Notes: generated by a model not told the origin, from the letters alone. DNA of 64,000 nucleotides from Candidatus Eiseniibacteriota bacterium (GCA_963707915.1 OY970178.1:256001-320000); one strand, 5' to 3'. Positions 1 to 64,000 are shown, counted from the stretch's first letter. Numbers and translations are program-made.

Positions 1-206
1 TTCACAGGGTCGGGCGCGGGTTGCTCCCGACGTCTTTGGGGACAGGCAAGAGGCTCATTGTAGATGAGCACGAGTCCACCTGCCGACCCGCCCCGTCCCC
101 ACGTACCGGGAGTGCAGATACGTATATACGTCACCTACAGTCCTGTGGAATGCCGCGCCTCGTGAACGCCGCATCCACCATTTCTCCGCCCGCGCTCAAG
201 GCAGAG

Positions 207-485
207 TTACATGCCTTTCAACCCGAGCGCGCGAAGGTGGTACACACTCAGAATCACGATCAACGCTCCTGCTGCGTCGATCAGAACTACGCGCCACGAA
301 GAGGAGGGGTTGAACTTGAATTTGGTCGGGTTGAACCAGTGCAGGATCATCGGGAGACCAGTCCCGAGGAGCACCATGAAGAAGCCGTAGAAGCTCATCG
401 AGAGGACACCTGCCGCAAAGGAGGCAACAAGGCCGCTGATGAAGCAGAACTTCATCGACACGGGGTTCTTGGTCTGCGTTGTCAT
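207..485 (-). CDS. Small (92 aa) multi-pass membrane protein, candidate immunity protein
   Basis: ATG at 485 overlaps the upstream TGA (ATGA coupling); MTTQTKNPVSMKFCFISGLVASFAAG... has ~3 hydrophobic segments. Confidence 0.6.
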   Translation of the reverse strand: MTTQTKNPVSMKFCFISGLVASFAAGVLSMSFYGFFMVLLGTGLPMILHWFNPTKFKFNPSSSWRVVLIDAAGALIVILSVYHLRALGLKGM

Positions 486-1441
486 CGGTACGCCGCCTTG
501 AGTTGCCCCCACGAGGGCCGCCGCGCCCCGAGGATCACCTTCTGCGCGGCCCCGGTTTGGGGGGACACGGATGCCATGGGCATCGGCACTTTGGGCTTCG
601 GTGCGGGCTGGTTCAAGAATTGAAGCGCAGCGAATGCCACTCCAGCCATCGCACCGAGTCCAATGCCCGGGAGGGTCGCAGCAAGGTTGCCACTTCTCAC
701 CGAAAGCATCCCGCCCGCGAGGGCACCTTCGCAGGCGGCAGTGACGACAGTATTCACGAATGCTGTCCCGACATTGCGGTCGTTGAAGATCTGGCTTGCC
801 CAATAACGGTTGTTCGCTTCCGACGTTTCGATAAACGCCATGATCTCATCCAGCCACTCTTCCCCTTCTACCATGGCGGGGGCTTCTACGGGGGCGGTGG
901 CACCCTCGGGCACTGCGGTCCACAGCACAGCGATCTGGAACGCTCCCGGGATATCGTCACAGAAGGTTGGGACTTCCTGTCCGTTGACGATGGTCTTCTT
1001 GTAGGCACCACCGAAGATGTTCGTGCACGCGTGTCCATTCTCGGGGAGGACTTTGGTCACGATGTTGATGATCGGCTGTACGCTGTCGATGCTGACGCCG
1101 GGGTACTCGAATCCGATGACCGCGCACGAGTACCCGGCCAGAGTATAGGCAGCATCGGAGTCCGGGCGTCTGACTGCACCGTGCGTCTGTGCCTCAGCCA
1201 TGGCGGATTGCACGGCGGGCATCTGCAACGCCCAAGACAGAACCTCCTGTGCGGTGCGGTCTGTACCGAACGGGAGCGTGTAGTCCGTCCCCGGCCACGA
1301 AGTGGCGTAGGCGGGCGGCCAGCCACCGGACTGGTAGGGTTCGAATTCGGTAGAGAAGTTCTTCTTGGTCTGTGCGGTGGCAGGCGTAGCGGCTACGGCG
1401 AGGATGAGTGCGGCGAGCAGGGTGAAAAGGATTCGTTTCAT
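482..1441 (-). CDS. Secreted hypothetical protein (319 aa) with Gly/Ala-rich hydrophobic C-terminal region and SWGQLKAAYR tail
   Basis: Signal peptide MKRILFTLLAALILAVAATPATA; GAGG RBS upstream; hydrophobic segment GALAGGMLS...GIGLGAMAGVAFAALQFL. Confidence 0.75.
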   Translation of the reverse strand: MKRILFTLLAALILAVAATPATAQTKKNFSTEFEPYQSGGWPPAYATSWPGTDYTLPFGTDRTAQEVLSWALQMPAVQSAMAEAQTHGAVRRPDSDAAYTLAGYSCAVIGFEYPGVSIDSVQPIINIVTKVLPENGHACTNIFGGAYKKTIVNGQEVPTFCDDIPGAFQIAVLWTAVPEGATAPVEAPAMVEGEEWLDEIMAFIETSEANNRYWASQIFNDRNVGTAFVNTVVTAACEGALAGGMLSVRSGNLAATLPGIGLGAMAGVAFAALQFLNQPAPKPKVPMPMASVSPQTGAAQKVILGARRPSWGQLKAAYR

Positions 1442-1764
1442 CGCGACCTCTTGTGTGCTGCGGCGGGGGGGCCGGCACTACGATGATCACTCAGACGCGG
1501 AGCCTTTCTGTCACCATAACGCCGAGACGCCCCGGACGCCAGCGGGATCCGGCGGACGCCAGAGCGGCCACCCCGGCAGGGGCGGCCGCTGCGCGCTGCT
1601 CCCGACCGTGCGCTGCTCAGTTCAGACAGTATGGAACGACCGGCTCGCGGTCGTAGGGTCGTGCCCTCGCGAACGAGAGGCACGACCGGTGGCGGGGATG
1701 CCGCCACGCTCGATCGCGGGTTAACGCCTTGCGGCGCCAGAGCCGCATACGAGAGGAGCCGGTC

Positions 1765-2886
1765 GTGAGCACGGAGCATATCACCTGGGTGGGGCTGGAT
1801 GCCCACAAGAACTCGATCAAGGTGGCGGCCTTCTTGCCGGAGCGCCCCGAGCCCGTGGAGTGGACCGAGGCGACCACGGCGGAGGCGATCCGCCGACTGG
1901 CCCGCAAGCTCCAGCGCGAGGCCCCCGGGCGAGGTGCACTGCTGCTACGAGGCCGGCCCGACCGGCTACGGGCTGCAGCGGCAACTGCGCGCCGCCGGGA
2001 TCGCCTGCACCGTGATCGCTCCCTCGCTGACCCCGGTCAAGCCCGGGGTGCGGATCAAGACCGACCGGCGCGATGCGCGCAAGCTGGCCGAGTTGTTCCG
2101 GGCCGGGCTGCTGACCGAGGTCCACCCGCCGAGCGAGACGGACGAGGCCCTGCGTGACCTGTGCCGCTGCCGCGACGACGTCCGGGTGGACCTGCTGCGG
2201 GCCCGGCATCGGCTCAGCAAGTTCCTGTTGCGGCGCAACTGCATCTACCGGCAGACCAAGCACCACTGGGGCAGCGCGGCACTGGGCCTGGCTCGAGCAG
2301 CTGCGCTTCGATGACCCGATCAGCCAGGCCACGTTCGACAGCTACCTGCTGGCGGTCCAGCAACTCGAGGAGCGCCAGCAACAACTCGACACTCAGTTGG
2401 CCGAGTTTGGCGACCAGGAGCCCTACCGCGAGCCGGTGGCCTGGCTGCGCTGCTTCCGCGGCATCGACACGGTGACGGCGGTCTGCCTGGTGGCCGAGCT
2501 CCACGACTTCCGCCGCTTCCACTCGCCCCGGCAGCTGATGGCCTACGTCGGACTGGTGCCGAGCGAGTGCTCGAGCGGGGAACGCGAACGGCGCGGCGCG
2601 ATCACCAAGGCGGGCAATCGGCACGTGCGGCGCCTGCTGGTCGAGGCCGCCTGGCATCAACGCTTCCGGCCCGCATTGAGTGCCCCGTTGCGGCGCCGAC
2701 GCGAAGGACAGCCAGCCCGGGTGCTGGCCATCGCCGATCGGGCCCAGGAGCGGCTCTACGCACGCTACCGGCGCATGAGTGCTGTGGGCAAGGTCCGCGC
2801 CCAAGATCATCGTCGCCATGGCACGTGAGTTGACCGGCTACCTGTGGGCGGTCCTGCATCCGGCGGCCGCCGCCACCCGAGTCTGA
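1765..2886 (+). pseudogene. IS110 (DEDD RuvC-like) transposase split by ~3 frameshifts
   Basis: GTG after GAGAGG; WVGLDAHKNSI, CYEAGPTGY, IKTDRRDARKLA, LMAYVGLVPSECSSG, ITKAGN, IVAMARELTGYLW lie in successive frames (shifts near 1925, 2275, 2800). Confidence 0.85.
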
Positions 2887-3205
2887 GTCGCAGAACGCAG
2901 CTCAATCGCAGTCAGACAGTGAGGGTGAACGGATGAAGGTCGGCACGATCTGAAGGACGCGCGACTGCGGTGTGCGATACGGAGGCTCTGCCTCCCGAAC
3001 TCGCGTCTTCAGAGAGCGAACCCTCCCGACGGATCACAGTCCTGCGGCTCTGGCCGGGACGCCGGTGCAACCCGCGAATACTAGCGTGACTCGTCGTCGA
3101 AGCGCCCGGCCTTCTCCGTCGCCCTCGTCATCACCGTTCGCACCAAGACCCGCGGCCACCCCGAGGGGTGGCCGCCAGGAAGACCAACCAGTCGCCTTGA
3201 CTCAG
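2887..3205 (+). ncRNA. Candidate bridge/seek RNA in the IS 3' non-coding end
   Basis: Stem 2949-2961/3002-3013 with inner hairpin 2981-2995; stem 3027-3047/3072-3099 with internal loop; hairpin 3152-3175; position typical of IS1111-type guide RNAs. Confidence 0.55.
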
Positions 3206-3217
3206 GGTCGTTCCATA

Positions 3218-5479
3218 CTACTTGAGGCGCACCATCCGCTCGGTGCGGGTGCCCCACGGGGTCACCAGCCGCACGAAGTAGAGCCCGGCGCCCGGCGCCG
3301 AGCCGTCCGGGCCGCGACCGTCCCAGCGCCACGCCTGCGGGCCGGCCGCGAAGTCGCCCTCGTACGCGCCCAGCCGCCGCCCCGAGACGTCCACCACCTC
3401 CAGCCGCGCCCGCCCCGCCGCCGGCAGCGAGAAGCGCAGCAGCGTCGTGCCGCGGCTCGGGTTCGGCACCGGCCGCGCCAGCGCCAGCACCGCCGGCCCG
3501 CCACCCCACACGTCGGCGATGGGGTCCACGATGCGGAACGAGCTGTCGCTCGCCGCGCGGCCCGCGTTGTGCGCCGGGTCGTAGGCCGTGACCCGCACCC
3601 GCGCGCTGTCGCTCGCCACCGCCGGCACCGTCCAGGGGAAGGAGCCCGAGTTCGCCACCCCGTGGGCCACCGCCACCCACGGCCCCCCGGGGCCCGAGAG
3701 CGAGTAGTCCACGTCCACCGAGTCCACCGCGGCATTGTCGGTCGCGCTCCAGGTGATGGTGCGCATCGTGCCCTGCACCATGATCTCCCCGCCCACCGGC
3801 GAGAGCAGCGTCACCACCGGCGCGGCCACGTCCACGAACGTCGCCGTCACCGCCTTGTTCGCGTTCACCGTCAGCGTCACCGGGTCGGCGACCCCGCTGG
3901 TGTCCCCGCTCCAGCCCGCGAACGCCCAGCCCGCCGCCGCCGCCGCGTCCAGCACGACGCTGCTGCCGTAGGCGTAGCTCGCCAGGTCCGGGCTCTTCGT
4001 CACCGTCCCGCCCCCCACCGCGCTCACCGCCAGCGCGAACTGGTCGGCCGAGAACGTCGCCGCGATGGCGTGGTCCGCCGTCACGTTGCTGAACACGTAG
4101 CTGGTGTCCGCCGCCACCGCCCCGCCGTCCACCGTCAGCCCCAGCACGTGGTAGCCGGTCGCCGGCCGGATCGCGAACCCCTGGCTGGCGCCCTGCACCA
4201 CCGCCACCGCCCCGCTCGGCGTGATGCTGCCGTTCGCCCCGGCCGATGCGGTGATGGTCCAGCGGTCGATGGTGAAGTTCGTGGCACTCGAGTCGCGCCC
4301 GGCGTTGCCCGCCGCGTCACGGGCGATGACCCGCACCCGCACCGTGCCGCTCGGCGCGTTCGGCACGCTCCACGACCACGAGCCGCTGTTGGCGATGCCG
4401 GTCGCGAGCGCGTTGGGGAAGCTCGCCCCGCCGTCGGTCGAGTAGGCCAGGTCCAGGCTGGTCACGCCCACCGCGTCGGTCGCGCTCCAGGTGATCGACT
4501 GGGTCGAGCCCGCCTTCCAGGTCTCGCCGCCGTTCGGCGCGGTCACCGCCACCACCGGCGCCGTCACGTCGCCGGTCGCGGCGCGCCGCGTCGCCCAGAT
4601 CGTGGCGTTCATGAAGAAGGTGCTGTCGGTGGCGCCGGCCTCGCCCCAGCCGTCGTAGATGCTGCTGTTGCCGGGATTGGCGGAGCCGTCGTCGGCGGGC
4701 GAGCTGTCGCCCGCGATGACGATGCGCCCGTTGCCGTAGACGGAGGAGGCGGCCATCAGGCCGGTGGTGCTGGTCTGCGACAGGCCGTTCATCCACACCT
4801 CGCCGCGCACGGTCGGATTGACGGCCGGGTAGAGGGTGAAGGTGGTCCCGTTGTGGAAGGCGAAGCCGGTGACGTTGCCCACCGGTCCGCGCGTGACCGA
4901 GTCCGACGCCGACGCGTTCACGTTGGTCGAGGTCTGGGTGATGTTGTTGTTGGTCTCGTTGTACACCTGGCAGCGCACGCCGAAGAGCCGACCGGGGTCC
5001 AGGGCGTTCCAGATCATCGGGGAGTCGTAGCCGTCGTTGTTGCGGTCGGACTGTCCGTGGTCCACGACCATGATGAGCCCGCCGCCGTCCCGCACGTAGT
5101 TGAAGATCGCGGCGGCCTCGGCGCTGGTGAACAGGATGTTGGGCTCGGGGACGATGAAGACGTCGTAGTTCGAGAGGTCGTACGGGTTGCCGCTGTTGCC
5201 GTAGGTGATGCCGTAGGCCGGGGTCAGGGTGGCGACGGTGTAGCCGCGCTTCACCAGGTCCACGCCCCAGGACGAGATCGCGCCGGTCCAGTAGGTGCGC
5301 GGCGTGGCCGGTCCGATTCCGGCCTGGTCGGGCAGGGGCACGGGCTGGTTGTCGTCGATCACCCAGTCGGCGTTGCCGGCGGTCTCGGCCTTCGTGTTGT
5401 CGAAGAGGGCCTTCCTGGCGGCGGCGGCGGGGGAGGCGACGAGCAGGACGAGCAGGGGGGCGACCAGCCAGAATCGCAT
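3218..5479 (-). CDS. Secreted multidomain protein: N-terminal putative hydrolase-like domain, Ig-like repeats, InlB-B-repeat-like modules, FlgD-Ig/T9SS-like CTD
   Basis: Signal MRFWLVAPLLVLLVASPAAA; LFDNTKAETAGNADWVID; two APxVxxxxPxGGE...ITWSATD repeats; PVPNP...DVSGRR...WDGR...GLYFVRL. Confidence 0.8.
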   Translation of the reverse strand: MRFWLVAPLLVLLVASPAAAARKALFDNTKAETAGNADWVIDDNQPVPLPDQAGIGPATPRTYWTGAISSWGVDLVKRGYTVATLTPAYGITYGNSGNPYDLSNYDVFIVPEPNILFTSAEAAAIFNYVRDGGGLIMVVDHGQSDRNNDGYDSPMIWNALDPGRLFGVRCQVYNETNNNITQTSTNVNASASDSVTRGPVGNVTGFAFHNGTTFTLYPAVNPTVRGEVWMNGLSQTSTTGLMAASSVYGNGRIVIAGDSSPADDGSANPGNSSIYDGWGEAGATDSTFFMNATIWATRRAATGDVTAPVVAVTAPNGGETWKAGSTQSITWSATDAVGVTSLDLAYSTDGGASFPNALATGIANSGSWSWSVPNAPSGTVRVRVIARDAAGNAGRDSSATNFTIDRWTITASAGANGSITPSGAVAVVQGASQGFAIRPATGYHVLGLTVDGGAVAADTSYVFSNVTADHAIAATFSADQFALAVSAVGGGTVTKSPDLASYAYGSSVVLDAAAAAGWAFAGWSGDTSGVADPVTLTVNANKAVTATFVDVAAPVVTLLSPVGGEIMVQGTMRTITWSATDNAAVDSVDVDYSLSGPGGPWVAVAHGVANSGSFPWTVPAVASDSARVRVTAYDPAHNAGRAASDSSFRIVDPIADVWGGGPAVLALARPVPNPSRGTTLLRFSLPAAGRARLEVVDVSGRRLGAYEGDFAAGPQAWRWDGRGPDGSAPGAGLYFVRLVTPWGTRTERMVRLK

Positions 5480-5848
5480 CGGGTGCCTTTCGCGCGCGAG
5501 GTGTCGGATCGTGCGCGAGGAAGGGACCCGCGCGTGGTGTCTGGAAAGGCGGCCGGAAGAATTGTAGCTGCAGGAGTGCCGCCGCTCCAAACGTCAGCCC
5601 GGTTCGATGCGGCCGGCCGGGTCGCGGCCGTGTGGAAACCCGCGACCGGGGCCGGGAAGTGGGTGGAATCGCCGCGACCGCGACGCGCATCCCAACCTTC
5701 CCGCTCACCACCGGGGCGGGCTGGACCGGGTGCGTCCCGCGAGCCGTGAACTGCCCGGACCGGCGGCTTCGTGGTAGTCTGCGGCCCGCCTCGACAACGA
5801 TGATCGTGCGTCTCTGCCACCGGCCGCGGGGCAGCCATCGAGGGACAC

Positions 5849-8623
5849 ATGGCCTCCAGGCTCGATGCCATCCAGCGTGCCAGCGCCTCCTACATCGAGG
5901 CGCTGTACGCCCAATACCGGGAGGACCCGGGCGCGGTCGCCGAGGACTGGGGCATCTTCTTCGCCGGCTTCGAGCTGGCGGGTCCGCCGCGGCCCGGCGG
6001 GGGCGTCCCCGGCCAGCCCTCGGGCGAGGTCTTCGGCCTGGTGCAGCACCACCGCATCTTCGGGCACCTCGCCGCCTGGCTCGATCCGCTCAGCGAGCGG
6101 CCGCGGATCCTGAACCTGCTGGACCCGGCGTCGTTCGGGTTCCAGGAGTCCGACCTCGACGCCGTGGTCTCCTGGGAGCCCTTCAAGGGCGGTGCCCGGG
6201 GCCCGCTCCGCGACCTGATCGCCGCCCTGCGCCGGACCTACTGCGACACCATCGGCGTCGAGTTCATGCGTCTCGCCGACGAGGAGCGGCGCGCCTGGCT
6301 GCAGGAGCGCATGGAGCCGGTGCGGAACCACCCGGCGCTGGAGCCGCCCGAGCGCCTGCGCATCCTGCGGCAGCTGGCGCTGGCGGACGGCTTCGAGGAG
6401 TTCCTGAACGTGCGCTACCCCGGGCAGAAGCGCTTCTCGCTCGAGGGCGGTAGCGCGCTGATCCCGATGCTCGACGCGCTGGTCGAGGCCGCGGCCGCAT
6501 CGGGCGTGCAGCAGATCGTCCTGGGGATGCCGCACCGCGGGCGCCTCAACGTGCTGGCGAACCTGGTGGGGAAGCCCTTCGAGGAGATCTTCCGCGAGTT
6601 CGAGGCCACCGAGCAGCCCGAGGAGGTGCAGGGCCACGGCGACGTGAAGTACCACCTCGGCTACTCGACCGACCGTCAGACGCGTGGCGCGGGTTGCGTC
6701 CACCTGGACCTCTACTTCAACCCGAGCCACCTGGAGTTCGTGAACCCGGTCGTGCTGGGGGCGGTGCGGGCCAAGCAGGACCGCATGGGCGAGGCCGGGC
6801 CGACGCGCTGCCTGCCGGTGCTGCTCCACGGCGACGCCGCCTTCGCGGGCGAGGGCATCGTGACCGAGACGCTGGCGATGTCCGCGCTTCCGCACTACGA
6901 CACCGGTGGTACGGTGCACGTCATCGTGAACAACCAGGTCGGCTTCACCACCTCGCCCGCGGACGCGCGCACCTCGCGCTACCCGACCGACGTGACCCGG
7001 ATCGGGGACGCCCCGGTGTTCCACGTGAACGCCGACGACCCCGAGGCGGTCGTGCACATCGTCCGGCTCGCGCTCGAGTACCGGCAGCGGTTCCGGCGCG
7101 ACGTCTTCGTGGACCTGGTGTGCTTCCGCAAGTACGGGCACAACGAGCTGGACGACCCGACCTTCACCCAGCCGGTCATGTACCGGAAGGTGGCGGCGCA
7201 CCCCGCGGTCTCGCGGCTCTACGCGGAGCAGCTCGAGCGCGAGGGCGTGATCGACGGTGCCGGGGTCGAGGCCCTGCGGGGCGAGCTCTCGGCTGCGTTC
7301 CGGGCGGCCCACCAGCGGGCGCGGTCCGGGCGGGCCGCCCGGGTCTCGCGGGCCCTGGGCGGCGCGTGGGAGGGCTTCGAGTGGGCCGGCGAGGACTGGA
7401 CGGCCGAAACCGCGGCGCCCCGCGAGCGGCTCGAGTTCGTGGCGCGCACGCTCGCCGCGGTGCCGCCCGGTTTCCATCCGCACCGCAAGCTCGCTGCCCT
7501 GGCGGCGGAGCGCCTGAAGATGCTGGAGCAGGACCGCGTGGACTGGGGGCTGGGCGAGGCGCTGGCGCTCGGCACCCTGCTGCTCGAGGGCCACGACCTG
7601 CGCGTGAGCGGGCAGGACACCGGGCGCGGCACCTTCAGCCACCGTCACGCGGTGCTGCACGACGCGGAGGACGGCCGCCTGCACGTCCCGCTGCAGCACC
7701 TCGCACCGGGCCAGGGCCGCTTCGAGATCTTCGACACGCCGCTGGCCGAGTCGGCGCCCGTCGGCTTCGAGTACGGCTACAGCACCGCCGCGCCGCGGAC
7801 GCTGGTGGTCTGGGAGGCGCAGTTCGGCGACTTCGCGAACGTGGCCCAGGTCTACCTGGACCAGTTCCTGGCGAGCGCGGAGTCGAAGTGGCGGCGCATG
7901 TCCGGCCTGACCCTGCTGTTGCCCCACGGCTACGAGGGCCAGGGGCCGGAGCACTCGAGCGCGCGGCTGGAGCGCTTCCTCGAACTGTGCGCGCGCTGCA
8001 ACCTGCAGGTCGTGAACCTCACCACCCCGGCGCAGTTGTTCCACGCGCTGCGGCGCCAGATGCACCGGCGCTTCCGCAAGCCCCTCGTCATCATGAGCCC
8101 GAAGAGCCTGCTGCGGCACCGCTCGGCGGTCTCGCCGGTCCGGGAATTCACCGACGGGCACTTCCGAACGCTGATCGACGACGGGACCGTGCGGGACCCG
8201 GACGCGGTGCGGGGCGTCCTGCTCTGCTCGGGGAGGCTCTGCCACGCCCTCGAGGAGGCCCGGGCCGCGCGGCCGGATCTGCCGGCGGCGCTGGTGCGGG
8301 TCGAGCAGCTCTACCCGTTCCCGCGCGCGGGGCTCGATGCGCTGTTCCGGCGCTACCCGAACACGCGCGAGGTCCGCTGGGTGCAGGAGGAGCCCGCCAA
8401 CATGGGTGCGTGGCGCGGCACGCGCCACCGGATCGAGGGCGTGCTGCCCGCGGGCGCGCGCCTGCGGCTGGTGGCGCGCAAGGCCTCGCCCACGCCGGCC
8501 ACCGGCAACTACCACGTCCACGTCGAGCAGGAACGCGCGCTGCTGGAACGCGCGCTCGCGGAGTTCGGGGCGGCGCGCAAGGCGTCCGCGCCGGCCCGCG
8601 GCCGGGAAGGAGGAGCGCCGTGA
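5849..8623 (+). CDS. sucA: 2-oxoglutarate dehydrogenase E1
   Basis: [65 protein letters not shown]. Confidence 0.97.
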
Positions 8624-9885
8624 GCGTCGAGGTCAAGGTCCCGCGGCTGGCGGAGTCCATCGCGGACGCCACGCTGGTCGAGTGGCTCAAGGGCGACGGC
8701 GAGGCGGTGCGCATGGACGAGCCCATCGCCACGCTCGAGACGGACAAGGCGGCGGTGGAGATCGCCGCCACGGAGAACGGCCGGCTGCGCCACGCGCGCA
8801 AGGTGGGCGACGTGGTGCGGGCGGACGACGTGCTGGCCCGGATCGAGCCCGGCACGGTCGCCCCCGCGGCCCCGGCGACGCAGCCGGCCGCCCCGCCGGT
8901 CCCGGCGACGTCCCCGGCCGCCGCCGCCACCGCACGGCGCCCCGCGCCGGCCGCCCCGCCCGCCGCCCCGCCCGCCGGGGCCCCGCCGGGGCCGGCAGTG
9001 CGGCGCCTGCTCGAGGAGCACGGGCTCGACCCGGCCGCCCTGACGGCGACCGGCCCGGGCGGGCGGCTGCTCAAGGAGGACGTGCTGCGGCACCTCGAGC
9101 AGGCAGCCGCCTGCCCTGCCGTGCCCGCCCGCCCGGTCCCCGACGCGACCGCGCCGGCGCCGCCCGAGGCCGCCGCCCCCGCGGGTGCCGGCGAGCGTGT
9201 CGTGCCGATGAGCCGCATCCGCCTGCGCATCGCCGAGCGTCTCGTGCAGGCGCAGCACACGGCGGCGATCCTGACCACCTTCAACGAGGTGGACATGAGC
9301 GCCATCGTCGAGTTGCGCGCGCGCCGTCGCGAGAGCTTCGAGCGGCAACACGGCGTGAAGCTCGGCATGGCGAGCTTCTTCGCCCGGGCCGCGATCCAGG
9401 CGCTGCGCGAGGTGCCCGAGATCAACGCCGGCATCCGCGGCACCGACTTCGTCTACCACGACTTCGTGAACCTCTCGGTGGCGGTGCAGACCGACCGGGG
9501 GCTGGTGGTCCCGGTGGTCCACGACGCTCACCGGCTCTGCTTCCCGGACCTCGAGCGCGAGATCGCCCGCCTGGCGGCCAAGGCGCGCGAGCACCGGCTC
9601 TCGCTCGACGACCTGGCCGGCGGCACGTTCACGGTCTCGAACGGCGGGATCTTCGGCTCGCTCCTGTCCACGCCCATCCTCAATCCGCCTCAAAGCGGCA
9701 TCCTCGGGATGCACAAGATCGAGAAGCGTCCCGTGGCGGTGGCCGACCAGGTGGTGATCCGGCCGATGATGTACGTCGCGCTCTCCTACGACCACCGCAT
9801 CGTGGACGGCGAACAGTCGGTGACCTTCCTGGTGAAGGTGAAGGAGCGGCTCGAGGACCCCGAGCGCCTGCTGCTGGATATCTGA
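8620..9885 (+). CDS. sucB: Dihydrolipoamide succinyltransferase E2
   Basis: GTGA overlap with sucA; lipoyl motif [41 protein letters not shown]. Confidence 0.96.
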
Positions 9886-9957
9886 GAGGCCGGGCCGGGC
9901 GGCGGGACACCTCCGCGCGGCCGCTGCGCATCCTCGAGAACGAAGGAGACCCGCTCC

Positions 9958-11358
<1,401 letters not shown>

Positions 11359-11715
11359 CCGGCGGAGCGTGGTGCCCCCCCGGGGACCCGCCGCCGGCCG
11401 GTGGGCGGGGCCGCAGGACGATGGGGGGGGCCGGACCCGGTGCCGGGCGCGACCGCGTTCCTGGGCCGGCCCCCCGGCTCGCTTGCGCTGGGGCTGATGA
11501 CCCAGGACAGCCCGGTCGAACCCTTCCCCATTCCGTTACATCAAATGTCCCGGGTGTGTTGATTGTACGGGCCGTCTGTTGATAGACTTCCCACCAGTCA
11601 AGGTCCTGCGCCTGCCCATGGTCCCCCCCTGCGGCGCGGACTGTCGTCGAGTGCCCGACGACCGCATATCCCACAGGTCCTGCATCGTGCTTCGTTGGAT
11701 TGGGAGAACCGCTCC

Positions 11716-12486
11716 ATGAGAGTACCGACCGGGCTACTGCTCACTCTATTCACCTGTGCCGCACTCTGCGCGGCCGTCCCTTCCCACGCGGTCGTGACGG
11801 TGGTCTGGGGCGACTCCTGGGACGGGCCCAGCGCCGGTCTCCAGCACATCGTGGATGACCTCTACGGGGCCGGGCACGTCGACGTGAAGACCGACTACCT
11901 GGGGGCCAAGGCGGGGGATCCGGACCCGTGGTTCTGGGTGGACAACCAGTTCTCGGCGCTGCTGGTGAAGGAGGTCGCGGGGAACGCGGACTACAACCAG
12001 GTCGGCTGGTTCCAGGACAACGGCTCGTTCCCCGTCCTCGTGAACGACGGCGTGCATGACGGGGTGGTCTTCGACGGCCCGGCGGGCACCGGCACCGCCG
12101 CGATCGTGACGTTCCTGAAGCCGATGACCCGGTTCAACTTCTACCTGAATCCCAACGGGCCGGGGGATGCCACGAACGCTCCTGAGCCGGAGAAGTTCTA
12201 CACCAATCGCACCTACAACGACGCCGGGTCCGACGGCAGCGGGGCGCTGCACGCGCCGCTGGGCGGCGACGTGCAGGCGCTGGTCTACGACCTCTCGCGC
12301 ATCAAGGGAACGAACACCTGGCTCGTCTGCTTCGAGGATCTCGACTCGGGCGCGAACCCCGGTCCCTGGGGCCAGGCTCAGACCGACAACGACTTCAACG
12401 ATCTCGTCTTCGAGGTGACCGCCTTCGGCGCGACGCCGGTCCAGGCGCTCTCCTTCGGCGGACTCAAGGCGAAGTACACGCACTGA
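11716..12486 (+). CDS. Secreted DUF4114-like protein with SFGGLKAKYTH tail
   Basis: Signal MRVPTGLLLTLFTCAALCAAVPSHA; WLVCFEDL...DNDFNDLVFEV resembles the DUF4114 signature. Confidence 0.7.
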   Translation: MRVPTGLLLTLFTCAALCAAVPSHAVVTVVWGDSWDGPSAGLQHIVDDLYGAGHVDVKTDYLGAKAGDPDPWFWVDNQFSALLVKEVAGNADYNQVGWFQDNGSFPVLVNDGVHDGVVFDGPAGTGTAAIVTFLKPMTRFNFYLNPNGPGDATNAPEPEKFYTNRTYNDAGSDGSGALHAPLGGDVQALVYDLSRIKGTNTWLVCFEDLDSGANPGPWGQAQTDNDFNDLVFEVTAFGATPVQALSFGGLKAKYTH

Positions 12487-12655
12487 CACCGGTGTCCTCC
12501 CCGCGCCGCGGGCGCGCCCTTCACCGGGCGCGCCCTTCGTGCATCCGGCTGAAGCGTCGCGCCCGCCGGGACCGGGCAGCCGCCGCTTGACGCCGGCGAA
12601 CCGGCTGCGACATCCTGCGCGATCATGACCCTCGCTTCCCCCGGGCCCGCCTGAG

Positions 12656-13315
12656 GTGTTCCACTCGCTGCTGACGCTCTGGTTCGACCTCACGCTCCGG
12701 TGGGGCTACGCGGGCGTGTTCACCCTCATGGCCATCGAGTCCACCGTGTTCCCACTGCCCAGCGAGGTCGTGGTCCCGCCGGCGGCCTACCTGGCGACGC
12801 AGGGACACCTGCACTTCTGGGGCGTGGTAGCCGCCGCCACGCTGGGCTCGTGGGCGGGCTCCGCGCTCTCCTACTGGGTGGCGCGCGCGGCGGGCCGGCC
12901 GCTGCTGCTGCGCTACGGCCGCTACGTGTTCGTGCCCGAGAAGAAGTGGATGCTGGCCGAGGGCTGGATCAACCGGTACTCCGCCGCCGGCATCTTCTTC
13001 GCGCGGCTGCTCCCGGTCGTCCGTCACCTGGTGTCGCTCCCCGCGGGTGCGGCCCGCATGGACTTCCGCGTCTTCACCACCATGACCCTGCTGGGCTCGT
13101 TCGTCTGGTGCACGGTCCTGGCCTGGTTCGGTGCGGTGGTGCTGGGGGAGGAGAAGCAGCTGCTCCAGGACCCGTCCGCGATGGTGCGCGTGCTGAAGCA
13201 CAAGCTCGGGTGGTTCATGGCCGCCGCCGCGGTGCTGCTCGTGCTCTACATCCTGGTGGACGTGATCGGTCGCCGCATGCGGCGCGACGGCGCGGGCAGC
13301 CCGAAGGCGTCCTGA
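12656..13315 (+). CDS. dedA: DedA family membrane protein
   Basis: LMAIESTVFPLPSEVVVPPAAY, FFARLLPVVRHLVSLPAG. Confidence 0.92.
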   Translation: MFHSLLTLWFDLTLRWGYAGVFTLMAIESTVFPLPSEVVVPPAAYLATQGHLHFWGVVAAATLGSWAGSALSYWVARAAGRPLLLRYGRYVFVPEKKWMLAEGWINRYSAAGIFFARLLPVVRHLVSLPAGAARMDFRVFTTMTLLGSFVWCTVLAWFGAVVLGEEKQLLQDPSAMVRVLKHKLGWFMAAAAVLLVLYILVDVIGRRMRRDGAGSPKAS

Positions 13316-13316
13316 C

Positions 13317-14561
13317 GTGCGGGGCCGCGCCGCCGCATCGTCCCGCCGCGCGGCCCTCGCGGGGACGCTGGTCCTGCTCGCGGCGGGGATGCCCACCGGC
13401 CCCGGCCCGGCGGGCGTGCCGGAGGCGAGGGGGGAGCCGATGCTCCAGGTCATCGCGGTCGACGTGCCCGGCGGCACGCCCGTGGACGACCCGATCTGGA
13501 TCTCGGGCGACCTCCCCGCGCTGGGGGCGTGGAACGGCGCCGGCGTGCGGCTCGAACGCGTCGGAAGCGGGCGCTACCTGGCGCGCGTGGCCCTCGAGCG
13601 CGGTGCGCCCTTCGAGTTCAAGGTGACGCGCGGCAGCTGGGAGACGGTCGAGAAGGACGCGCGCGGCGGCGAGATCGCGAATCGGCGCGCCCGCTCGGGC
13701 GAGTCCGACACCCTCCGGGTGACGGTCGCCGGGTGGCGCGACCCGTCGGGGAGCGGCGCGGCGCGGCGCTCGACGCTCACCGGCGACGTGCGGCGGCACG
13801 CGGCGATCCCCTCGAGCTTCGTGCGCAGCCGTGAGGTGCTGGTGTGGCTCCCGCCGGGTTACGGGGCCGACCGCACCCGGCGCTACCCGGTGCTCTACTT
13901 CCACGACGGCAACAACGTCTTCGACGCGGCCACCAGCTTCAAGGGCACCGAGTGGGGCGCGGACGAGACCGCGGCGCGCCTGGTCCGGTCCGGCGCGCTG
14001 CGCCCCTGCATCCTGGTCGGCGTGGCGAACACGCCGGACCGCACGTCCGAGTACACGCCGGTCGCCGATGCCGGCCACGGCGGGGGAGGAGCGGCCGCGT
14101 ACGAGCGCTTCCTGGTCGAGGAGGTGAAGCCCTTCGTCGACCGCTCGTACCGGACGCTGGCGGGGCCGGGCGACACCGGGCTGGTCGGGTCCTCGCTGGG
14201 CGCCATCGTCTCGCTCGACCTGGCCCTGAAACGTCCGGACCTGTTCGGGCTGGTGGGCTGCGTGTCGCCCGCGGCCTGGTGGGCGGACCGCGACATCGTC
14301 CGCCGCGCCGCGGCCGCCCCGGTCGGGACCGCGCTGCGCATCTGGCTCGATATCGGCACGGCCGAGGGCACGGAGAAGGCCGGGGCCAGGGAGTGGCTCG
14401 ACGACGCGCGGGCCCTGCGGGGTGCGCTGGTGGCGCGCGGCTGGCGGGAGGGCGCAGGCCTGCACTACGAGGAGGTCGAGGGCGCGGTCCACGACGAGGG
14501 CGCCTGGGCGGCCCGGCTGGACCGGATGCTGGTGTTCCTGCTGGGGCCACCGCGGCCCTGA
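13317..14561 (+). CDS. Alpha/beta-hydrolase esterase with N-terminal CBM20-like starch-binding domain
   Basis: ISGDLPALGAWN...FEFKVTRGSWETVE (CBM20-like); VWLPPGY, YPVLYFHDGNNVF, GSSLG nucleophile elbow, HDEGAW. Confidence 0.85.
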   Translation: MRGRAAASSRRAALAGTLVLLAAGMPTGPGPAGVPEARGEPMLQVIAVDVPGGTPVDDPIWISGDLPALGAWNGAGVRLERVGSGRYLARVALERGAPFEFKVTRGSWETVEKDARGGEIANRRARSGESDTLRVTVAGWRDPSGSGAARRSTLTGDVRRHAAIPSSFVRSREVLVWLPPGYGADRTRRYPVLYFHDGNNVFDAATSFKGTEWGADETAARLVRSGALRPCILVGVANTPDRTSEYTPVADAGHGGGGAAAYERFLVEEVKPFVDRSYRTLAGPGDTGLVGSSLGAIVSLDLALKRPDLFGLVGCVSPAAWWADRDIVRRAAAAPVGTALRIWLDIGTAEGTEKAGAREWLDDARALRGALVARGWREGAGLHYEEVEGAVHDEGAWAARLDRMLVFLLGPPRP

Positions 14562-14647
14562 GGGCGGGGCGTGGCCGGGTTGTATCGATCCCGCCGATTC
14601 GCTAGGGTCCGAGCGACACTGAGCCGTACCTGCGCGGGAGAGCGACG

Positions 14648-15742
14648 ATGCCGACGGTCGAACTGATCCGGGTGAGCAAGACCTACGGGCGCGGCGCCCG
14701 CGCCGTGGACGACGTGAACCTCTCGATCCGCGACGGTGAGTTCCTGGTACTGGTGGGACCTTCGGGCTGCGGCAAGTCCACCGTGCTGCGCATGGTGGCG
14801 GGGCTCGAGGAGGTCACCGAGGGCGAGATCAGGATCGGTGACCGGGTGGTCAACGACGTCGCGCCCAAGGACCGGGACATCGCCATGGTGTTCCAGAACT
14901 ACGCGCTCTACCCGCACATGTCGGTCTACGACAACATGGCGTTCGGCCTGCGCCGCCGCAAGTTGCCCGCGGCCGAGGTGGACCGCAAGGTGCGCGGCGC
15001 GGCGGACACCCTCGGACTCGAGAGCTACCTGCAGCGCAAGCCGCGCGAGCTCTCGGGCGGCGAGCGGCAGCGCGTGGCGCTGGGGCGCGCCATGGTGCGC
15101 GATCCCCAGGTCTTCCTGTTCGACGAACCGCTCTCGAACCTGGACGCGAAGCTGCGCGTGCAGATGCGCGCGGAGATCAAGCGACTGCACCAGCGCGTGA
15201 ACGCCACCATGATCTACGTCACGCACGACCAGACCGAGGCGATGACGCTGGGCGACCGCATCGCCGTCCTGCGCCGGGGCGTGCTGCAGCAGGTCGCGGA
15301 CCCGTTCACGCTCTACGGGCGCCCGGCCAGCCAGTTCGTCGCCGGTTTCATCGGCAGCCCGCCCATCAACTTCTTCTCCGCCGCGCTCGACGAGGCCGGC
15401 ACGACGCTGCGGAGCGGGGCGGTGAGCATCGCCCTGCCGCCCGACGTGGCGGCACGACTCGCGCCGCGCCGCGGCAGGACGGTGACGCTGGGCATCCGGC
15501 CCGAGGACCTGCTACTCGAGGAGCGCGGGGCCGGCGTGGCGCTCGACGGGGTGGTGGACGTGCGCGAGCCGCTCGGTAACGAGGTGCTCGTCCATCTCGC
15601 CACGCCGGTCGGGCCGTTCATCGCGCGCTACCCGGGACAGGGCGTGCCCGAGGTGGGATCGAAGGCGAAGCTCCACTTCTCGTTCGCCAAGCTCCACTGC
15701 TTCGACCCCGACACCGAGCTCGCCCTGGACGGCGCCGGCTAG
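14648..15742 (+). CDS. malK: Sugar ABC transporter ATPase (MalK/MsmX family)
   Basis: GPSGCGKS, LSGGERQRVALGRA, FDEPLSNLDAKLR, YVTHDQTEAMTL. Confidence 0.92.
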   Translation: MPTVELIRVSKTYGRGARAVDDVNLSIRDGEFLVLVGPSGCGKSTVLRMVAGLEEVTEGEIRIGDRVVNDVAPKDRDIAMVFQNYALYPHMSVYDNMAFGLRRRKLPAAEVDRKVRGAADTLGLESYLQRKPRELSGGERQRVALGRAMVRDPQVFLFDEPLSNLDAKLRVQMRAEIKRLHQRVNATMIYVTHDQTEAMTLGDRIAVLRRGVLQQVADPFTLYGRPASQFVAGFIGSPPINFFSAALDEAGTTLRSGAVSIALPPDVAARLAPRRGRTVTLGIRPEDLLLEERGAGVALDGVVDVREPLGNEVLVHLATPVGPFIARYPGQGVPEVGSKAKLHFSFAKLHCFDPDTELALDGAG

Positions 15743-15812
15743 GGCACCGCGCGGAACTCGAAGCGCCCCGCCGCAGCGCAGCGCGGCGGGGCGCTTCGTT
15801 CGTCCGGCGAGA

Positions 15813-18515
15813 CTACTTCCCCGGCGTGGACTTCGCGGGCGCGCCCGGCTTCGCCAGCTTGAAGAGGCGACCGCTCTCCGGCGCGAGCGCGATCCTCGCG
15901 GCGCCGTCCCACGCCTCGGTCGTGCCGGCCAGCACGTCGAAGGCCTTGACGCTCCCGCCGAGCGCCGCGAGGTCCACGGGCACCTCGGCGGCCTCCTTGC
16001 CCGCGTTGAGCGCGACCAGCCACAGGTCCCCGCCGCCGGCGCGCACGTAGGCGTACGACTTGCCCTGGGCGTAGACCGTGCGGAAGTCGCCGGTGCGCAG
16101 CGCGGCGCTGGAGTGCCGCGTGGCCGTGAGCTTCTTGTAGTAGTCGAGCAGTTCGACCCGCCACGCGTCGCGGGCGTAGTCCCAGTAGAAGGGCCGGCGG
16201 CAGTCGGGGTCCTTGCCGCCCTCCATGCCCACCTCGTCGCCGTAGTAGATCTGGGGCGCGCCGACGTAGGTCATGGCGAACAGGGCGGCGAGCTTGAGAC
16301 GCTTGACGTTCCCGTTCACCTGGGTGAGGAAGCGCGGCGTGTCGTGGCTGTCGATCAAGTTCATCTGCGCCTCGACCGCCTGGCTCGGGTAGGCGAGCCG
16401 CCCCTGCGAGAGCGAGCCGTCGAACTCGGCGGCCGTGCCCTGGCCCAGGCCGAGGAACTTCGTGACCGGGTCGCGGAAGAAGGCGTAGTTCATCACCGCG
16501 TCGAAGACCCCGGGCTTCACCCAGTCGGTGGCGTTGCCCCACAGCTCGCCGACGATGTAGGCGTCGGGCTTGACCTTCTTCACCCGCTCGTTGAACAGCT
16601 TCCAGAACCAGCGGGGCACCTCGTTCGGGACATCGAGCCGCACGCCGTCGGCGTCGGCCACCTTGAGCCAGTACTCGGTCGTGTCGAGCAGGTACTGGAC
16701 CAGCGCGATGTTGGGCTGGGCGTCCTTGATGTCCTGGATGGTGCCTTCCTGCGGCCGCGTGTGCGCGAGGTCGAAATTGAGGGCGGGCAGGTCCCCGAAG
16801 CCCCACCAGCACTGGTAGTAGTCCGCCGGCTTCCACGGGCCGTCGACGTTCGGCCAGCCCTGCGGCAGCGGCCAGCGCTTGAACTCGAACCAGCTGTAGT
16901 AGGGGCTCTGCACACCCTTGTCGACCGCATCCTTGAACATGTACGACGTGTTGCCGCAGTGGTTGTAGACGATGTCGAGGACGATGCGGATGCCCCTGGC
17001 CTTCGCCTGCTTCACGAACGCGGCGAACTCCTCGTTGGTGCCGAAGTGCGGGTCGATCTTCGCGTAGTCCGCGGCGTCGTACTTGTGCGCCGATTTGGCC
17101 TGGAAGAGCGGGTTGAAGTAGATGACCGTGATGCCCAGGTCCTTCAGGTAGTCGAGCTTCTGCCGCACGCCCTCGATGTCGCCGCCGTAGAACACCATCC
17201 AGTCGCGGCCGTCCTGGGTGTAGGGGTTGCCGCTCAGCGCCTGCCAGTGGTTCCAGTCGCGATCCAGGTGGTAGTACTCCTGGTAGTCGGTGTTGAGCCT
17301 CCCGCTCGCGGGTGGCTGGTTGCGGCCCTGGTAGTACCACTCGGTGAAGTCGGGGTCGTTCGCGGTGCTGCCGTTGCGGAAGCGCTCCGGGTAGATCTGG
17401 TAGAAGATGCCGTTCCGGACCCAGTCCGGCGTGACGAAGGCGGGGAAGCGCGATTCCGCGTAGGCGAAGCGGCCTTCGGCGGCCGAGACCTTGAGACCGG
17501 CGCTCGTCAGGTACCAGCTCTTCGCCCCGTCACGGTAGCGGAACACGTACGGGGTCTCCCCGGCCGGCATCCTCACCTCGGTCCGGTAGTAGTCGTAGAC
17601 CTTGTCGCGGTTGGTCCAGCGCATCGGCGTCACCAGTTCCTTCGCGCCCTCGAAGCGGACCAGGTCCACGCCCTCCACGTCGTCCGCGTGGGCGCGCGCC
17701 GTGAACTCGACGAGCCCGCCGCCGCGGTTGTTGACCTCGTTCGCGCCCTGCCCGTGCGCGATGCCGTCGGGGTAGACCTTGCCGTCGCCGCGCTTCACCT
17801 CGATCTTCGGGAAGCGTTCGTCGACGTTCTTGACGGAGTTCTTGCCGCCGAAGCCGTCGTCGAGCTCGGCGTCCTGTCCGACCTTGTCCTGGGTCCAGCC
17901 GTTGTCGCCCACCACGAACTTGTACTGGTAGGTCCCCGCGGGCAGCAGCAGCGTGGCCGCGAAGTCGCCGTTGGCGTCCGGGCCGGCGAGCGGGTTCTTG
18001 CCCACGGTCCAGTCGTTGAACGTGCCCGCCACGCTGACGCGCTCCACCCGGGTCCCCGGGCGGAACACGAACGGCACCTGGTGGAGCCCGACGCCGGCCT
18101 GGGCCGCGGCCTTCTTCGGCGCGGCGCCGTAGCCGGCCACGAGCGGCTCGTCCTTCAGCACCAGCACCGCGTTCTGCCCGCCGAACCCGTCGGGCGAGGT
18201 GTCCGCGGCGTTCTCGTCGGCGAACCACTGGTCGCCATTCACCACGAACTTGTACTCGACGCGGCCGGGCGGGATCTCGACCGGGGCCTCCCAGACGCCG
18301 TCCTTGTTGTCGTCGTTCAGGGGATTGGCCTTGACGTCCCAGCCGTTGAAGTTGCCCGCCACGGCGACGCTGTTCACGCCGCCGATGACCGGCTGGTAGC
18401 GGAAGGTGACCTTGGTGGCCCACGCGGCCGTGGCGACGAGCAGCAGGCCGATCGTGGCCACGGTCGCGACGAACGCGCGGGAGCCCCGCGGTCCTGGGAG
18501 CGGCGTCCTCGTCAT
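15813..18515 (-). CDS. Exported GH13 neopullulanase/cyclomaltodextrinase-like enzyme with two N-terminal CBM48-like domains
   Basis: Signal (AWA|TK); VAGxFNxW...YKFVV...DGFGGxNxV twice; FYQIYPERFRNG, YGGDIEG, DIVYNH, DGVRLDV, IVGELW, LIDSHD; no CTD. Confidence 0.92.
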   Translation of the reverse strand: MTRTPLPGPRGSRAFVATVATIGLLLVATAAWATKVTFRYQPVIGGVNSVAVAGNFNGWDVKANPLNDDNKDGVWEAPVEIPPGRVEYKFVVNGDQWFADENAADTSPDGFGGQNAVLVLKDEPLVAGYGAAPKKAAAQAGVGLHQVPFVFRPGTRVERVSVAGTFNDWTVGKNPLAGPDANGDFAATLLLPAGTYQYKFVVGDNGWTQDKVGQDAELDDGFGGKNSVKNVDERFPKIEVKRGDGKVYPDGIAHGQGANEVNNRGGGLVEFTARAHADDVEGVDLVRFEGAKELVTPMRWTNRDKVYDYYRTEVRMPAGETPYVFRYRDGAKSWYLTSAGLKVSAAEGRFAYAESRFPAFVTPDWVRNGIFYQIYPERFRNGSTANDPDFTEWYYQGRNQPPASGRLNTDYQEYYHLDRDWNHWQALSGNPYTQDGRDWMVFYGGDIEGVRQKLDYLKDLGITVIYFNPLFQAKSAHKYDAADYAKIDPHFGTNEEFAAFVKQAKARGIRIVLDIVYNHCGNTSYMFKDAVDKGVQSPYYSWFEFKRWPLPQGWPNVDGPWKPADYYQCWWGFGDLPALNFDLAHTRPQEGTIQDIKDAQPNIALVQYLLDTTEYWLKVADADGVRLDVPNEVPRWFWKLFNERVKKVKPDAYIVGELWGNATDWVKPGVFDAVMNYAFFRDPVTKFLGLGQGTAAEFDGSLSQGRLAYPSQAVEAQMNLIDSHDTPRFLTQVNGNVKRLKLAALFAMTYVGAPQIYYGDEVGMEGGKDPDCRRPFYWDYARDAWRVELLDYYKKLTATRHSSAALRTGDFRTVYAQGKSYAYVRAGGGDLWLVALNAGKEAAEVPVDLAALGGSVKAFDVLAGTTEAWDGAARIALAPESGRLFKLAKPGAPAKSTPGK

Positions 18516-18627
18516 GGCTCGATACTCCTTGAGGGGGTTCGCGAAGTCCGGCGCGGGGGAGTCCCGCGCCGGTGGGTCGGTCGGAAGTCCGAAGCGCCGC
18601 CCGGTGCGGGCGGCGCTTCGCGCAGGC

Positions 18628-20409
18628 TCACTTCACGGTGACGACCGAGTTCTTGCCGCCGTACGGATCGGCCTTGGACTCGGGATTGGCCTCGTCGATC
18701 TTCCAGGTGGTGCCGTTCACCACGAACTTGTACTCGTGGGTGCCGGGCGGCAGCTTCTTCGTGATGCTCCAGGTGCCGTCCGCCTGCTTCGCCAGCGGGT
18801 CGGCGGCGATCGCCCAGCCGTTGAACGCCCCGGCGAGCGCCACGCTCGTGGCCGCCCCGGCGAAGGTGAACACCACGCCGTCCGCGGTCGGGACGGGCGC
18901 GCGGCCCTTGCCCGCGGGGGTCGCCGTGGCGGCAGCCGGGGCCGCCGCAGTGGCCGCGGGCGCCGCCGCGCCGCCCACGATCACGACCGAGTTCTTGCCG
19001 CCATAGCCGTCGTCGGCCGTCTCCTGCGCGTTCGGGTCTTCCTTCCAGTTCGTGCCGTCGATCACGAACTTGTACATGTAGCGGCCGGGCTCGAGCTTCC
19101 GGGTGAGGGCCCAGCTGCCGTCGGCCTGCTTGGTGAGCGGATCGGCGGTGGTGTTCCAGGCATTGAACTCGCCGGCCACCGCGACCGAACCGCCGCCGCC
19201 CTTCCAGGCGAAGGTGACGCCGCCGGCGGAGGCCGCGGGCGCCGCGGGTGCGGCCTTCGCCACGGGCGCTGCGGATGCGGCAGGGGTCGCGCCGCCCACG
19301 ATCACGACCGAGTTCTTGCCGCCATAGCCGTCGTCGGCCGTCTCCTGCGCGTTCGGGTCTTCCTTCCAGTTCGTGCCGTCGATCACGAACTTGTACATGT
19401 AGCGGCCGGGCTCGAGCTTCCGGGTGAGGGCCCAGCTGCCGTCGGCCTGCTTGGCGAGCGGATCGGCGGTGGTGTTCCAGGCGTTGAACTCGCCGGCCAC
19501 CGCGACCGAACCGCCGCCGCCCTTCCAGGCGAACGTGACGCCGCTGGCGCCGTGGACGGCGCCCGTCCCGGGGGGGGGCGTGGCGTGGGCGGTGGCCGCG
19601 ACCTGCCGGGCCCCCGGCGGCGGGGTGAAGGTGAACAGGGCGGGGTCCGCAGGCTCCCCCAACGTCAACTTGCTGGAGATGAACTCCCCGAGGCAGGGGA
19701 TGGTGCGTCCGCACATGCCCAGGCGATACTCGGCGCGCAGCGGCAATCCGCTCGCACGGTCCAGCCAGAGCCGGATGGACGCCATCGGGTCCCCCGCATC
19801 GACCCGGTCGCACTCGTAGTGCTGCCCGCCGACGTCCAGGCGCACCGGCCCCGCGAGACTCACCTTCGTTCCGCCCTCGAGGACGGTGCCCGCCAGAAGT
19901 GCATAGGTCGCCGGGAGCGCGCTCAGGGCGGTCCTGGCTGCTTCGCCGATCTCGGGGCTCTCGGAATCGATCGGGTCCCCGGCCTTCCAGGGGCGGCTCG
20001 CGTATCGCCCCTCCTCCGGCGAATAGGCCCACAGCGTCTGCCCGTCGAAGACGATCAGGTCGACGCCCTTGGGCCCGGTGACCTCCGCGCGCTCCCGGCC
20101 GTCGGCGGCCCTGAAGTAGCGGAACGGCTGCCGGTGGTCGGATTCGGTGTACTTCACGTGGACGGTGCCCTCGATGGCGTAACCGCCCGCTTTCGCCAGC
20201 GCGCCGTCGAGCCCGCGGATCAGCGCGATCCCGCGCGCGTCACCCGTGGGTGCAGCCGGCTGCCCGGTGTCCGCGGCCTTCGCGGCGGGCGCGGTGGACG
20301 CGGCGGACGCGGCGGTTCCGGGAGGCGCGGCGTTGCGCCAGCCTCCCGCGCAGCCGGTCACGGCGAGCGCCACCAGGACCGCAGGAATCGTTCGCTTCAT
20401 CGTCGTCAT
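18628..20409 (-). CDS. Lipoprotein with LolA-like domain and three CBM48 (AMPK-like glycogen-binding) domains
   Basis: ATGA coupling at 20406-20409; lipobox VTGC; LIVFDGQTLWAYSP and LFTFTPPPGA (LolA-like); three VAxAGxFNxW...YKFVxxG...GGKNSV modules. Confidence 0.8.
   Translation of the reverse strand: MTTMKRTIPAVLVALAVTGCAGGWRNAAPPGTAASAASTAPAAKAADTGQPAAPTGDARGIALIRGLDGALAKAGGYAIEGTVHVKYTESDHRQPFRYFRAADGRERAEVTGPKGVDLIVFDGQTLWAYSPEEGRYASRPWKAGDPIDSESPEIGEAARTALSALPATYALLAGTVLEGGTKVSLAGPVRLDVGGQHYECDRVDAGDPMASIRLWLDRASGLPLRAEYRLGMCGRTIPCLGEFISSKLTLGEPADPALFTFTPPPGARQVAATAHATPPPGTGAVHGASGVTFAWKGGGGSVAVAGEFNAWNTTADPLAKQADGSWALTRKLEPGRYMYKFVIDGTNWKEDPNAQETADDGYGGKNSVVIVGGATPAASAAPVAKAAPAAPAASAGGVTFAWKGGGGSVAVAGEFNAWNTTADPLTKQADGSWALTRKLEPGRYMYKFVIDGTNWKEDPNAQETADDGYGGKNSVVIVGGAAAPAATAAAPAAATATPAGKGRAPVPTADGVVFTFAGAATSVALAGAFNGWAIAADPLAKQADGTWSITKKLPPGTHEYKFVVNGTTWKIDEANPESKADPYGGKNSVVTVK
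18967..19544. repeat. Two ~257-bp near-identical direct repeats (18967-19223, 19288-19544; period 321) encoding CBM48 modules
   Basis: Direct comparison; only three mismatches seen. Confidence 0.9.
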
Positions 20410-22040
20410 CTCCTCGGGCTCGACAGCGGTGCGGCCGCGGCCTGGATGCTCAGGGTCTGGCGCCGCTCGTCGAGCGTGAAGGTGTAGTTGCCGGTCGTCG
20501 GGAAACTGGCGCGAACGGCGTTGGTGGAGCTGCCGCCGCCCGTCACCAGTCGGGTGGGCTGGTTCGAGACCGGGACGCTCAACGTGGTCCCCGGGTCGCC
20601 GCCGTAGGCGGGGTCCACGAATCCCCCGTTGCGGGCGAACTTGAAGTCGTGCACGCCCGCCGTGATCGGCGTGGTCGTCGTCGCCACCCACGCGAGGTCG
20701 CCGTTCAAGTCGGCGGCGAGCGCGCCGGCGGACCAGCCGTTGAAGTCCCCGGCCACGTTGATGGTGTTGGCGAGCAGGAAGAAGTCGGTCACCAGGTTCA
20801 GCGTGCCCAGGTTCGCGACGCCGCTGCCGACCGTGACCGGCACCTCCACCGTGGGATAGAGCGGGGAACTGAGCGTGAGCCGGTAGGTGGCCTGGTCCAG
20901 GTCCGTCAGGTCGAGCGTGTTCCCGCTGGTCGGGATGAGGAGCGAGTCGAGCCGCTCGGTGCCCCAGTAGAGCTTCGCCGTCGTGGGCGGGTAGGGCGGG
21001 GTGGTGATGGGCAGGGCGTAGGGGTCGTAGGCGAGCGTCGCGTGGATGCCGCCGGGCAGGGTCGCGACGTTGTAGACGAACGAGCCCTCGATCGTGTGGT
21101 CGGCCGTGACGTTCGCCAGGGTGTAGGCGGTGTCCGTGCTGACGACGCTCCCGTCCAGCGATATGGCGTCCACCTTGTAGTGCGGCCACGGCACGAGGCT
21201 GAAGTGCTGGCTCGCACCGCGGGTCAGGGTCAGGTCCCCGACCGGGACCATCGTGCCGTGCAGTCCCGCCGACGCGTGGATCACGTAGTTCTGGCCCGAC
21301 GTGGACACGGTGCCGAGGTCCTTCATGCTGTTCCCGACCACGACGTCGGTCAGGGTGAATGACGGCTGCCCGGGCACGCGGAACAGCACGTTGTAGGTCC
21401 CGGCCACGAGCCCGGTGATGGTGAACCGGCCATCGGTGCCGCTGAACACCGCGGGGGCCCCGGGACCGATCCTCAGGATGGAGTAGGTCGGCGGGGCCGG
21501 GTTCTCGTCCAGCGCGCAGACCGACGCGCCGGCGGCCGTCGCGGCCACGTTGGCCATGAGGTTCTTGCCGCCGCCCGGATCGGTCTTCAGGCTGCCGGCC
21601 AGGCCGTCGAGCTCCGTGGCCGCGAGCACGGAGCAGTAGGCGTTCGCCCAGGCCGAATTGATCACGAACTTCCATTCGATGGGGCCCGACGGCATGGTCA
21701 GCGTGTCCACCCACGCCTTCGGGGCCAGCTGGGTGAGCCGCGGGTTCCCGGCGCCGCCCGGCGTCCAGGCGGGCGTGAGGAAGCTCCCGGCGAGCTCCAT
21801 GGTCGTGGACGTCGAAGGCGTCGCGCCCTGGATCCGCGCGACCATGACCAGGACGGGCGGGTGCGGGGCGGGAGTGCCGAAGTCGAGCTGGCCGGTGATG
21901 GCGGCGACGGCGGGCGGCGCCGGCGGCTGCCCGCTGGGGGAGAGGATCATGTCGGCGCGGTTCCGGCCGCAGGCGCCCGCCCCCATGAGGAAGCCCGCTG
22001 CCGCGCCGAACAGGATCGTGCGCTTGAGGATGCTGCTCAT
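20406..22040 (-). CDS. Lipoprotein with carbohydrate-binding-like (SusE/F- or CBM48-like) modules, carboxypeptidase-regulatory-like and InlB-B-repeat-like domains
   Basis: Lipobox GAGAC; IEWKFVINSAW; DGRFTITGLVAGTYNV; NVAGDFNGWS...HDFKFARNG. Confidence 0.7.
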   Translation of the reverse strand: MSSILKRTILFGAAAGFLMGAGACGRNRADMILSPSGQPPAPPAVAAITGQLDFGTPAPHPPVLVMVARIQGATPSTSTTMELAGSFLTPAWTPGGAGNPRLTQLAPKAWVDTLTMPSGPIEWKFVINSAWANAYCSVLAATELDGLAGSLKTDPGGGKNLMANVAATAAGASVCALDENPAPPTYSILRIGPGAPAVFSGTDGRFTITGLVAGTYNVLFRVPGQPSFTLTDVVVGNSMKDLGTVSTSGQNYVIHASAGLHGTMVPVGDLTLTRGASQHFSLVPWPHYKVDAISLDGSVVSTDTAYTLANVTADHTIEGSFVYNVATLPGGIHATLAYDPYALPITTPPYPPTTAKLYWGTERLDSLLIPTSGNTLDLTDLDQATYRLTLSSPLYPTVEVPVTVGSGVANLGTLNLVTDFFLLANTINVAGDFNGWSAGALAADLNGDLAWVATTTTPITAGVHDFKFARNGGFVDPAYGGDPGTTLSVPVSNQPTRLVTGGGSSTNAVRASFPTTGNYTFTLDERRQTLSIQAAAAPLSSPRR

Positions 22041-22071
22041 CGTAGGGCTCTCCGATTGATTCCCGCCGGCA

Positions 22072-22470
22072 TCAGCGGACGTCGATCACCGAGTTGTGAC
22101 CGCCGTAGCCGTCGTCCGTCCACTGGGGGTTGTTGGGGTCTTCCTTCCAGTTCACCCGATCCACCACGAACTTGTACAGCTTGCGCCCGGGCGGGAGCTT
22201 CTCGGTGCGCACCCAGAGGCCGCTGCCCGGGGGGCTCTCTTCCATCACGCCCACGTTGAAGCTGCCGGTCTGGGCCTGCCCCGCGAGCCAATTGTTCTCG
22301 GGCCAGTCCCCGGCGAGCTGCACCGTCCGCGCCGAGGGCGAGAAGAAGCGGAAGGTCACGCCGCTCGGTCCCTGCGTGGGGGGCGGCAGGCGGCGCTTGA
22401 CGAAGTTGAGAGTGCTGCACCCGGCGACCAGCAGGCCGAGGGCGAGCAGCAGGAGGGTCAGGTGTCGCAT
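22072..22470 (-). CDS. Small lipoprotein consisting of a single CBM48-like domain
   Basis: Lipobox VAGC; VQLAGDW...YKFVVDRVNWKEDPNNP..DDGYGGHNSV. Confidence 0.85.
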   Translation of the reverse strand: MRHLTLLLLALGLLVAGCSTLNFVKRRLPPPTQGPSGVTFRFFSPSARTVQLAGDWPENNWLAGQAQTGSFNVGVMEESPPGSGLWVRTEKLPPGRKLYKFVVDRVNWKEDPNNPQWTDDGYGGHNSVIDVR

Positions 22471-22488
22471 GGGGCTCCCCGCGGCCGG

Positions 22489-24654
22489 CTAGAAGTGGAC
22501 GATCGCCTTGAGCTGCACGACCCGCTCGCTCTCGAGCGCCTTCTCGGCGGCCGCGATCTTCGGGCCCAGCCCGTAGTAGTTGTCGTGCGCGGTGGCGCCG
22601 CTGGCGCCGCGCGCGAACAGGAACACGTCACGGCCGATGTCGGCGTAGTCGTTCAGCACGTCGTCGATGACCCAGGGATCCACGCCGAAACCGAGAGCGA
22701 GGCTCGCGCCCGGGGCGAACGTCCAGGTGCAGTCGGCGAAGTTGCTCAGGTAGCCCGAGGTCAGCCCCAGGAACGGGGCGTCGTACTTCACCCAGCGCAG
22801 GTCGGTGCCGATGCGGCAGGTCCGGGTCAGGTCGAGGCCGAGCTGGAAGCGGTACTCCGCGTACTTGGGGCGCCGGTCCAGCGCCTCGGTCTCGAACGTG
22901 CCCTTCCAGCGGAAGAGCCCGTTGCGCCGGGCCAGCAGCGGGACCTCGAGCACCGGCCGGATCCGCAGGGCGTCGGCGCCGCCGAGCATCACCATGCGGT
23001 CCACGCTGACGACGTGCTCGGTGCGCTCCAGCCAGAAGTTGCCGTCGGGGAACCAGAACTGGTAGCCCCACGGAGTGCGGGGGTCGTAGTCGAACCGCGT
23101 GTACTCGACCCCCAGCGCGGTCTTGACCTCGCGGCCGAGGTAGTAGCGCCAGTTGCGGTCCCAGTCGAGCCGCGCCACGGTCATCGAGTTCGAGATGCCG
23201 TCCAGGATGATGTGGTACGCGTGGGTCTCGTGTTCGAGCTCGGCGCGCACCAGGACGTCGCCGTGCGATTCGGCCCAGGTGCCGCCGACCAACCAGCGGC
23301 CGCTCCGGTCGAGGTCGAAACTCTCCGCGCTGGTGCCGTTCCCGCTGTCGCGCACGGCGGTGTACGACGTCACGCCGTTCGCGTCGGCGCCGGTGACCAC
23401 GAAGTCGTTCCAGTAGGTGAATTGCCCCGGCATGTAGGTCAGGCGCCGGGTGCCGGCCAGGTACTCGGCGTAGCCCCCGAACCCGCGCGGGCCGTCCCAG
23501 CTCAACTCACCGCCGAGGGCGTACCACGCCTGGTCGAAGCACTGGGTGTACGACTTGAAGGTGAGCGGGCCGGTGACGACGTTGAAGATCCCGGCACCCA
23601 GGTCGAAGCCGCGCTGGGAGCGGCCGAGCAGGCCGGCCCGGAAGCCGCGGCCCAGCGAACGGCGCAGCCGGAACGCGAACATGTCGGCGTTCTGGTCCGA
23701 GGTGTTGACGCGCAGCACTCCCGGCGCCCGCCACGGGGCCAGCGCGTAGCCGCCGGCGGAGGGCACGGTGCGCAGGCTGTCGAACGCCGTCTGGGAGAGC
23801 GGGAAGACGTCCTTGTAGCCGCTCGCGAAGTTGGGATAGTCGATGCCGCCCACCTGGAAGTTGTCCGCGTACATCGCCTCGCCGTCGAACCCGTAGAGCT
23901 GCGAGGCGATCTTGAAGCCCTGCCGGTCGTAGCCGTAGGGGTGCTGGTAGATGCCGATGGAGCCGACCAGGTGCATGGGGTCGTCCCAGGTGCCCACGGT
24001 CTCGTGGTCCCAGCCGAGGATCTGCAGCTTGCCCTTGGCGAACTGCAACGAGCCGCGATCGAAGGTCAGGCTGGTGCGGTAGTCCTGCGCCGACTGCTTC
24101 TCGCTGTTGATGTTGGTCAGGACGTGGGCCCGGAGCACGTCCGAGACGCGGATGTCGAATCCCAGGTCGGTGTCGAACTCGGGCCGGCGCAGCTCGTAGC
24201 GGCGCGTGACCGGGTTGTGCACGTCCTGGAACAGGCCGATCATGCGGCCGCCGATCAGGATCTTGGAACTGTAGGGGGAGTTCGCGGTGGCCGGGGCCGC
24301 GCCCAGGTTGCCGTCCGTGCCGACGCGGACCACGCTGTTCCCCATGTCGCCGGCGGTCGCGCTGTTCTCGGGGTCGGCCACCCACTGGCCGTCCACCACG
24401 AGCTTGTACTGGTGCTCGCCGGCCGGCAGCGGGATCACGACGCTCCAGACGCCGCTCGCGCCCTTCGCGAGCGGCGCGGCGGTCGTGGACCAGCCGTTGA
24501 ACTCGCCCGCCCAGGCGACGGTCCCGGCGTTGGGGTCGGTGTAGGTGAACCGGATGCCGCCCGTGGCCTTCTCGGGCGCAGCCGGAGCCCCGGGGGCCAG
24601 GACGGCCAGGCCCGCCAGCGCGAGCAGCACGGTCAGGGTTACGCGCTTCATCAT
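22489..24654 (-). CDS. Outer-membrane beta-barrel protein with N-terminal CBM48 domain
   Basis: GGAG RBS; signal MMKRVTLTVLLALAGLAVLAPGAPA; WAGEFNGW...YKLVVDGQWVADPEN; alternating amphipathic strands; C-terminal VQLKAIVHF beta-signal. Confidence 0.75.
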   Translation of the reverse strand: MMKRVTLTVLLALAGLAVLAPGAPAAPEKATGGIRFTYTDPNAGTVAWAGEFNGWSTTAAPLAKGASGVWSVVIPLPAGEHQYKLVVDGQWVADPENSATAGDMGNSVVRVGTDGNLGAAPATANSPYSSKILIGGRMIGLFQDVHNPVTRRYELRRPEFDTDLGFDIRVSDVLRAHVLTNINSEKQSAQDYRTSLTFDRGSLQFAKGKLQILGWDHETVGTWDDPMHLVGSIGIYQHPYGYDRQGFKIASQLYGFDGEAMYADNFQVGGIDYPNFASGYKDVFPLSQTAFDSLRTVPSAGGYALAPWRAPGVLRVNTSDQNADMFAFRLRRSLGRGFRAGLLGRSQRGFDLGAGIFNVVTGPLTFKSYTQCFDQAWYALGGELSWDGPRGFGGYAEYLAGTRRLTYMPGQFTYWNDFVVTGADANGVTSYTAVRDSGNGTSAESFDLDRSGRWLVGGTWAESHGDVLVRAELEHETHAYHIILDGISNSMTVARLDWDRNWRYYLGREVKTALGVEYTRFDYDPRTPWGYQFWFPDGNFWLERTEHVVSVDRMVMLGGADALRIRPVLEVPLLARRNGLFRWKGTFETEALDRRPKYAEYRFQLGLDLTRTCRIGTDLRWVKYDAPFLGLTSGYLSNFADCTWTFAPGASLALGFGVDPWVIDDVLNDYADIGRDVFLFARGASGATAHDNYYGLGPKIAAAEKALESERVVQLKAIVHF

Positions 24655-24683
24655 CGGTCTCCGCAGGCCTCCGGCCCCATCGG

Positions 24684-26216
24684 CTAGAAGTAGCCCTTCA
24701 GGATGAATTTCACGAGGTCCGTCTGGTCGCCACTGCCCTGGAGGTTGCCCTCGTCCACCGGGGTCGGGCTGTTGCCGATCCAGTCGGGTCCGTACTGCAG
24801 GTACATCTCCACGTTCCCGGTGGGGCGGTACTGCAACTGGGTGAAGACGGCCTTGCGCAGGATGGTGGCGTCGTTGCCGAAGGCGAAGCGGTTGTAGACC
24901 TTCAGCGCGTTGGTCAGGTTCACGGAGTTCTCGACGGCGTAGAGCTGCTTGTGCTCGGGCCGTCCCACGTTCTTGACCATCGCCTCCACCCGCAGCCAGG
25001 CGAGCTTGCTCTCGACCTGGACCTCGCCGAACCAGTCGTTGTAGTCCTCGCGGGCGGGCACGCCCATGACCTGGCGGTACTCGCTCCGCTGCCGGTAATA
25101 GGTCTTGCCGGTGAAGCCGTTGACGAACTCGATGTAGAGCTCGTTGTAGATCTGGTGCACCCGGTAGCGGCTGGTGGCGTAGCTGGAGTAGCCCAGCAGC
25201 TCGTTGGTGTAGGTGATGGCGCGCTCGGGCAGCAGGTAGTAGTTGTGGAGCTTGAACCCGGTCTCGTCGCGGCCCGGCTCGCCCTGCCCGTTCTGCCACT
25301 TCGCGCCGCGGGTCCAGTAGGTGGGGATGCAGTTCAGCGTCCCCAGCACCGGGAGCGTCAGGCGCAGCGTGCGGACCTCGGCCTGCAACACGTCCCGGTC
25401 GGGGAAGGCGATGCCGGTGGAGGTGCGGAACACCGTGACCTTGCGGCGCAGTTCCTCGGGGTACTGCACGGTGGGATCGGTGCCCTGGCTGGTGCCGTAC
25501 TCGAGCATGAAGTCCTGGCCGAGCCACTTGTAGCGGCCCGCCAGGCCGAAGATCTCGTTGCGGTCGCGGGTGCCGGCCTGGTTGTTCTCCCGCCGGCTCC
25601 AGGTGAACCCCAGCCGCAGCCGCTGGTCCTTGAAGAAGTCGCGGCGCACGCGGGCCAGGTAGATGTCGTCCGTCTTCAGCGGGTCGAGGCTGTTGTTGTA
25701 CTGGTCGCTGTAGTCGCCGACCAGGAACCAGGTGCTGAACCCGCCGTAGCCCCAGGTGTCGAAGCGCACGCCCTGCCCGCCGCCGTACCCGTTGATGAAG
25801 CGGATCAGGTACTGGTCCCAGGTGGGGAAGCGGTCCTGCTTCGAGTAGACGTAGGTGTCCATGCCGCGCTTGCCCTGCTCGCGGCGGAAGCGCATGTGCG
25901 CCTCGTTGAACTGGAACACCGGCCGCGCCGTGTTGTTGGAGCCGCTGTTCCAGTCCGCCGTGGCCTTCACGAAGGCCTCGATCCCCGGCCGGGGCTGGGA
26001 GAAGACCCGCAGTTCCACCGGGTCCCAGTTCTCGTCGCTGTTGCTGTTCCAGTCCCAGGGGAAGACCCGCCCGGTCTTGCGCAGGTCCATCATGAGCTGG
26101 TACTGGCCCTCGAGCTTGGTGAGCGCGTGCGCGGCGCCCGCCGCCAGCATCACGCACAGCGCGAGGCCGGCGGCCGACGCGAGCCGGGCCGCTCCGGGCG
26201 GCCGCCGCGCGCTCAC
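24684..26216 (-). CDS. Outer-membrane beta-barrel protein of unknown family
   Basis: Signal ending AAHA; aromatic-rich amphipathic strands; ends VKFILKGYF. Confidence 0.75.
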   Translation of the reverse strand: MSARRPPGAARLASAAGLALCVMLAAGAAHALTKLEGQYQLMMDLRKTGRVFPWDWNSNSDENWDPVELRVFSQPRPGIEAFVKATADWNSGSNNTARPVFQFNEAHMRFRREQGKRGMDTYVYSKQDRFPTWDQYLIRFINGYGGGQGVRFDTWGYGGFSTWFLVGDYSDQYNNSLDPLKTDDIYLARVRRDFFKDQRLRLGFTWSRRENNQAGTRDRNEIFGLAGRYKWLGQDFMLEYGTSQGTDPTVQYPEELRRKVTVFRTSTGIAFPDRDVLQAEVRTLRLTLPVLGTLNCIPTYWTRGAKWQNGQGEPGRDETGFKLHNYYLLPERAITYTNELLGYSSYATSRYRVHQIYNELYIEFVNGFTGKTYYRQRSEYRQVMGVPAREDYNDWFGEVQVESKLAWLRVEAMVKNVGRPEHKQLYAVENSVNLTNALKVYNRFAFGNDATILRKAVFTQLQYRPTGNVEMYLQYGPDWIGNSPTPVDEGNLQGSGDQTDLVKFILKGYF

Positions 26217-27166
26217 CGGGCCCTCCGGCCGCTGAGCGGGACCAGCACGCTGACGCGGTAGGAGGCGCCGAGGTCGTGGTTGGTGGTGACCGCCGCGTCC
26301 ACGTAGTAGCCCTGGTGGAAGACGCCGAAGCCGCCGGTGTACTGGAAGTCCCCGGGCCAGCCGTTGGACTGTACGATCGGCCGCAGGTTGGTGAGGCCGG
26401 AGCGCACCGCGAAGACATCGTAGAAGAGGATCTCGAACCCGAGGTTCAGCGAACTCCGCGTGCGGTCCACCTGCGACCAGGCGGCCGTGACGGTGGACTC
26501 CTTGTTCCAGCGCAGCGCGGCGGCGAACTCGCTGCGGAACGGCACCGGGCCGCCGCCGGAGCCGGGGATGAACTCGAAGCGCGGCGCGAGCAGATCGCGC
26601 CCCACCCAGGCCAGGTCCACGCGCCAGGGCGTGGTCCAGAGCAGCCCGGCGTCGAGCGAGCCCTTGGACTGCGAGCCGTAGTCCACCCGCATCCCGGCGT
26701 CCGCCGCGGCAAAGGCGGCGACGTCGAACGGTTGGAGGCCCACCCGCTCGAACTTGAAGGTGGCGCCCGCCGCCAGCCGGTGCCCGCGGCCGAAGTCGCG
26801 CACCCTGCGCCCGGCCGAGACGCTCAGCAGGTCCTCGGCGTAGGCGTCCGCGATGCCGAGCCGGTGCCAGCCCAGCGCCCAGCCGGTCCCCCGGTACCGC
26901 GACCCGACCAGCAACGCGCCCTCGGAGAGGTCCTGCACGCCGTAGGGCCGGCAGTAGTCGGTGAACACCTGGGTGCCGCCGAGGTCCGCGAGCCCCGCCG
27001 GATTCCAGTAGCCCGCGGTCACGTCGCGGATGCTGGCCAGCGCCGAGAAGCCCAGCGAGACGCCGCGCGAGCCCACCGCGGTCTCCTCGAAGTAGGCCGC
27101 GGCGGGGCGCACCGCGATCGCGGCCGCGAGGCCGAGGGCGAGCGCGGCGATGCGGGCGGTCCTCAA
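26213..27166 (-). CDS. PorV/PorP-like (FadL-fold) beta-barrel, T9SS shuttle-like
   Basis: TTGA overlap with upstream gene; signal peptide; GSRGVSLGFSALA..DVTAGYWNPAGLA hallmark; ends HDLGASYRVSV. Confidence 0.75.
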   Translation of the reverse strand: MRTARIAALALGLAAAIAVRPAAAYFEETAVGSRGVSLGFSALASIRDVTAGYWNPAGLADLGGTQVFTDYCRPYGVQDLSEGALLVGSRYRGTGWALGWHRLGIADAYAEDLLSVSAGRRVRDFGRGHRLAAGATFKFERVGLQPFDVAAFAAADAGMRVDYGSQSKGSLDAGLLWTTPWRVDLAWVGRDLLAPRFEFIPGSGGGPVPFRSEFAAALRWNKESTVTAAWSQVDRTRSSLNLGFEILFYDVFAVRSGLTNLRPIVQSNGWPGDFQYTGGFGVFHQGYYVDAAVTTNHDLGASYRVSVLVPLSGRRAR

Positions 27167-28458
27167 CGCACCACCACCACGGCGCGGGTCTGCCGGCTCA
27201 GGTTGGGCTCGATGACCAGCCGCACGACGTAGACCCCGGGAGGCACGATCTGGCCCGACGCGTCCCGGCCATCCCAGGTGTCCAGCGCCGGGGCGACGTA
27301 GCAGCCCGGGCAGCCCGCGCTGACCCTGCGCTGGTTGCTGATGTACAGGTTGCGCACGAAGCGGCCGCGCATGTCGAAGACGTTCGCGGTGAGATCCATC
27401 GTGCGCTCGGGGTCGTTCGGGCCGAGGCGCGGCGTGATGTCGAAGCGGAAGTCGAGCCGCTCTCCGCGATCGGGGGCGAACGCCGGGCGGCTGAACTCGA
27501 GCTCGGCGAGCCCGAAGCGCACGGGCACGATCGGGACCGGGAAACGGAAGCGGAAGCGCCCCGGCTCCAGGCGGTCGGTCGGCGAGACGCCCCAGTCCGG
27601 GAAGCCGTCCGGGGCGCCGCGCCCGGGGCCCACGTCGTCCTTCAGGTCGAGGGCGATCTCGGCGAAGTTGTCGATGTAGACGAAGGCGGAGCCGTCGCTG
27701 GTGTGGCCGCGCGTGTTGTCGGGGGCCGAATCGGGGCCGCCGGTGTTGTCCCCGCCGGCCGTGATGGCGGCGCAGAGCTTGAGCCGGCGCTGCCCGGGCG
27801 GGAACCAGCGCAGCGTGTCGGTCCGGCCGCCGACCGTGACCACCGAGTCGCGCGTCTCGGGATCGTTCGCGAACACCACCTTCCAGGGGATCGCCATCTC
27901 CATCGCGCGGCCGTCGCGGTCCTGGGAGAACGTCGAAGCGGCGCTGAACGGCCCGCTGCCGACCTGCTGGTCGGTCACCTGCGTCCCGCCGTTCGCGATG
28001 ACGAGGTGGGGGGTCGGGTTGTTGTCCCAGGTCGCCCCGAACAGGTCGGGCGCGAAATCGTTGTCGTGCGCCGCGTCCGACACGTCGAAGCTGAAGTTGC
28101 GCGACCAGGAGTTGAGGCCGCTCATCGTGGTCAGGCCCTGGCCCGGGATCGCGTCCACCCAGATCACGAGGTTGTTGCCCCAGATCTTCGCTTCGCCCGC
28201 GAGGTAGAGGCTGTCCGCGTCCCAGGTGACCAGGACCTGGGTGACGTCGTTGTTGACCCCCCACTTCGAATCGTCGATCGGTTCTTCGGGCAGCTTCAGG
28301 GTCGCGTTGTAGCCGAAGATCCGCTCGTCCGCGGCCCAGTCGCTGGTGGCGCCGTCGATGACGATGCGCTGGCCCATGTCGCGGGCGGTCGTGGCGCCGA
28401 GCGGGGAGGGGAGCAGGAGTGGGAGCAGCAGGAAGGGGGCGGCCAGCGCGCGTCTCAT
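27163..28458 (-). CDS. Secreted DOMON/CBM9-like protein with FlgD-like CTD
   Basis: IVIDGATSDW...VTWDADSLYL...EMAIPW; VFDMRGRFVRNL...WDGRDASGQIVPPGVY. Confidence 0.75.
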   Translation of the reverse strand: MRRALAAPFLLLPLLLPSPLGATTARDMGQRIVIDGATSDWAADERIFGYNATLKLPEEPIDDSKWGVNNDVTQVLVTWDADSLYLAGEAKIWGNNLVIWVDAIPGQGLTTMSGLNSWSRNFSFDVSDAAHDNDFAPDLFGATWDNNPTPHLVIANGGTQVTDQQVGSGPFSAASTFSQDRDGRAMEMAIPWKVVFANDPETRDSVVTVGGRTDTLRWFPPGQRRLKLCAAITAGGDNTGGPDSAPDNTRGHTSDGSAFVYIDNFAEIALDLKDDVGPGRGAPDGFPDWGVSPTDRLEPGRFRFRFPVPIVPVRFGLAELEFSRPAFAPDRGERLDFRFDITPRLGPNDPERTMDLTANVFDMRGRFVRNLYISNQRRVSAGCPGCYVAPALDTWDGRDASGQIVPPGVYVVRLVIEPNLSRQTRAVVVVR

Positions 28459-28503
28459 GCGGTCCTCGGGTCACGGTGGGCGAGAACACGCACCGTGCCA
28501 CGC

Positions 28504-28532
28504 ATAATGCCCGCCGGCCTGCGGAGGGTCAA
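28504..28532 (-). promoter_or_regulatory. Putative sigma70 promoter for the leftward operon
   Basis: TTGACC-N17-CATTAT on the minus strand upstream of 28458. Confidence 0.45.
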
Positions 28533-28589
28533 GTCCCGGGGCCCGATCGCGGACGCGGCCGCGCGCCCCTGCGGGGCGCCGGTCCGTGG

Positions 28590-28619
28590 TTGCCGGGGTC
28601 GCGATGCGCGGAATATAAT
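28590..28619 (+). promoter_or_regulatory. Putative sigma70 promoter
   Basis: TTGCCG-N18-TATAAT upstream of 28743. Confidence 0.5.
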
Positions 28620-28742
28620 CAGGCGGCCTGACCGCTCCCGTGCCGCAGGTTTCGCGGCCGGGCCGGCATGCGCCCGATCGGGCTCGGCGCGCTGCCGGAT
28701 CGTCGTGCTCCCAAGGGACCGCCCGGCTGGAGACTCCCCGCG

Positions 28743-31241
28743 ATGAGACTGCTACGCCCCCTGCTCCTGGCCTCCTGCCTCCTGGTCGCTGCCGCGCCGG
28801 CGCTCGCCTACGACGCGCAGACCATCACGGTGGACGGCGTCAACGACTTCGTGCCCTCGAACCTGGTGAGGGACGACCGCTACGACACGCAGCGCTTCTT
28901 CTGCTCGCCCGACTCGGTCTTCCCGCTCGACATCGGACGGGTGTTCGTGACCAACGACAACAACTTCCTGTACATCGGCTTCGACTGGCCGCACAAGTGG
29001 AACTGCTACGACAAGAGCCCGAAGCCGAACCTCGGCATCGCCATCGACGTCAACACCGCGGCCGGCGGCACGACCGACCCGTGGGGGCGCAAGATCGGCT
29101 GGGCGAACGTCCCGAACAAGCCCGACTTCGTGGTCTACGACGTGCCGAAGAACCCGGAGGACGCCTACCACTTCCAGGTGATGTACAAGTGGACCGGTAC
29201 GGCGTGGGGCGACAGCACGAGGCTGGTGAACGGCGTGGGCTCGGGCCCGAACGCGCTGGGCATGGTGGACACCACCGGCTTCGTCGAGTTCAGGCTGCCG
29301 CTCGCGGCGCTGGGCGTCACCTCGGGTGCGCAGCTCAACCTGGAGTGGTGGTACACCCAGGACGGCGGCAACAAGGGCCCGCTCGACGCGGCCATGAGCA
29401 GTGACGTGCAGATGTCGAGTTTCCCGAGCCGGACGGCGTGGGACACGACGGTGGTCGTGCAGATGACCGCCATGGCCCCGTACACCGTGCTGGCCTTCAA
29501 CGACGTCACCCCGCCCACGGTGAGCCAGGCGGTGGCGGCGAACTTCCCGCTGCTGGCCGACAAGCAGTTCGGCCTGAGCACCAACAAGATCGACGTGACC
29601 TTCAACGAGCCGGTGGAGCAGGCCTCGGCGAACATCGCGGCCAACTACGTCTTCAGCGGCCCGGTCTCGCGCACCGTCATCGCGGCCTCCCGCGACCTTG
29701 CCGCACCGACCGTCGTGCACCTGCTGCTCACGTCGGCCATCCAGGCGAACGCCGCCTTCTACAACATCACCGTGAACAACGTGAGGGACCTGGCCAGCAA
29801 CACCATCGTGTCGGATGGCATCACCAACGTGGGCTCGTTCTTCATCCAGGACCTGGTCTTCAACGTCGATCCCGCCGTGGCGCTCTGCCGGGCCACGGTC
29901 GCGGCCGGCGACACGTTCGCGGTCGAGGGGAGCCTGGCGCCCCTGACCATGGCCAGCCTGTGCGACAACGGCCTGATGTACGACGGCGACGCGAACCTGG
30001 TCTGGAGCACGACCGTACCCTTCGCGATGCCGAAGAACGCCGTCAGCGGCAAGGCGGAGGCCGACCTCGAGTACAAGTACTCGCACAAGTGCGGCTTCGA
30101 GAGCGGCGCCAACCGCACCTACCACCTGTCCAGCGACAACGGCGCGAGCGTGCCACTGACCGACGCCTGGAACCGGGACAACCCGGCGGACTTCACGGCC
30201 CAGGCGGTGGACGTGATCTTCCAGGTGAACGCCGCGCGGGTCACGCCGACGCCGGCCGATACGATCTACCTGCAGGGGAACGAGTCGCCGTTGAGCTTCA
30301 CGCCCGCCGGGCTGGCGATGGCGGACGACGGCGTGGCTCCCGACCTGGCCGCGGGGGACGGCATCTACACGCGGAAGGTGCGTTTCCCGAGGTGCGCGCG
30401 GAAGAACGCCGAGTGGAAGGTCTTCTACCGGGGCGCGTTCGAGTGCTTCCAGCAGGGCAACCGAACGGTCTGGATCAACGATGCCGCCTACGACACGGTG
30501 GGCGGGGCGATGGGGCCGCTCTGGCTGCCGGCCCGCGGCATCGAGCGCTGCTCGGTGACGGACAAGCCGGTGACGGTGGTGTTCAGCGTGAGCATGTTCC
30601 CCCAGCCGCCGGCCGCGGACACCGTGGCGGTGCTGGGCAGCATCGCCCCCCTGGTGTGGGATCTGCCCATCGTCTCGCAGGCCCGCCTGAACGACGCGGG
30701 GGTGGCGTTCGACCAGGTGGCGGGCGACCGCCTCTGGACCGCCGGCGTCACCTTCCCGGACAGTTCGAACCTGAACCTGGAGTTCAAGTTCTGGCACAAC
30801 GGCATCCTCGAGTGCTTCGGGATGGGCAACCGGACCATGACCCTCGACGACGTGCTCTACTCCACGGCGACGCCCCAGGTGCGGCCGCCGAGCGTCTGGG
30901 ACTACTGCAGTGACGCCACGACCGGGGTGCTGGACGGACCGCGTCCGCAGGAGCCGCCGGCGGGCTTCGCGGTGCTCAACCAGAGCTTCCCCAACCCGAT
31001 GAGCCCGCGCACCACGATCCGCTTCGACCTCAGGCGCGCCGGCGTGGTGACGCTGTCGGTCTACGACGTGACGGGGCGGCGGGTCGCCACGCTGGTGAGC
31101 GGCGAACTCCAGGCCGGCCCGCACGACGTGCGCTGGGACGGCCGGGACGACGTCGGCAACCGGCTGCGCAGCGGCGTGTACCTCTGCGAGCTGGCCATGG
31201 GCAAGGACCGCCTCAGTCGCCGGATCGTGATCACGCGGTAA
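28743..31241 (+). CDS. Secreted non-catalytic multi-module protein (DOMON-like, Ig-like, three CBM20-like modules) with FlgD/T9SS-like CTD
   Basis: Signal MRLLRPLLLASCLLVAAAPALA; EYKY..FESGANR, EWKV..FECFQQGNR, EFKF..LECFGMGNR; DDGVAPDLAAGDGIYT; SFPNP...YDVTGRRV...WDGRD. Confidence 0.78.
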   Translation: MRLLRPLLLASCLLVAAAPALAYDAQTITVDGVNDFVPSNLVRDDRYDTQRFFCSPDSVFPLDIGRVFVTNDNNFLYIGFDWPHKWNCYDKSPKPNLGIAIDVNTAAGGTTDPWGRKIGWANVPNKPDFVVYDVPKNPEDAYHFQVMYKWTGTAWGDSTRLVNGVGSGPNALGMVDTTGFVEFRLPLAALGVTSGAQLNLEWWYTQDGGNKGPLDAAMSSDVQMSSFPSRTAWDTTVVVQMTAMAPYTVLAFNDVTPPTVSQAVAANFPLLADKQFGLSTNKIDVTFNEPVEQASANIAANYVFSGPVSRTVIAASRDLAAPTVVHLLLTSAIQANAAFYNITVNNVRDLASNTIVSDGITNVGSFFIQDLVFNVDPAVALCRATVAAGDTFAVEGSLAPLTMASLCDNGLMYDGDANLVWSTTVPFAMPKNAVSGKAEADLEYKYSHKCGFESGANRTYHLSSDNGASVPLTDAWNRDNPADFTAQAVDVIFQVNAARVTPTPADTIYLQGNESPLSFTPAGLAMADDGVAPDLAAGDGIYTRKVRFPRCARKNAEWKVFYRGAFECFQQGNRTVWINDAAYDTVGGAMGPLWLPARGIERCSVTDKPVTVVFSVSMFPQPPAADTVAVLGSIAPLVWDLPIVSQARLNDAGVAFDQVAGDRLWTAGVTFPDSSNLNLEFKFWHNGILECFGMGNRTMTLDDVLYSTATPQVRPPSVWDYCSDATTGVLDGPRPQEPPAGFAVLNQSFPNPMSPRTTIRFDLRRAGVVTLSVYDVTGRRVATLVSGELQAGPHDVRWDGRDDVGNRLRSGVYLCELAMGKDRLSRRIVITR

Positions 31242-31408
31242 GCGGGGGAGGGCGCGGAGGCACACCGGGAGGGCGCCCGCCCCGGGGCGGGCGCCTTCCC
31301 CTTCCCGGGTCGGCCGGCGCCTCGGGCCGGGTGAAATGCCCCGCGCGAGGTCGGCGCCGCGGCGAGTCTCCCGTGGCTGGCCGGGGCGAAGACGCGGTGT
31401 CCGGCGTC

Positions 31409-31437
31409 TTGGAAGGCGTCCGCGCTCCTGATACAAT
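31409..31437 (+). promoter_or_regulatory. Putative sigma70 promoter with extended -10
   Basis: TTGGAA-N17-TACAAT with TG one base before the -10 box. Confidence 0.55.
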
Positions 31438-31658
31438 CGTACGGCGTTCGTCCGGGATGGCGTGCGGACGGCCTTCCGGTTGGTCGCTGGCCCTGGGGAG
31501 GTGTCGCTCTACGGTCCTGACGGCTGCACCTGCCTGCGGAACGGATCTCACATCACTGCACTCGCTCACGTTCTTCGGAACGGGTCCCGTACGGCCACAC
31601 GGGTCTGGCCGCCGACGGGGCCATGCTGGATCCCGTCCGACCCGGTGGAGACTCCTCG

Positions 31659-32807
31659 ATGAAGTTCCTGCGCTACTCCCTCTCCGCCCTCTGCCTGCTC
31701 GCCGCCCTCGGCTTCGCCGCCGACGCCCAGGCTGCGATCGGCTGGGCCGGCAACGTCTGGCCGCTCCACAACTCCGTCCAGGTCCCGACCGGTCCGGTCA
31801 CCGTGTACGCCCAGGCCTGGAAGGGTGGGGTCACCGATTCGCCCGGACAGGGCGCCGGCATCTCGGCCGAGCTGTTCTACAAGACCGACATCGCCCCGAC
31901 CGAAGTCAGCGTCGCGATGGCCTACCAGGGTGACGTCGGCAGCAACGACGAGTACAAGGGCGACGTGCCCCAGAGCGCCCTCGCCGGCGCCGCGTGGGTC
32001 GAGGTCCGGGTCGTCTTCACCGACCTCACCGACCTCACGACCTACACCGGCGTGAACGACCAGAACGGGAACCCGCCGCCGCAGCGCTACAGCATCACCA
32101 ACGTGCTGCCGAACGACGTCAACGTGAAGTTCACGATGTGCATGAGCGGCACGCCGACGACCGGCGCTCCCTGCGTCATCGGCAGCGCGGCGCAGATCGG
32201 TGCCTGGGGCACGGGGGTCGCGATGACCAACGTCTCCGGCGAGCTGTGGAACGTCACCGTCACCTTCCCGGCCGGCAGCAGCCCCGCCTTCGAGTACAAG
32301 TACAAGGCCGACGACTGCGTGAACTGGGAAGGCGTGGGGAACCACTCCGTCCTGCTGCCGACCAACGGCACCACGCTGGTCGAGCTGGCGCCGGACAGCT
32401 ACAACAACGCCCCGCTCGGCTGCGGCCTGGCCCCGCTGAGCGCGGACAAGGTCGTCTGCTACCGGCTGTGCATGGCGGGGGTCGCCGGTCCGGACGTCTG
32501 CGTGATCGGCTCCGGCCCGCAGCTCACGAACTGGAGCACGGGCGTGCCCATGACACTGATCGGCACCGACCTGTACGAGGCCTGCGTCACGTACGCGGCC
32601 GGCACCCCGATCCAGAACATCGAGTTCAAGTTCAAGAAGGACGGCTGCTCGACGTGGGAGAGCGTGGGCAACCGCCTGCTGACCATCGACAACGGCAGCC
32701 CGGCCTCGCAGACCCTCACCAACAGCTGGGACAACGGCGCGGCCTCGTGCTCGCCGGTCGACACCCGGCGCACCACCTGGGGCAAGGTGAAGTCGATCTA
32801 CCGGTAG
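31659..32807 (+). CDS. Secreted protein with an amylopullulanase-type accessory module, two CBM20-like domains and TTWGKVKSIYR tail
   Basis: GGAG RBS; signal ending AQA; VYAQAWKGGVTD; VIGSxxxxxxW...EYKY..WEGVGN and EFKF..WESVGNR. Confidence 0.8.
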   Translation: MKFLRYSLSALCLLAALGFAADAQAAIGWAGNVWPLHNSVQVPTGPVTVYAQAWKGGVTDSPGQGAGISAELFYKTDIAPTEVSVAMAYQGDVGSNDEYKGDVPQSALAGAAWVEVRVVFTDLTDLTTYTGVNDQNGNPPPQRYSITNVLPNDVNVKFTMCMSGTPTTGAPCVIGSAAQIGAWGTGVAMTNVSGELWNVTVTFPAGSSPAFEYKYKADDCVNWEGVGNHSVLLPTNGTTLVELAPDSYNNAPLGCGLAPLSADKVVCYRLCMAGVAGPDVCVIGSGPQLTNWSTGVPMTLIGTDLYEACVTYAAGTPIQNIEFKFKKDGCSTWESVGNRLLTIDNGSPASQTLTNSWDNGAASCSPVDTRRTTWGKVKSIYR

Positions 32808-32824
32808 ACCCGGGAACGGCGACG

Positions 32825-32859
32825 GCGAGGGGCGGGCTCTCACGGGCCCGCCCCTTCGC
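32825..32859 (+). terminator. GC-rich hairpin, probable terminator
   Basis: GCGAGGGGCGGGC...GCCCGCCCCTTCGC just downstream of the stop codon. Confidence 0.45.
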
Positions 32860-32925
32860 ATGGTGCGCCCGGCCAGGTGTCGGCCCGGACGCCCTGCCCC
32901 CGGCCGTTCTCGAACCGAACCTAGC

Positions 32926-33320
32926 TGTGGAGTCTCAGGACGTTGTTCTCACCCGGGGTCGCAACCGACTGAAGGGTGGTAGGCCGTCCAGACTACCGTG
33001 TGGACGTCTCTGGTTGTAGTAGCGAAGCCAGCGGGGCAGGACGCGGGCCCGGACCTCGGAGGTCAGGTAGGCGGCCCCGTAGGCCCACTCGCGGATCAGG
33101 GTCTGGATGAAGCGCTCGGCCTTGCCGTTCGTCCTCGGGCGGTAGGGCCGCGTACGTTTGTGGACCAAGCGCAGCCGTTCCACCTCGTGAGCAAAGCAGC
33201 GCGCGAGGTAGCCCGAGCCGTTGTCACTGAGGATTCGGCGGATGCGGATGCCCAAGGTGCGGAACCAGGCCACAGCACGACGCAGGAACGCTGCCGAGGT
33301 CACGCCGGTCTCGTCCCGCA
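32926..33320 (-). mobile_element. IS481-family remnant (3' part of transposase plus right end)
   Basis: AFLRRAVAWF, LSDNGSGY, TRPYRPRTNGKAERFIQTL, YNQRRPHGSL; terminus AACAACGTCCTGAGACTCCACA followed by GCTAGG (NCTAGN target). Confidence 0.88.
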
Positions 33321-34162
33321 GAGCCCTTGACGCCGCCCAGCGACAGGCCCGAGACCAGCCAGCGGTTGAGCAGCACGAAGAGCACCATCACCGGCACGCA
33401 GACCAGCAGGCTCCCGGCGGCGTAGTTGGCCCACTCGGTCTGGAACACGCCGGCCAGGCTCTCGAGCCCCAGCGGCAGCGTGTAGAGCCCGAGGCTGCTC
33501 ACCACGATGCGCGCCACCAGGAACTCGGACCAGGCGCTCATGAACGAGAACAACGCGGTGATGGTGAGCGCCGGGGCCGCGAGCGGCAGCGTGATGCGGG
33601 TGAACGCTGTCCACGGTCCGCAGCCGTCGATCAGCGCCGCCTGCTCGAGCTCGACCGGGATGGTGTCGTAGTAGCCGCGCATGGTCCACACGCAGAAGGG
33701 CAGCGCGGTGGCGGTGTACGCGATGGTCAGCCCGGCGAACGTGTCGAGGAGGTGCAGGGCCTTCATGAGCACGTAGAGCGGCAGCATCAGCATGGTGGCG
33801 GGGAAGAGCTGGGTGAGCAGGAACGAGTAGAGCCCGAGCCGCCAGCCCAGGAAGCGGAAGCGCGAGAAGGCGTAGGCCGCGGTCGAGGCCAGCACGACGC
33901 CGAACACCGTGACCGCGAGCGAGACCAGCGCGGAGTTGCGCATCCACAGCAGGAACTGCTTCTCGAACAGGATGGCCCGGTAGGCCTGCAGCGTGGCGTG
34001 CTCCGGGATCAGCGCCAGCGAGGTCGAGTAGAGCGAGTCGGTAGGCCGCAGCGACACGGTGACGATCTGCAGGATCGGGTAGACCGTGGCCAACGAGAAG
34101 AGGACCAGGAAGGCGTGCGTGAGCACGCTCGCCGCGCGGGGCCGGCGCCGGCCGGCGCTCAC
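33224..34162 (-). CDS. malG: Maltodextrin ABC permease MalG; natural end (GGVKG, ~33323) runs into IS sequence
   Basis: GTGA overlap with malF; YYDTIPVELEQAALIDG EAA loop; SLGGVKG end with no stop. Confidence 0.88.
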   Translation of the reverse strand: MSAGRRRPRAASVLTHAFLVLFSLATVYPILQIVTVSLRPTDSLYSTSLALIPEHATLQAYRAILFEKQFLLWMRNSALVSLAVTVFGVVLASTAAYAFSRFRFLGWRLGLYSFLLTQLFPATMLMLPLYVLMKALHLLDTFAGLTIAYTATALPFCVWTMRGYYDTIPVELEQAALIDGCGPWTAFTRITLPLAAPALTITALFSFMSAWSEFLVARIVVSSLGLYTLPLGLESLAGVFQTEWANYAAGSLLVCVPVMVLFVLLNRWLVSGLSLGGVKGSAGRDRRDLGSVPASCCGLVPHLGHPHPPNPQ

Positions 34163-35046
34163 GGCTTCGACTCCAGCGGGGCGGCGCGGCGCAGCGTGAA
34201 GACGACGAAGCCCAGCAGGATGAGGAACACCACCACGGAGAACGCGGCCGCGTAGGAGTAGCGGTAGTAGGTGAAGGCCGCCTTGTAGATCCAGGTGACC
34301 ATGATGTGGGTCTGGTCGGCGGGGCGCCCCTGCTGCGAGACCAGCCAGATCACCACCATGTTGTTGAAGGTCCAGACCGTTCCGAGCAGCACCGCCGGCG
34401 TGAGCACCGGCAGGATCTGCGGCCAGGTGACGTGCCGGAAGCGGTGCCAGGCGTTGGCGCCGTCCAGTTCCGCGGCCTCGTAGAGGTCGCGGGGGATGGC
34501 GGTGAGCGCGCCCAGCGACACCACCATCATGAACGGGAAGCCGAGCCAGATGTTGACGATGACCGGCGCCACGAACGCCCAGGTCGGGTCGGAGAGCCAG
34601 GGCACGGCCGGGAGATGGAGGCGCTGCAGGATCAGGTTCACCGCCCCGTATTCGTAGTTGAACATCCCGCGCCAGGTGAGGGCCGAGATGTACTGGGGCA
34701 TCGCCCAGGGCAGGATGAGCAGCGTCCGGTAGAACCCGCGCCCGCGCACCGGGCCGGCCAGCAGCACCGCCAGGAACAGGCCGATGGCCACGTGGAAGGA
34801 GACGTTCAGGACCGTCCACAGCAGCGACTTGGCGAACAGCACGTAGAGGACCGGCTGCGAGAACAGCTCCCGGAACTGCGCCAGCCCCACGAACGTGTGG
34901 TCCGTGAAATGGTAGAGGCTCATGTTCCGGAAGGCGAGGTAGAAGTTGTAGACCAGCGGGAACAGCACCACCAGCAGCATCGCCGCCATGGCCGGCAGCA
35001 GCAGCAGGTAGGGGAAGGAGCGCGGCGCGCGGATCGTGGCGTTCAC
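34159..35046 (-). CDS. malF: Maltodextrin ABC permease MalF-type
   Basis: LILPWAMPQYIS, NIWLGFPFMM, IPRDLYEAAELDGA. Confidence 0.9.
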   Translation of the reverse strand: MNATIRAPRSFPYLLLLPAMAAMLLVVLFPLVYNFYLAFRNMSLYHFTDHTFVGLAQFRELFSQPVLYVLFAKSLLWTVLNVSFHVAIGLFLAVLLAGPVRGRGFYRTLLILPWAMPQYISALTWRGMFNYEYGAVNLILQRLHLPAVPWLSDPTWAFVAPVIVNIWLGFPFMMVVSLGALTAIPRDLYEAAELDGANAWHRFRHVTWPQILPVLTPAVLLGTVWTFNNMVVIWLVSQQGRPADQTHIMVTWIYKAAFTYYRYSYAAAFSVVVFLILLGFVVFTLRRAAPLESKP

Positions 35047-35050
35047 GTCG

Positions 35051-36274
35051 CTACTTCTTCATGTTCGCGATCTGGGAGACGGCGTTCAGCTGCATGTCCT
35101 TCGCCGCCTGGGCCGGCGTCTTGACGCCGTTCATCACGTTCTGCATCTCCGGCCGCATGGCGTCCCAGATCACGCGCATCTCGGGCACGACCGGCATGCG
35201 CCGGCCCCGCCCGATGGCGACCAGCGACACGGCCAGGTACGGGTCCTGCAAGAGCGTGGAATCGCGGTAGGCGGCGCGGTGGCTCGGCAGGATGGCCAGT
35301 TCCCGCACCGAGCGCAGCTCGGCCTCGGGGGAGGTGAGGAAGCTCACCAGCTCGGTCACCAGCGGCATCTTCTCCTTCGGCACGTTCACGCTGATGGAGT
35401 AGCCCTTGCTCGCCACCATGGGCTCGGCCCAGCGCCCGCCCGGGAGCCGGAAGATCGGGGCGATGCCGAGGTCCACTCCGGCCTTGCGGTAGGCGGACCA
35501 CGACCACGGGCCGTTCACGATCATCGCGGCCTTGCCCTCCTTGAACAGGGTCTCCGCGATCTGGTAGTCCGACTCCAGCGGCATCAGCCGCTGATCGCGC
35601 AGGTCCTTCACGAAGGCCAGCGCCCGGGCCATGGCGGGTGAATCGAGCGTGGGCCGGGCCTGCGCGTCCATGATCCAGCCGCCGTAGCCGCCCAGGAAGG
35701 GCACCAGCCAGTAGGGCTCCGTGACGTTCATCGCGAACCCGTAGACCCCGCCGCGACTGAGCTTCCGGGCCACCGCGACGAATTCCTCGGCGGTCTCCGG
35801 CGCCTTCGGCACCAGCTTGCGGTTGAAGCACAGCACCAGGTGGTTGCCGACCTGGTCGGGCGCGGCCCACAGGTGGCCGGCGAGCGTGTCGAGCGCGTTC
35901 GGGACGAAGCGATCGAAGAACCCCGCCGGCAGCGCCTGGTCGAGCGGCTGGATGGTCTGGAGCAGCGAGAGCGGGCCCACCTGGTCCGACGGCCCGAACA
36001 CCAGATCGGGCCCGCCGCCGCCGGAGACCGCGGTCTGGAACTGCGTGCGCAACTGCTCCGTCTCGTACGGGGTGTGCTGGATCTCGACGCCCGGATGGGT
36101 CTGCCGGAACGCCGCGAGGTTGGCCTCGAACCGAAGGCGCTCTTCGGGGTCCATCTGCTCCCAGATGACGATCGTGCGGCCGGGCTTGGCGCCCGACTTC
36201 GGTGCGCACGACAGGCTGGACAGGGCGAGCAGCGCGCACAGGGCGAGCCGGGCGGAACGCTGGACCCGCATCAT
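35051..36274 (-). CDS. malE: Maltodextrin-binding lipoprotein (MalE-type)
   Basis: Lipobox SLSC; GPDLVFGPSDQVG, FKEGKAAMIVNGPW, MPVVPEMRVIW. Confidence 0.88.
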   Translation of the reverse strand: MMRVQRSARLALCALLALSSLSCAPKSGAKPGRTIVIWEQMDPEERLRFEANLAAFRQTHPGVEIQHTPYETEQLRTQFQTAVSGGGGPDLVFGPSDQVGPLSLLQTIQPLDQALPAGFFDRFVPNALDTLAGHLWAAPDQVGNHLVLCFNRKLVPKAPETAEEFVAVARKLSRGGVYGFAMNVTEPYWLVPFLGGYGGWIMDAQARPTLDSPAMARALAFVKDLRDQRLMPLESDYQIAETLFKEGKAAMIVNGPWSWSAYRKAGVDLGIAPIFRLPGGRWAEPMVASKGYSISVNVPKEKMPLVTELVSFLTSPEAELRSVRELAILPSHRAAYRDSTLLQDPYLAVSLVAIGRGRRMPVVPEMRVIWDAMRPEMQNVMNGVKTPAQAAKDMQLNAVSQIANMKK

Positions 36275-36438
36275 CGGGGCCTCCCTCGGGGCGGACGTGG
36301 ACCTTGGCCGGGCCTCGCGGCACGTCCCGCCGGGTCTGCGGGTGAGGACGGGCTGCGCCGCGTTGGCCACGGAGCGCGGTTCGCCGACGGGCCGGACGCG
36401 CCGCACGACCGCGCGGCGCGTCCGGCAGCCGTCGTGCG

Positions 36439-39400
36439 TCAGGGCAGGATGATGAGCCGCTTCACCTGCTGGCTGGCGCCGGCCGAGAGTCGCACGAAGT
36501 AGAGACCCGACGCAAGGCTCCGGCCGCCGTTGTCGCGCCCGTCGCAGGCCACGCGGTACTCGCCGGCTGGCTGCACCGCGCGCACCAGCGTGCGCACCAG
36601 CCGCCCGCCCAGGTCGTAGACCTCGAGCGAGACCGCCACCGGCCCGTGCGTGCCGGGCAGCGCGTAGGCGACGATCGAGCGGCCGCGCGTCGGGTTGGGG
36701 ACCGGCGTGGCGAGCGACAGCGCGCGCACCGCCGGCGCCCCGCGGTCCACGGCGACCGGCGGGCCCTGGAACTGGATGCTGGTCTGGGCGGCCGCGTTGT
36801 GGAAGCACGAGACGTCGGCCACGCCGCTGGCGATCGCCGTGTAGGGCACGTGGGACATGGGCGAGACCAGCAGGCGGACGCTCTGCTGGTCGGCCTGCAG
36901 CGTGGCGCTGCGCACCTCGAGCGAGGCCGAGGGGTTGCCGGTCTGGTAGATGGTGTAGCGGGTGGCCTGGTTCGCGGTGGCCGCGGTCACGGGCTCGTCG
37001 AACTGGACCGTGATGACGCTGTCCCAGCCGGTGTAGGCCGCGCCCACGAGGGTGGGGGCGGTGCGGTCGGTCGCGTCGGGCACGCCGTCGGCGTTCGCGT
37101 CCACAGTGACGAGCCGGAAGTCGTCGAGGGTCGGGGCGGTGGCAGCGAGGTTGTTCGGGGCCTGGTCGCCGCCGAGCGCGCCGCCCGGCTCGGGGTCCCA
37201 GGCCAGCGAGGCCACGAAGCCGACCGAGGCGCCGGACGGGACGCGACCGGCGCCCAGGCCGTAGAGCGTGTTCCAGGGGATGGCGATCTCGCTGCCGCCG
37301 TTGAGCCCGTGGGTGTGCATGGGGTCGAAGGCCGCGAGGATGGCCGGCGTCGAGTCGGCGGAGGTCGTGGCGCTCGTCAGCTTCCAGAACGACTGCCCGT
37401 CGTAGATGCCCTGGTGCTGGTAGGAGCCGAACTGCCAGTCCGGCTTGAACCCGGCCGCCGTGAACTGCGCTCCGCGTTCCCAGTGATCGATGGTCCGCAG
37501 GTCGGTGAATCCGTTGGGGCCGTTCGGGTCGGTGTCGAGGTAGAGCAGCCAGGAGTTGCCCGTGACCACGCCACGGATGCCCAGGTAGAGGTAGGTGCTG
37601 TCCCACTGGCAGTAGACCGCCTGGATCTCGTTGTTCGTCTGCCCCGGCGAGTTCCAGCCCGAGTCGAACGAGTCGGCGACCGCCATGGTGCAGGACGGCC
37701 ACTCGGACGGGTTGACGTAGCCGTCGAGGGTGATGAGCGTCGGCGGGCCGTAGGAGACCGGCACGTTGCCCGCGTTGGTGAGCAGGGCGCACGGGTTCGC
37801 CGCCGGATCCCGCACCGCGCCCGGCTGCAGCAGCAGGCGCATCTGGTTGTGGTCGACGCCCTGGATGGCGGTGTGGACCGCGCCCGAGACCAGGATCGTG
37901 AGGATCGCGCTGTTCGCGCCGTTCAGCACCGTGCAGCCGCCGTCGAGCGTGACCTCGGCGGTGCCGTCGTTGTTCGCGTCGACGGCGATGCCGGCCATCG
38001 TGACCTGGTCGTAGCGCACGGTCTCGTCGAAGGTGAGCGTCAACTGGTGGGTGGCGGGGAAGTAGGTCCCGCTCACCGCCTCGGGCGGGAGCCGGTCGCC
38101 GAGCGCGGCGGACAGCGCCTGCAGCTCCGCCACGTTGCCGCCGCCGTCGGGCGCGGAGGTCGGGCCGGCGTAGACGTAGAACTCGAACTTCTGCGTGCCG
38201 CGCACCTCGTCGGCCTTCATCAACGTGCCGCCGACCTCCTTCTGGAACTGGGCGCCGCCGCCGCCGAGCACGAAGGCGCCGGTCGCCCCGGTGTTCGGGT
38301 TGCGCCGGCCCATGTAGGAGATGTCGGGGGCCCAGATGCGGTCCATGCGGGCGTTGTAGAGCAGGTCCACCAGGTCGGGCGTCCAGCCGCTCTGGATGTA
38401 CTGGGTGTTGGCGCCGACGCGGTAGACGCAGTCCAGGTAGGGCTGGCCGAGCGTCAGGCGCACCACCTTCTTCACGCCGGAGTGGGCGAACGTGGCCTGG
38501 ACGGTGTTCCCCGACGAGGTGTCCACCTGCATCGCGTAGAACTCGCCCTGGTGGTCGGGGCCGACGTCCGAGAGCGCGGCGACGTGGTTGCCGTCGTTGT
38601 AGTCGCCCTCGGTGCCGTACCAGTAGGCGTTGTCCACCCCCACCACCGAGAAGCTGGCCGGGCCGCTCTTCGCGAACACCCACGGGGCCCGCCCGCCGAT
38701 CGACTCGAAGGCCGCCAGCACGCGGTCGTTGTACATCACCAGCTCGCTGTTGCCGTCGTCGTCGATGTCCGAGAAGTAGGCGCCCGTCGGATTGACGAAC
38801 TGTCCGCCGGCCCAGCGGGCCGCCTCGGCGTAGACGCTCGCGTTCTTGATGTGCGCCGAGTACTGGCGCTGCCAGCCCGAGAGCGGTCCGCCGAGGTAGT
38901 CGTGCCAGCCGGTCTCGTGCAGGTTGGTCATCATCACGTACCAGCCGGCCTCGCGGATGTTGTTGTCCGGGGCGGCCTGCAGCGCCGCGTGCGCATCGTT
39001 CCAGAGCGTGCCGTGGTCCTTGCAGTTGCCGCCCGTGCCCGCGCAGCCGCCGCTGCCGTTGCCGCCGGTGGAGTAGGGGACGTAGCCGGCCCAGTCGGCG
39101 TACCAGGCGTTGTTGTTGCCGCCGTAGCCGTTGACGTCGCCGATCCCGCCGTAGGTGCCGTTGGCCGGCGTGAAGGTGTCGCCGTTGAAGTTGGCGTTGG
39201 CCAGCGCCGGATCGAGCTTCCAGGTGTGCAGCCACGCGCTCTCGGTGGCGCACTTGTCGATCATCCACTGGTAGGTGCCGTAGGCGTAGGGGAAGTCGGT
39301 CGCCCAGTTGCCCAGCCCGGCGGCCATCTCCCAGTCGTCCGCGTAGGTGACGAGACGGTAGGTGCCCAGCCCGGAGCCTGCGAGTCCGGAGAGCACCGCG

Positions 39401-40644
39401 AGCGCCCCGGCGCCGTCGCCGGAGTGGAGCTTGCCGGTGAAATCGGAGTCGCGCGGGATCAGGCGCAGGCCGGTGCCGGACATCGTGTGGATCCGGTGGT
39501 TGTCGTGGCCTTGGAGGTGGGGCCAGTCGTCGAGGATCACGCCGTCGATGCCGTGCGACTGCCAGTGGTTCGAGGTCGCATCGATGACCCCGTCGCCGGG
39601 GTACTGGCCGGGCGTGAGCCAGACCCGCTCGGGCACCCAGGCGACATGCGGCGTGTAGCCGTAGCGCCAGGTGTCCATCGCGACCTGGCGATCGATCGCC
39701 CAGTCGTTCATCGCTCCCTGCAGGAACGGCAGGATGGGCTGGCCGTAGGCCGAGGAGACGATGCCCAGCCAGCCGGCCGTCACGCCCGCGCGCATCCACG
39801 CGTTGAAGTCCACCGGGTCGCCGTTCCTCGCGTCCCACTCGGCCGAGGACTGCAGCAGCCCGCTCAGGTGGACGTTGACCGGAACGTTCTTGTTCTGGTG
39901 GACGCGCAGGATCTCGTCGAACCCGCTGGAGGCCTCGGCGCCCGATCGGCCGTGGAAGACGTCGCTGTAGGTGAGCCCCTGGTTGCCGAAGTGCATGAAG
40001 GCGACGTTCGCCTCGTAGGCCGCAGCCTGCTGCCCGCCCAGTGGGACCACCAGGCGGTCGAGCTCGCGGCCCCGCGCCAGCGTGATGACCGCGGCCTGCC
40101 GCGGCGCGCCGGCGCCGCGCGGCAGCGAGGCGGCGAGCCACCCCTGCTCGAGGTGGAAGGCGGCGCGATCGGCCGCGAGCGGCGTGCCGGGCTCGAGCGC
40201 GGCGGCGCTCACCAGTGCCGGTCGGTCGGCGCCCGGCTCCAGGACGACCATCCGGTCCCAGGCGAAGGGCGCCCGTCCCCGCAGCGGCGCCGGCAGGTCG
40301 GTGTTGCGGCCGGTCCCCTCGTCCAGCAGGAGGAGGGCGCGGACCTGCCCGCGCTCGAAGTGGTTGACGCGGTCGCGGATTCCCAGCGGGGCCACCAGGC
40401 TCACGCGGAACGTGAGGTCATCCCCCTCATCGTAGTATAATGCAAGGATGTTGGCGGCACTCTCGAGCTCGCCGACACCGGTCCGGATGTGGCCGATGCC
40501 GACGACCGAGCCGCGCGGCCAGGCGTCGGGGCGGGCGAGCAGGGCCTCCGCCCGCCGGGGAACCGCCGCGGACGCCGAGAGGGCGATGAGCGAACCCAGG
40601 AGGATGACGAAGGTGACGAGGACGTGGGGGCGGGCAGGTCGCAT
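36439..40644 (-). CDS. Secreted GH57 alpha-amylase/4-alpha-glucanotransferase-like multidomain enzyme with DOMON-like, Ig-like and FlgD/T9SS-like CTD
   Basis: Signal peptide; MHFGNQ, YGQPILP, WVPERVW, YADDWE GH57-like motifs; DIDDDGNSELVMYND; PVPNP...YDLGGRLVRTL. Confidence 0.8.
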   Translation of the reverse strand: MRPARPHVLVTFVILLGSLIALSASAAVPRRAEALLARPDAWPRGSVVGIGHIRTGVGELESAANILALYYDEGDDLTFRVSLVAPLGIRDRVNHFERGQVRALLLLDEGTGRNTDLPAPLRGRAPFAWDRMVVLEPGADRPALVSAAALEPGTPLAADRAAFHLEQGWLAASLPRGAGAPRQAAVITLARGRELDRLVVPLGGQQAAAYEANVAFMHFGNQGLTYSDVFHGRSGAEASSGFDEILRVHQNKNVPVNVHLSGLLQSSAEWDARNGDPVDFNAWMRAGVTAGWLGIVSSAYGQPILPFLQGAMNDWAIDRQVAMDTWRYGYTPHVAWVPERVWLTPGQYPGDGVIDATSNHWQSHGIDGVILDDWPHLQGHDNHRIHTMSGTGLRLIPRDSDFTGKLHSGDGAGALAVLSGLAGSGLGTYRLVTYADDWEMAAGLGNWATDFPYAYGTYQWMIDKCATESAWLHTWKLDPALANANFNGDTFTPANGTYGGIGDVNGYGGNNNAWYADWAGYVPYSTGGNGSGGCAGTGGNCKDHGTLWNDAHAALQAAPDNNIREAGWYVMMTNLHETGWHDYLGGPLSGWQRQYSAHIKNASVYAEAARWAGGQFVNPTGAYFSDIDDDGNSELVMYNDRVLAAFESIGGRAPWVFAKSGPASFSVVGVDNAYWYGTEGDYNDGNHVAALSDVGPDHQGEFYAMQVDTSSGNTVQATFAHSGVKKVVRLTLGQPYLDCVYRVGANTQYIQSGWTPDLVDLLYNARMDRIWAPDISYMGRRNPNTGATGAFVLGGGGAQFQKEVGGTLMKADEVRGTQKFEFYVYAGPTSAPDGGGNVAELQALSAALGDRLPPEAVSGTYFPATHQLTLTFDETVRYDQVTMAGIAVDANNDGTAEVTLDGGCTVLNGANSAILTILVSGAVHTAIQGVDHNQMRLLLQPGAVRDPAANPCALLTNAGNVPVSYGPPTLITLDGYVNPSEWPSCTMAVADSFDSGWNSPGQTNNEIQAVYCQWDSTYLYLGIRGVVTGNSWLLYLDTDPNGPNGFTDLRTIDHWERGAQFTAAGFKPDWQFGSYQHQGIYDGQSFWKLTSATTSADSTPAILAAFDPMHTHGLNGGSEIAIPWNTLYGLGAGRVPSGASVGFVASLAWDPEPGGALGGDQAPNNLAATAPTLDDFRLVTVDANADGVPDATDRTAPTLVGAAYTGWDSVITVQFDEPVTAATANQATRYTIYQTGNPSASLEVRSATLQADQQSVRLLVSPMSHVPYTAIASGVADVSCFHNAAAQTSIQFQGPPVAVDRGAPAVRALSLATPVPNPTRGRSIVAYALPGTHGPVAVSLEVYDLGGRLVRTLVRAVQPAGEYRVACDGRDNGGRSLASGLYFVRLSAGASQQVKRLIILP

Positions 40645-43600
40645 GGGAGGCTCCGGATCGCAGGGTCAGCCCGGTGCAGATAGCGCGGGAAGCGAGCCCT
40701 ATGATTCTAAGGTCGCCAGGTGCACCGGTCAACGGCCGCCCGCCGCGCCCGGGGGCTCCGCCCGGCGCGTCATCCTCGGCCTGGCGCTCCTCGCCGCCGG
40801 GGCCCTGGCCGGGCGGCCGGGCGTCGCCGCCACGCCATCGCCCGCGGACTGGCGCGACCTGGTCATCTACCAGGTCCTCACCGACCGCTTCTCCGACGGG
40901 AACCCGGCCAACGACTTGGTGGAGGGCAGCTACGCCCCGGCCGACGGCTACCGCATCCACGGTGGCGACTTCGCCGGCCTGACGGCGCGGCTCGACTACC
41001 TGTCGAACCTCGGGGTGGACGCCGTGTGGATCTCGCCGGTGGTGCTCAATGCCAACGCCGAGTACCACGGCTACGCGGCGCGCGACTTCTTCTCGATCGC
41101 GCCGCACTTCGGCACGCTCGCCGACCTGCGCCAGTTCATCCAGGCGGCGCACGCGCGCGGCATCCGGGTCATCATCGACATGGTCTGCAACCACATGGGC
41201 ACGCTCATCAACAGTTCGGGCTCGGGCTGGCCCGCCTACAAGTACCCGGCCGGCTACACGCTCAAGTGGGCGAATTCCGGGAAGCGCTTCGCCGGGGTGT
41301 TCGACGATCTGACCAAGTTCCATCCCTACGGCGACATCGGCAACTTCTCGGACCCCGAGCAGATCCTCGGGCAGCTCTCCGGCCTGAACGACCTCAAGAC
41401 GGAGGACCCCGCCGTCCAGCTCGCGCTCTACCAGGCCGCCCGGTTCCTCATCGACAGCACCGATTGCGACGGCTTCCGGGTGGACACCGTCAAGCACGTG
41501 GAGATGTCCTTCTGGAACACCTGGTGCGCGAACGTGCGCCTGTATGCGGCGATCGCCGGGAAGACGCACTTCCTGATGTTCGGGGAGGCCTTCGACGGCG
41601 ACGACGCCAAGGTGGGCTCCTACACCGGCACGATGGCCGGGGGCAACTACAAGTTCGACTCGATGCTCCACTACCCGATGTACTTCACCACCAACGGCGT
41701 GTTCGCCTTCAACGACGCGCCGGCTAATCTCACCAGCCGCTACGCCGCGCTCGCCAACTACGACGTCTCGACCCGCGAGCGGCTCACCACCTTCCTCGAC
41801 AACCACGACAACGCGCGCTTCCTCTCGTTCGGGCTCGCCAACCAGGACGAGAGCCGCCTGCGCGCTGCGCTGGCCTGGCTGCTCACCTCGCGTGGCGTGC
41901 CGATCCTGTATTACGGGACCGAGCAGAACTTCGACGGCGGCGGCGACCCGTGGTGCCGCGAGGACATGTGGGCCGGGCAGTGGAACTACGGTCCGTCGCT
42001 GGGCGACAACTTCGACGAGTCCCACGCACTGTTCCGCCACGTGCGCGAGATCCTGGAGGCCCGCCGGCGCCACGAGGCCCTGCGGCGCGGGGCCACGACC
42101 GAGCTGTACGCCGAGGCCACGGGACCGGGGCTCTACGTCTTCCGCCGCGAGAGCGCGACCGACAGCGTGCTGGTGGCGATCAACACATCCAACGGTCCGC
42201 TGACGCGCGAGGTGGCCACGCCGTGGCCCGCGGGCACGGGGCTGGTGGACGCGCTCGAGCCCGGGCTGACCGCGACGGTGGGCGCGGGCGGTGCGCTCGC
42301 GCTGCCGCTGCCGGCGCGGGGCGCGCGCATCTACGAGTCGGCCTCGGCGCGCGCGGCGGGGCTCGCGGCGGAGGACCGGCTTCACGTGACGGGCGTGGCG
42401 CCGGCCCACGACCGGGCCGTCAACGACCTGTGGTCCCCGTTGATCGTCGCCTTCGACCGCGAGGTGGACGGGGCGGCGTTGGCCGGCGCGTTCAGCGTCA
42501 CGCCCGCGACGGCGGGCACGTGGCAGGCGTCCGGGCGGGAGGCGCGCTTCTACCCGGGCACCCCCTGGAGCGCAGGGCAGACCTACGCCTGGGCGATCGA
42601 CACCACCCTGCGCGCGACCGACGGCGCCCGGCTCCCCGCACGTTTCGAAGCCCGCTTCCGAACGCTCGCCTACTCGACCGGCGTCACCGTGCCGGCGGGC
42701 TACGTCGCCGACCGCATCGCGCGCCAGGACCTCGAGGCGCCCGAGGGGCTGCTGCCCGCTCCCTGGCTCGGGCCCGGCGTGATGCTGCTGGCCGACGCGG
42801 GACGCGACCGGCTCTTCACGCTCACCACCGGCGGCGACCTCGGCCACTACCTCGGCGACTCGCGCTGGAGCAGGCCCGAGGGCCTGGCGCTCGCCGCCGA
42901 CGGCAGCCTCGCGGTGACCGACCCCAACGGGCTCTTCCAGGCCGACGCGCACCGCATGACCACGCTCGCGCTGGGCGGCTCGACCGCCACGGCGGCCGGG
43001 GCCCTGGCCGGCGGACCGGGCGCGTTCCTCGACCGGCTCTACCTCTGCGACCCGGCGAATGACCGCGTGGTGCGCACCACGGCCGGCGGCGCGCTCGAGA
43101 CGTTCGCCACCGGCGTGAAGGGCGGCAAGGGACTGGCGTTCGGCCCCGGCGGTGCCTGGGGCACCGATCTCTACGTCGCCGACTGCGATCTCACCTCGCT
43201 CGGCGCCACCGCCGACGGGCCCGGTCGCATCGCGCGTGTGACGCCCGCGGGCGTGGTCAGCACGGTGGCGCAGAACTCCCTCCTGCTGGGCGCCGGCGCC
43301 ATCGCGATCGACCCGTCCGGGCGGTTCGGCGGCGACCTGTTCGCGGCCGACATCCTGAACGAGCGCATCCTGCGCGTCACCGCCGCGGGCTCGGTGAGCG
43401 TCTTCGCCACCGGCTTCGCGAACCTCGCGGGCTCCGGCTGCCTGGCCTTCGGCGACGACGGCGCGCTCTACGTGGCCGACCCCGGCGCGGGCGAGTCGTT
43501 CTCGAAGCCGGGCGGGACGGTGGCGCAGGGCCAGGTCATCCGCATCGCGCCCGCGGTGCTGACCGTGGACGTCCCGCCGGGGGCGCAGGACGTCGGGCTC

Positions 43601-43870
43601 GAATTCGCGCCGCCGGCGCCCAACCCGGCGAGAGGACCGGTGGCCTTCCGCTTCGCGCTTCCGGCCGCGGGGCGCGTCCGGCTGGCGGTCTTCGACGTCA
43701 CCGGGCGCCAGGTCGCGGTGCCGGCGGATGGCGCGTTCCCCGCCGGGGTGCACACCGTGGTTTGGGGCGGAGGCGCCGGGGCCGCACCGCCCGCGGAACC
43801 GGGGCTCTACTTCGCCCGGATCGAGGCGGGCGGGAGCCGGCTCACCCGCCGGATCGTCGTGATCCCATGA
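40643..43870 (+). CDS. Secreted GH13 alpha-amylase with Ig-like, NHL/beta-propeller-like repeats and FlgD/T9SS-like CTD (start uncertain)
   Basis: DWRDLVIYQVLTDRF, HGGDFAG, YHGY, DMVCNH, DGFRVDTVKH, FGEAF, FLDNHD; hydrophobic signal near 40770; PAPNP...FDVTGR. Confidence 0.88.
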   Translation: MGGSGSQGQPGADSAGSEPYDSKVARCTGQRPPAAPGGSARRVILGLALLAAGALAGRPGVAATPSPADWRDLVIYQVLTDRFSDGNPANDLVEGSYAPADGYRIHGGDFAGLTARLDYLSNLGVDAVWISPVVLNANAEYHGYAARDFFSIAPHFGTLADLRQFIQAAHARGIRVIIDMVCNHMGTLINSSGSGWPAYKYPAGYTLKWANSGKRFAGVFDDLTKFHPYGDIGNFSDPEQILGQLSGLNDLKTEDPAVQLALYQAARFLIDSTDCDGFRVDTVKHVEMSFWNTWCANVRLYAAIAGKTHFLMFGEAFDGDDAKVGSYTGTMAGGNYKFDSMLHYPMYFTTNGVFAFNDAPANLTSRYAALANYDVSTRERLTTFLDNHDNARFLSFGLANQDESRLRAALAWLLTSRGVPILYYGTEQNFDGGGDPWCREDMWAGQWNYGPSLGDNFDESHALFRHVREILEARRRHEALRRGATTELYAEATGPGLYVFRRESATDSVLVAINTSNGPLTREVATPWPAGTGLVDALEPGLTATVGAGGALALPLPARGARIYESASARAAGLAAEDRLHVTGVAPAHDRAVNDLWSPLIVAFDREVDGAALAGAFSVTPATAGTWQASGREARFYPGTPWSAGQTYAWAIDTTLRATDGARLPARFEARFRTLAYSTGVTVPAGYVADRIARQDLEAPEGLLPAPWLGPGVMLLADAGRDRLFTLTTGGDLGHYLGDSRWSRPEGLALAADGSLAVTDPNGLFQADAHRMTTLALGGSTATAAGALAGGPGAFLDRLYLCDPANDRVVRTTAGGALETFATGVKGGKGLAFGPGGAWGTDLYVADCDLTSLGATADGPGRIARVTPAGVVSTVAQNSLLLGAGAIAIDPSGRFGGDLFAADILNERILRVTAAGSVSVFATGFANLAGSGCLAFGDDGALYVADPGAGESFSKPGGTVAQGQVIRIAPAVLTVDVPPGAQDVGLEFAPPAPNPARGPVAFRFALPAAGRVRLAVFDVTGRQVAVPADGAFPAGVHTVVWGGGAGAAPPAEPGLYFARIEAGGSRLTRRIVVIP

Positions 43871-43920
43871 TGCGGCCGCATCAACGCTCCCGGGGGTGAC
43901 GCCGGCCCCGGGGTCGAACG

Positions 43921-43964
43921 GCAGCAGGAGAGCCCCGCCGGCCGCGGCGGGGCTCTCCTGTTGC
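43921..43964. terminator. Strong hairpin between convergent genes
   Basis: GCAGCAGGAGAGCCCCGCCG...CGGCGGGGCTCTCCTGTTGC. Confidence 0.6.
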
Positions 43965-43972
43965 CCGGGCGG

Positions 43973-44430
43973 CTACCGGGCGACGACGAACCTGGAGACG
44001 AATGTCCGGCCGCCGGTCGCCAGCCTCACGAAATAGAGCCCCGCGGGCACCGCGCGCCCGCTCTCGTCGCGTCCGTCCCAGGTGAGCGCGCTTTCTCCGG
44101 CGGGCTGGGTGCGGGAGAGCAGTCCGCGCACGCGGCACCCCTGCGGGTCGTAGAGCCCCAGGTCGACCGCCGCCGCGCGCGGCAGGCCGAATCTCAGCGT
44201 GGTGAACCCGGGCGCCGGCTTGGGGGCCGGCGCGGCGAGGCAGAGGACTCCCGGCCGCTCCCCATCCACCACCCCCGCGACCACGACCGGGTAGGTCGTG
44301 GCGTAGCCGCCGACATCGCCGTGGACGTCCACGGCGCAGAGCTTGTAGTACAGGAACGCGCCGACCGGGTCGGCGTAGCCGGTGTCGGGCAGGGTCGCGA
44401 TCAGGTTCCCGGCGCCGGGCACGAAGCGAT
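43973..44430 (-). pseudogene. Orphan C-terminal fragment of a secreted protein (FN3-like half plus FlgD/T9SS-like CTD)
   Basis: FVPGAGNLIA..DTGYAD..YYKLCAVDVHG then LYDPQG..WDGRDESGRAVPAGLYFVRL; no signal peptide or credible start. Confidence 0.6.
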
Positions 44431-44631
44431 GACGAGGGCGGCAAACATCAGGAAGGTCGGCAACGGTGCCGCGGGCAGGTGCATGGCGTGCCTCGGCTGG
44501 ATCATGAACGGCCGTCCCCGCACCGGTGGGCGAGGGTGACTGGAGGACCGAGGAGTGCAGATCGCAACCCCGTGCGCACGCCCGCGCGCCGGCCGGCCAG
44601 CACGAGGCCGGCTCGCGCCCGTCCCCCCGGG

Positions 44632-49147
<4,516 letters not shown>

Positions 49148-49240
49148 TCATGGTACGTCCAGCGGTGGCCGGTGGATGAATGGTGTGTGGAATGGCGCCT
49201 GGGCCGTACAACATTCGGTGGGTCGGGTCTTGCGGGCGGC

Positions 49241-50116
49241 TCAGGCCCGGTCGGGCCTCCGGGCCAGCAGGCGGGCGGTCACCGGGCCGCCCGCCGGCTC
49301 GGGCTCCTCGTAGCGCACGGTCTCGAGCATCGGAAAGGCGCGCGCCAGCTCGTCGCGGGCGAGCAGGAAATGCGCGCGGATCGGCCGGCCGAATCGCTCC
49401 TGCCCTGCGCGGTACGTCTCGTAGACCAGCCAGCCGCCCGGCGCGAGCGCGCGCTCCATCCACGGGAAGAGCGGGCGATGCAGGAAGCGGAAGCAGATGA
49501 CCAGGTCGAAGAGCCGCCCCGGGGGCGGCAGGTCCGGCCGCTCGATGTCGCGCAGTTCCGTGTGCACCGTCACGCCGTGGCGCTCCGCCAGCTCGCGCGC
49601 GCGCTCGAGCGCCTCGGGGGCATGGTCCCAGCCCTCGACCTCGAAGCCGTGCTGGGCGAGGAACACCGCGTCGCGGCCGGCGCCGCAGGCCAGGTCGAGC
49701 GCGGCAGGCGGGTCGCGCAGGGGAGTGCCGCGGGCCGTTGCGGCCGCCCGTGAGCTCAGGATCCCGGGCAGCACCTCCTCGAGGAACGGCGCGGGGTGCC
49801 ACAGGCGCGCCGCGGGGGCGCGGTCGGCGAGACCACCCGCGACCGCGCCGGGCGGCGCGTCGAGCCAGGACACGGAGGAGTAACCCAGCGCCTCGATCGC
49901 GGCGGCCGCGGCCGCCGCGGCGATCGCGTCCTCCGCCACCACCAGGATGGCCGCGCCGCGCGGGGGCAGCTCGGTGCGTCGCGCGCGCAGTTCGGCGCGC
50001 GGGATGTTCCCGCTTCCCGCGAGGTGCCCGCGGGCGAACGTCTCCGTCTCGCGGGTGTCCAGCAGCACGAACCTCCCCGCGCCGGGCTGAACGGTCCGTG
50101 GATCGACGGGTCCCAT
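49241..50116 (-). CDS. Rhodanese-like domain plus class I SAM methyltransferase (TehB-like)
   Basis: LLDTRE..FARGHLAGSGNIP; ALDLACGAGRDAVFLA; FDLVICFRFLHR; LAPGGWLVYETY. Confidence 0.8.
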   Translation of the reverse strand: MGPVDPRTVQPGAGRFVLLDTRETETFARGHLAGSGNIPRAELRARRTELPPRGAAILVVAEDAIAAAAAAAAIEALGYSSVSWLDAPPGAVAGGLADRAPAARLWHPAPFLEEVLPGILSSRAAATARGTPLRDPPAALDLACGAGRDAVFLAQHGFEVEGWDHAPEALERARELAERHGVTVHTELRDIERPDLPPPGRLFDLVICFRFLHRPLFPWMERALAPGGWLVYETYRAGQERFGRPIRAHFLLARDELARAFPMLETVRYEEPEPAGGPVTARLLARRPDRA

Positions 50117-50173
50117 CCGGCCATTCATCGCACGCCAGGCCGCGGTCCGCAAGGGCGGGCCCGGGCCCCGGCG

Positions 50174-50202
50174 TTGACCGCCCCGGTGCGCGCGGGGATA
50201 CT
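50174..50202 (+). promoter_or_regulatory. Putative sigma70 promoter
   Basis: TTGACC-N17-GATACT just upstream of 50219. Confidence 0.45.
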
Positions 50203-50218
50203 GCGCGCGGCCGGGACG

Positions 50219-52135
50219 GTGACCACGACCTTGAAACGATCCAGCCTGCTCCTCCTGTTCCTCCTGATCGCCGGGCCCGCGCACGCCGCCGCCGACCCGG
50301 CCGCCTCGGCGCGCGCCCGCGGCCAGGCCGCGGCGCTCCACCAGCGCTCGCTCGGGTGGCTCGCCCGCAACACCGTGGACACGCGCCGCCAGGCGGTGCG
50401 CGCGCTGGAAGAAGCCACGCTCCTCGATCCCGACAACGCCGAATATCAGCTCGCCCTGGCCCGGGCCTACTACGCGTCGGGCTTCCTGAAGAGCGCGCGG
50501 GAGCGCTTCGAACAGGTGACGCGGCTTCAGCCCAACGAGGCGGGCGGACCCCAGGGGCTGGCCCTGGTCTGGCGGCGGGACTGGCTCAAGTACCTGGACC
50601 GCCGCTCGCTCGCGCGCGCGGTGGAGTTGCTCGCCACCGCGACCCGCCTCGACCCCGGCAACTCCGACGCGTGGCTGACGCTGGCGCCGCTGCTCGTCGA
50701 GCAGGGCGACTTGCCGGGCGCCTCGCGCGCCGCCTTCAGCGCCCTGCGCGCCGATCCGGGCCGGATCGAGGCGCACCTGGCCGTGGCGCACGCGCTGTAT
50801 CGCAGCGGGATGCTCCGCGAGGCCGACAGCGCGTACCGGGCGGTCATCCCGCGCCTGCGCGGGAAGGTGCGGGAGTGCTTCGAGGACATCGGCCCCATCG
50901 CCACCGAGGAGGACACGACCACCCTGCGTCACCTGCCCCGCGCCGACCGCCCCGCGTTCGTCGAGCGTTTCTGGCAGGAGAACGACCCCGACCTCTCGAC
51001 CCCGGAGAACGAGGCGCGTCTCGAGTACTGGGGCCGGGTCACGCAGGCCTACTTCCTCTTCTTCGACGCGCGGCGCGGCGCCTGGGACGAGCGCGGCGAG
51101 GTGTTCGTGCGCTACGGGCCGCCCGCCGAGATGCAGTACGACCCGGTGGGGCAGAGAGCGAGCTGGGCCTTCGGCACCGGGCCGGACTTCCCGGCGAACC
51201 TGATGGTGTGGAGCTACCCGGAGCTGGGCATGACCGTGGTCCTGCAGGACCGGTTGCTCTCCGAGTTCTACCTGTTTCCGCTGTCGCGCTTCTCGGACCC
51301 GGATCCGCGGCCGAATCCCGATTCGCTGGCGAGGTGCGCGGACGCGCTCGGCACGCGCGGCGGGCGCGGCGTGTTCCACCTGCTTCCGCCCGGCACGCGG
51401 CCGCTGCCGGTCGAAGGCGTGGTGGCCCGCTTCGAGGGCGCCGCCGGCCCGCGCGTGCTCGCGCAGTTCGAGGTGCCGGGGGGGGCGGCCGACAGCGTCT
51501 GGGCCGACTGGGCCGTGCTCGACTCCGCGCGGATCGTGCGATCGCGCGGCACGGTGATGCTCGGCCCGTCGGCCTGCGCGGCGGCCTCGCGTCGGGTCGG
51601 CGAGCTGGCCGCCGACCTCGAACCCGGCCCCTACGTCGTCGGCGTGACGGTGCGCGACGCCGCGGACCGGCGCGGGATCCTGCGCGTGCCGGTCCGCGTC
51701 GCGTCCGGCGGGCTCGAGCTCGCGTTGAGCGACGTGGTCATCGCGTGCGGCGCGCCGGCCGCCGGGGAAGGCCCGGTGCGCATCGAGCCCAACCCGGGGG
51801 CGCGCGTCGCCGGGGCGGGGCCGCTCACGGCGTACTTCGAGATCTACCACCTGCGGCCCGGTGACGACGGGCTCGCGCGCTTCGAGTACGTCTATGCCGT
51901 GCGATCCACCCGGCCCGACACGCGTCACTGGATGGCGAAGCTGCTGTCGCCCGCGCCGCCGCCGCCGGTCTCGGTGTCGCGCGAGGAGGTGAACCTGGGC
52001 GCGTTGCGGCGGCAGTTCATCTCCGTGCCGGTGGCCGCGCTGGAGCCCGGCCGCTACCGGCTCGAGATCACCGTGCGCGACCTGGTCGCCGGCACCTCGG
52101 TCACGAAGAAGCTGGGCTTCGTCAAGACGAGGTAG
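50219..52135 (+). CDS. Exported TPR plus GWxTD-domain protein
   Basis: Signal peptide; TPR-like helices; FWQENDPDLSTPENEARLEYWGRV..AWDERGEVFVRYGPP. Confidence 0.8.
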   Translation: MTTTLKRSSLLLLFLLIAGPAHAAADPAASARARGQAAALHQRSLGWLARNTVDTRRQAVRALEEATLLDPDNAEYQLALARAYYASGFLKSARERFEQVTRLQPNEAGGPQGLALVWRRDWLKYLDRRSLARAVELLATATRLDPGNSDAWLTLAPLLVEQGDLPGASRAAFSALRADPGRIEAHLAVAHALYRSGMLREADSAYRAVIPRLRGKVRECFEDIGPIATEEDTTTLRHLPRADRPAFVERFWQENDPDLSTPENEARLEYWGRVTQAYFLFFDARRGAWDERGEVFVRYGPPAEMQYDPVGQRASWAFGTGPDFPANLMVWSYPELGMTVVLQDRLLSEFYLFPLSRFSDPDPRPNPDSLARCADALGTRGGRGVFHLLPPGTRPLPVEGVVARFEGAAGPRVLAQFEVPGGAADSVWADWAVLDSARIVRSRGTVMLGPSACAAASRRVGELAADLEPGPYVVGVTVRDAADRRGILRVPVRVASGGLELALSDVVIACGAPAAGEGPVRIEPNPGARVAGAGPLTAYFEIYHLRPGDDGLARFEYVYAVRSTRPDTRHWMAKLLSPAPPPPVSVSREEVNLGALRRQFISVPVAALEPGRYRLEITVRDLVAGTSVTKKLGFVKTR

Positions 52136-52166
52136 CCGGGGCCGCCGCGGGGCGCGGGCCCGGGCT

Positions 52167-52982
52167 TCAGGCTGGCCCGGCCGCTGCGGCGATGATCGCC
52201 ATCATCTCCCCGTGCAGCGCCGTGTTCGTGGCGAGGACCTGGCGGCCGTCGAGCCGGAACTCGCCGCCGTCGTAGCGGGTCACGCGCCCGCCGGCCTCCC
52301 GCACCAGCAGTGCGCCGGCCGCCATGTCCCAGGGCGAGAGCGACGCTTCCCAGAACCCGTCGAAGCGCCCGCAGGCGAGGTAGCAGAGGTTCAGCGCGGC
52401 CGAGCCGTCGCGGCGGATGGCCTGCGCGCGCACCAGGAACGCCCCGAACAGGGGCAACGAGCGCTCGGGGTTCTCGCGCACGTCGTAGGGGAAACCGGTC
52501 ACCAGCAGCGCGTCGTCGACCCGGGCCACGTCCGACACCCGGATCGCGCGGCCGTTGAGCGTCGCCCCGTGGCCCGCGGCCGCGGCGAACAGTTCGTCGC
52601 GTATCGGATCGTAGACCGCGCCCGCGGCGAGGCGTCCCCCGCTCTCGGCCGCGACGGAGACGCAGAAGAACGGGTAGTTGTGCGTGAAGTTGGTGGTGCC
52701 GTCGAGCGGGTCCACGACCCAGCGCACGGCGCCCGCCGCGTCCGCCGGCCCGCCGGCGTGCGCGCCCGACTCCTCGGCGAGGATGGTGTGGCCCGGGTAG
52801 CGCTTCCGGATGCCGTCGAGCACCAGGCGTTCCGAGCGGCGGTCGTACTCGGTGACCAGGTCGATGCGGCCCTTGTGCTCGGGGACGTGCGCGCGGCCGT
52901 GGCCCTCCCGCAGGATGGCGCCGGCCGCGACGGCCAGTTCCGCCGCGGCGTCGCGCAGCTCGCGCGGATCGGGCGCCCTCAC
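52167..52982 (-). CDS. suhB: Inositol monophosphatase family protein
   Basis: DLVTEYD, ILAEES, WVVDPLDGTTNF, GSAALNLC, WDMAAG; GTGA overlap. Confidence 0.93.
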   Translation of the reverse strand: MRAPDPRELRDAAAELAVAAGAILREGHGRAHVPEHKGRIDLVTEYDRRSERLVLDGIRKRYPGHTILAEESGAHAGGPADAAGAVRWVVDPLDGTTNFTHNYPFFCVSVAAESGGRLAAGAVYDPIRDELFAAAAGHGATLNGRAIRVSDVARVDDALLVTGFPYDVRENPERSLPLFGAFLVRAQAIRRDGSAALNLCYLACGRFDGFWEASLSPWDMAAGALLVREAGGRVTRYDGGEFRLDGRQVLATNTALHGEMMAIIAAAAGPA

Positions 52983-55933
52983 GAGGGTCCCCGCGCGGCG
53001 CTGTGGATGCAGAAGCGCGAGTAGGGGCAGTAGCCACAGTTGCGCTGGTCGGGCTTCGGCGGGAACTGGGCGCTGCGGATGCCGGCCGCGGCCTTCGCGA
53101 CGCGTTCGCGCGCGCGCTCGAGGTGCTCGGGCGTCACCACGGCCGAGCCGACCGTGCCTGGTCCCACGAAGCTCAGCTCGGCGCTCGCGGGCATCACGCC
53201 GGTCGTCTCGCGGTAGGCCAGCGCGTAGAGCCCGAGCTGGCCGTCCTTCAGGTCGTTCTTCGCCCGCTCCGCCGCCTTCGCGGGGTCCCCGACCTCCGAG
53301 GTCTTGTAGTCCACCAGCACGATGCCCTCGGGCCGCTCGTCGATCCGGTCCCAGCGGCCCACGACGAGGTCGTTCCCGAGCTTGAAGCGGAACTCGAGTT
53401 CGATGGCGAGCGGCACCTGCGGCCGCGCCTCCTCGCGCGCGACGAAGCGGCGCAGCGTCCCGCGACCCTCTTCGAGCCGGCGCTCTTCGTGCTCGCGCGA
53501 GTAGAAGCCCTCGCTCGACCAGGCGCCCTCGAGCGCCGCGACCACGTCGTCCGCGGTGATCGGCAGCCGCTTCATGCGGTGCTGGTGGTAGACCTTGATG
53601 GCGTGGTGGATGGCGACGCCGTACATCACCTTGTCGTTCGAGCCGAGCGGCACCTGCGCGACGTGGGCGTAGCGGTACTTGAGCGGGCAGGTGAGGTAGT
53701 CGTCCACCTGGCCATACGAGATGCGCAGCGGCTGCTCCGGGGGCACCGGCGCGATCTCGGGCGGCGCACCCTCGGGGGCCGGCGCGTAGCGCGCGATGGA
53801 CTCCAGCGCCGAGGCCGCCGCGGCGCCCTTGGGCGGGCTCGGCAGGTCCAGCGCCTCGACCACGAAGCGGCTCGGCTTGTGCGCCCGCTTGCCGCCGTAG
53901 TCCGCGGCGTGAGTGAGCACGAGCCGGTCGCGCGCGCGGGTCATGCCGACGTAGAACAGCCGGCGCTCTTCGCGGTAGTGCTCCTCGGGGTCGTCCGCCA
54001 CGCCCTTGCGCAGCTCGGGGGGGAAGGGCAGCGGGTCGCCGGTGCGGAAGCGGGGGAAGCGGCCCTCGACCAGGTGCACCAGGTACACCACCGGGAACTC
54101 GAGGCCCTTGGCGTTGTGGACCGTCAGCAACTGCACCGCGTCCTCCTCGCCCTCGATCGCGGCGGCCGCCGGGTCGTCGCCCATCTCGATCAGCAGGTCG
54201 AGGTGCCCCATGAACTGGTCCACGCGGTCCTGCTTGAGCAGCGGGCCGACGCGGGCCACGATCGAGAAGAGCCGGTTGAGGTTCAGCACGCGCTCGGCCG
54301 CCTCCGCGCTGTCGTCGGCGGCGAGGCGGCCGAGCAGGCCGCTCTCGGTCACGAACTCGTAGAGCACCTCCGAGGTGGGCCGGGTGAGCGCGCTCGCGGC
54401 CAGGCGGCGGTGCAGCTCCGCGAAGCGGCCGACCGCCTCGCGCGTGGCGTCGGCCAGGGCGTCGTCGCCGGCCGCCGCTGCGGCCGCGAGCGCGAGCAAT
54501 CCGCGGTGCGAGCGCCGCGCGGCGGCGCCGAGCCGCGCGAGATCCACCGGGTCCGCCCCGAACAGCGGGTCCCCCAGCGCCAGGTGGACGGCCGGGCCGT
54601 CGTCCGGGTCGGCCAGCGCGCGCAGCGCGTTCAGGCACAGGTGGACCTCGGGCCGCGAGTAGAGCCCGCGCAGGCCCATGCGGCGGAATCGCACGCCGGC
54701 GGTCTTGAGCGCCAGCGCGAACGGGTCGAGGCTCGAGTGCGCGCGGGCCAGCACGGCGAAGTCCTGCGCGCGCCGTTCGCCGGACGCGACCGCGGCGGCG
54801 ATCTCGGCGGCCACGGTCTCGGCCTCGTCGCTGGCCGCGGCGAAGGCGCGGTGCTCGACCTGCGCCGCGAGTTCGCGCTGGGCCAGCAGGCGCTTGTCGT
54901 AGCCCAGCCGGGCCTCGAGGCGGGCCGGGTTGTTGGCCTGGATGAGACGGTGGGCGAGGTCGAGGATGCGCTGCCCGGAGCGGTAGTTCCGCGTCAGCAG
55001 CAGCACGCGCGCGCCGGCGAAAGCGTCGATGAAGCCGAGCAGGTTCTCGACCTTGGCGCCGCGGAAGCGGTAGATGCTCTGGTCGTCATCTCCCACGACG
55101 GTCAGGTTGCGCGACAGCCCGGCCAGCAGCTTCACCAGCTCGAACTGGACGTGGTTGGTGTCCTGGAACTCGTCCACCAGCACGTAGCGGTAGCGCTCCT
55201 GCAGCTCGCGCCGCAGGTGGGCGCGCTCGCGCAGCAGGCGCAGCGCGAGGCCGATCTGCGAACCGAAGTCCACGCGCCCGCTCGCGAGCAGCAGGTCCTG
55301 GTAGACGCCGTAGGCCCGCGCCTTCTCGCGCTCGGCGGCGGCGCGGTCCTGCAGGGCCGGGTCGTCGCCGGCGTCGGCCGCGAGGCGCGCCGCGAAGGCG
55401 GCGTACTCGGCGAGGGAGACGTCCTCGTCCCGCGCGCGGTCGAAGCAGGCGACCAGGGCCTTGAGGTGTTCGTCCGGGTTCCCCAGCGGCAGGAAGCGCT
55501 CCAGCCCCAGCTCGAAGAGCCGCTCCCGCAGGAACACCAGGATCTCGGCCGGGGTCTCCACGCGCAGCTGCGAGGTGAGCCCCAGCTCCACGGCGTGCTC
55601 GCGCACCAGCCGGTCGCAGAAGGCGTGGAAGGTGGAGAGCGTGGCGCCGACGAACCCGTAGGGCACGAGCACGTCCACGCGAGCCTCCATCTCGGCGGCG
55701 GCCTTGTCGGTGAAGGTGAGGCCGAGGATCTCCTCGGGTCGGGCCCGCTTGGTGGCGATGAGCCAGGCGATCCGGCGCGTGACGACCTGGGTCTTGCCGG
55801 TGCCCGCGCCTGCCACGATCATCAGCGGGCCGTCGCCGTGGGTCACGGCCTCGAGTTGCTCCGGGTTGAGGCCCTCGAGGATGCGATCGAGCACCGCGGT
55901 CGCAGCGGCGGGCGGAACGGCGCCCGCGCTCAT
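52979..55933 (-). CDS. UvrD/AdnA-like SF1 helicase with C-terminal PD-(D/E)XK nuclease
   Basis: AGAGTGKT, VDEFQDTN, VGDDDQSIYRFRG, TVHNAKGLEF, EERRLFYVGMTRA; GRWDRID..VDYKT; CP...CGYCPYSRFC. Confidence 0.92.
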   Translation of the reverse strand: MSAGAVPPAAATAVLDRILEGLNPEQLEAVTHGDGPLMIVAGAGTGKTQVVTRRIAWLIATKRARPEEILGLTFTDKAAAEMEARVDVLVPYGFVGATLSTFHAFCDRLVREHAVELGLTSQLRVETPAEILVFLRERLFELGLERFLPLGNPDEHLKALVACFDRARDEDVSLAEYAAFAARLAADAGDDPALQDRAAAEREKARAYGVYQDLLLASGRVDFGSQIGLALRLLRERAHLRRELQERYRYVLVDEFQDTNHVQFELVKLLAGLSRNLTVVGDDDQSIYRFRGAKVENLLGFIDAFAGARVLLLTRNYRSGQRILDLAHRLIQANNPARLEARLGYDKRLLAQRELAAQVEHRAFAAASDEAETVAAEIAAAVASGERRAQDFAVLARAHSSLDPFALALKTAGVRFRRMGLRGLYSRPEVHLCLNALRALADPDDGPAVHLALGDPLFGADPVDLARLGAAARRSHRGLLALAAAAAAGDDALADATREAVGRFAELHRRLAASALTRPTSEVLYEFVTESGLLGRLAADDSAEAAERVLNLNRLFSIVARVGPLLKQDRVDQFMGHLDLLIEMGDDPAAAAIEGEEDAVQLLTVHNAKGLEFPVVYLVHLVEGRFPRFRTGDPLPFPPELRKGVADDPEEHYREERRLFYVGMTRARDRLVLTHAADYGGKRAHKPSRFVVEALDLPSPPKGAAAASALESIARYAPAPEGAPPEIAPVPPEQPLRISYGQVDDYLTCPLKYRYAHVAQVPLGSNDKVMYGVAIHHAIKVYHQHRMKRLPITADDVVAALEGAWSSEGFYSREHEERRLEEGRGTLRRFVAREEARPQVPLAIELEFRFKLGNDLVVGRWDRIDERPEGIVLVDYKTSEVGDPAKAAERAKNDLKDGQLGLYALAYRETTGVMPASAELSFVGPGTVGSAVVTPEHLERARERVAKAAAGIRSAQFPPKPDQRNCGYCPYSRFCIHSAARGPS

Positions 55934-56199
55934 GCTCTGGGACGCGCGATGGGGGAGGAAGGGGGCACGGCCGGACGCTAGCATGGCCTCGAGCGCACGG
56001 GCAAAGCCGCTCCCGTGGCGCGTCAGTGGCGCCCGCCGTCCCGCCGCAAGCGGGGGAAGGAAGGGACGGTGGGCGAGCGCATGGTGCTTCTGCTCGCCCG
56101 CCATCCCGTCCGCCCCCGCCCCGGATCATGCATCGGACCCGGCGCCCGCGCCCGCGCGGCTTCCGCCCGCCGCCGAAGCCGTCTAGACTGCGCGGGTCC

Positions 56200-57792
56200 A
56201 TGAACCGTCGCCCTCGTCGCCCTGCGGTCGTCGTGCTCGCCGGCCTGTCCGTCCTGGCGGTGCTGTGCTGTGCCGGGTGCGCGGGCCGCGCGCCCGCGCG
56301 CGGAACGTCCTTCGTCTGGATCGCGGGGCGGCCGCAGCCCGCCTTCGATCCCGGCGGGCCGCCCGATGCCCTGCGCTGGTCGATCGAGCGGCTGCTCTCC
56401 CGCGGCCTCGTCGAGGAGGACTCCAGCGGTGCGCTCCGGCCGGCGGCGGCCGAGCGCTGGGAATGGTCCACCGACAGTCTCACGCTCACCCTCCGCCTGC
56501 GGCCGGGGCTCGAGTTCGCCGACGGGGCCCCGTGCGGGAGCGCGGACTTCCGACGCGCGCTGCTCTGCGGACTCGGGCGCGAGGACCATGGCTCACGCGC
56601 CTGGCTGCTGGGCGCGATCTCCGGGGCCGACCGCGTGCGCGCGGGTCGGCCGCTGCCTCCGCTCGGCATCGAGACCCCCGACCCCCGCACGCTCGTGCTC
56701 CGGCTGGCGCACCGCGACCCGCAGTTGCCCGCGAAGCTCGCCTTGCCCGGGCTGAGCGCGCCGTGGTCGGTGGCGACTCCCGGCCGGTGGCGCGGCGTCG
56801 CGGGGGTGGGACCGTACCGCGTGCTGGGGGAGGAGCCCGGGCGTGCGCTCACGCTGGTGCGGCGCGCGGGCGCGGCCGGCCCCGACACCATCGTGGTGCG
56901 CTTTCAGCCCCTGGCCGGGCGGGTGCTGACGTTCATGCGGACGAACGCCGCCGACCTGGTCTGGCCGCTGCCCCCCGCGCTGGATGTCGCGGCCGCGCCG
57001 GCCGGGTTCCGGTCCGCGGCGCGGGCGGCCGCGCCCGCGCGCACGCTGCTGCTGGTCATGCGCGCCGACCTGCCGCCCACGTCACGCCTGGCGACGCGCT
57101 GCGCGCTGGCGCTGGGGGTGAACCGGGACCGCGTGCTCGAGCTGCTGGGGGCCCGCGCGCAGCGGCTGGGAAGCTGGCTGCCGGGCGCGGGCCCGTACGA
57201 CTTCCCGGCGCTGGACGAAGGACGGGCCCGCGAGTGGATGGAGCGGGGGCAGCTCGGGAAGGCCTTCCACGTGGTGATGACCTACGACGCGGACGGTGCC
57301 GGAGCCACGGTGGCAAGGGCCTTGCAAGAGGATTGGTCGAGATTGGGCATCTACGCCGAGCTCCGCCCTTCGCGCGGAGCGAAGCTGGCGCACGAGCTGC
57401 TCGCCGGCTTCTCGCATCTCGCCCTGGTCGAGGAGCAACCCTGGACGGACGACCTGCCGGGAACGCTGGCTTCGCTCGTCGTGCCGCTGCGCGGGCCGGC
57501 CGTGGGGGCCTTCCGGACCGGCTGGCGGACGCGGGAGTTCGACGGATTGCTCGGTCCGCTGCGCCGGCCGGCCCCGCCCGGACCGGACGCGGCGCAGGCC
57601 CGCCTGCAGGAGGAGCAGGTCGTGCTCCCGCTGGCGCGACTGCCGTGGGTGTGGCTGGCGCGCGAGGGCGCCACGGTCCTGTCCTTTCACCCGCGTTTCG
57701 GGCCAGGTTGCGAAGCGGGTGGGTGGCCTGCCCCGGCCGGGTCGGCGGTGGCCGGGCCTCCCGGGGGGGAGCCCCCCGCCACGGCGCGCTAG
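56200..57792 (+). CDS. Divergent ABC substrate-binding protein family 5 (lipoprotein)
   Basis: Lipobox CAGC; LRPAAAERWEWSTD..LRLRPGLEFADG; GVGPYRV. Confidence 0.7.
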   Translation: MNRRPRRPAVVVLAGLSVLAVLCCAGCAGRAPARGTSFVWIAGRPQPAFDPGGPPDALRWSIERLLSRGLVEEDSSGALRPAAAERWEWSTDSLTLTLRLRPGLEFADGAPCGSADFRRALLCGLGREDHGSRAWLLGAISGADRVRAGRPLPPLGIETPDPRTLVLRLAHRDPQLPAKLALPGLSAPWSVATPGRWRGVAGVGPYRVLGEEPGRALTLVRRAGAAGPDTIVVRFQPLAGRVLTFMRTNAADLVWPLPPALDVAAAPAGFRSAARAAAPARTLLLVMRADLPPTSRLATRCALALGVNRDRVLELLGARAQRLGSWLPGAGPYDFPALDEGRAREWMERGQLGKAFHVVMTYDADGAGATVARALQEDWSRLGIYAELRPSRGAKLAHELLAGFSHLALVEEQPWTDDLPGTLASLVVPLRGPAVGAFRTGWRTREFDGLLGPLRRPAPPGPDAAQARLQEEQVVLPLARLPWVWLAREGATVLSFHPRFGPGCEAGGWPAPAGSAVAGPPGGEPPATAR

Positions 57793-57971
57793 GTGGTATC
57801 CGGCCGCCGGGTTATCATCTAGGCTAGACGTACCCATTTCGAGGTCTCCGGGCCTGTTCGAGCATCCCAGGTGATCGCATCCATGCCCGTCCCCACTCCG
57901 CGAGTCGTCCCGGCAGGTCTCCCGGCCGCCCGGTCTGTCGCTGCGTTCCAACCAACTCCTCGGGAGCACCC

Positions 57972-60900
57972 ATGAAGAAGTCGCTCGTCCTGGTCCTTTC
58001 CTTCGTGCTGGGCCCCTTGTCCTGGGTGGCCATCGCCTCGGGCGCCGCTCCGGCCCCGACGGCGATCGAGCGTGAGTTCCACTACGGCCCGGGCCAGTTC
58101 ACGCTGACCCCGAACGCCGACGGCACGACCCAGGTGGAGATGGGCTCGGGGACGCGGGAGTACGCGGCCGGCCGGCCGGACCTGCCCCTGGTCGGCGAGC
58201 GAGTGGAGTTGCCCCTGGGGTCACGGCTCGCCGCGGTGGAGGTCCTCGAGCTCGAGACCGTCCCGCTCGCGCAAGGGGTGCGGCTGCCCAGCGCGATGGT
58301 CATTCGTCCCGGCGAGGAGACCGTCGAGCGCACGGTGCCGGACTCCGCGATCTTCGGCCAGGCCGGCTTCGTCCCGGAGCAGCTGGCGCAGGTCGGCGCA
58401 CAGGGATTCGAGCGCGGCGTGGTGGTGGCCTACGTCATGGTCGCCCCGGTGAGGTGGAACCCGGCGACGGGCGAACTGGAGCGCGTCGAGCGGATACGCG
58501 TGCGGCTGGTGCTCGAGGCCTCCGCCGGACGGCCGCTGGAGCGCGATCGGGTGGTGCCCGATTGGGAGGACGGCGCCGCGCGGACAGCCGCGCTGCGCTC
58601 GCCCGCGGTCCAGCCGGCGTCCCTGGTCGCCGGCACGCGGCGGGCGGAGCCCTTCAAGGCCACCCAGGTGCCCTCGCTGCTGGGCAGCCCGGTCGCCTAT
58701 GTCATCGTCACGAACGACGCGATGGCGCCGGCCTTCCAGCAGCTCGCGGACTGGAAGACGCGGAGCGGCGTGCCGGCCGTGGTCCGCACGCTCTCGTTCA
58801 TCAAGCAGCAGTACTCGCTCGGCGCCGACGACGCCGAGCGCGTCCGCCTCTTCCTGCGCGACGCCTACTCGCGCTGGGGCACGAAGTGGGTGCTGCTGGG
58901 GGGCGACACCGACGTGATCCCCACTCGCTTCGCCCGCACGACCTACTACGGCGGCGAGACGATCGCCACCGACCTCTATTTCTCCTGCCTGGACGGCAAT
59001 TGGAACGGCGACGGGGACAACGTCTACGGCGAGGGCATCTCCAGCGTCCCGCCCGCGCTGGGGGACTCCGCCGACCTCTTCCCCGAGGTCTTCGTGGGGC
59101 GCCTTCCGGCCAGCACGCTGGCCGAGGCGCAGGTGCTCGTGGACAAGGCCCTGAAGTACCAGCGGGAGCCCGTGGGCGACTACATGAAGAACCTCATCTC
59201 CTTCGCCGAGGTGCTCTTCCCGAACCCGTGGTCGGCGGGCATGTCGACCCAGCTCGACGGCGCCGAGCTCATCGACTACGACCTGCTTCCCATCCTGGAC
59301 ACCGTGCCCTGGATCCACTCCGCCCGGCTCTACGAGAACTACCCCGACACGCGCTGGCGGGCGGGCTCACTTCCCGAGACGCGGGCCGCCGTGATCGATT
59401 CGCTGAACCGGGGCTACAACGTCGCGCTCCACGTCGGCCACGGCTACCGCAACGTCATGAGCGTGGGGGACAACAGCCTCACCAACACCGACGCGACGGC
59501 GCTCACCAACGGGGACCGCCTGACGAACCTCTACGCCATCAATTGCAACTCGGCCTCGATCGACTACCCGTGCATCGCCGAGGCGTTCATGAAGGCCCCC
59601 CTCGGCGGCGCCGTCACCGTCGTCGGCTCCACGCGCTACGACTTCCCGACGTACGGCCGACAGTACAAGAAGGAGTACTTCCAGCTCCTGTACCAACGGG
59701 GCGTCTCCGCCGTCGGCGAGTTGCAGGCGCGCCAGAAGCTGCCGTTCGCCGGCTTTTCCGAGTACGACGGCGTGCACCGCTGGACGCAGATGGCGCTGAT
59801 CCTGCTGGGTGACCCCGAGCTCCACATCTACACCGACACCCCGCGCGTGCTCAGCGTCACGCATCCGTCCTCGATGCCGGTCAGCGACTCGGCGCTGGCC
59901 GTGAACGTGGCGGTGGGCGGCGTGCCGCTGGACAGCGCCCTCGTCACGGTGTACCGGGCGGGCCACGAGTACGCCAGCGCCCTCACCGACGTGGCCGGGA
60001 ACGTGACGCTGGCGGTGCGGCCCGATACGGTCGGCGCCCTGGCGCTGACCGTGACCGGGTACAACTGCCGGCCCTACCAGGCGTCGATCGACCTCGTGGC
60101 CGGCGGCTACCCCGCGCTCGCGGTGCGCGCGGTGCGCATCGAGGACGGCGGGACGGGGGGCACTTCCGGCAACGGGAACGGGCTCTGGGACGCGGGCGAG
60201 ACGGTCGCGCTGTACCCGATGCTGCGGAACAATGGCGGCTCGGCCGCGACCGCGCTGTCGGGCACGCTGCTGACCCCCGACGGGCTGGTCACCGTCCTGC
60301 AGCCGGCTGCCGGCTACGGCACGATCGCCGCGGGAGACAGCGCGAGCCCATCGGCGGGCCTGCTCGTCCGCCTTCCGTTCACGGCGGACGACCAGCGCGA
60401 GGTCCCCTTCGAGCTGCGCCTGGCGGACGGCTCGGGGCGCACCTACGTCGGGCGCTTCCAGCTGACGGTGCGGGCCCCGGAGTTGAGGCACATCGGGCAC
60501 GTCGTGACCGACGGCAACGCGAACGGGATCCCCGACGCGGGCGAGACGGTCAGCTACGCGGTCAAGCTGCGGAACCTGGGCAGCGGAGTCGCGCGGAGCG
60601 TGTCGGCCCGGCTGCGCAGTCTCGACGGGCTCGCCACGGTGACGGACAGCATCTCGGTATGGGGCGACATCCAGCCCGGCGAGGAGCGGACCGGTGACGG
60701 ATTCACGTTCACGCCGTCGAGCGCCGCCGCCACGCTCCAGCTCGTGGTGTCGGACGGTTACGGGGAACGCCTGCGGGAGACGATGGACATCCTGTACCCG
60801 GCCACGCCGACCGGCCTGGCGGCCTCCGGGTCGGCGGGCACCATCACGCTCACCTGGACGAAGTCCCCGGATGAGGACCTGGCCGGCTACAACGTCTACC

Positions 60901-62696
60901 GCGCCGCCGTGCCCGCCGGGCCGTTCGTCAAGATGACCCCGGTCCCCACCGGCCGGACGGCCTACTTCCTGGACGACGGGCTCGCGCAGCTCACCCGCTA
61001 CTACCACAAGGTCTCGTCGGTGGACATGTCCGGCAACGAGTCGGCGCTCACGTCGGCGGTATCCTCGAGCACGAACCCGCCGATGCATTCCATGTTCCCG
61101 TTCCCGACGCGACGCCTGTCACCGGCCCCGGTGGTGGTGGACCACATCTACGCCGGCTACCCGATGGACATCGTGGTCGGCGCCGACGTGCTGTACGTCT
61201 GGCACCCGGACGGCAAGACCCCGGTGGACGCCGACGGTTCCGGTTCCACTCCGGGCGATTTCACCACCCTGGGCAGCTACTACGCGGGCGGTCCCAGCGT
61301 CGCCGACCTCGACGGCGGCACCAAGGAGATCATCGGCGCCACCCAGGACAACAACAGCGTGTACGTGTTCGACCTCGCCGGCCAGAGCAAGCCGGGCTGG
61401 CCGGTCACGCTCCCCGACGCCATGTACGGGGCCGTGGCCGTCGCCGACCTGCAGGGCGACGGGCTGAAGGAACTGGTGGTGGCCTCGAACGGCTACAGCG
61501 TCTACGCGTTCCGCGCGAACGGCACCGAGCTGCTGGACGGCGACAACAATCCGGCGACCTTCGGCGTGTTCAAGCGGACGGGCGGCCTGTACAACTACGG
61601 TTCGCCGACGCTGGCGCCGCTCCAGAACGACGGCACGAACTCGATCGTCTTCGCCGGAAGGGACGCGCACCTCTACGCGTGGCGCTACGACGGCGCCGAC
61701 CTGCCCGGATTCCCCGTGCACCTCGGGGGCGGCGCGCTCGCCTCGACGGCGGTGGGGAGCCTGGACGGACCCGCGGGCCCGCTCAGCATCGTGGTGCCGG
61801 CACTGAACGACTCGGTCTACGTGATCCGTGCCGACGGTTCGCGCCGGCCCGGATTCCCGGTCCGCTGCCGCATGGAGTCGACCTACGGGCGGCACCCATC
61901 GCCCGCGCTGGCCGACATGAACGGCGACGGCTACCTGGAGATCGTCCAGGCCAGCACCGACGGCCTGCTGTACGTGTGGGACCGCAACGGCGTCGTCGTC
62001 CCGGGCTGGAACGGCGTCCGCTACAGCACGCTCACGACGCAGGCGTCCGAGTGCAGCCCGGTCGTGGCGGACATCAACGGCGACGGCCATCCCGACGTCG
62101 TCGTCGGGGATGCGAACGACGAACTGTCGGCGTTCTCGGGAGCCGACGCCAGCATGCTGCCCGGGTTCCCCATCCAGCTCGCCGGCGAGGTGGTCGCCAC
62201 CCCCGCGTTGTGCGACTGCGACGGCGACGGGAACACCGAGATCGTGGCCATGGGCCTGGACTTCAACGTCTACATGTGGGACTACGACTTCCCCTTCTCG
62301 CCCGGGCAGGTCCCGCCTTGGCCGCAGTACCACCACGACGCCGCGCGCACGGGCTACGCCGGGACCCCGATCCTGGCCGGAGCCGGGGACGAAGCCACGC
62401 TCCAGCCCCGCGCGCTCGAACTGGCGCCGCCGGCCCCCAATCCGGCGCGGAGCGCGATGCGCCTGTGGTACGGCATTCCCGCCGACCGGGTGGGGGAGGC
62501 GCTCGACCTGGCGATCTACGATCTCAGCGGGCGGCGCGTGCGCACCCTGCAGGGCGGGCGCGCCGAGGCCGGCCGCCACTCCGCGGCGTGGGACCTGCGC
62601 GACGAGTCGGGGTCGCCGGCCCGACCCGGCGTGTACTTCGCGCGTCTCGCGCTGGGCGCCGAGGCCCGCACGCGGAAGCTCGTCCTCGTCCGCTGA
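57972..62696 (+). CDS. C25 (gingipain-like) cysteine peptidase with propeptide, Ig/FN3, FG-GAP repeats and FlgD/T9SS-like CTD
   Basis: GRPDLP propeptide; YVIVT..LADWK, VLLGGD, DLYFSCLDG, VGRLP, HVGHG, AINC, LLGDP; ADxxGDG repeats; PAPNP..YDLSGRRV. Confidence 0.88.
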   Translation: MKKSLVLVLSFVLGPLSWVAIASGAAPAPTAIEREFHYGPGQFTLTPNADGTTQVEMGSGTREYAAGRPDLPLVGERVELPLGSRLAAVEVLELETVPLAQGVRLPSAMVIRPGEETVERTVPDSAIFGQAGFVPEQLAQVGAQGFERGVVVAYVMVAPVRWNPATGELERVERIRVRLVLEASAGRPLERDRVVPDWEDGAARTAALRSPAVQPASLVAGTRRAEPFKATQVPSLLGSPVAYVIVTNDAMAPAFQQLADWKTRSGVPAVVRTLSFIKQQYSLGADDAERVRLFLRDAYSRWGTKWVLLGGDTDVIPTRFARTTYYGGETIATDLYFSCLDGNWNGDGDNVYGEGISSVPPALGDSADLFPEVFVGRLPASTLAEAQVLVDKALKYQREPVGDYMKNLISFAEVLFPNPWSAGMSTQLDGAELIDYDLLPILDTVPWIHSARLYENYPDTRWRAGSLPETRAAVIDSLNRGYNVALHVGHGYRNVMSVGDNSLTNTDATALTNGDRLTNLYAINCNSASIDYPCIAEAFMKAPLGGAVTVVGSTRYDFPTYGRQYKKEYFQLLYQRGVSAVGELQARQKLPFAGFSEYDGVHRWTQMALILLGDPELHIYTDTPRVLSVTHPSSMPVSDSALAVNVAVGGVPLDSALVTVYRAGHEYASALTDVAGNVTLAVRPDTVGALALTVTGYNCRPYQASIDLVAGGYPALAVRAVRIEDGGTGGTSGNGNGLWDAGETVALYPMLRNNGGSAATALSGTLLTPDGLVTVLQPAAGYGTIAAGDSASPSAGLLVRLPFTADDQREVPFELRLADGSGRTYVGRFQLTVRAPELRHIGHVVTDGNANGIPDAGETVSYAVKLRNLGSGVARSVSARLRSLDGLATVTDSISVWGDIQPGEERTGDGFTFTPSSAAATLQLVVSDGYGERLRETMDILYPATPTGLAASGSAGTITLTWTKSPDEDLAGYNVYRAAVPAGPFVKMTPVPTGRTAYFLDDGLAQLTRYYHKVSSVDMSGNESALTSAVSSSTNPPMHSMFPFPTRRLSPAPVVVDHIYAGYPMDIVVGADVLYVWHPDGKTPVDADGSGSTPGDFTTLGSYYAGGPSVADLDGGTKEIIGATQDNNSVYVFDLAGQSKPGWPVTLPDAMYGAVAVADLQGDGLKELVVASNGYSVYAFRANGTELLDGDNNPATFGVFKRTGGLYNYGSPTLAPLQNDGTNSIVFAGRDAHLYAWRYDGADLPGFPVHLGGGALASTAVGSLDGPAGPLSIVVPALNDSVYVIRADGSRRPGFPVRCRMESTYGRHPSPALADMNGDGYLEIVQASTDGLLYVWDRNGVVVPGWNGVRYSTLTTQASECSPVVADINGDGHPDVVVGDANDELSAFSGADASMLPGFPIQLAGEVVATPALCDCDGDGNTEIVAMGLDFNVYMWDYDFPFSPGQVPPWPQYHHDAARTGYAGTPILAGAGDEATLQPRALELAPPAPNPARSAMRLWYGIPADRVGEALDLAIYDLSGRRVRTLQGGRAEAGRHSAAWDLRDESGSPARPGVYFARLALGAEARTRKLVLVR

Positions 62697-62867
62697 CCGG
62701 ACGCTGGAAGCGGAGGCCGCCCGGTAACTCCCGGGCGGCCTCCGTCGTGACCGGCGGACCGCGCCTCCGCCGGCCGCGGGCCGGGGACGGTGCGCTGTGC
62801 TAGAGTCCGGCGGATCCGCCGCGAGTCCGCGACCCGTCCCACCCACAGGCCCATTCCGGAAGCCGAC

Positions 62868-64000
62868 ATGAACCAGGACCCGTCGACGCAGGAGCACCAG
62901 GACTTCATCCGGGAGATCGTCCAGCAGGACCTGGCCGAGGGCCGCTGCCGCGGCGTGGTGACGCGCTTCCCGCCCGAGCCCAACGGCTATCTCCACATCG
63001 GGCACGCCAAGTCCATCTGCCTGAACTTCGGCATCGCGCGGCAGTTCGGCGGCCAGTGCAACCTGCGCATGGACGACACCAACCCGACCAAGGAGGACGT
63101 CGAGTACGTCGACTCCATCACGGCGGACGTGAAGTGGCTCATCGCCGGCTGGGCCGACCACTGCCTGGGCCTCAAACCGGCCGGGCGGACGGCCGAGCCC
63201 CGCGCCGTGGGGGGCCGGGACGACTTCTACCTCGCGCCGGTCATGCCGGGGCAGGGTCGCGGCGAGGCGCTCGAGCCGTTCTACGCGTCGGACTACTTCG
63301 GACCGCTCTACGAGTACGCGCTCGAGTTGATCCGCCGGGGCAAGGCCTTCGTCTGCGACCACACCGCGGAGGAGGTCGACCTGATGCGCGGCGCCCCCGA
63401 CCGGCCGGCGCAGGCGAGCGCCTACCGTGACCGTGCGGTGGCGGAGAACCTCGACCGCTTCCGGCGCATGCGCGCCGGCGAGTTCCCGGACGGCGCCTGC
63501 ACGCTGCGCGCGAAGATCGACCTGCTCGCGCCCAACGTCTGGCTGCGCGACCCCGTGCTCTACCGCATCCGCCACGCGTCGCACCATCACACCGGCGACC
63601 AGTGGTGCATCTACCCGATGTACGACTTCGCCCACGGCCTGAGCGACTACATCGAGGGCATCACCCACAGCATCTGCACCCTCGAGTTCGAGGTGCATCG
63701 CCCGCTGTACGACTGGATCCTCGAGGCGCTCGACTTGCCGCGGCCGCAACCGCACCAGTACGAGTTCGCCCGGCTCAACGTGACCTATACCGTGATGAGC
63801 AAGCGCAAGCTGCTGCGGCTCGTGCAGGAGGGGCAGGTGGGGGGCTGGGACGACCCGCGCATGCCGACCATCTCGGGCATGCGGCGGCGTGGCTACCCGG
63901 CCGAGGCGATCCGCGCGTTCTGCGAGCGCATCGGGGTCGCGAAGCGCGAGAACATGGTCGAACTGGGGCTGCTCGAGCACTTCGTGCGCGAGGACCTCAA
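62868..64000 (+). CDS. glnS: Glutaminyl-tRNA synthetase (partial, runs off window)
   Basis: [67 protein letters not shown]. Confidence 0.96.

Follow-up and report, generated by a model that had tools for sequence, protein, structure and literature searches.

To our knowledge, there are two outer-membrane routes for starch chains: small passive porins of the LamB type, and TonB-powered transporters, either SusC/SusD pairs or MalA. Here we describe a locus from a Candidatus Eiseniibacteriota bacterium (a window of 64,000 nucleotides, numbered from its first letter) that encodes neither route and holds conserved parts without family assignment instead. An initial annotation had proposed that two adjoining same-strand proteins of 721 and 510 residues form a new family of maltodextrin porins, possibly as a heteromer or a split barrel. 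Both proteins, P0001 and P0002, are encoded on the minus strand (Table 1). Our analysis bears out that they are predicted barrels of an undescribed family in an alpha-glucan locus, but lends no support to the split barrel. The two genes are the core of a conserved five-gene cassette rather than a stand-alone pair. Full-text literature searches found no description in print of any barrel that carries a fused glycogen-binding module. With slightly better than even confidence, we read the cassette as a TonB-independent module for alpha-glucan import, with its CBM48 domains tethered on the periplasmic side.

Table 1. Position, strand and description of the features discussed in the text.
Feature	Position	Strand	Description
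MalK-type ABC ATPase	14648..15742	+	ABC_tran, OB_MalK and TOBE_2 matches
900-aa GH13	15813..18515	-	Maltodextrin-glucosidase/cyclomaltodextrinase type; N-terminal CBM48s; Sec signal peptide
593-aa lipoprotein	18628..20409	-	DUF2092 (LolA-like) domain and three CBM48 copies; lipobox
g544	20406..22040	-	544-aa putative lipoprotein; CarboxypepD_reg-like and X25/CBM48-like segments; N-terminus ...GAGAC
P0003	22072..22470	-	132-aa CBM48-like lipoprotein; lipobox and post-Cys tether
P0001	22489..24654	-	721 aa; signal peptide, CBM48, ~20-aa linker, ~24-strand barrel (residues 131-720)
P0001 CBM48 domain	24322..24573	-	Residues about 28-111; PF16561 and PF02922
P0002	24684..26216	-	510 aa; GTG start; plug-less outer-membrane barrel, ~24 strands
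PorV-like small barrel	26213..27166	-	317 aa; divergent PorV/PorQ/TraF_2-like; TTG start at 27166
g431	27163..28458	-	431-aa secreted protein; C-terminal T9SS/FlgD_ig-type domain; first gene of the cassette

A GC3 frame plot backed the frames of P0001 and P0002 and no others in their place, and it also supported that of g431. The order of the cassette is a protein with a T9SS-type C-terminal domain (g431), a PorV-like barrel, a barrel (P0002), a CBM48-barrel (P0001) and a CBM48 lipoprotein (P0003); the PorV-like gene overlaps each of its neighbours by 4 nt. The gene g544, all of whose matches fall under the curated cut-offs, is an Eisenbacteria-type addition. The 593-aa lipoprotein matches PF16561 over three stretches (E 5.8e-46) and DUF2092 with 22.0 bits (cut-off 21.2). 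The 900-aa GH13 protein matches PF00128 (E 8.6e-63), PF16561 over two stretches, and NF008051 (E 3e-106) and NF041090 (E 3.2e-87), both under their equivalog cut-offs; since it has a Sec signal peptide and no C-terminal sorting domain, it is probably periplasmic. The locus also encodes a MalEFGK-type ABC importer, a further GH13 enzyme (40.4-43.9 kb) and a GH57-like protein (36.4-40.7 kb).

Using a profile of P0002, we collected 80 loci that carry five or more phylum labels. A CBM48-barrel gene lies no more than 600 nt downstream of the P0002-type barrel at 64 of the 68 loci with room for it; at the other four it is 675-1114 nt away or the assembly is fragmented. The PorV-like gene directly precedes the barrel at 64/69 loci with room, a g431 gene lies upstream at 62/66, and an ORF matching P0003 best is present at 65 of all 80. 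The cassette recurs with a GH13 amylase next to it in Eisenbacteria, Cloacimonadota, Krumholzibacteriota, Neomarinimicrobiota and Fibrobacteraceae, and GH13 and MalK genes recurrently adjoin it. The assignment of this setting as a conserved alpha-glucan catabolic locus is supported. In a sample of 201 genomes of the phylum the cassette is present in only 59, and we therefore consider it accessory.

The initial annotation had also described both proteins as outer-membrane barrels with signal peptides and a terminal Phe. Each starts with a signal-peptide-like segment and ends in Phe (...IVHF in P0001, ...KGYF in P0002), and AlphaFold2 returned confident all-beta models for P0001 (pLDDT 86.6, pTM 0.76) and P0002 (pLDDT 84.9, pTM 0.75, first strand from about residue 32) that Foldseek and VIA-align matched to outer-membrane barrels only. 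Each barrel has about 24 strands, counted from DSSP strings and not from the 3D models. In the same strings the two-residue connections are all on the same side and the long loops all on the opposite one, and therefore both termini would be periplasmic. The best fold matches overall were whole barrels of ushers and TonB transporters (Z 14-17), pointing to no specific family. The fold matches of P0001 included FyuA (Z 15.8), AlgE (Z 15.3) and FimD (Z 14.4, rmsd 4.8, 328 residues, span 130-721); those of P0002 included PapC, both by itself (Z 16.6) and as part of the P-pilus tip complex (7lhg_C: Z 15.6, rmsd 3.8, 373 residues, span 31-510), AlgE (Z 16.3) and Wzi (Z 15.5). Generic porins of the OmpF, OmpU and Occ types also appeared among the matches. 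The alignments of both proteins run full-length to whole 22- and 24-stranded barrels, and each protein was modelled as a complete barrel, contrary to the split-barrel proposal. Because the export barrels PapC/FimD, AlgE and Wzi score the same Z values as uptake barrels, the fold does not give the direction of transport.

Neither barrel belongs to a characterised family by Pfam, NCBIfam or PDB sequence matching, in keeping with the original proposal. At E≤1 P0002 matches nothing in Pfam or NCBIfam, and it has no sequence relative in the PDB; P0001 and those of its family members that were scanned have no Pfam match outside the CBM48. The P0002 family is rare (156 cluster representatives in 1.84 billion), and both barrels are single-copy in the genome. 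A loose similarity had been pointed out between early segments of the two proteins, GTWDDPMHLVG in P0001 and PTWDQYLIRFIN in P0002, and this similarity exceeds chance, for the segments coincide in a profile-profile alignment (hhalign: prob 95.3%, E 2.3e-8, 212 columns, P0001 125-404 versus P0002 26-244) in which strands 1-11 are in register. A weak second alignment joins strands 20-23, by our numbering, of both barrels. Judged from these profiles, P0001 and P0002 are distant, anciently duplicated paralogues.

The nearest named cluster by language-model features is DUF6029 (PF19494; atlas score 0.95), which comprises uncharacterised barrels of about 480 residues, similar in size to those described here, from Cloacimonadota and other phyla. 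A collinear hhalign alignment with three Cloacimonadota DUF6029 proteins covers 312 columns with a probability of only 28%. HMMER gave no DUF6029 match in P0002, 54 family members, 8 orthologues from other phyla or 26 remote relatives, and the DUF6029 genes of three Cloacimonadota genomes lie at other loci. AlgE (PF13372), an 18-stranded barrel, is without a Pfam match in P0002 and the 54 members scanned; one homologue, P0214, is named 'Alginate expo...' in one source. TonB-dependent transporters of the SusC kind match both proteins at full length (VIA Z 12-15.8) and have 22 strands, compared with the 24 counted here. As the initial annotation had noted, plug and TonB box are absent: neither protein matches Plug (PF07715) or a TonB-receptor family at E≤1, the N-terminus of P0001 being the CBM48 and P0002 being barrel from residue ~32. 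The 11 Plug matches in the genome all lie outside the window. Maltoporin LamB (PF02264) has no Pfam match in the barrels, which are modelled with ~24 strands instead of the 18 of this trimeric porin, and no match anywhere in the genome. A chaperone-usher pore agrees in barrel geometry alone (Z 16.6), with no Usher match and no terminal domains in P0002. Autotransporters (type V secretion) have C-terminal translocators of 12-16 strands, whereas the P0001 barrel spans ~590 residues and ~24 strands, and no such family matched at E≤1.

The predicted CBM48 of P0001 was confirmed, with matches above the curated cut-offs to PF16561 (E 2.7e-13, residues 36-108; 50.3 bits, cut-off 26.8) and PF02922 (E 9.8e-8; 32.7 bits, cut-off 22.4). 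All 54 P0001-family members match both models, all but 5 short entries among 110 relatives of the P0001 barrel carry a CBM48, and in the P0001 model the domain directly follows the signal peptide. All 8 CBM48 matches of the 3.6-Mb genome fall in this locus. Alignment with the CBM of AMPK beta (2f15, E 1.5e-11; likewise 4y0g) shows conservation of FNxW and GEHQYK.VDGQW, and W55, K84, W91 and N106 are invariant among the 54 family members (alignment A1). We take the sugar contacts of the AMPK-beta CBM to be the Trp of FNxW, the Lys of QYK, the Trp of DGQW and an Asn near the C-terminal strand. The invariant residues of the P0001 family are those that align with this site, and we predict that the domain binds sugar.

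The lipoprotein P0003 has the lipobox LLVAGC with Cys18. Its CBM48-like matches lie just below the Pfam cut-offs, and the P0001-family profile matches it with E 5.6e-11. The tether after the lipobox reads C-S-x-L-N-F-I-K-(K/R)-R-L-P-P-P, and its LNFIKRRLPPP motif is conserved across the phyla that have the cassette; in alignment A3 (48 sequences) C18, R27 and P31 are invariant and K25, L28 and P30 reach ≥90%. The most conserved elements of P0002 are the periplasmic turns T7, T8, T9 and T11 (0.86-0.93). Conserved turns and cross-phylum tether fit periplasmic docking.

The PorV-like barrel matches PF13729 TraF_2 at its cut-off of 25 (E 1.3e-5, 25.0 bits), and NF052325 PorV2 (E 1.3e-11) and NF033709 PorV_fam (E 2.6e-8) far below theirs and over the N-terminal motif only. 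The NF033709 match (33.8 bits; 22 bits in the genome scan) is confined to residues 24-89, and under the 90-bit rule of that model the protein is a divergent relative and not a member of the PorV/PorQ family. The genome encodes SprA, and at least 8 of its barrels score over the PorV-family cut-off. The C-terminus of g431 weakly matches those of PorU (NF033707, E 0.0018) and FlgD (3osv, E 0.012) and shares its pattern with the FlgD_ig/Por_Secre_tail ends found on neighbouring enzymes. Its atlas neighbours carry Por_Secre_tail and CBM9_1, a language-model lead by which its N-terminal part is possibly CBM9-like. Within the locus, the C-terminal sorting-domain pattern occurs on g431, g857, the GH57-like protein and GH13_1144, and is absent from every CBM48 protein. 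This correlation, from one locus, and the N-in rule are the grounds on which we place the CBM48s in the periplasm; that of P0001 would be periplasmic if the usual N-in/C-in barrel topology holds. Against this placement, a barrel this wide might in principle let a ~20-residue linker through, and we know of little precedent for a CBM in the periplasm outside enzymes.

Taken together, we infer that the barrel pair is a channel serving as the outer-membrane passage of a dedicated module for the utilisation of starch, glycogen and maltodextrin. Enzymes and binders with T9SS-type C-terminal domains, namely the GH13 at 40.4-43.9 kb, the GH57-like protein and g431, the latter held by the adjoining PorV-like barrel, would cut or hold starch at the cell surface. 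Long maltodextrin chains may then cross both barrels without TonB energy, a proposal based on the absence of plug and TonB box and on the context of the locus. Membrane-kept CBM48 modules, presumably in the periplasm, would catch the incoming chains; these modules are joined to strand 1 of P0001 by its linker, tethered on the 132-aa lipoprotein, or borne by the two further lipoproteins. The chains would be passed to the CBM48-bearing 900-aa GH13 enzyme and the products taken in by the MalEFGK-type importer.

The opposite direction of transport is a rather unlikely alternative that several observations would nevertheless fit. Here the wide barrels would be secretion pores that put CBM48 on the cell surface to bind starch, like SusE/F: P0001 as an oversized autotransporter with N-terminal passenger and C-terminal barrel, and P0002 moving the CBM48 lipoprotein(s) outward, as ushers and Slam-type barrels move folded domains. 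The usher pores that head the P0002 fold matches, the high AlgE and Wzi scores, the passenger-linker-barrel order of P0001, a conserved tether that could serve as threading segment and the T9SS-related parts of the cassette would all suit such a function. However, the sequences match none of the usher, autotransporter, Slam or AlgE families, uptake barrels score equal Z values within 1 unit, and the surface-bound proteins of this locus bear the sorting domain that the CBM48 proteins lack. Moreover, the CBM48-rich GH13 is of a type that normally works on imported oligosaccharides, and display would leave the locus without an outer-membrane import route.

Alternatively, closed, loop-filled barrels might do no more than hold a CBM48-rich assembly of glucan binders and amylases at the outer membrane, with unrelated general porins letting the sugars across. 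Three loops of P0001 that are predicted to be extracellular, L3, L9 and L12, show unusual conservation (0.67-0.72) and many aromatic residues, as expected if folded into the lumen, and the lectin-like anchoring barrel Wzi is among the fold matches. We nevertheless regard this platform as improbable: two 24-stranded barrels are costly anchors in an operon that already has lipid anchors, and the strict pairing of two paralogous barrels, kept across wide evolutionary distances (27-30% identity), argues for a function of their own. That ordinary general porins lie in a starch locus by chance is disfavoured as highly improbable. Although such porins are among the fold matches, the CBM48 is fused in all full-length P0001-family members seen, and the barrels are rare, single-copy and locked in one conserved cassette across phyla. 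An elaboration of the import module, unlikely but slightly less so than the platform, is a heteromeric gate in which two paralogous 24-stranded barrels would have their lumens closed by CBM48 from the periplasm. The plug would act in cis on P0001 and in trans on P0002, via the LNFIKRRLPPP segment of the lipoprotein, much as the beta-sandwich plug of an usher closes a 24-stranded pore. An incoming alpha-glucan chain, once bound by the CBM48, would draw the plug out, so that the channel opens and chain entry is rectified. Such substrate-gated, ratcheted, TonB-free import of long polymers would be a third kind of Gram-negative glycan uptake next to passive sugar porins and TonB-driven SusCD, common to at least five mostly uncultured phyla of the FCB group.

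The lineages with the cassette abound in soils, sediments and digesters but mostly lack cultured representatives, and for this reason annotation is the only source from which their polymer uptake is deduced. Should the barrels prove to be the import route, they would mark these phyla for alpha-glucan use, allow energy-independent uptake of long chains to be tested and offer structural biology a new protein family. Should they display CBM48 on the surface instead, they would represent a new kind of self-exporting anchor.

Among described systems, LamB, ScrY and CymA share the proposed role of passive, substrate-specific passage of alpha-glucan oligosaccharides beside a MalK-type ABC importer. 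Aromatic-rich conserved loops and fold matches (ScrY Z 14.2 for P0001; LamB 1mal TMq 0.29 in Foldseek) add to the likeness. Unlike our ~24-stranded barrels, LamB and ScrY have 18 strands and CymA has 14; no sequence match connects them, and they offer no counterpart to the fused CBM48, the paralogous partner barrel, the dedicated lipoprotein or the PorV-like neighbour. The Bacteroides SusC/SusD system, with SusE/F/G, resembles the locus as a cluster in which barrel(s) occur together with starch-binding lipoprotein(s), GH13 enzymes and binders at the surface, and its barrels are of similar size (BT1762-1763 among the fold matches, Z 13.9-14.5). In contrast to that system, plug, TonB box and SusD-like protein are all absent here, and the binding modules are CBM48s, one of which is barrel-fused and probably faces the periplasm rather than the outside. 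The ushers PapC and FimD, 24-stranded like our barrels, come closest to P0002 in geometry and match the P0001 barrel over its full length (Z 14.4-16.6, rmsd 3.8-5.4). They differ in their Usher signature, mid-barrel plug and N- and C-terminal periplasmic domains, none of which occurs here, and in their pilin and chaperone genes, in place of which this locus has a context of carbohydrate catabolism. Finally, the upstream neighbour resembles PorV and PorQ of the T9SS in its N-terminal motif and in adjoining a protein with a T9SS-type C-terminal domain; it differs from them in scoring far below the family cut-offs and in being dedicated to this cassette.

The adjacent proteins P0001 (721 aa) and P0002 (510 aa) were retranslated, and the coordinates, lengths, signal-peptide-like N-termini and terminal Phe residues described in the initial annotation were all correct. 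AlphaFold2 predictions from 54-row alignments gave confident all-beta models for both (P0001: pLDDT 86.6, pTM 0.76; P0002: pLDDT 84.9, pTM 0.75). Searches with these models by Foldseek and VIA-align returned outer-membrane barrels only, which supports the call that both proteins adopt this fold. No match stood above the crowd: the top Z scores were 15.8 (P0001) and 16.6 (P0002), dozens of unrelated barrels followed within 2–3 units, and Foldseek TM-scores were 0.2–0.5; therefore, the fold identifies a class, large outer-membrane barrels, and not a family. By our count from the DSSP strings of the models, each protein has 24 strands; the two-residue connections all lie on one face and the long loops all lie opposite, the usual pattern for barrels with both termini in the periplasm. 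Each protein forms a complete barrel in its model and in the structural matches, so the suggestion of a split barrel is unsupported. As noted initially, neither protein contains a plug or a TonB box. Parts of Sus or LamB systems are absent: the window holds no Plug domain (the 11 Plug matches of the genome all lie elsewhere), and no LamB match was found in the genome.

Structural matches of the predicted barrels
Model	Match	Z	rmsd / aligned residues	Model residues
P0002	PapC (2vqi)	16.6	5.4 / 359	34-510
P0002	PapC in P-pilus tip complex (7lhg_C)	15.6	3.8 / 373	31-510
P0002	FimD (6e14_D)	15.1	4.1 / 375	31-510
P0002	AlgE	16.3	6.6 / 297	32-510
P0002	Wzi	15.5	7.0 / 276	32-402
P0001	FyuA	15.8	6.5 / 383	130-721
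P0001	AlgE	15.3	5.8 / 301	131-607
P0001	FimD (3ohn)	14.4	4.8 / 328	130-721

The N-terminal CBM48 recognized in P0001 is genuine and directly follows the signal peptide (PF16561, E = 2.7e-13; PF02922, E = 9.8e-8). It aligns with the glycogen-binding module of AMPK beta, with FNxW and GEHQYK.VDGQW kept, and W55, K84, W91 and N106, which correspond to the residues that contact sugar in the AMPK module, are invariant among 54 members of the P0001 family. Outside CBM48, P0001 matched no Pfam or NCBIfam family at E ≤ 1, and neither did any part of P0002. Scanning 54 members of each barrel family one by one revealed no further family, and the same null result was obtained for orthologues from other phyla (8 of P0002, 5 of P0001). 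AlgE is among the top fold matches of both barrels, and no match to its Pfam family was found at E ≤ 1. Both barrels failed tests of membership in LamB, TonB-dependent/SusC transporters, ushers and autotransporters. The 26 remote P0002 relatives likewise matched no family, the sole exception being P0332 (698 aa), in which a CsgG/LpoB-like N-terminus (PF03783, E = 1.9e-7) precedes the barrel (match 179–698); this is a second case in this barrel family of a periplasmic-type domain fused N-terminally. Profile searches of PDB sequences returned CBM48 entries only (Eisenbacteria profile of P0001), chance-level L6 matches only (Eisenbacteria profile of P0002) or nothing (broader P0002 profile). DUF6029, an Atlas lead for the family of P0002, was not confirmed by follow-up searches. 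Three Cloacimonadota genomes (G201–G203) each encode one DUF6029 barrel of ~480 aa at a locus apart from the starch cassette (L090–L092), with a conserved KGGKVCRNGxCKY motif at the C-terminus. The P0002 family is small: a search of 1.84 billion cluster representatives found 156 of them at E ≤ 1e-3. P0001 and P0002 are a real, conserved feature without assignment to any family.

Profiles built from Eisenbacteria sequences alone aligned the two barrels weakly, with a probability of 28.6% over 49 C-terminal columns that correspond to strands 20–23 of both. Homology became clear only once the alignments were broadened with Cloacimonadota, Krumholzibacteriota, Fibrobacteraceae and remote representatives (32 sequences for P0001, 39 for P0002): hhalign then matched 212 columns (probability 95.3%, E = 2.3e-8) and placed residues 125–404 of P0001 on residues 26–244 of P0002, that is, strands 1–11 in register. 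The early-segment likeness that had been pointed out, GTWDDPMHLVG in P0001 and PTWDQYLIRFIN in P0002, falls together in this alignment, and the topology read from the DSSP strings puts the motif pair in predicted extracellular loop L3 of both proteins. P0001 and P0002 are therefore ancient tandem paralogues, of which P0001 has gained the CBM48 and ~117 extra loop residues. Both barrels are single-copy, with no further copies in the window's genome.

At a G+C content of ~71%, third-position G+C frame plots of the window resolved a long minus-strand operon that contains both genes. Overlaps of 4 nt join g431 to the small barrel gene and the latter to P0002, and the remaining gaps measure 18–31 nt. 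Homologues carry the name Candidatus Eisenbacteria. Elsewhere in the window, a secreted protein that consists of two CBM20 starch-binding domains without a catalytic one adjoins g857, in close relatives too. A Glu/Leu/Phe/Val dehydrogenase is spread over two open frames ~150 nt apart, one with its C-terminal domain (ELFV_dehydrog) and one with its N-terminal domain (ELFV_dehydrog_N); the gene could be split, or a frameshift or sequencing error could have divided it.

Features of the locus and of the surrounding window
Feature	Length (aa)	Coordinates	Strand	Remark
g431	431	28458..27163	-	first in transcription order; FlgD_ig/Por_Secre_tail-type C-terminus
Small PorV-like barrel	317	27166..26213	-	second
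P0002, barrel	510	26216..24684	-	third
P0001, CBM48-barrel	721	24654..22489	-	fourth
P0003, CBM48-like lipoprotein	132	22470..22072	-	fifth
g544	544	22040..20406	-	sixth
Lipoprotein	593	20409..18628	-	seventh
GH13 enzyme	900	18515..15813	-	eighth
MalK-type ATPase		14648..15742	+	
g857		28668..31241	+	FlgD_ig/Por_Secre_tail-type C-terminus
CBM20 protein	394	31623..32807	+	
GH57-like protein	1408	36439..40665	-	FlgD_ig/Por_Secre_tail-type C-terminus
GH13		40436..43870	+	FlgD_ig/Por_Secre_tail-type C-terminus
ELFV_dehydrog		47680..48432	-	
ELFV_dehydrog_N		48584..49147	-	
C25 peptidase	~1570	57972..62696	+	Propeptide_C25, Peptidase_C25, FG-GAP repeats, C-terminal FlgD_ig

The P0002 profile was run against a single genome of each species and yielded 80 loci, labelled Eisenbacteria, Cloacimonadota, Krumholzibacteriota/-iia, Neomarinimicrobiota, Fibrobacteraceae and, once, "Gemmatimonadota". 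Every ORF of these loci was translated and searched with the profiles and the window proteins. A CBM48-barrel lies on the same strand within 600 nt downstream of the P0002 homologue in 64 of the 68 loci with room for it; the other four have it 675–1114 nt downstream or come from a frame-broken assembly. Upstream, a PorV-like barrel is the direct neighbour at 64/69 loci with room, and a g431 homologue is present at 62/66. The P0003-type lipoprotein, counted as the ORF with the best match to the 132-aa protein, was found in 65 of the 80 loci, always after the CBM48-barrel among the loci listed (the plain count, 62/62, is unreliable because the query also matches the CBM48 of the barrel gene). 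Many loci have a large GH13 enzyme with CBM48s after or near the cassette, often together with MalK. Since the identity of P0002 orthologues falls to 26–30% in Cloacimonadota, this gene order has outlasted deep divergence. Of 110 proteins related to the P0001 barrel region, only the five shortest (405–628 aa), which are probably partial, lack CBM48, and no variant with another binding module was seen among these matches (proteins of 396–1262 aa searched). The eight CBM48 matches of the window's genome all fall within this locus. Within the phylum the P0002 barrel is accessory (59/201 sampled genomes; 41/121 high-quality ones).

Sorting signals bear on where these proteins reside. The proteins g431 and g857, the GH57-like protein and the GH13 enzyme encoded beside it end in the same FlgD_ig/Por_Secre_tail-type domain (...YD.xGR.V..L...G...W.G.D..G....G.Y..RL......R..V...), and proteins with this ending are probably type IX secretion (T9SS) cargo at the surface. 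The C25 peptidase at ~57.9–62.7 kb, which looks like a PorU-like T9SS sortase, shares the C-terminal pattern of the locus's secreted enzymes, and the genome encodes a SprA-like ORF outside the window (2352 aa, 501 bits summed). At least eight PorV/PorQ-family barrels exceeded the cut-off in this genome; the PorV paralogue set is unusually large, and each member may be dedicated to particular cargo. The sorting domain is absent from every CBM48 protein (P0001, P0003, g544, the 593-aa lipoprotein and the 900-aa GH13), and these proteins start with either a lipobox or an ordinary signal peptide. This 900-aa GH13 belongs to the maltodextrin-glucosidase/cyclomaltodextrinase type, whose enzymes act on oligosaccharides. 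The pattern suggests that module type marks the split between surface and periplasm in this locus. From this split and the predicted N-in topology, we infer that the CBM48s are periplasmic and held at the outer membrane.

The mature N-terminus of P0003 is kept across phyla as C-S-x-L-N-F-I-K-(K/R)-R-L-P-P-P, with C18, R27 and P31 invariant and K25, L28 and P30 at ≥90% in 48 sequences. At this level of conservation, the tether more probably serves for docking than as a spacer. The highest conservation in P0002 lies in four predicted periplasmic turns (LPER 0.87, FVNG 0.93, SKL 0.90, RPTGN 0.86), which points to a periplasmic partner. Among the non-strand elements of P0001, conservation falls on L3, L9 (YDPRTPWGYQFWFPDGNFWLE..., with 8 aromatics among 38 residues) and L12, as expected of loops that fold into a channel and give it its shape. 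The least confident part of the P0001 model is the linker that leads from CBM48 to strand 1 (block 121–130, pLDDT 57), consistent with a flexible tether.

We propose that the plug-less barrels, the periplasmic CBM48s, the GH13 enzyme and the importer form an alpha-glucan uptake route, a reading that we hold to have somewhat better than even chances. Starch would be cut and held by surface enzymes and binders, and long maltodextrins would pass both barrels without TonB. The emerging chain would be caught by the membrane-tethered CBM48s, which would bias entry, then trimmed by the CBM48-bearing GH13, and the products would be taken up by a MalEFGK-type importer. The barrels would thus serve as inward pores, possibly in complex with their partners, and there is a modest chance that they mediate substrate-gated uptake by a distinct mechanism.

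The fold matches cannot tell import from export: the scores of uptake barrels do not differ from those of ushers, AlgE and Wzi. The similarity to PapC and FimD would suit usher-like pores that export or display CBM48, an unlikely arrangement to which we prefer import towards periplasmic CBM48s. It is quite improbable that the barrels are closed and act only as anchors. That the two are general porins unrelated to the starch locus is scarcely credible beside their conserved gene neighbourhood.

Full-text searches of the accessible literature found no account of a CBM fused to an outer-membrane barrel in the company of a second, paralogous barrel, a CBM lipoprotein on a tether and a PorV-like barrel. 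In public annotations these proteins are named "hypothetical", "glycogen-binding domain-containing" or "isoamylase early set domain-containing". In the accessible text of a Fibrobacter cell-envelope proteome, CBM48 is mentioned on GH9 enzymes only (PMC6851124), and the available sections of a Cloacimonadota survey list CBM48 among CAZyme modules and do not mention outer-membrane proteins (PMC12590816). On the uptake reading, the locus would serve glycan uptake by outer-membrane parts that are new, as a module acting like the sugar-specific channels LamB, ScrY and CymA and set in a Sus-like gene cluster.
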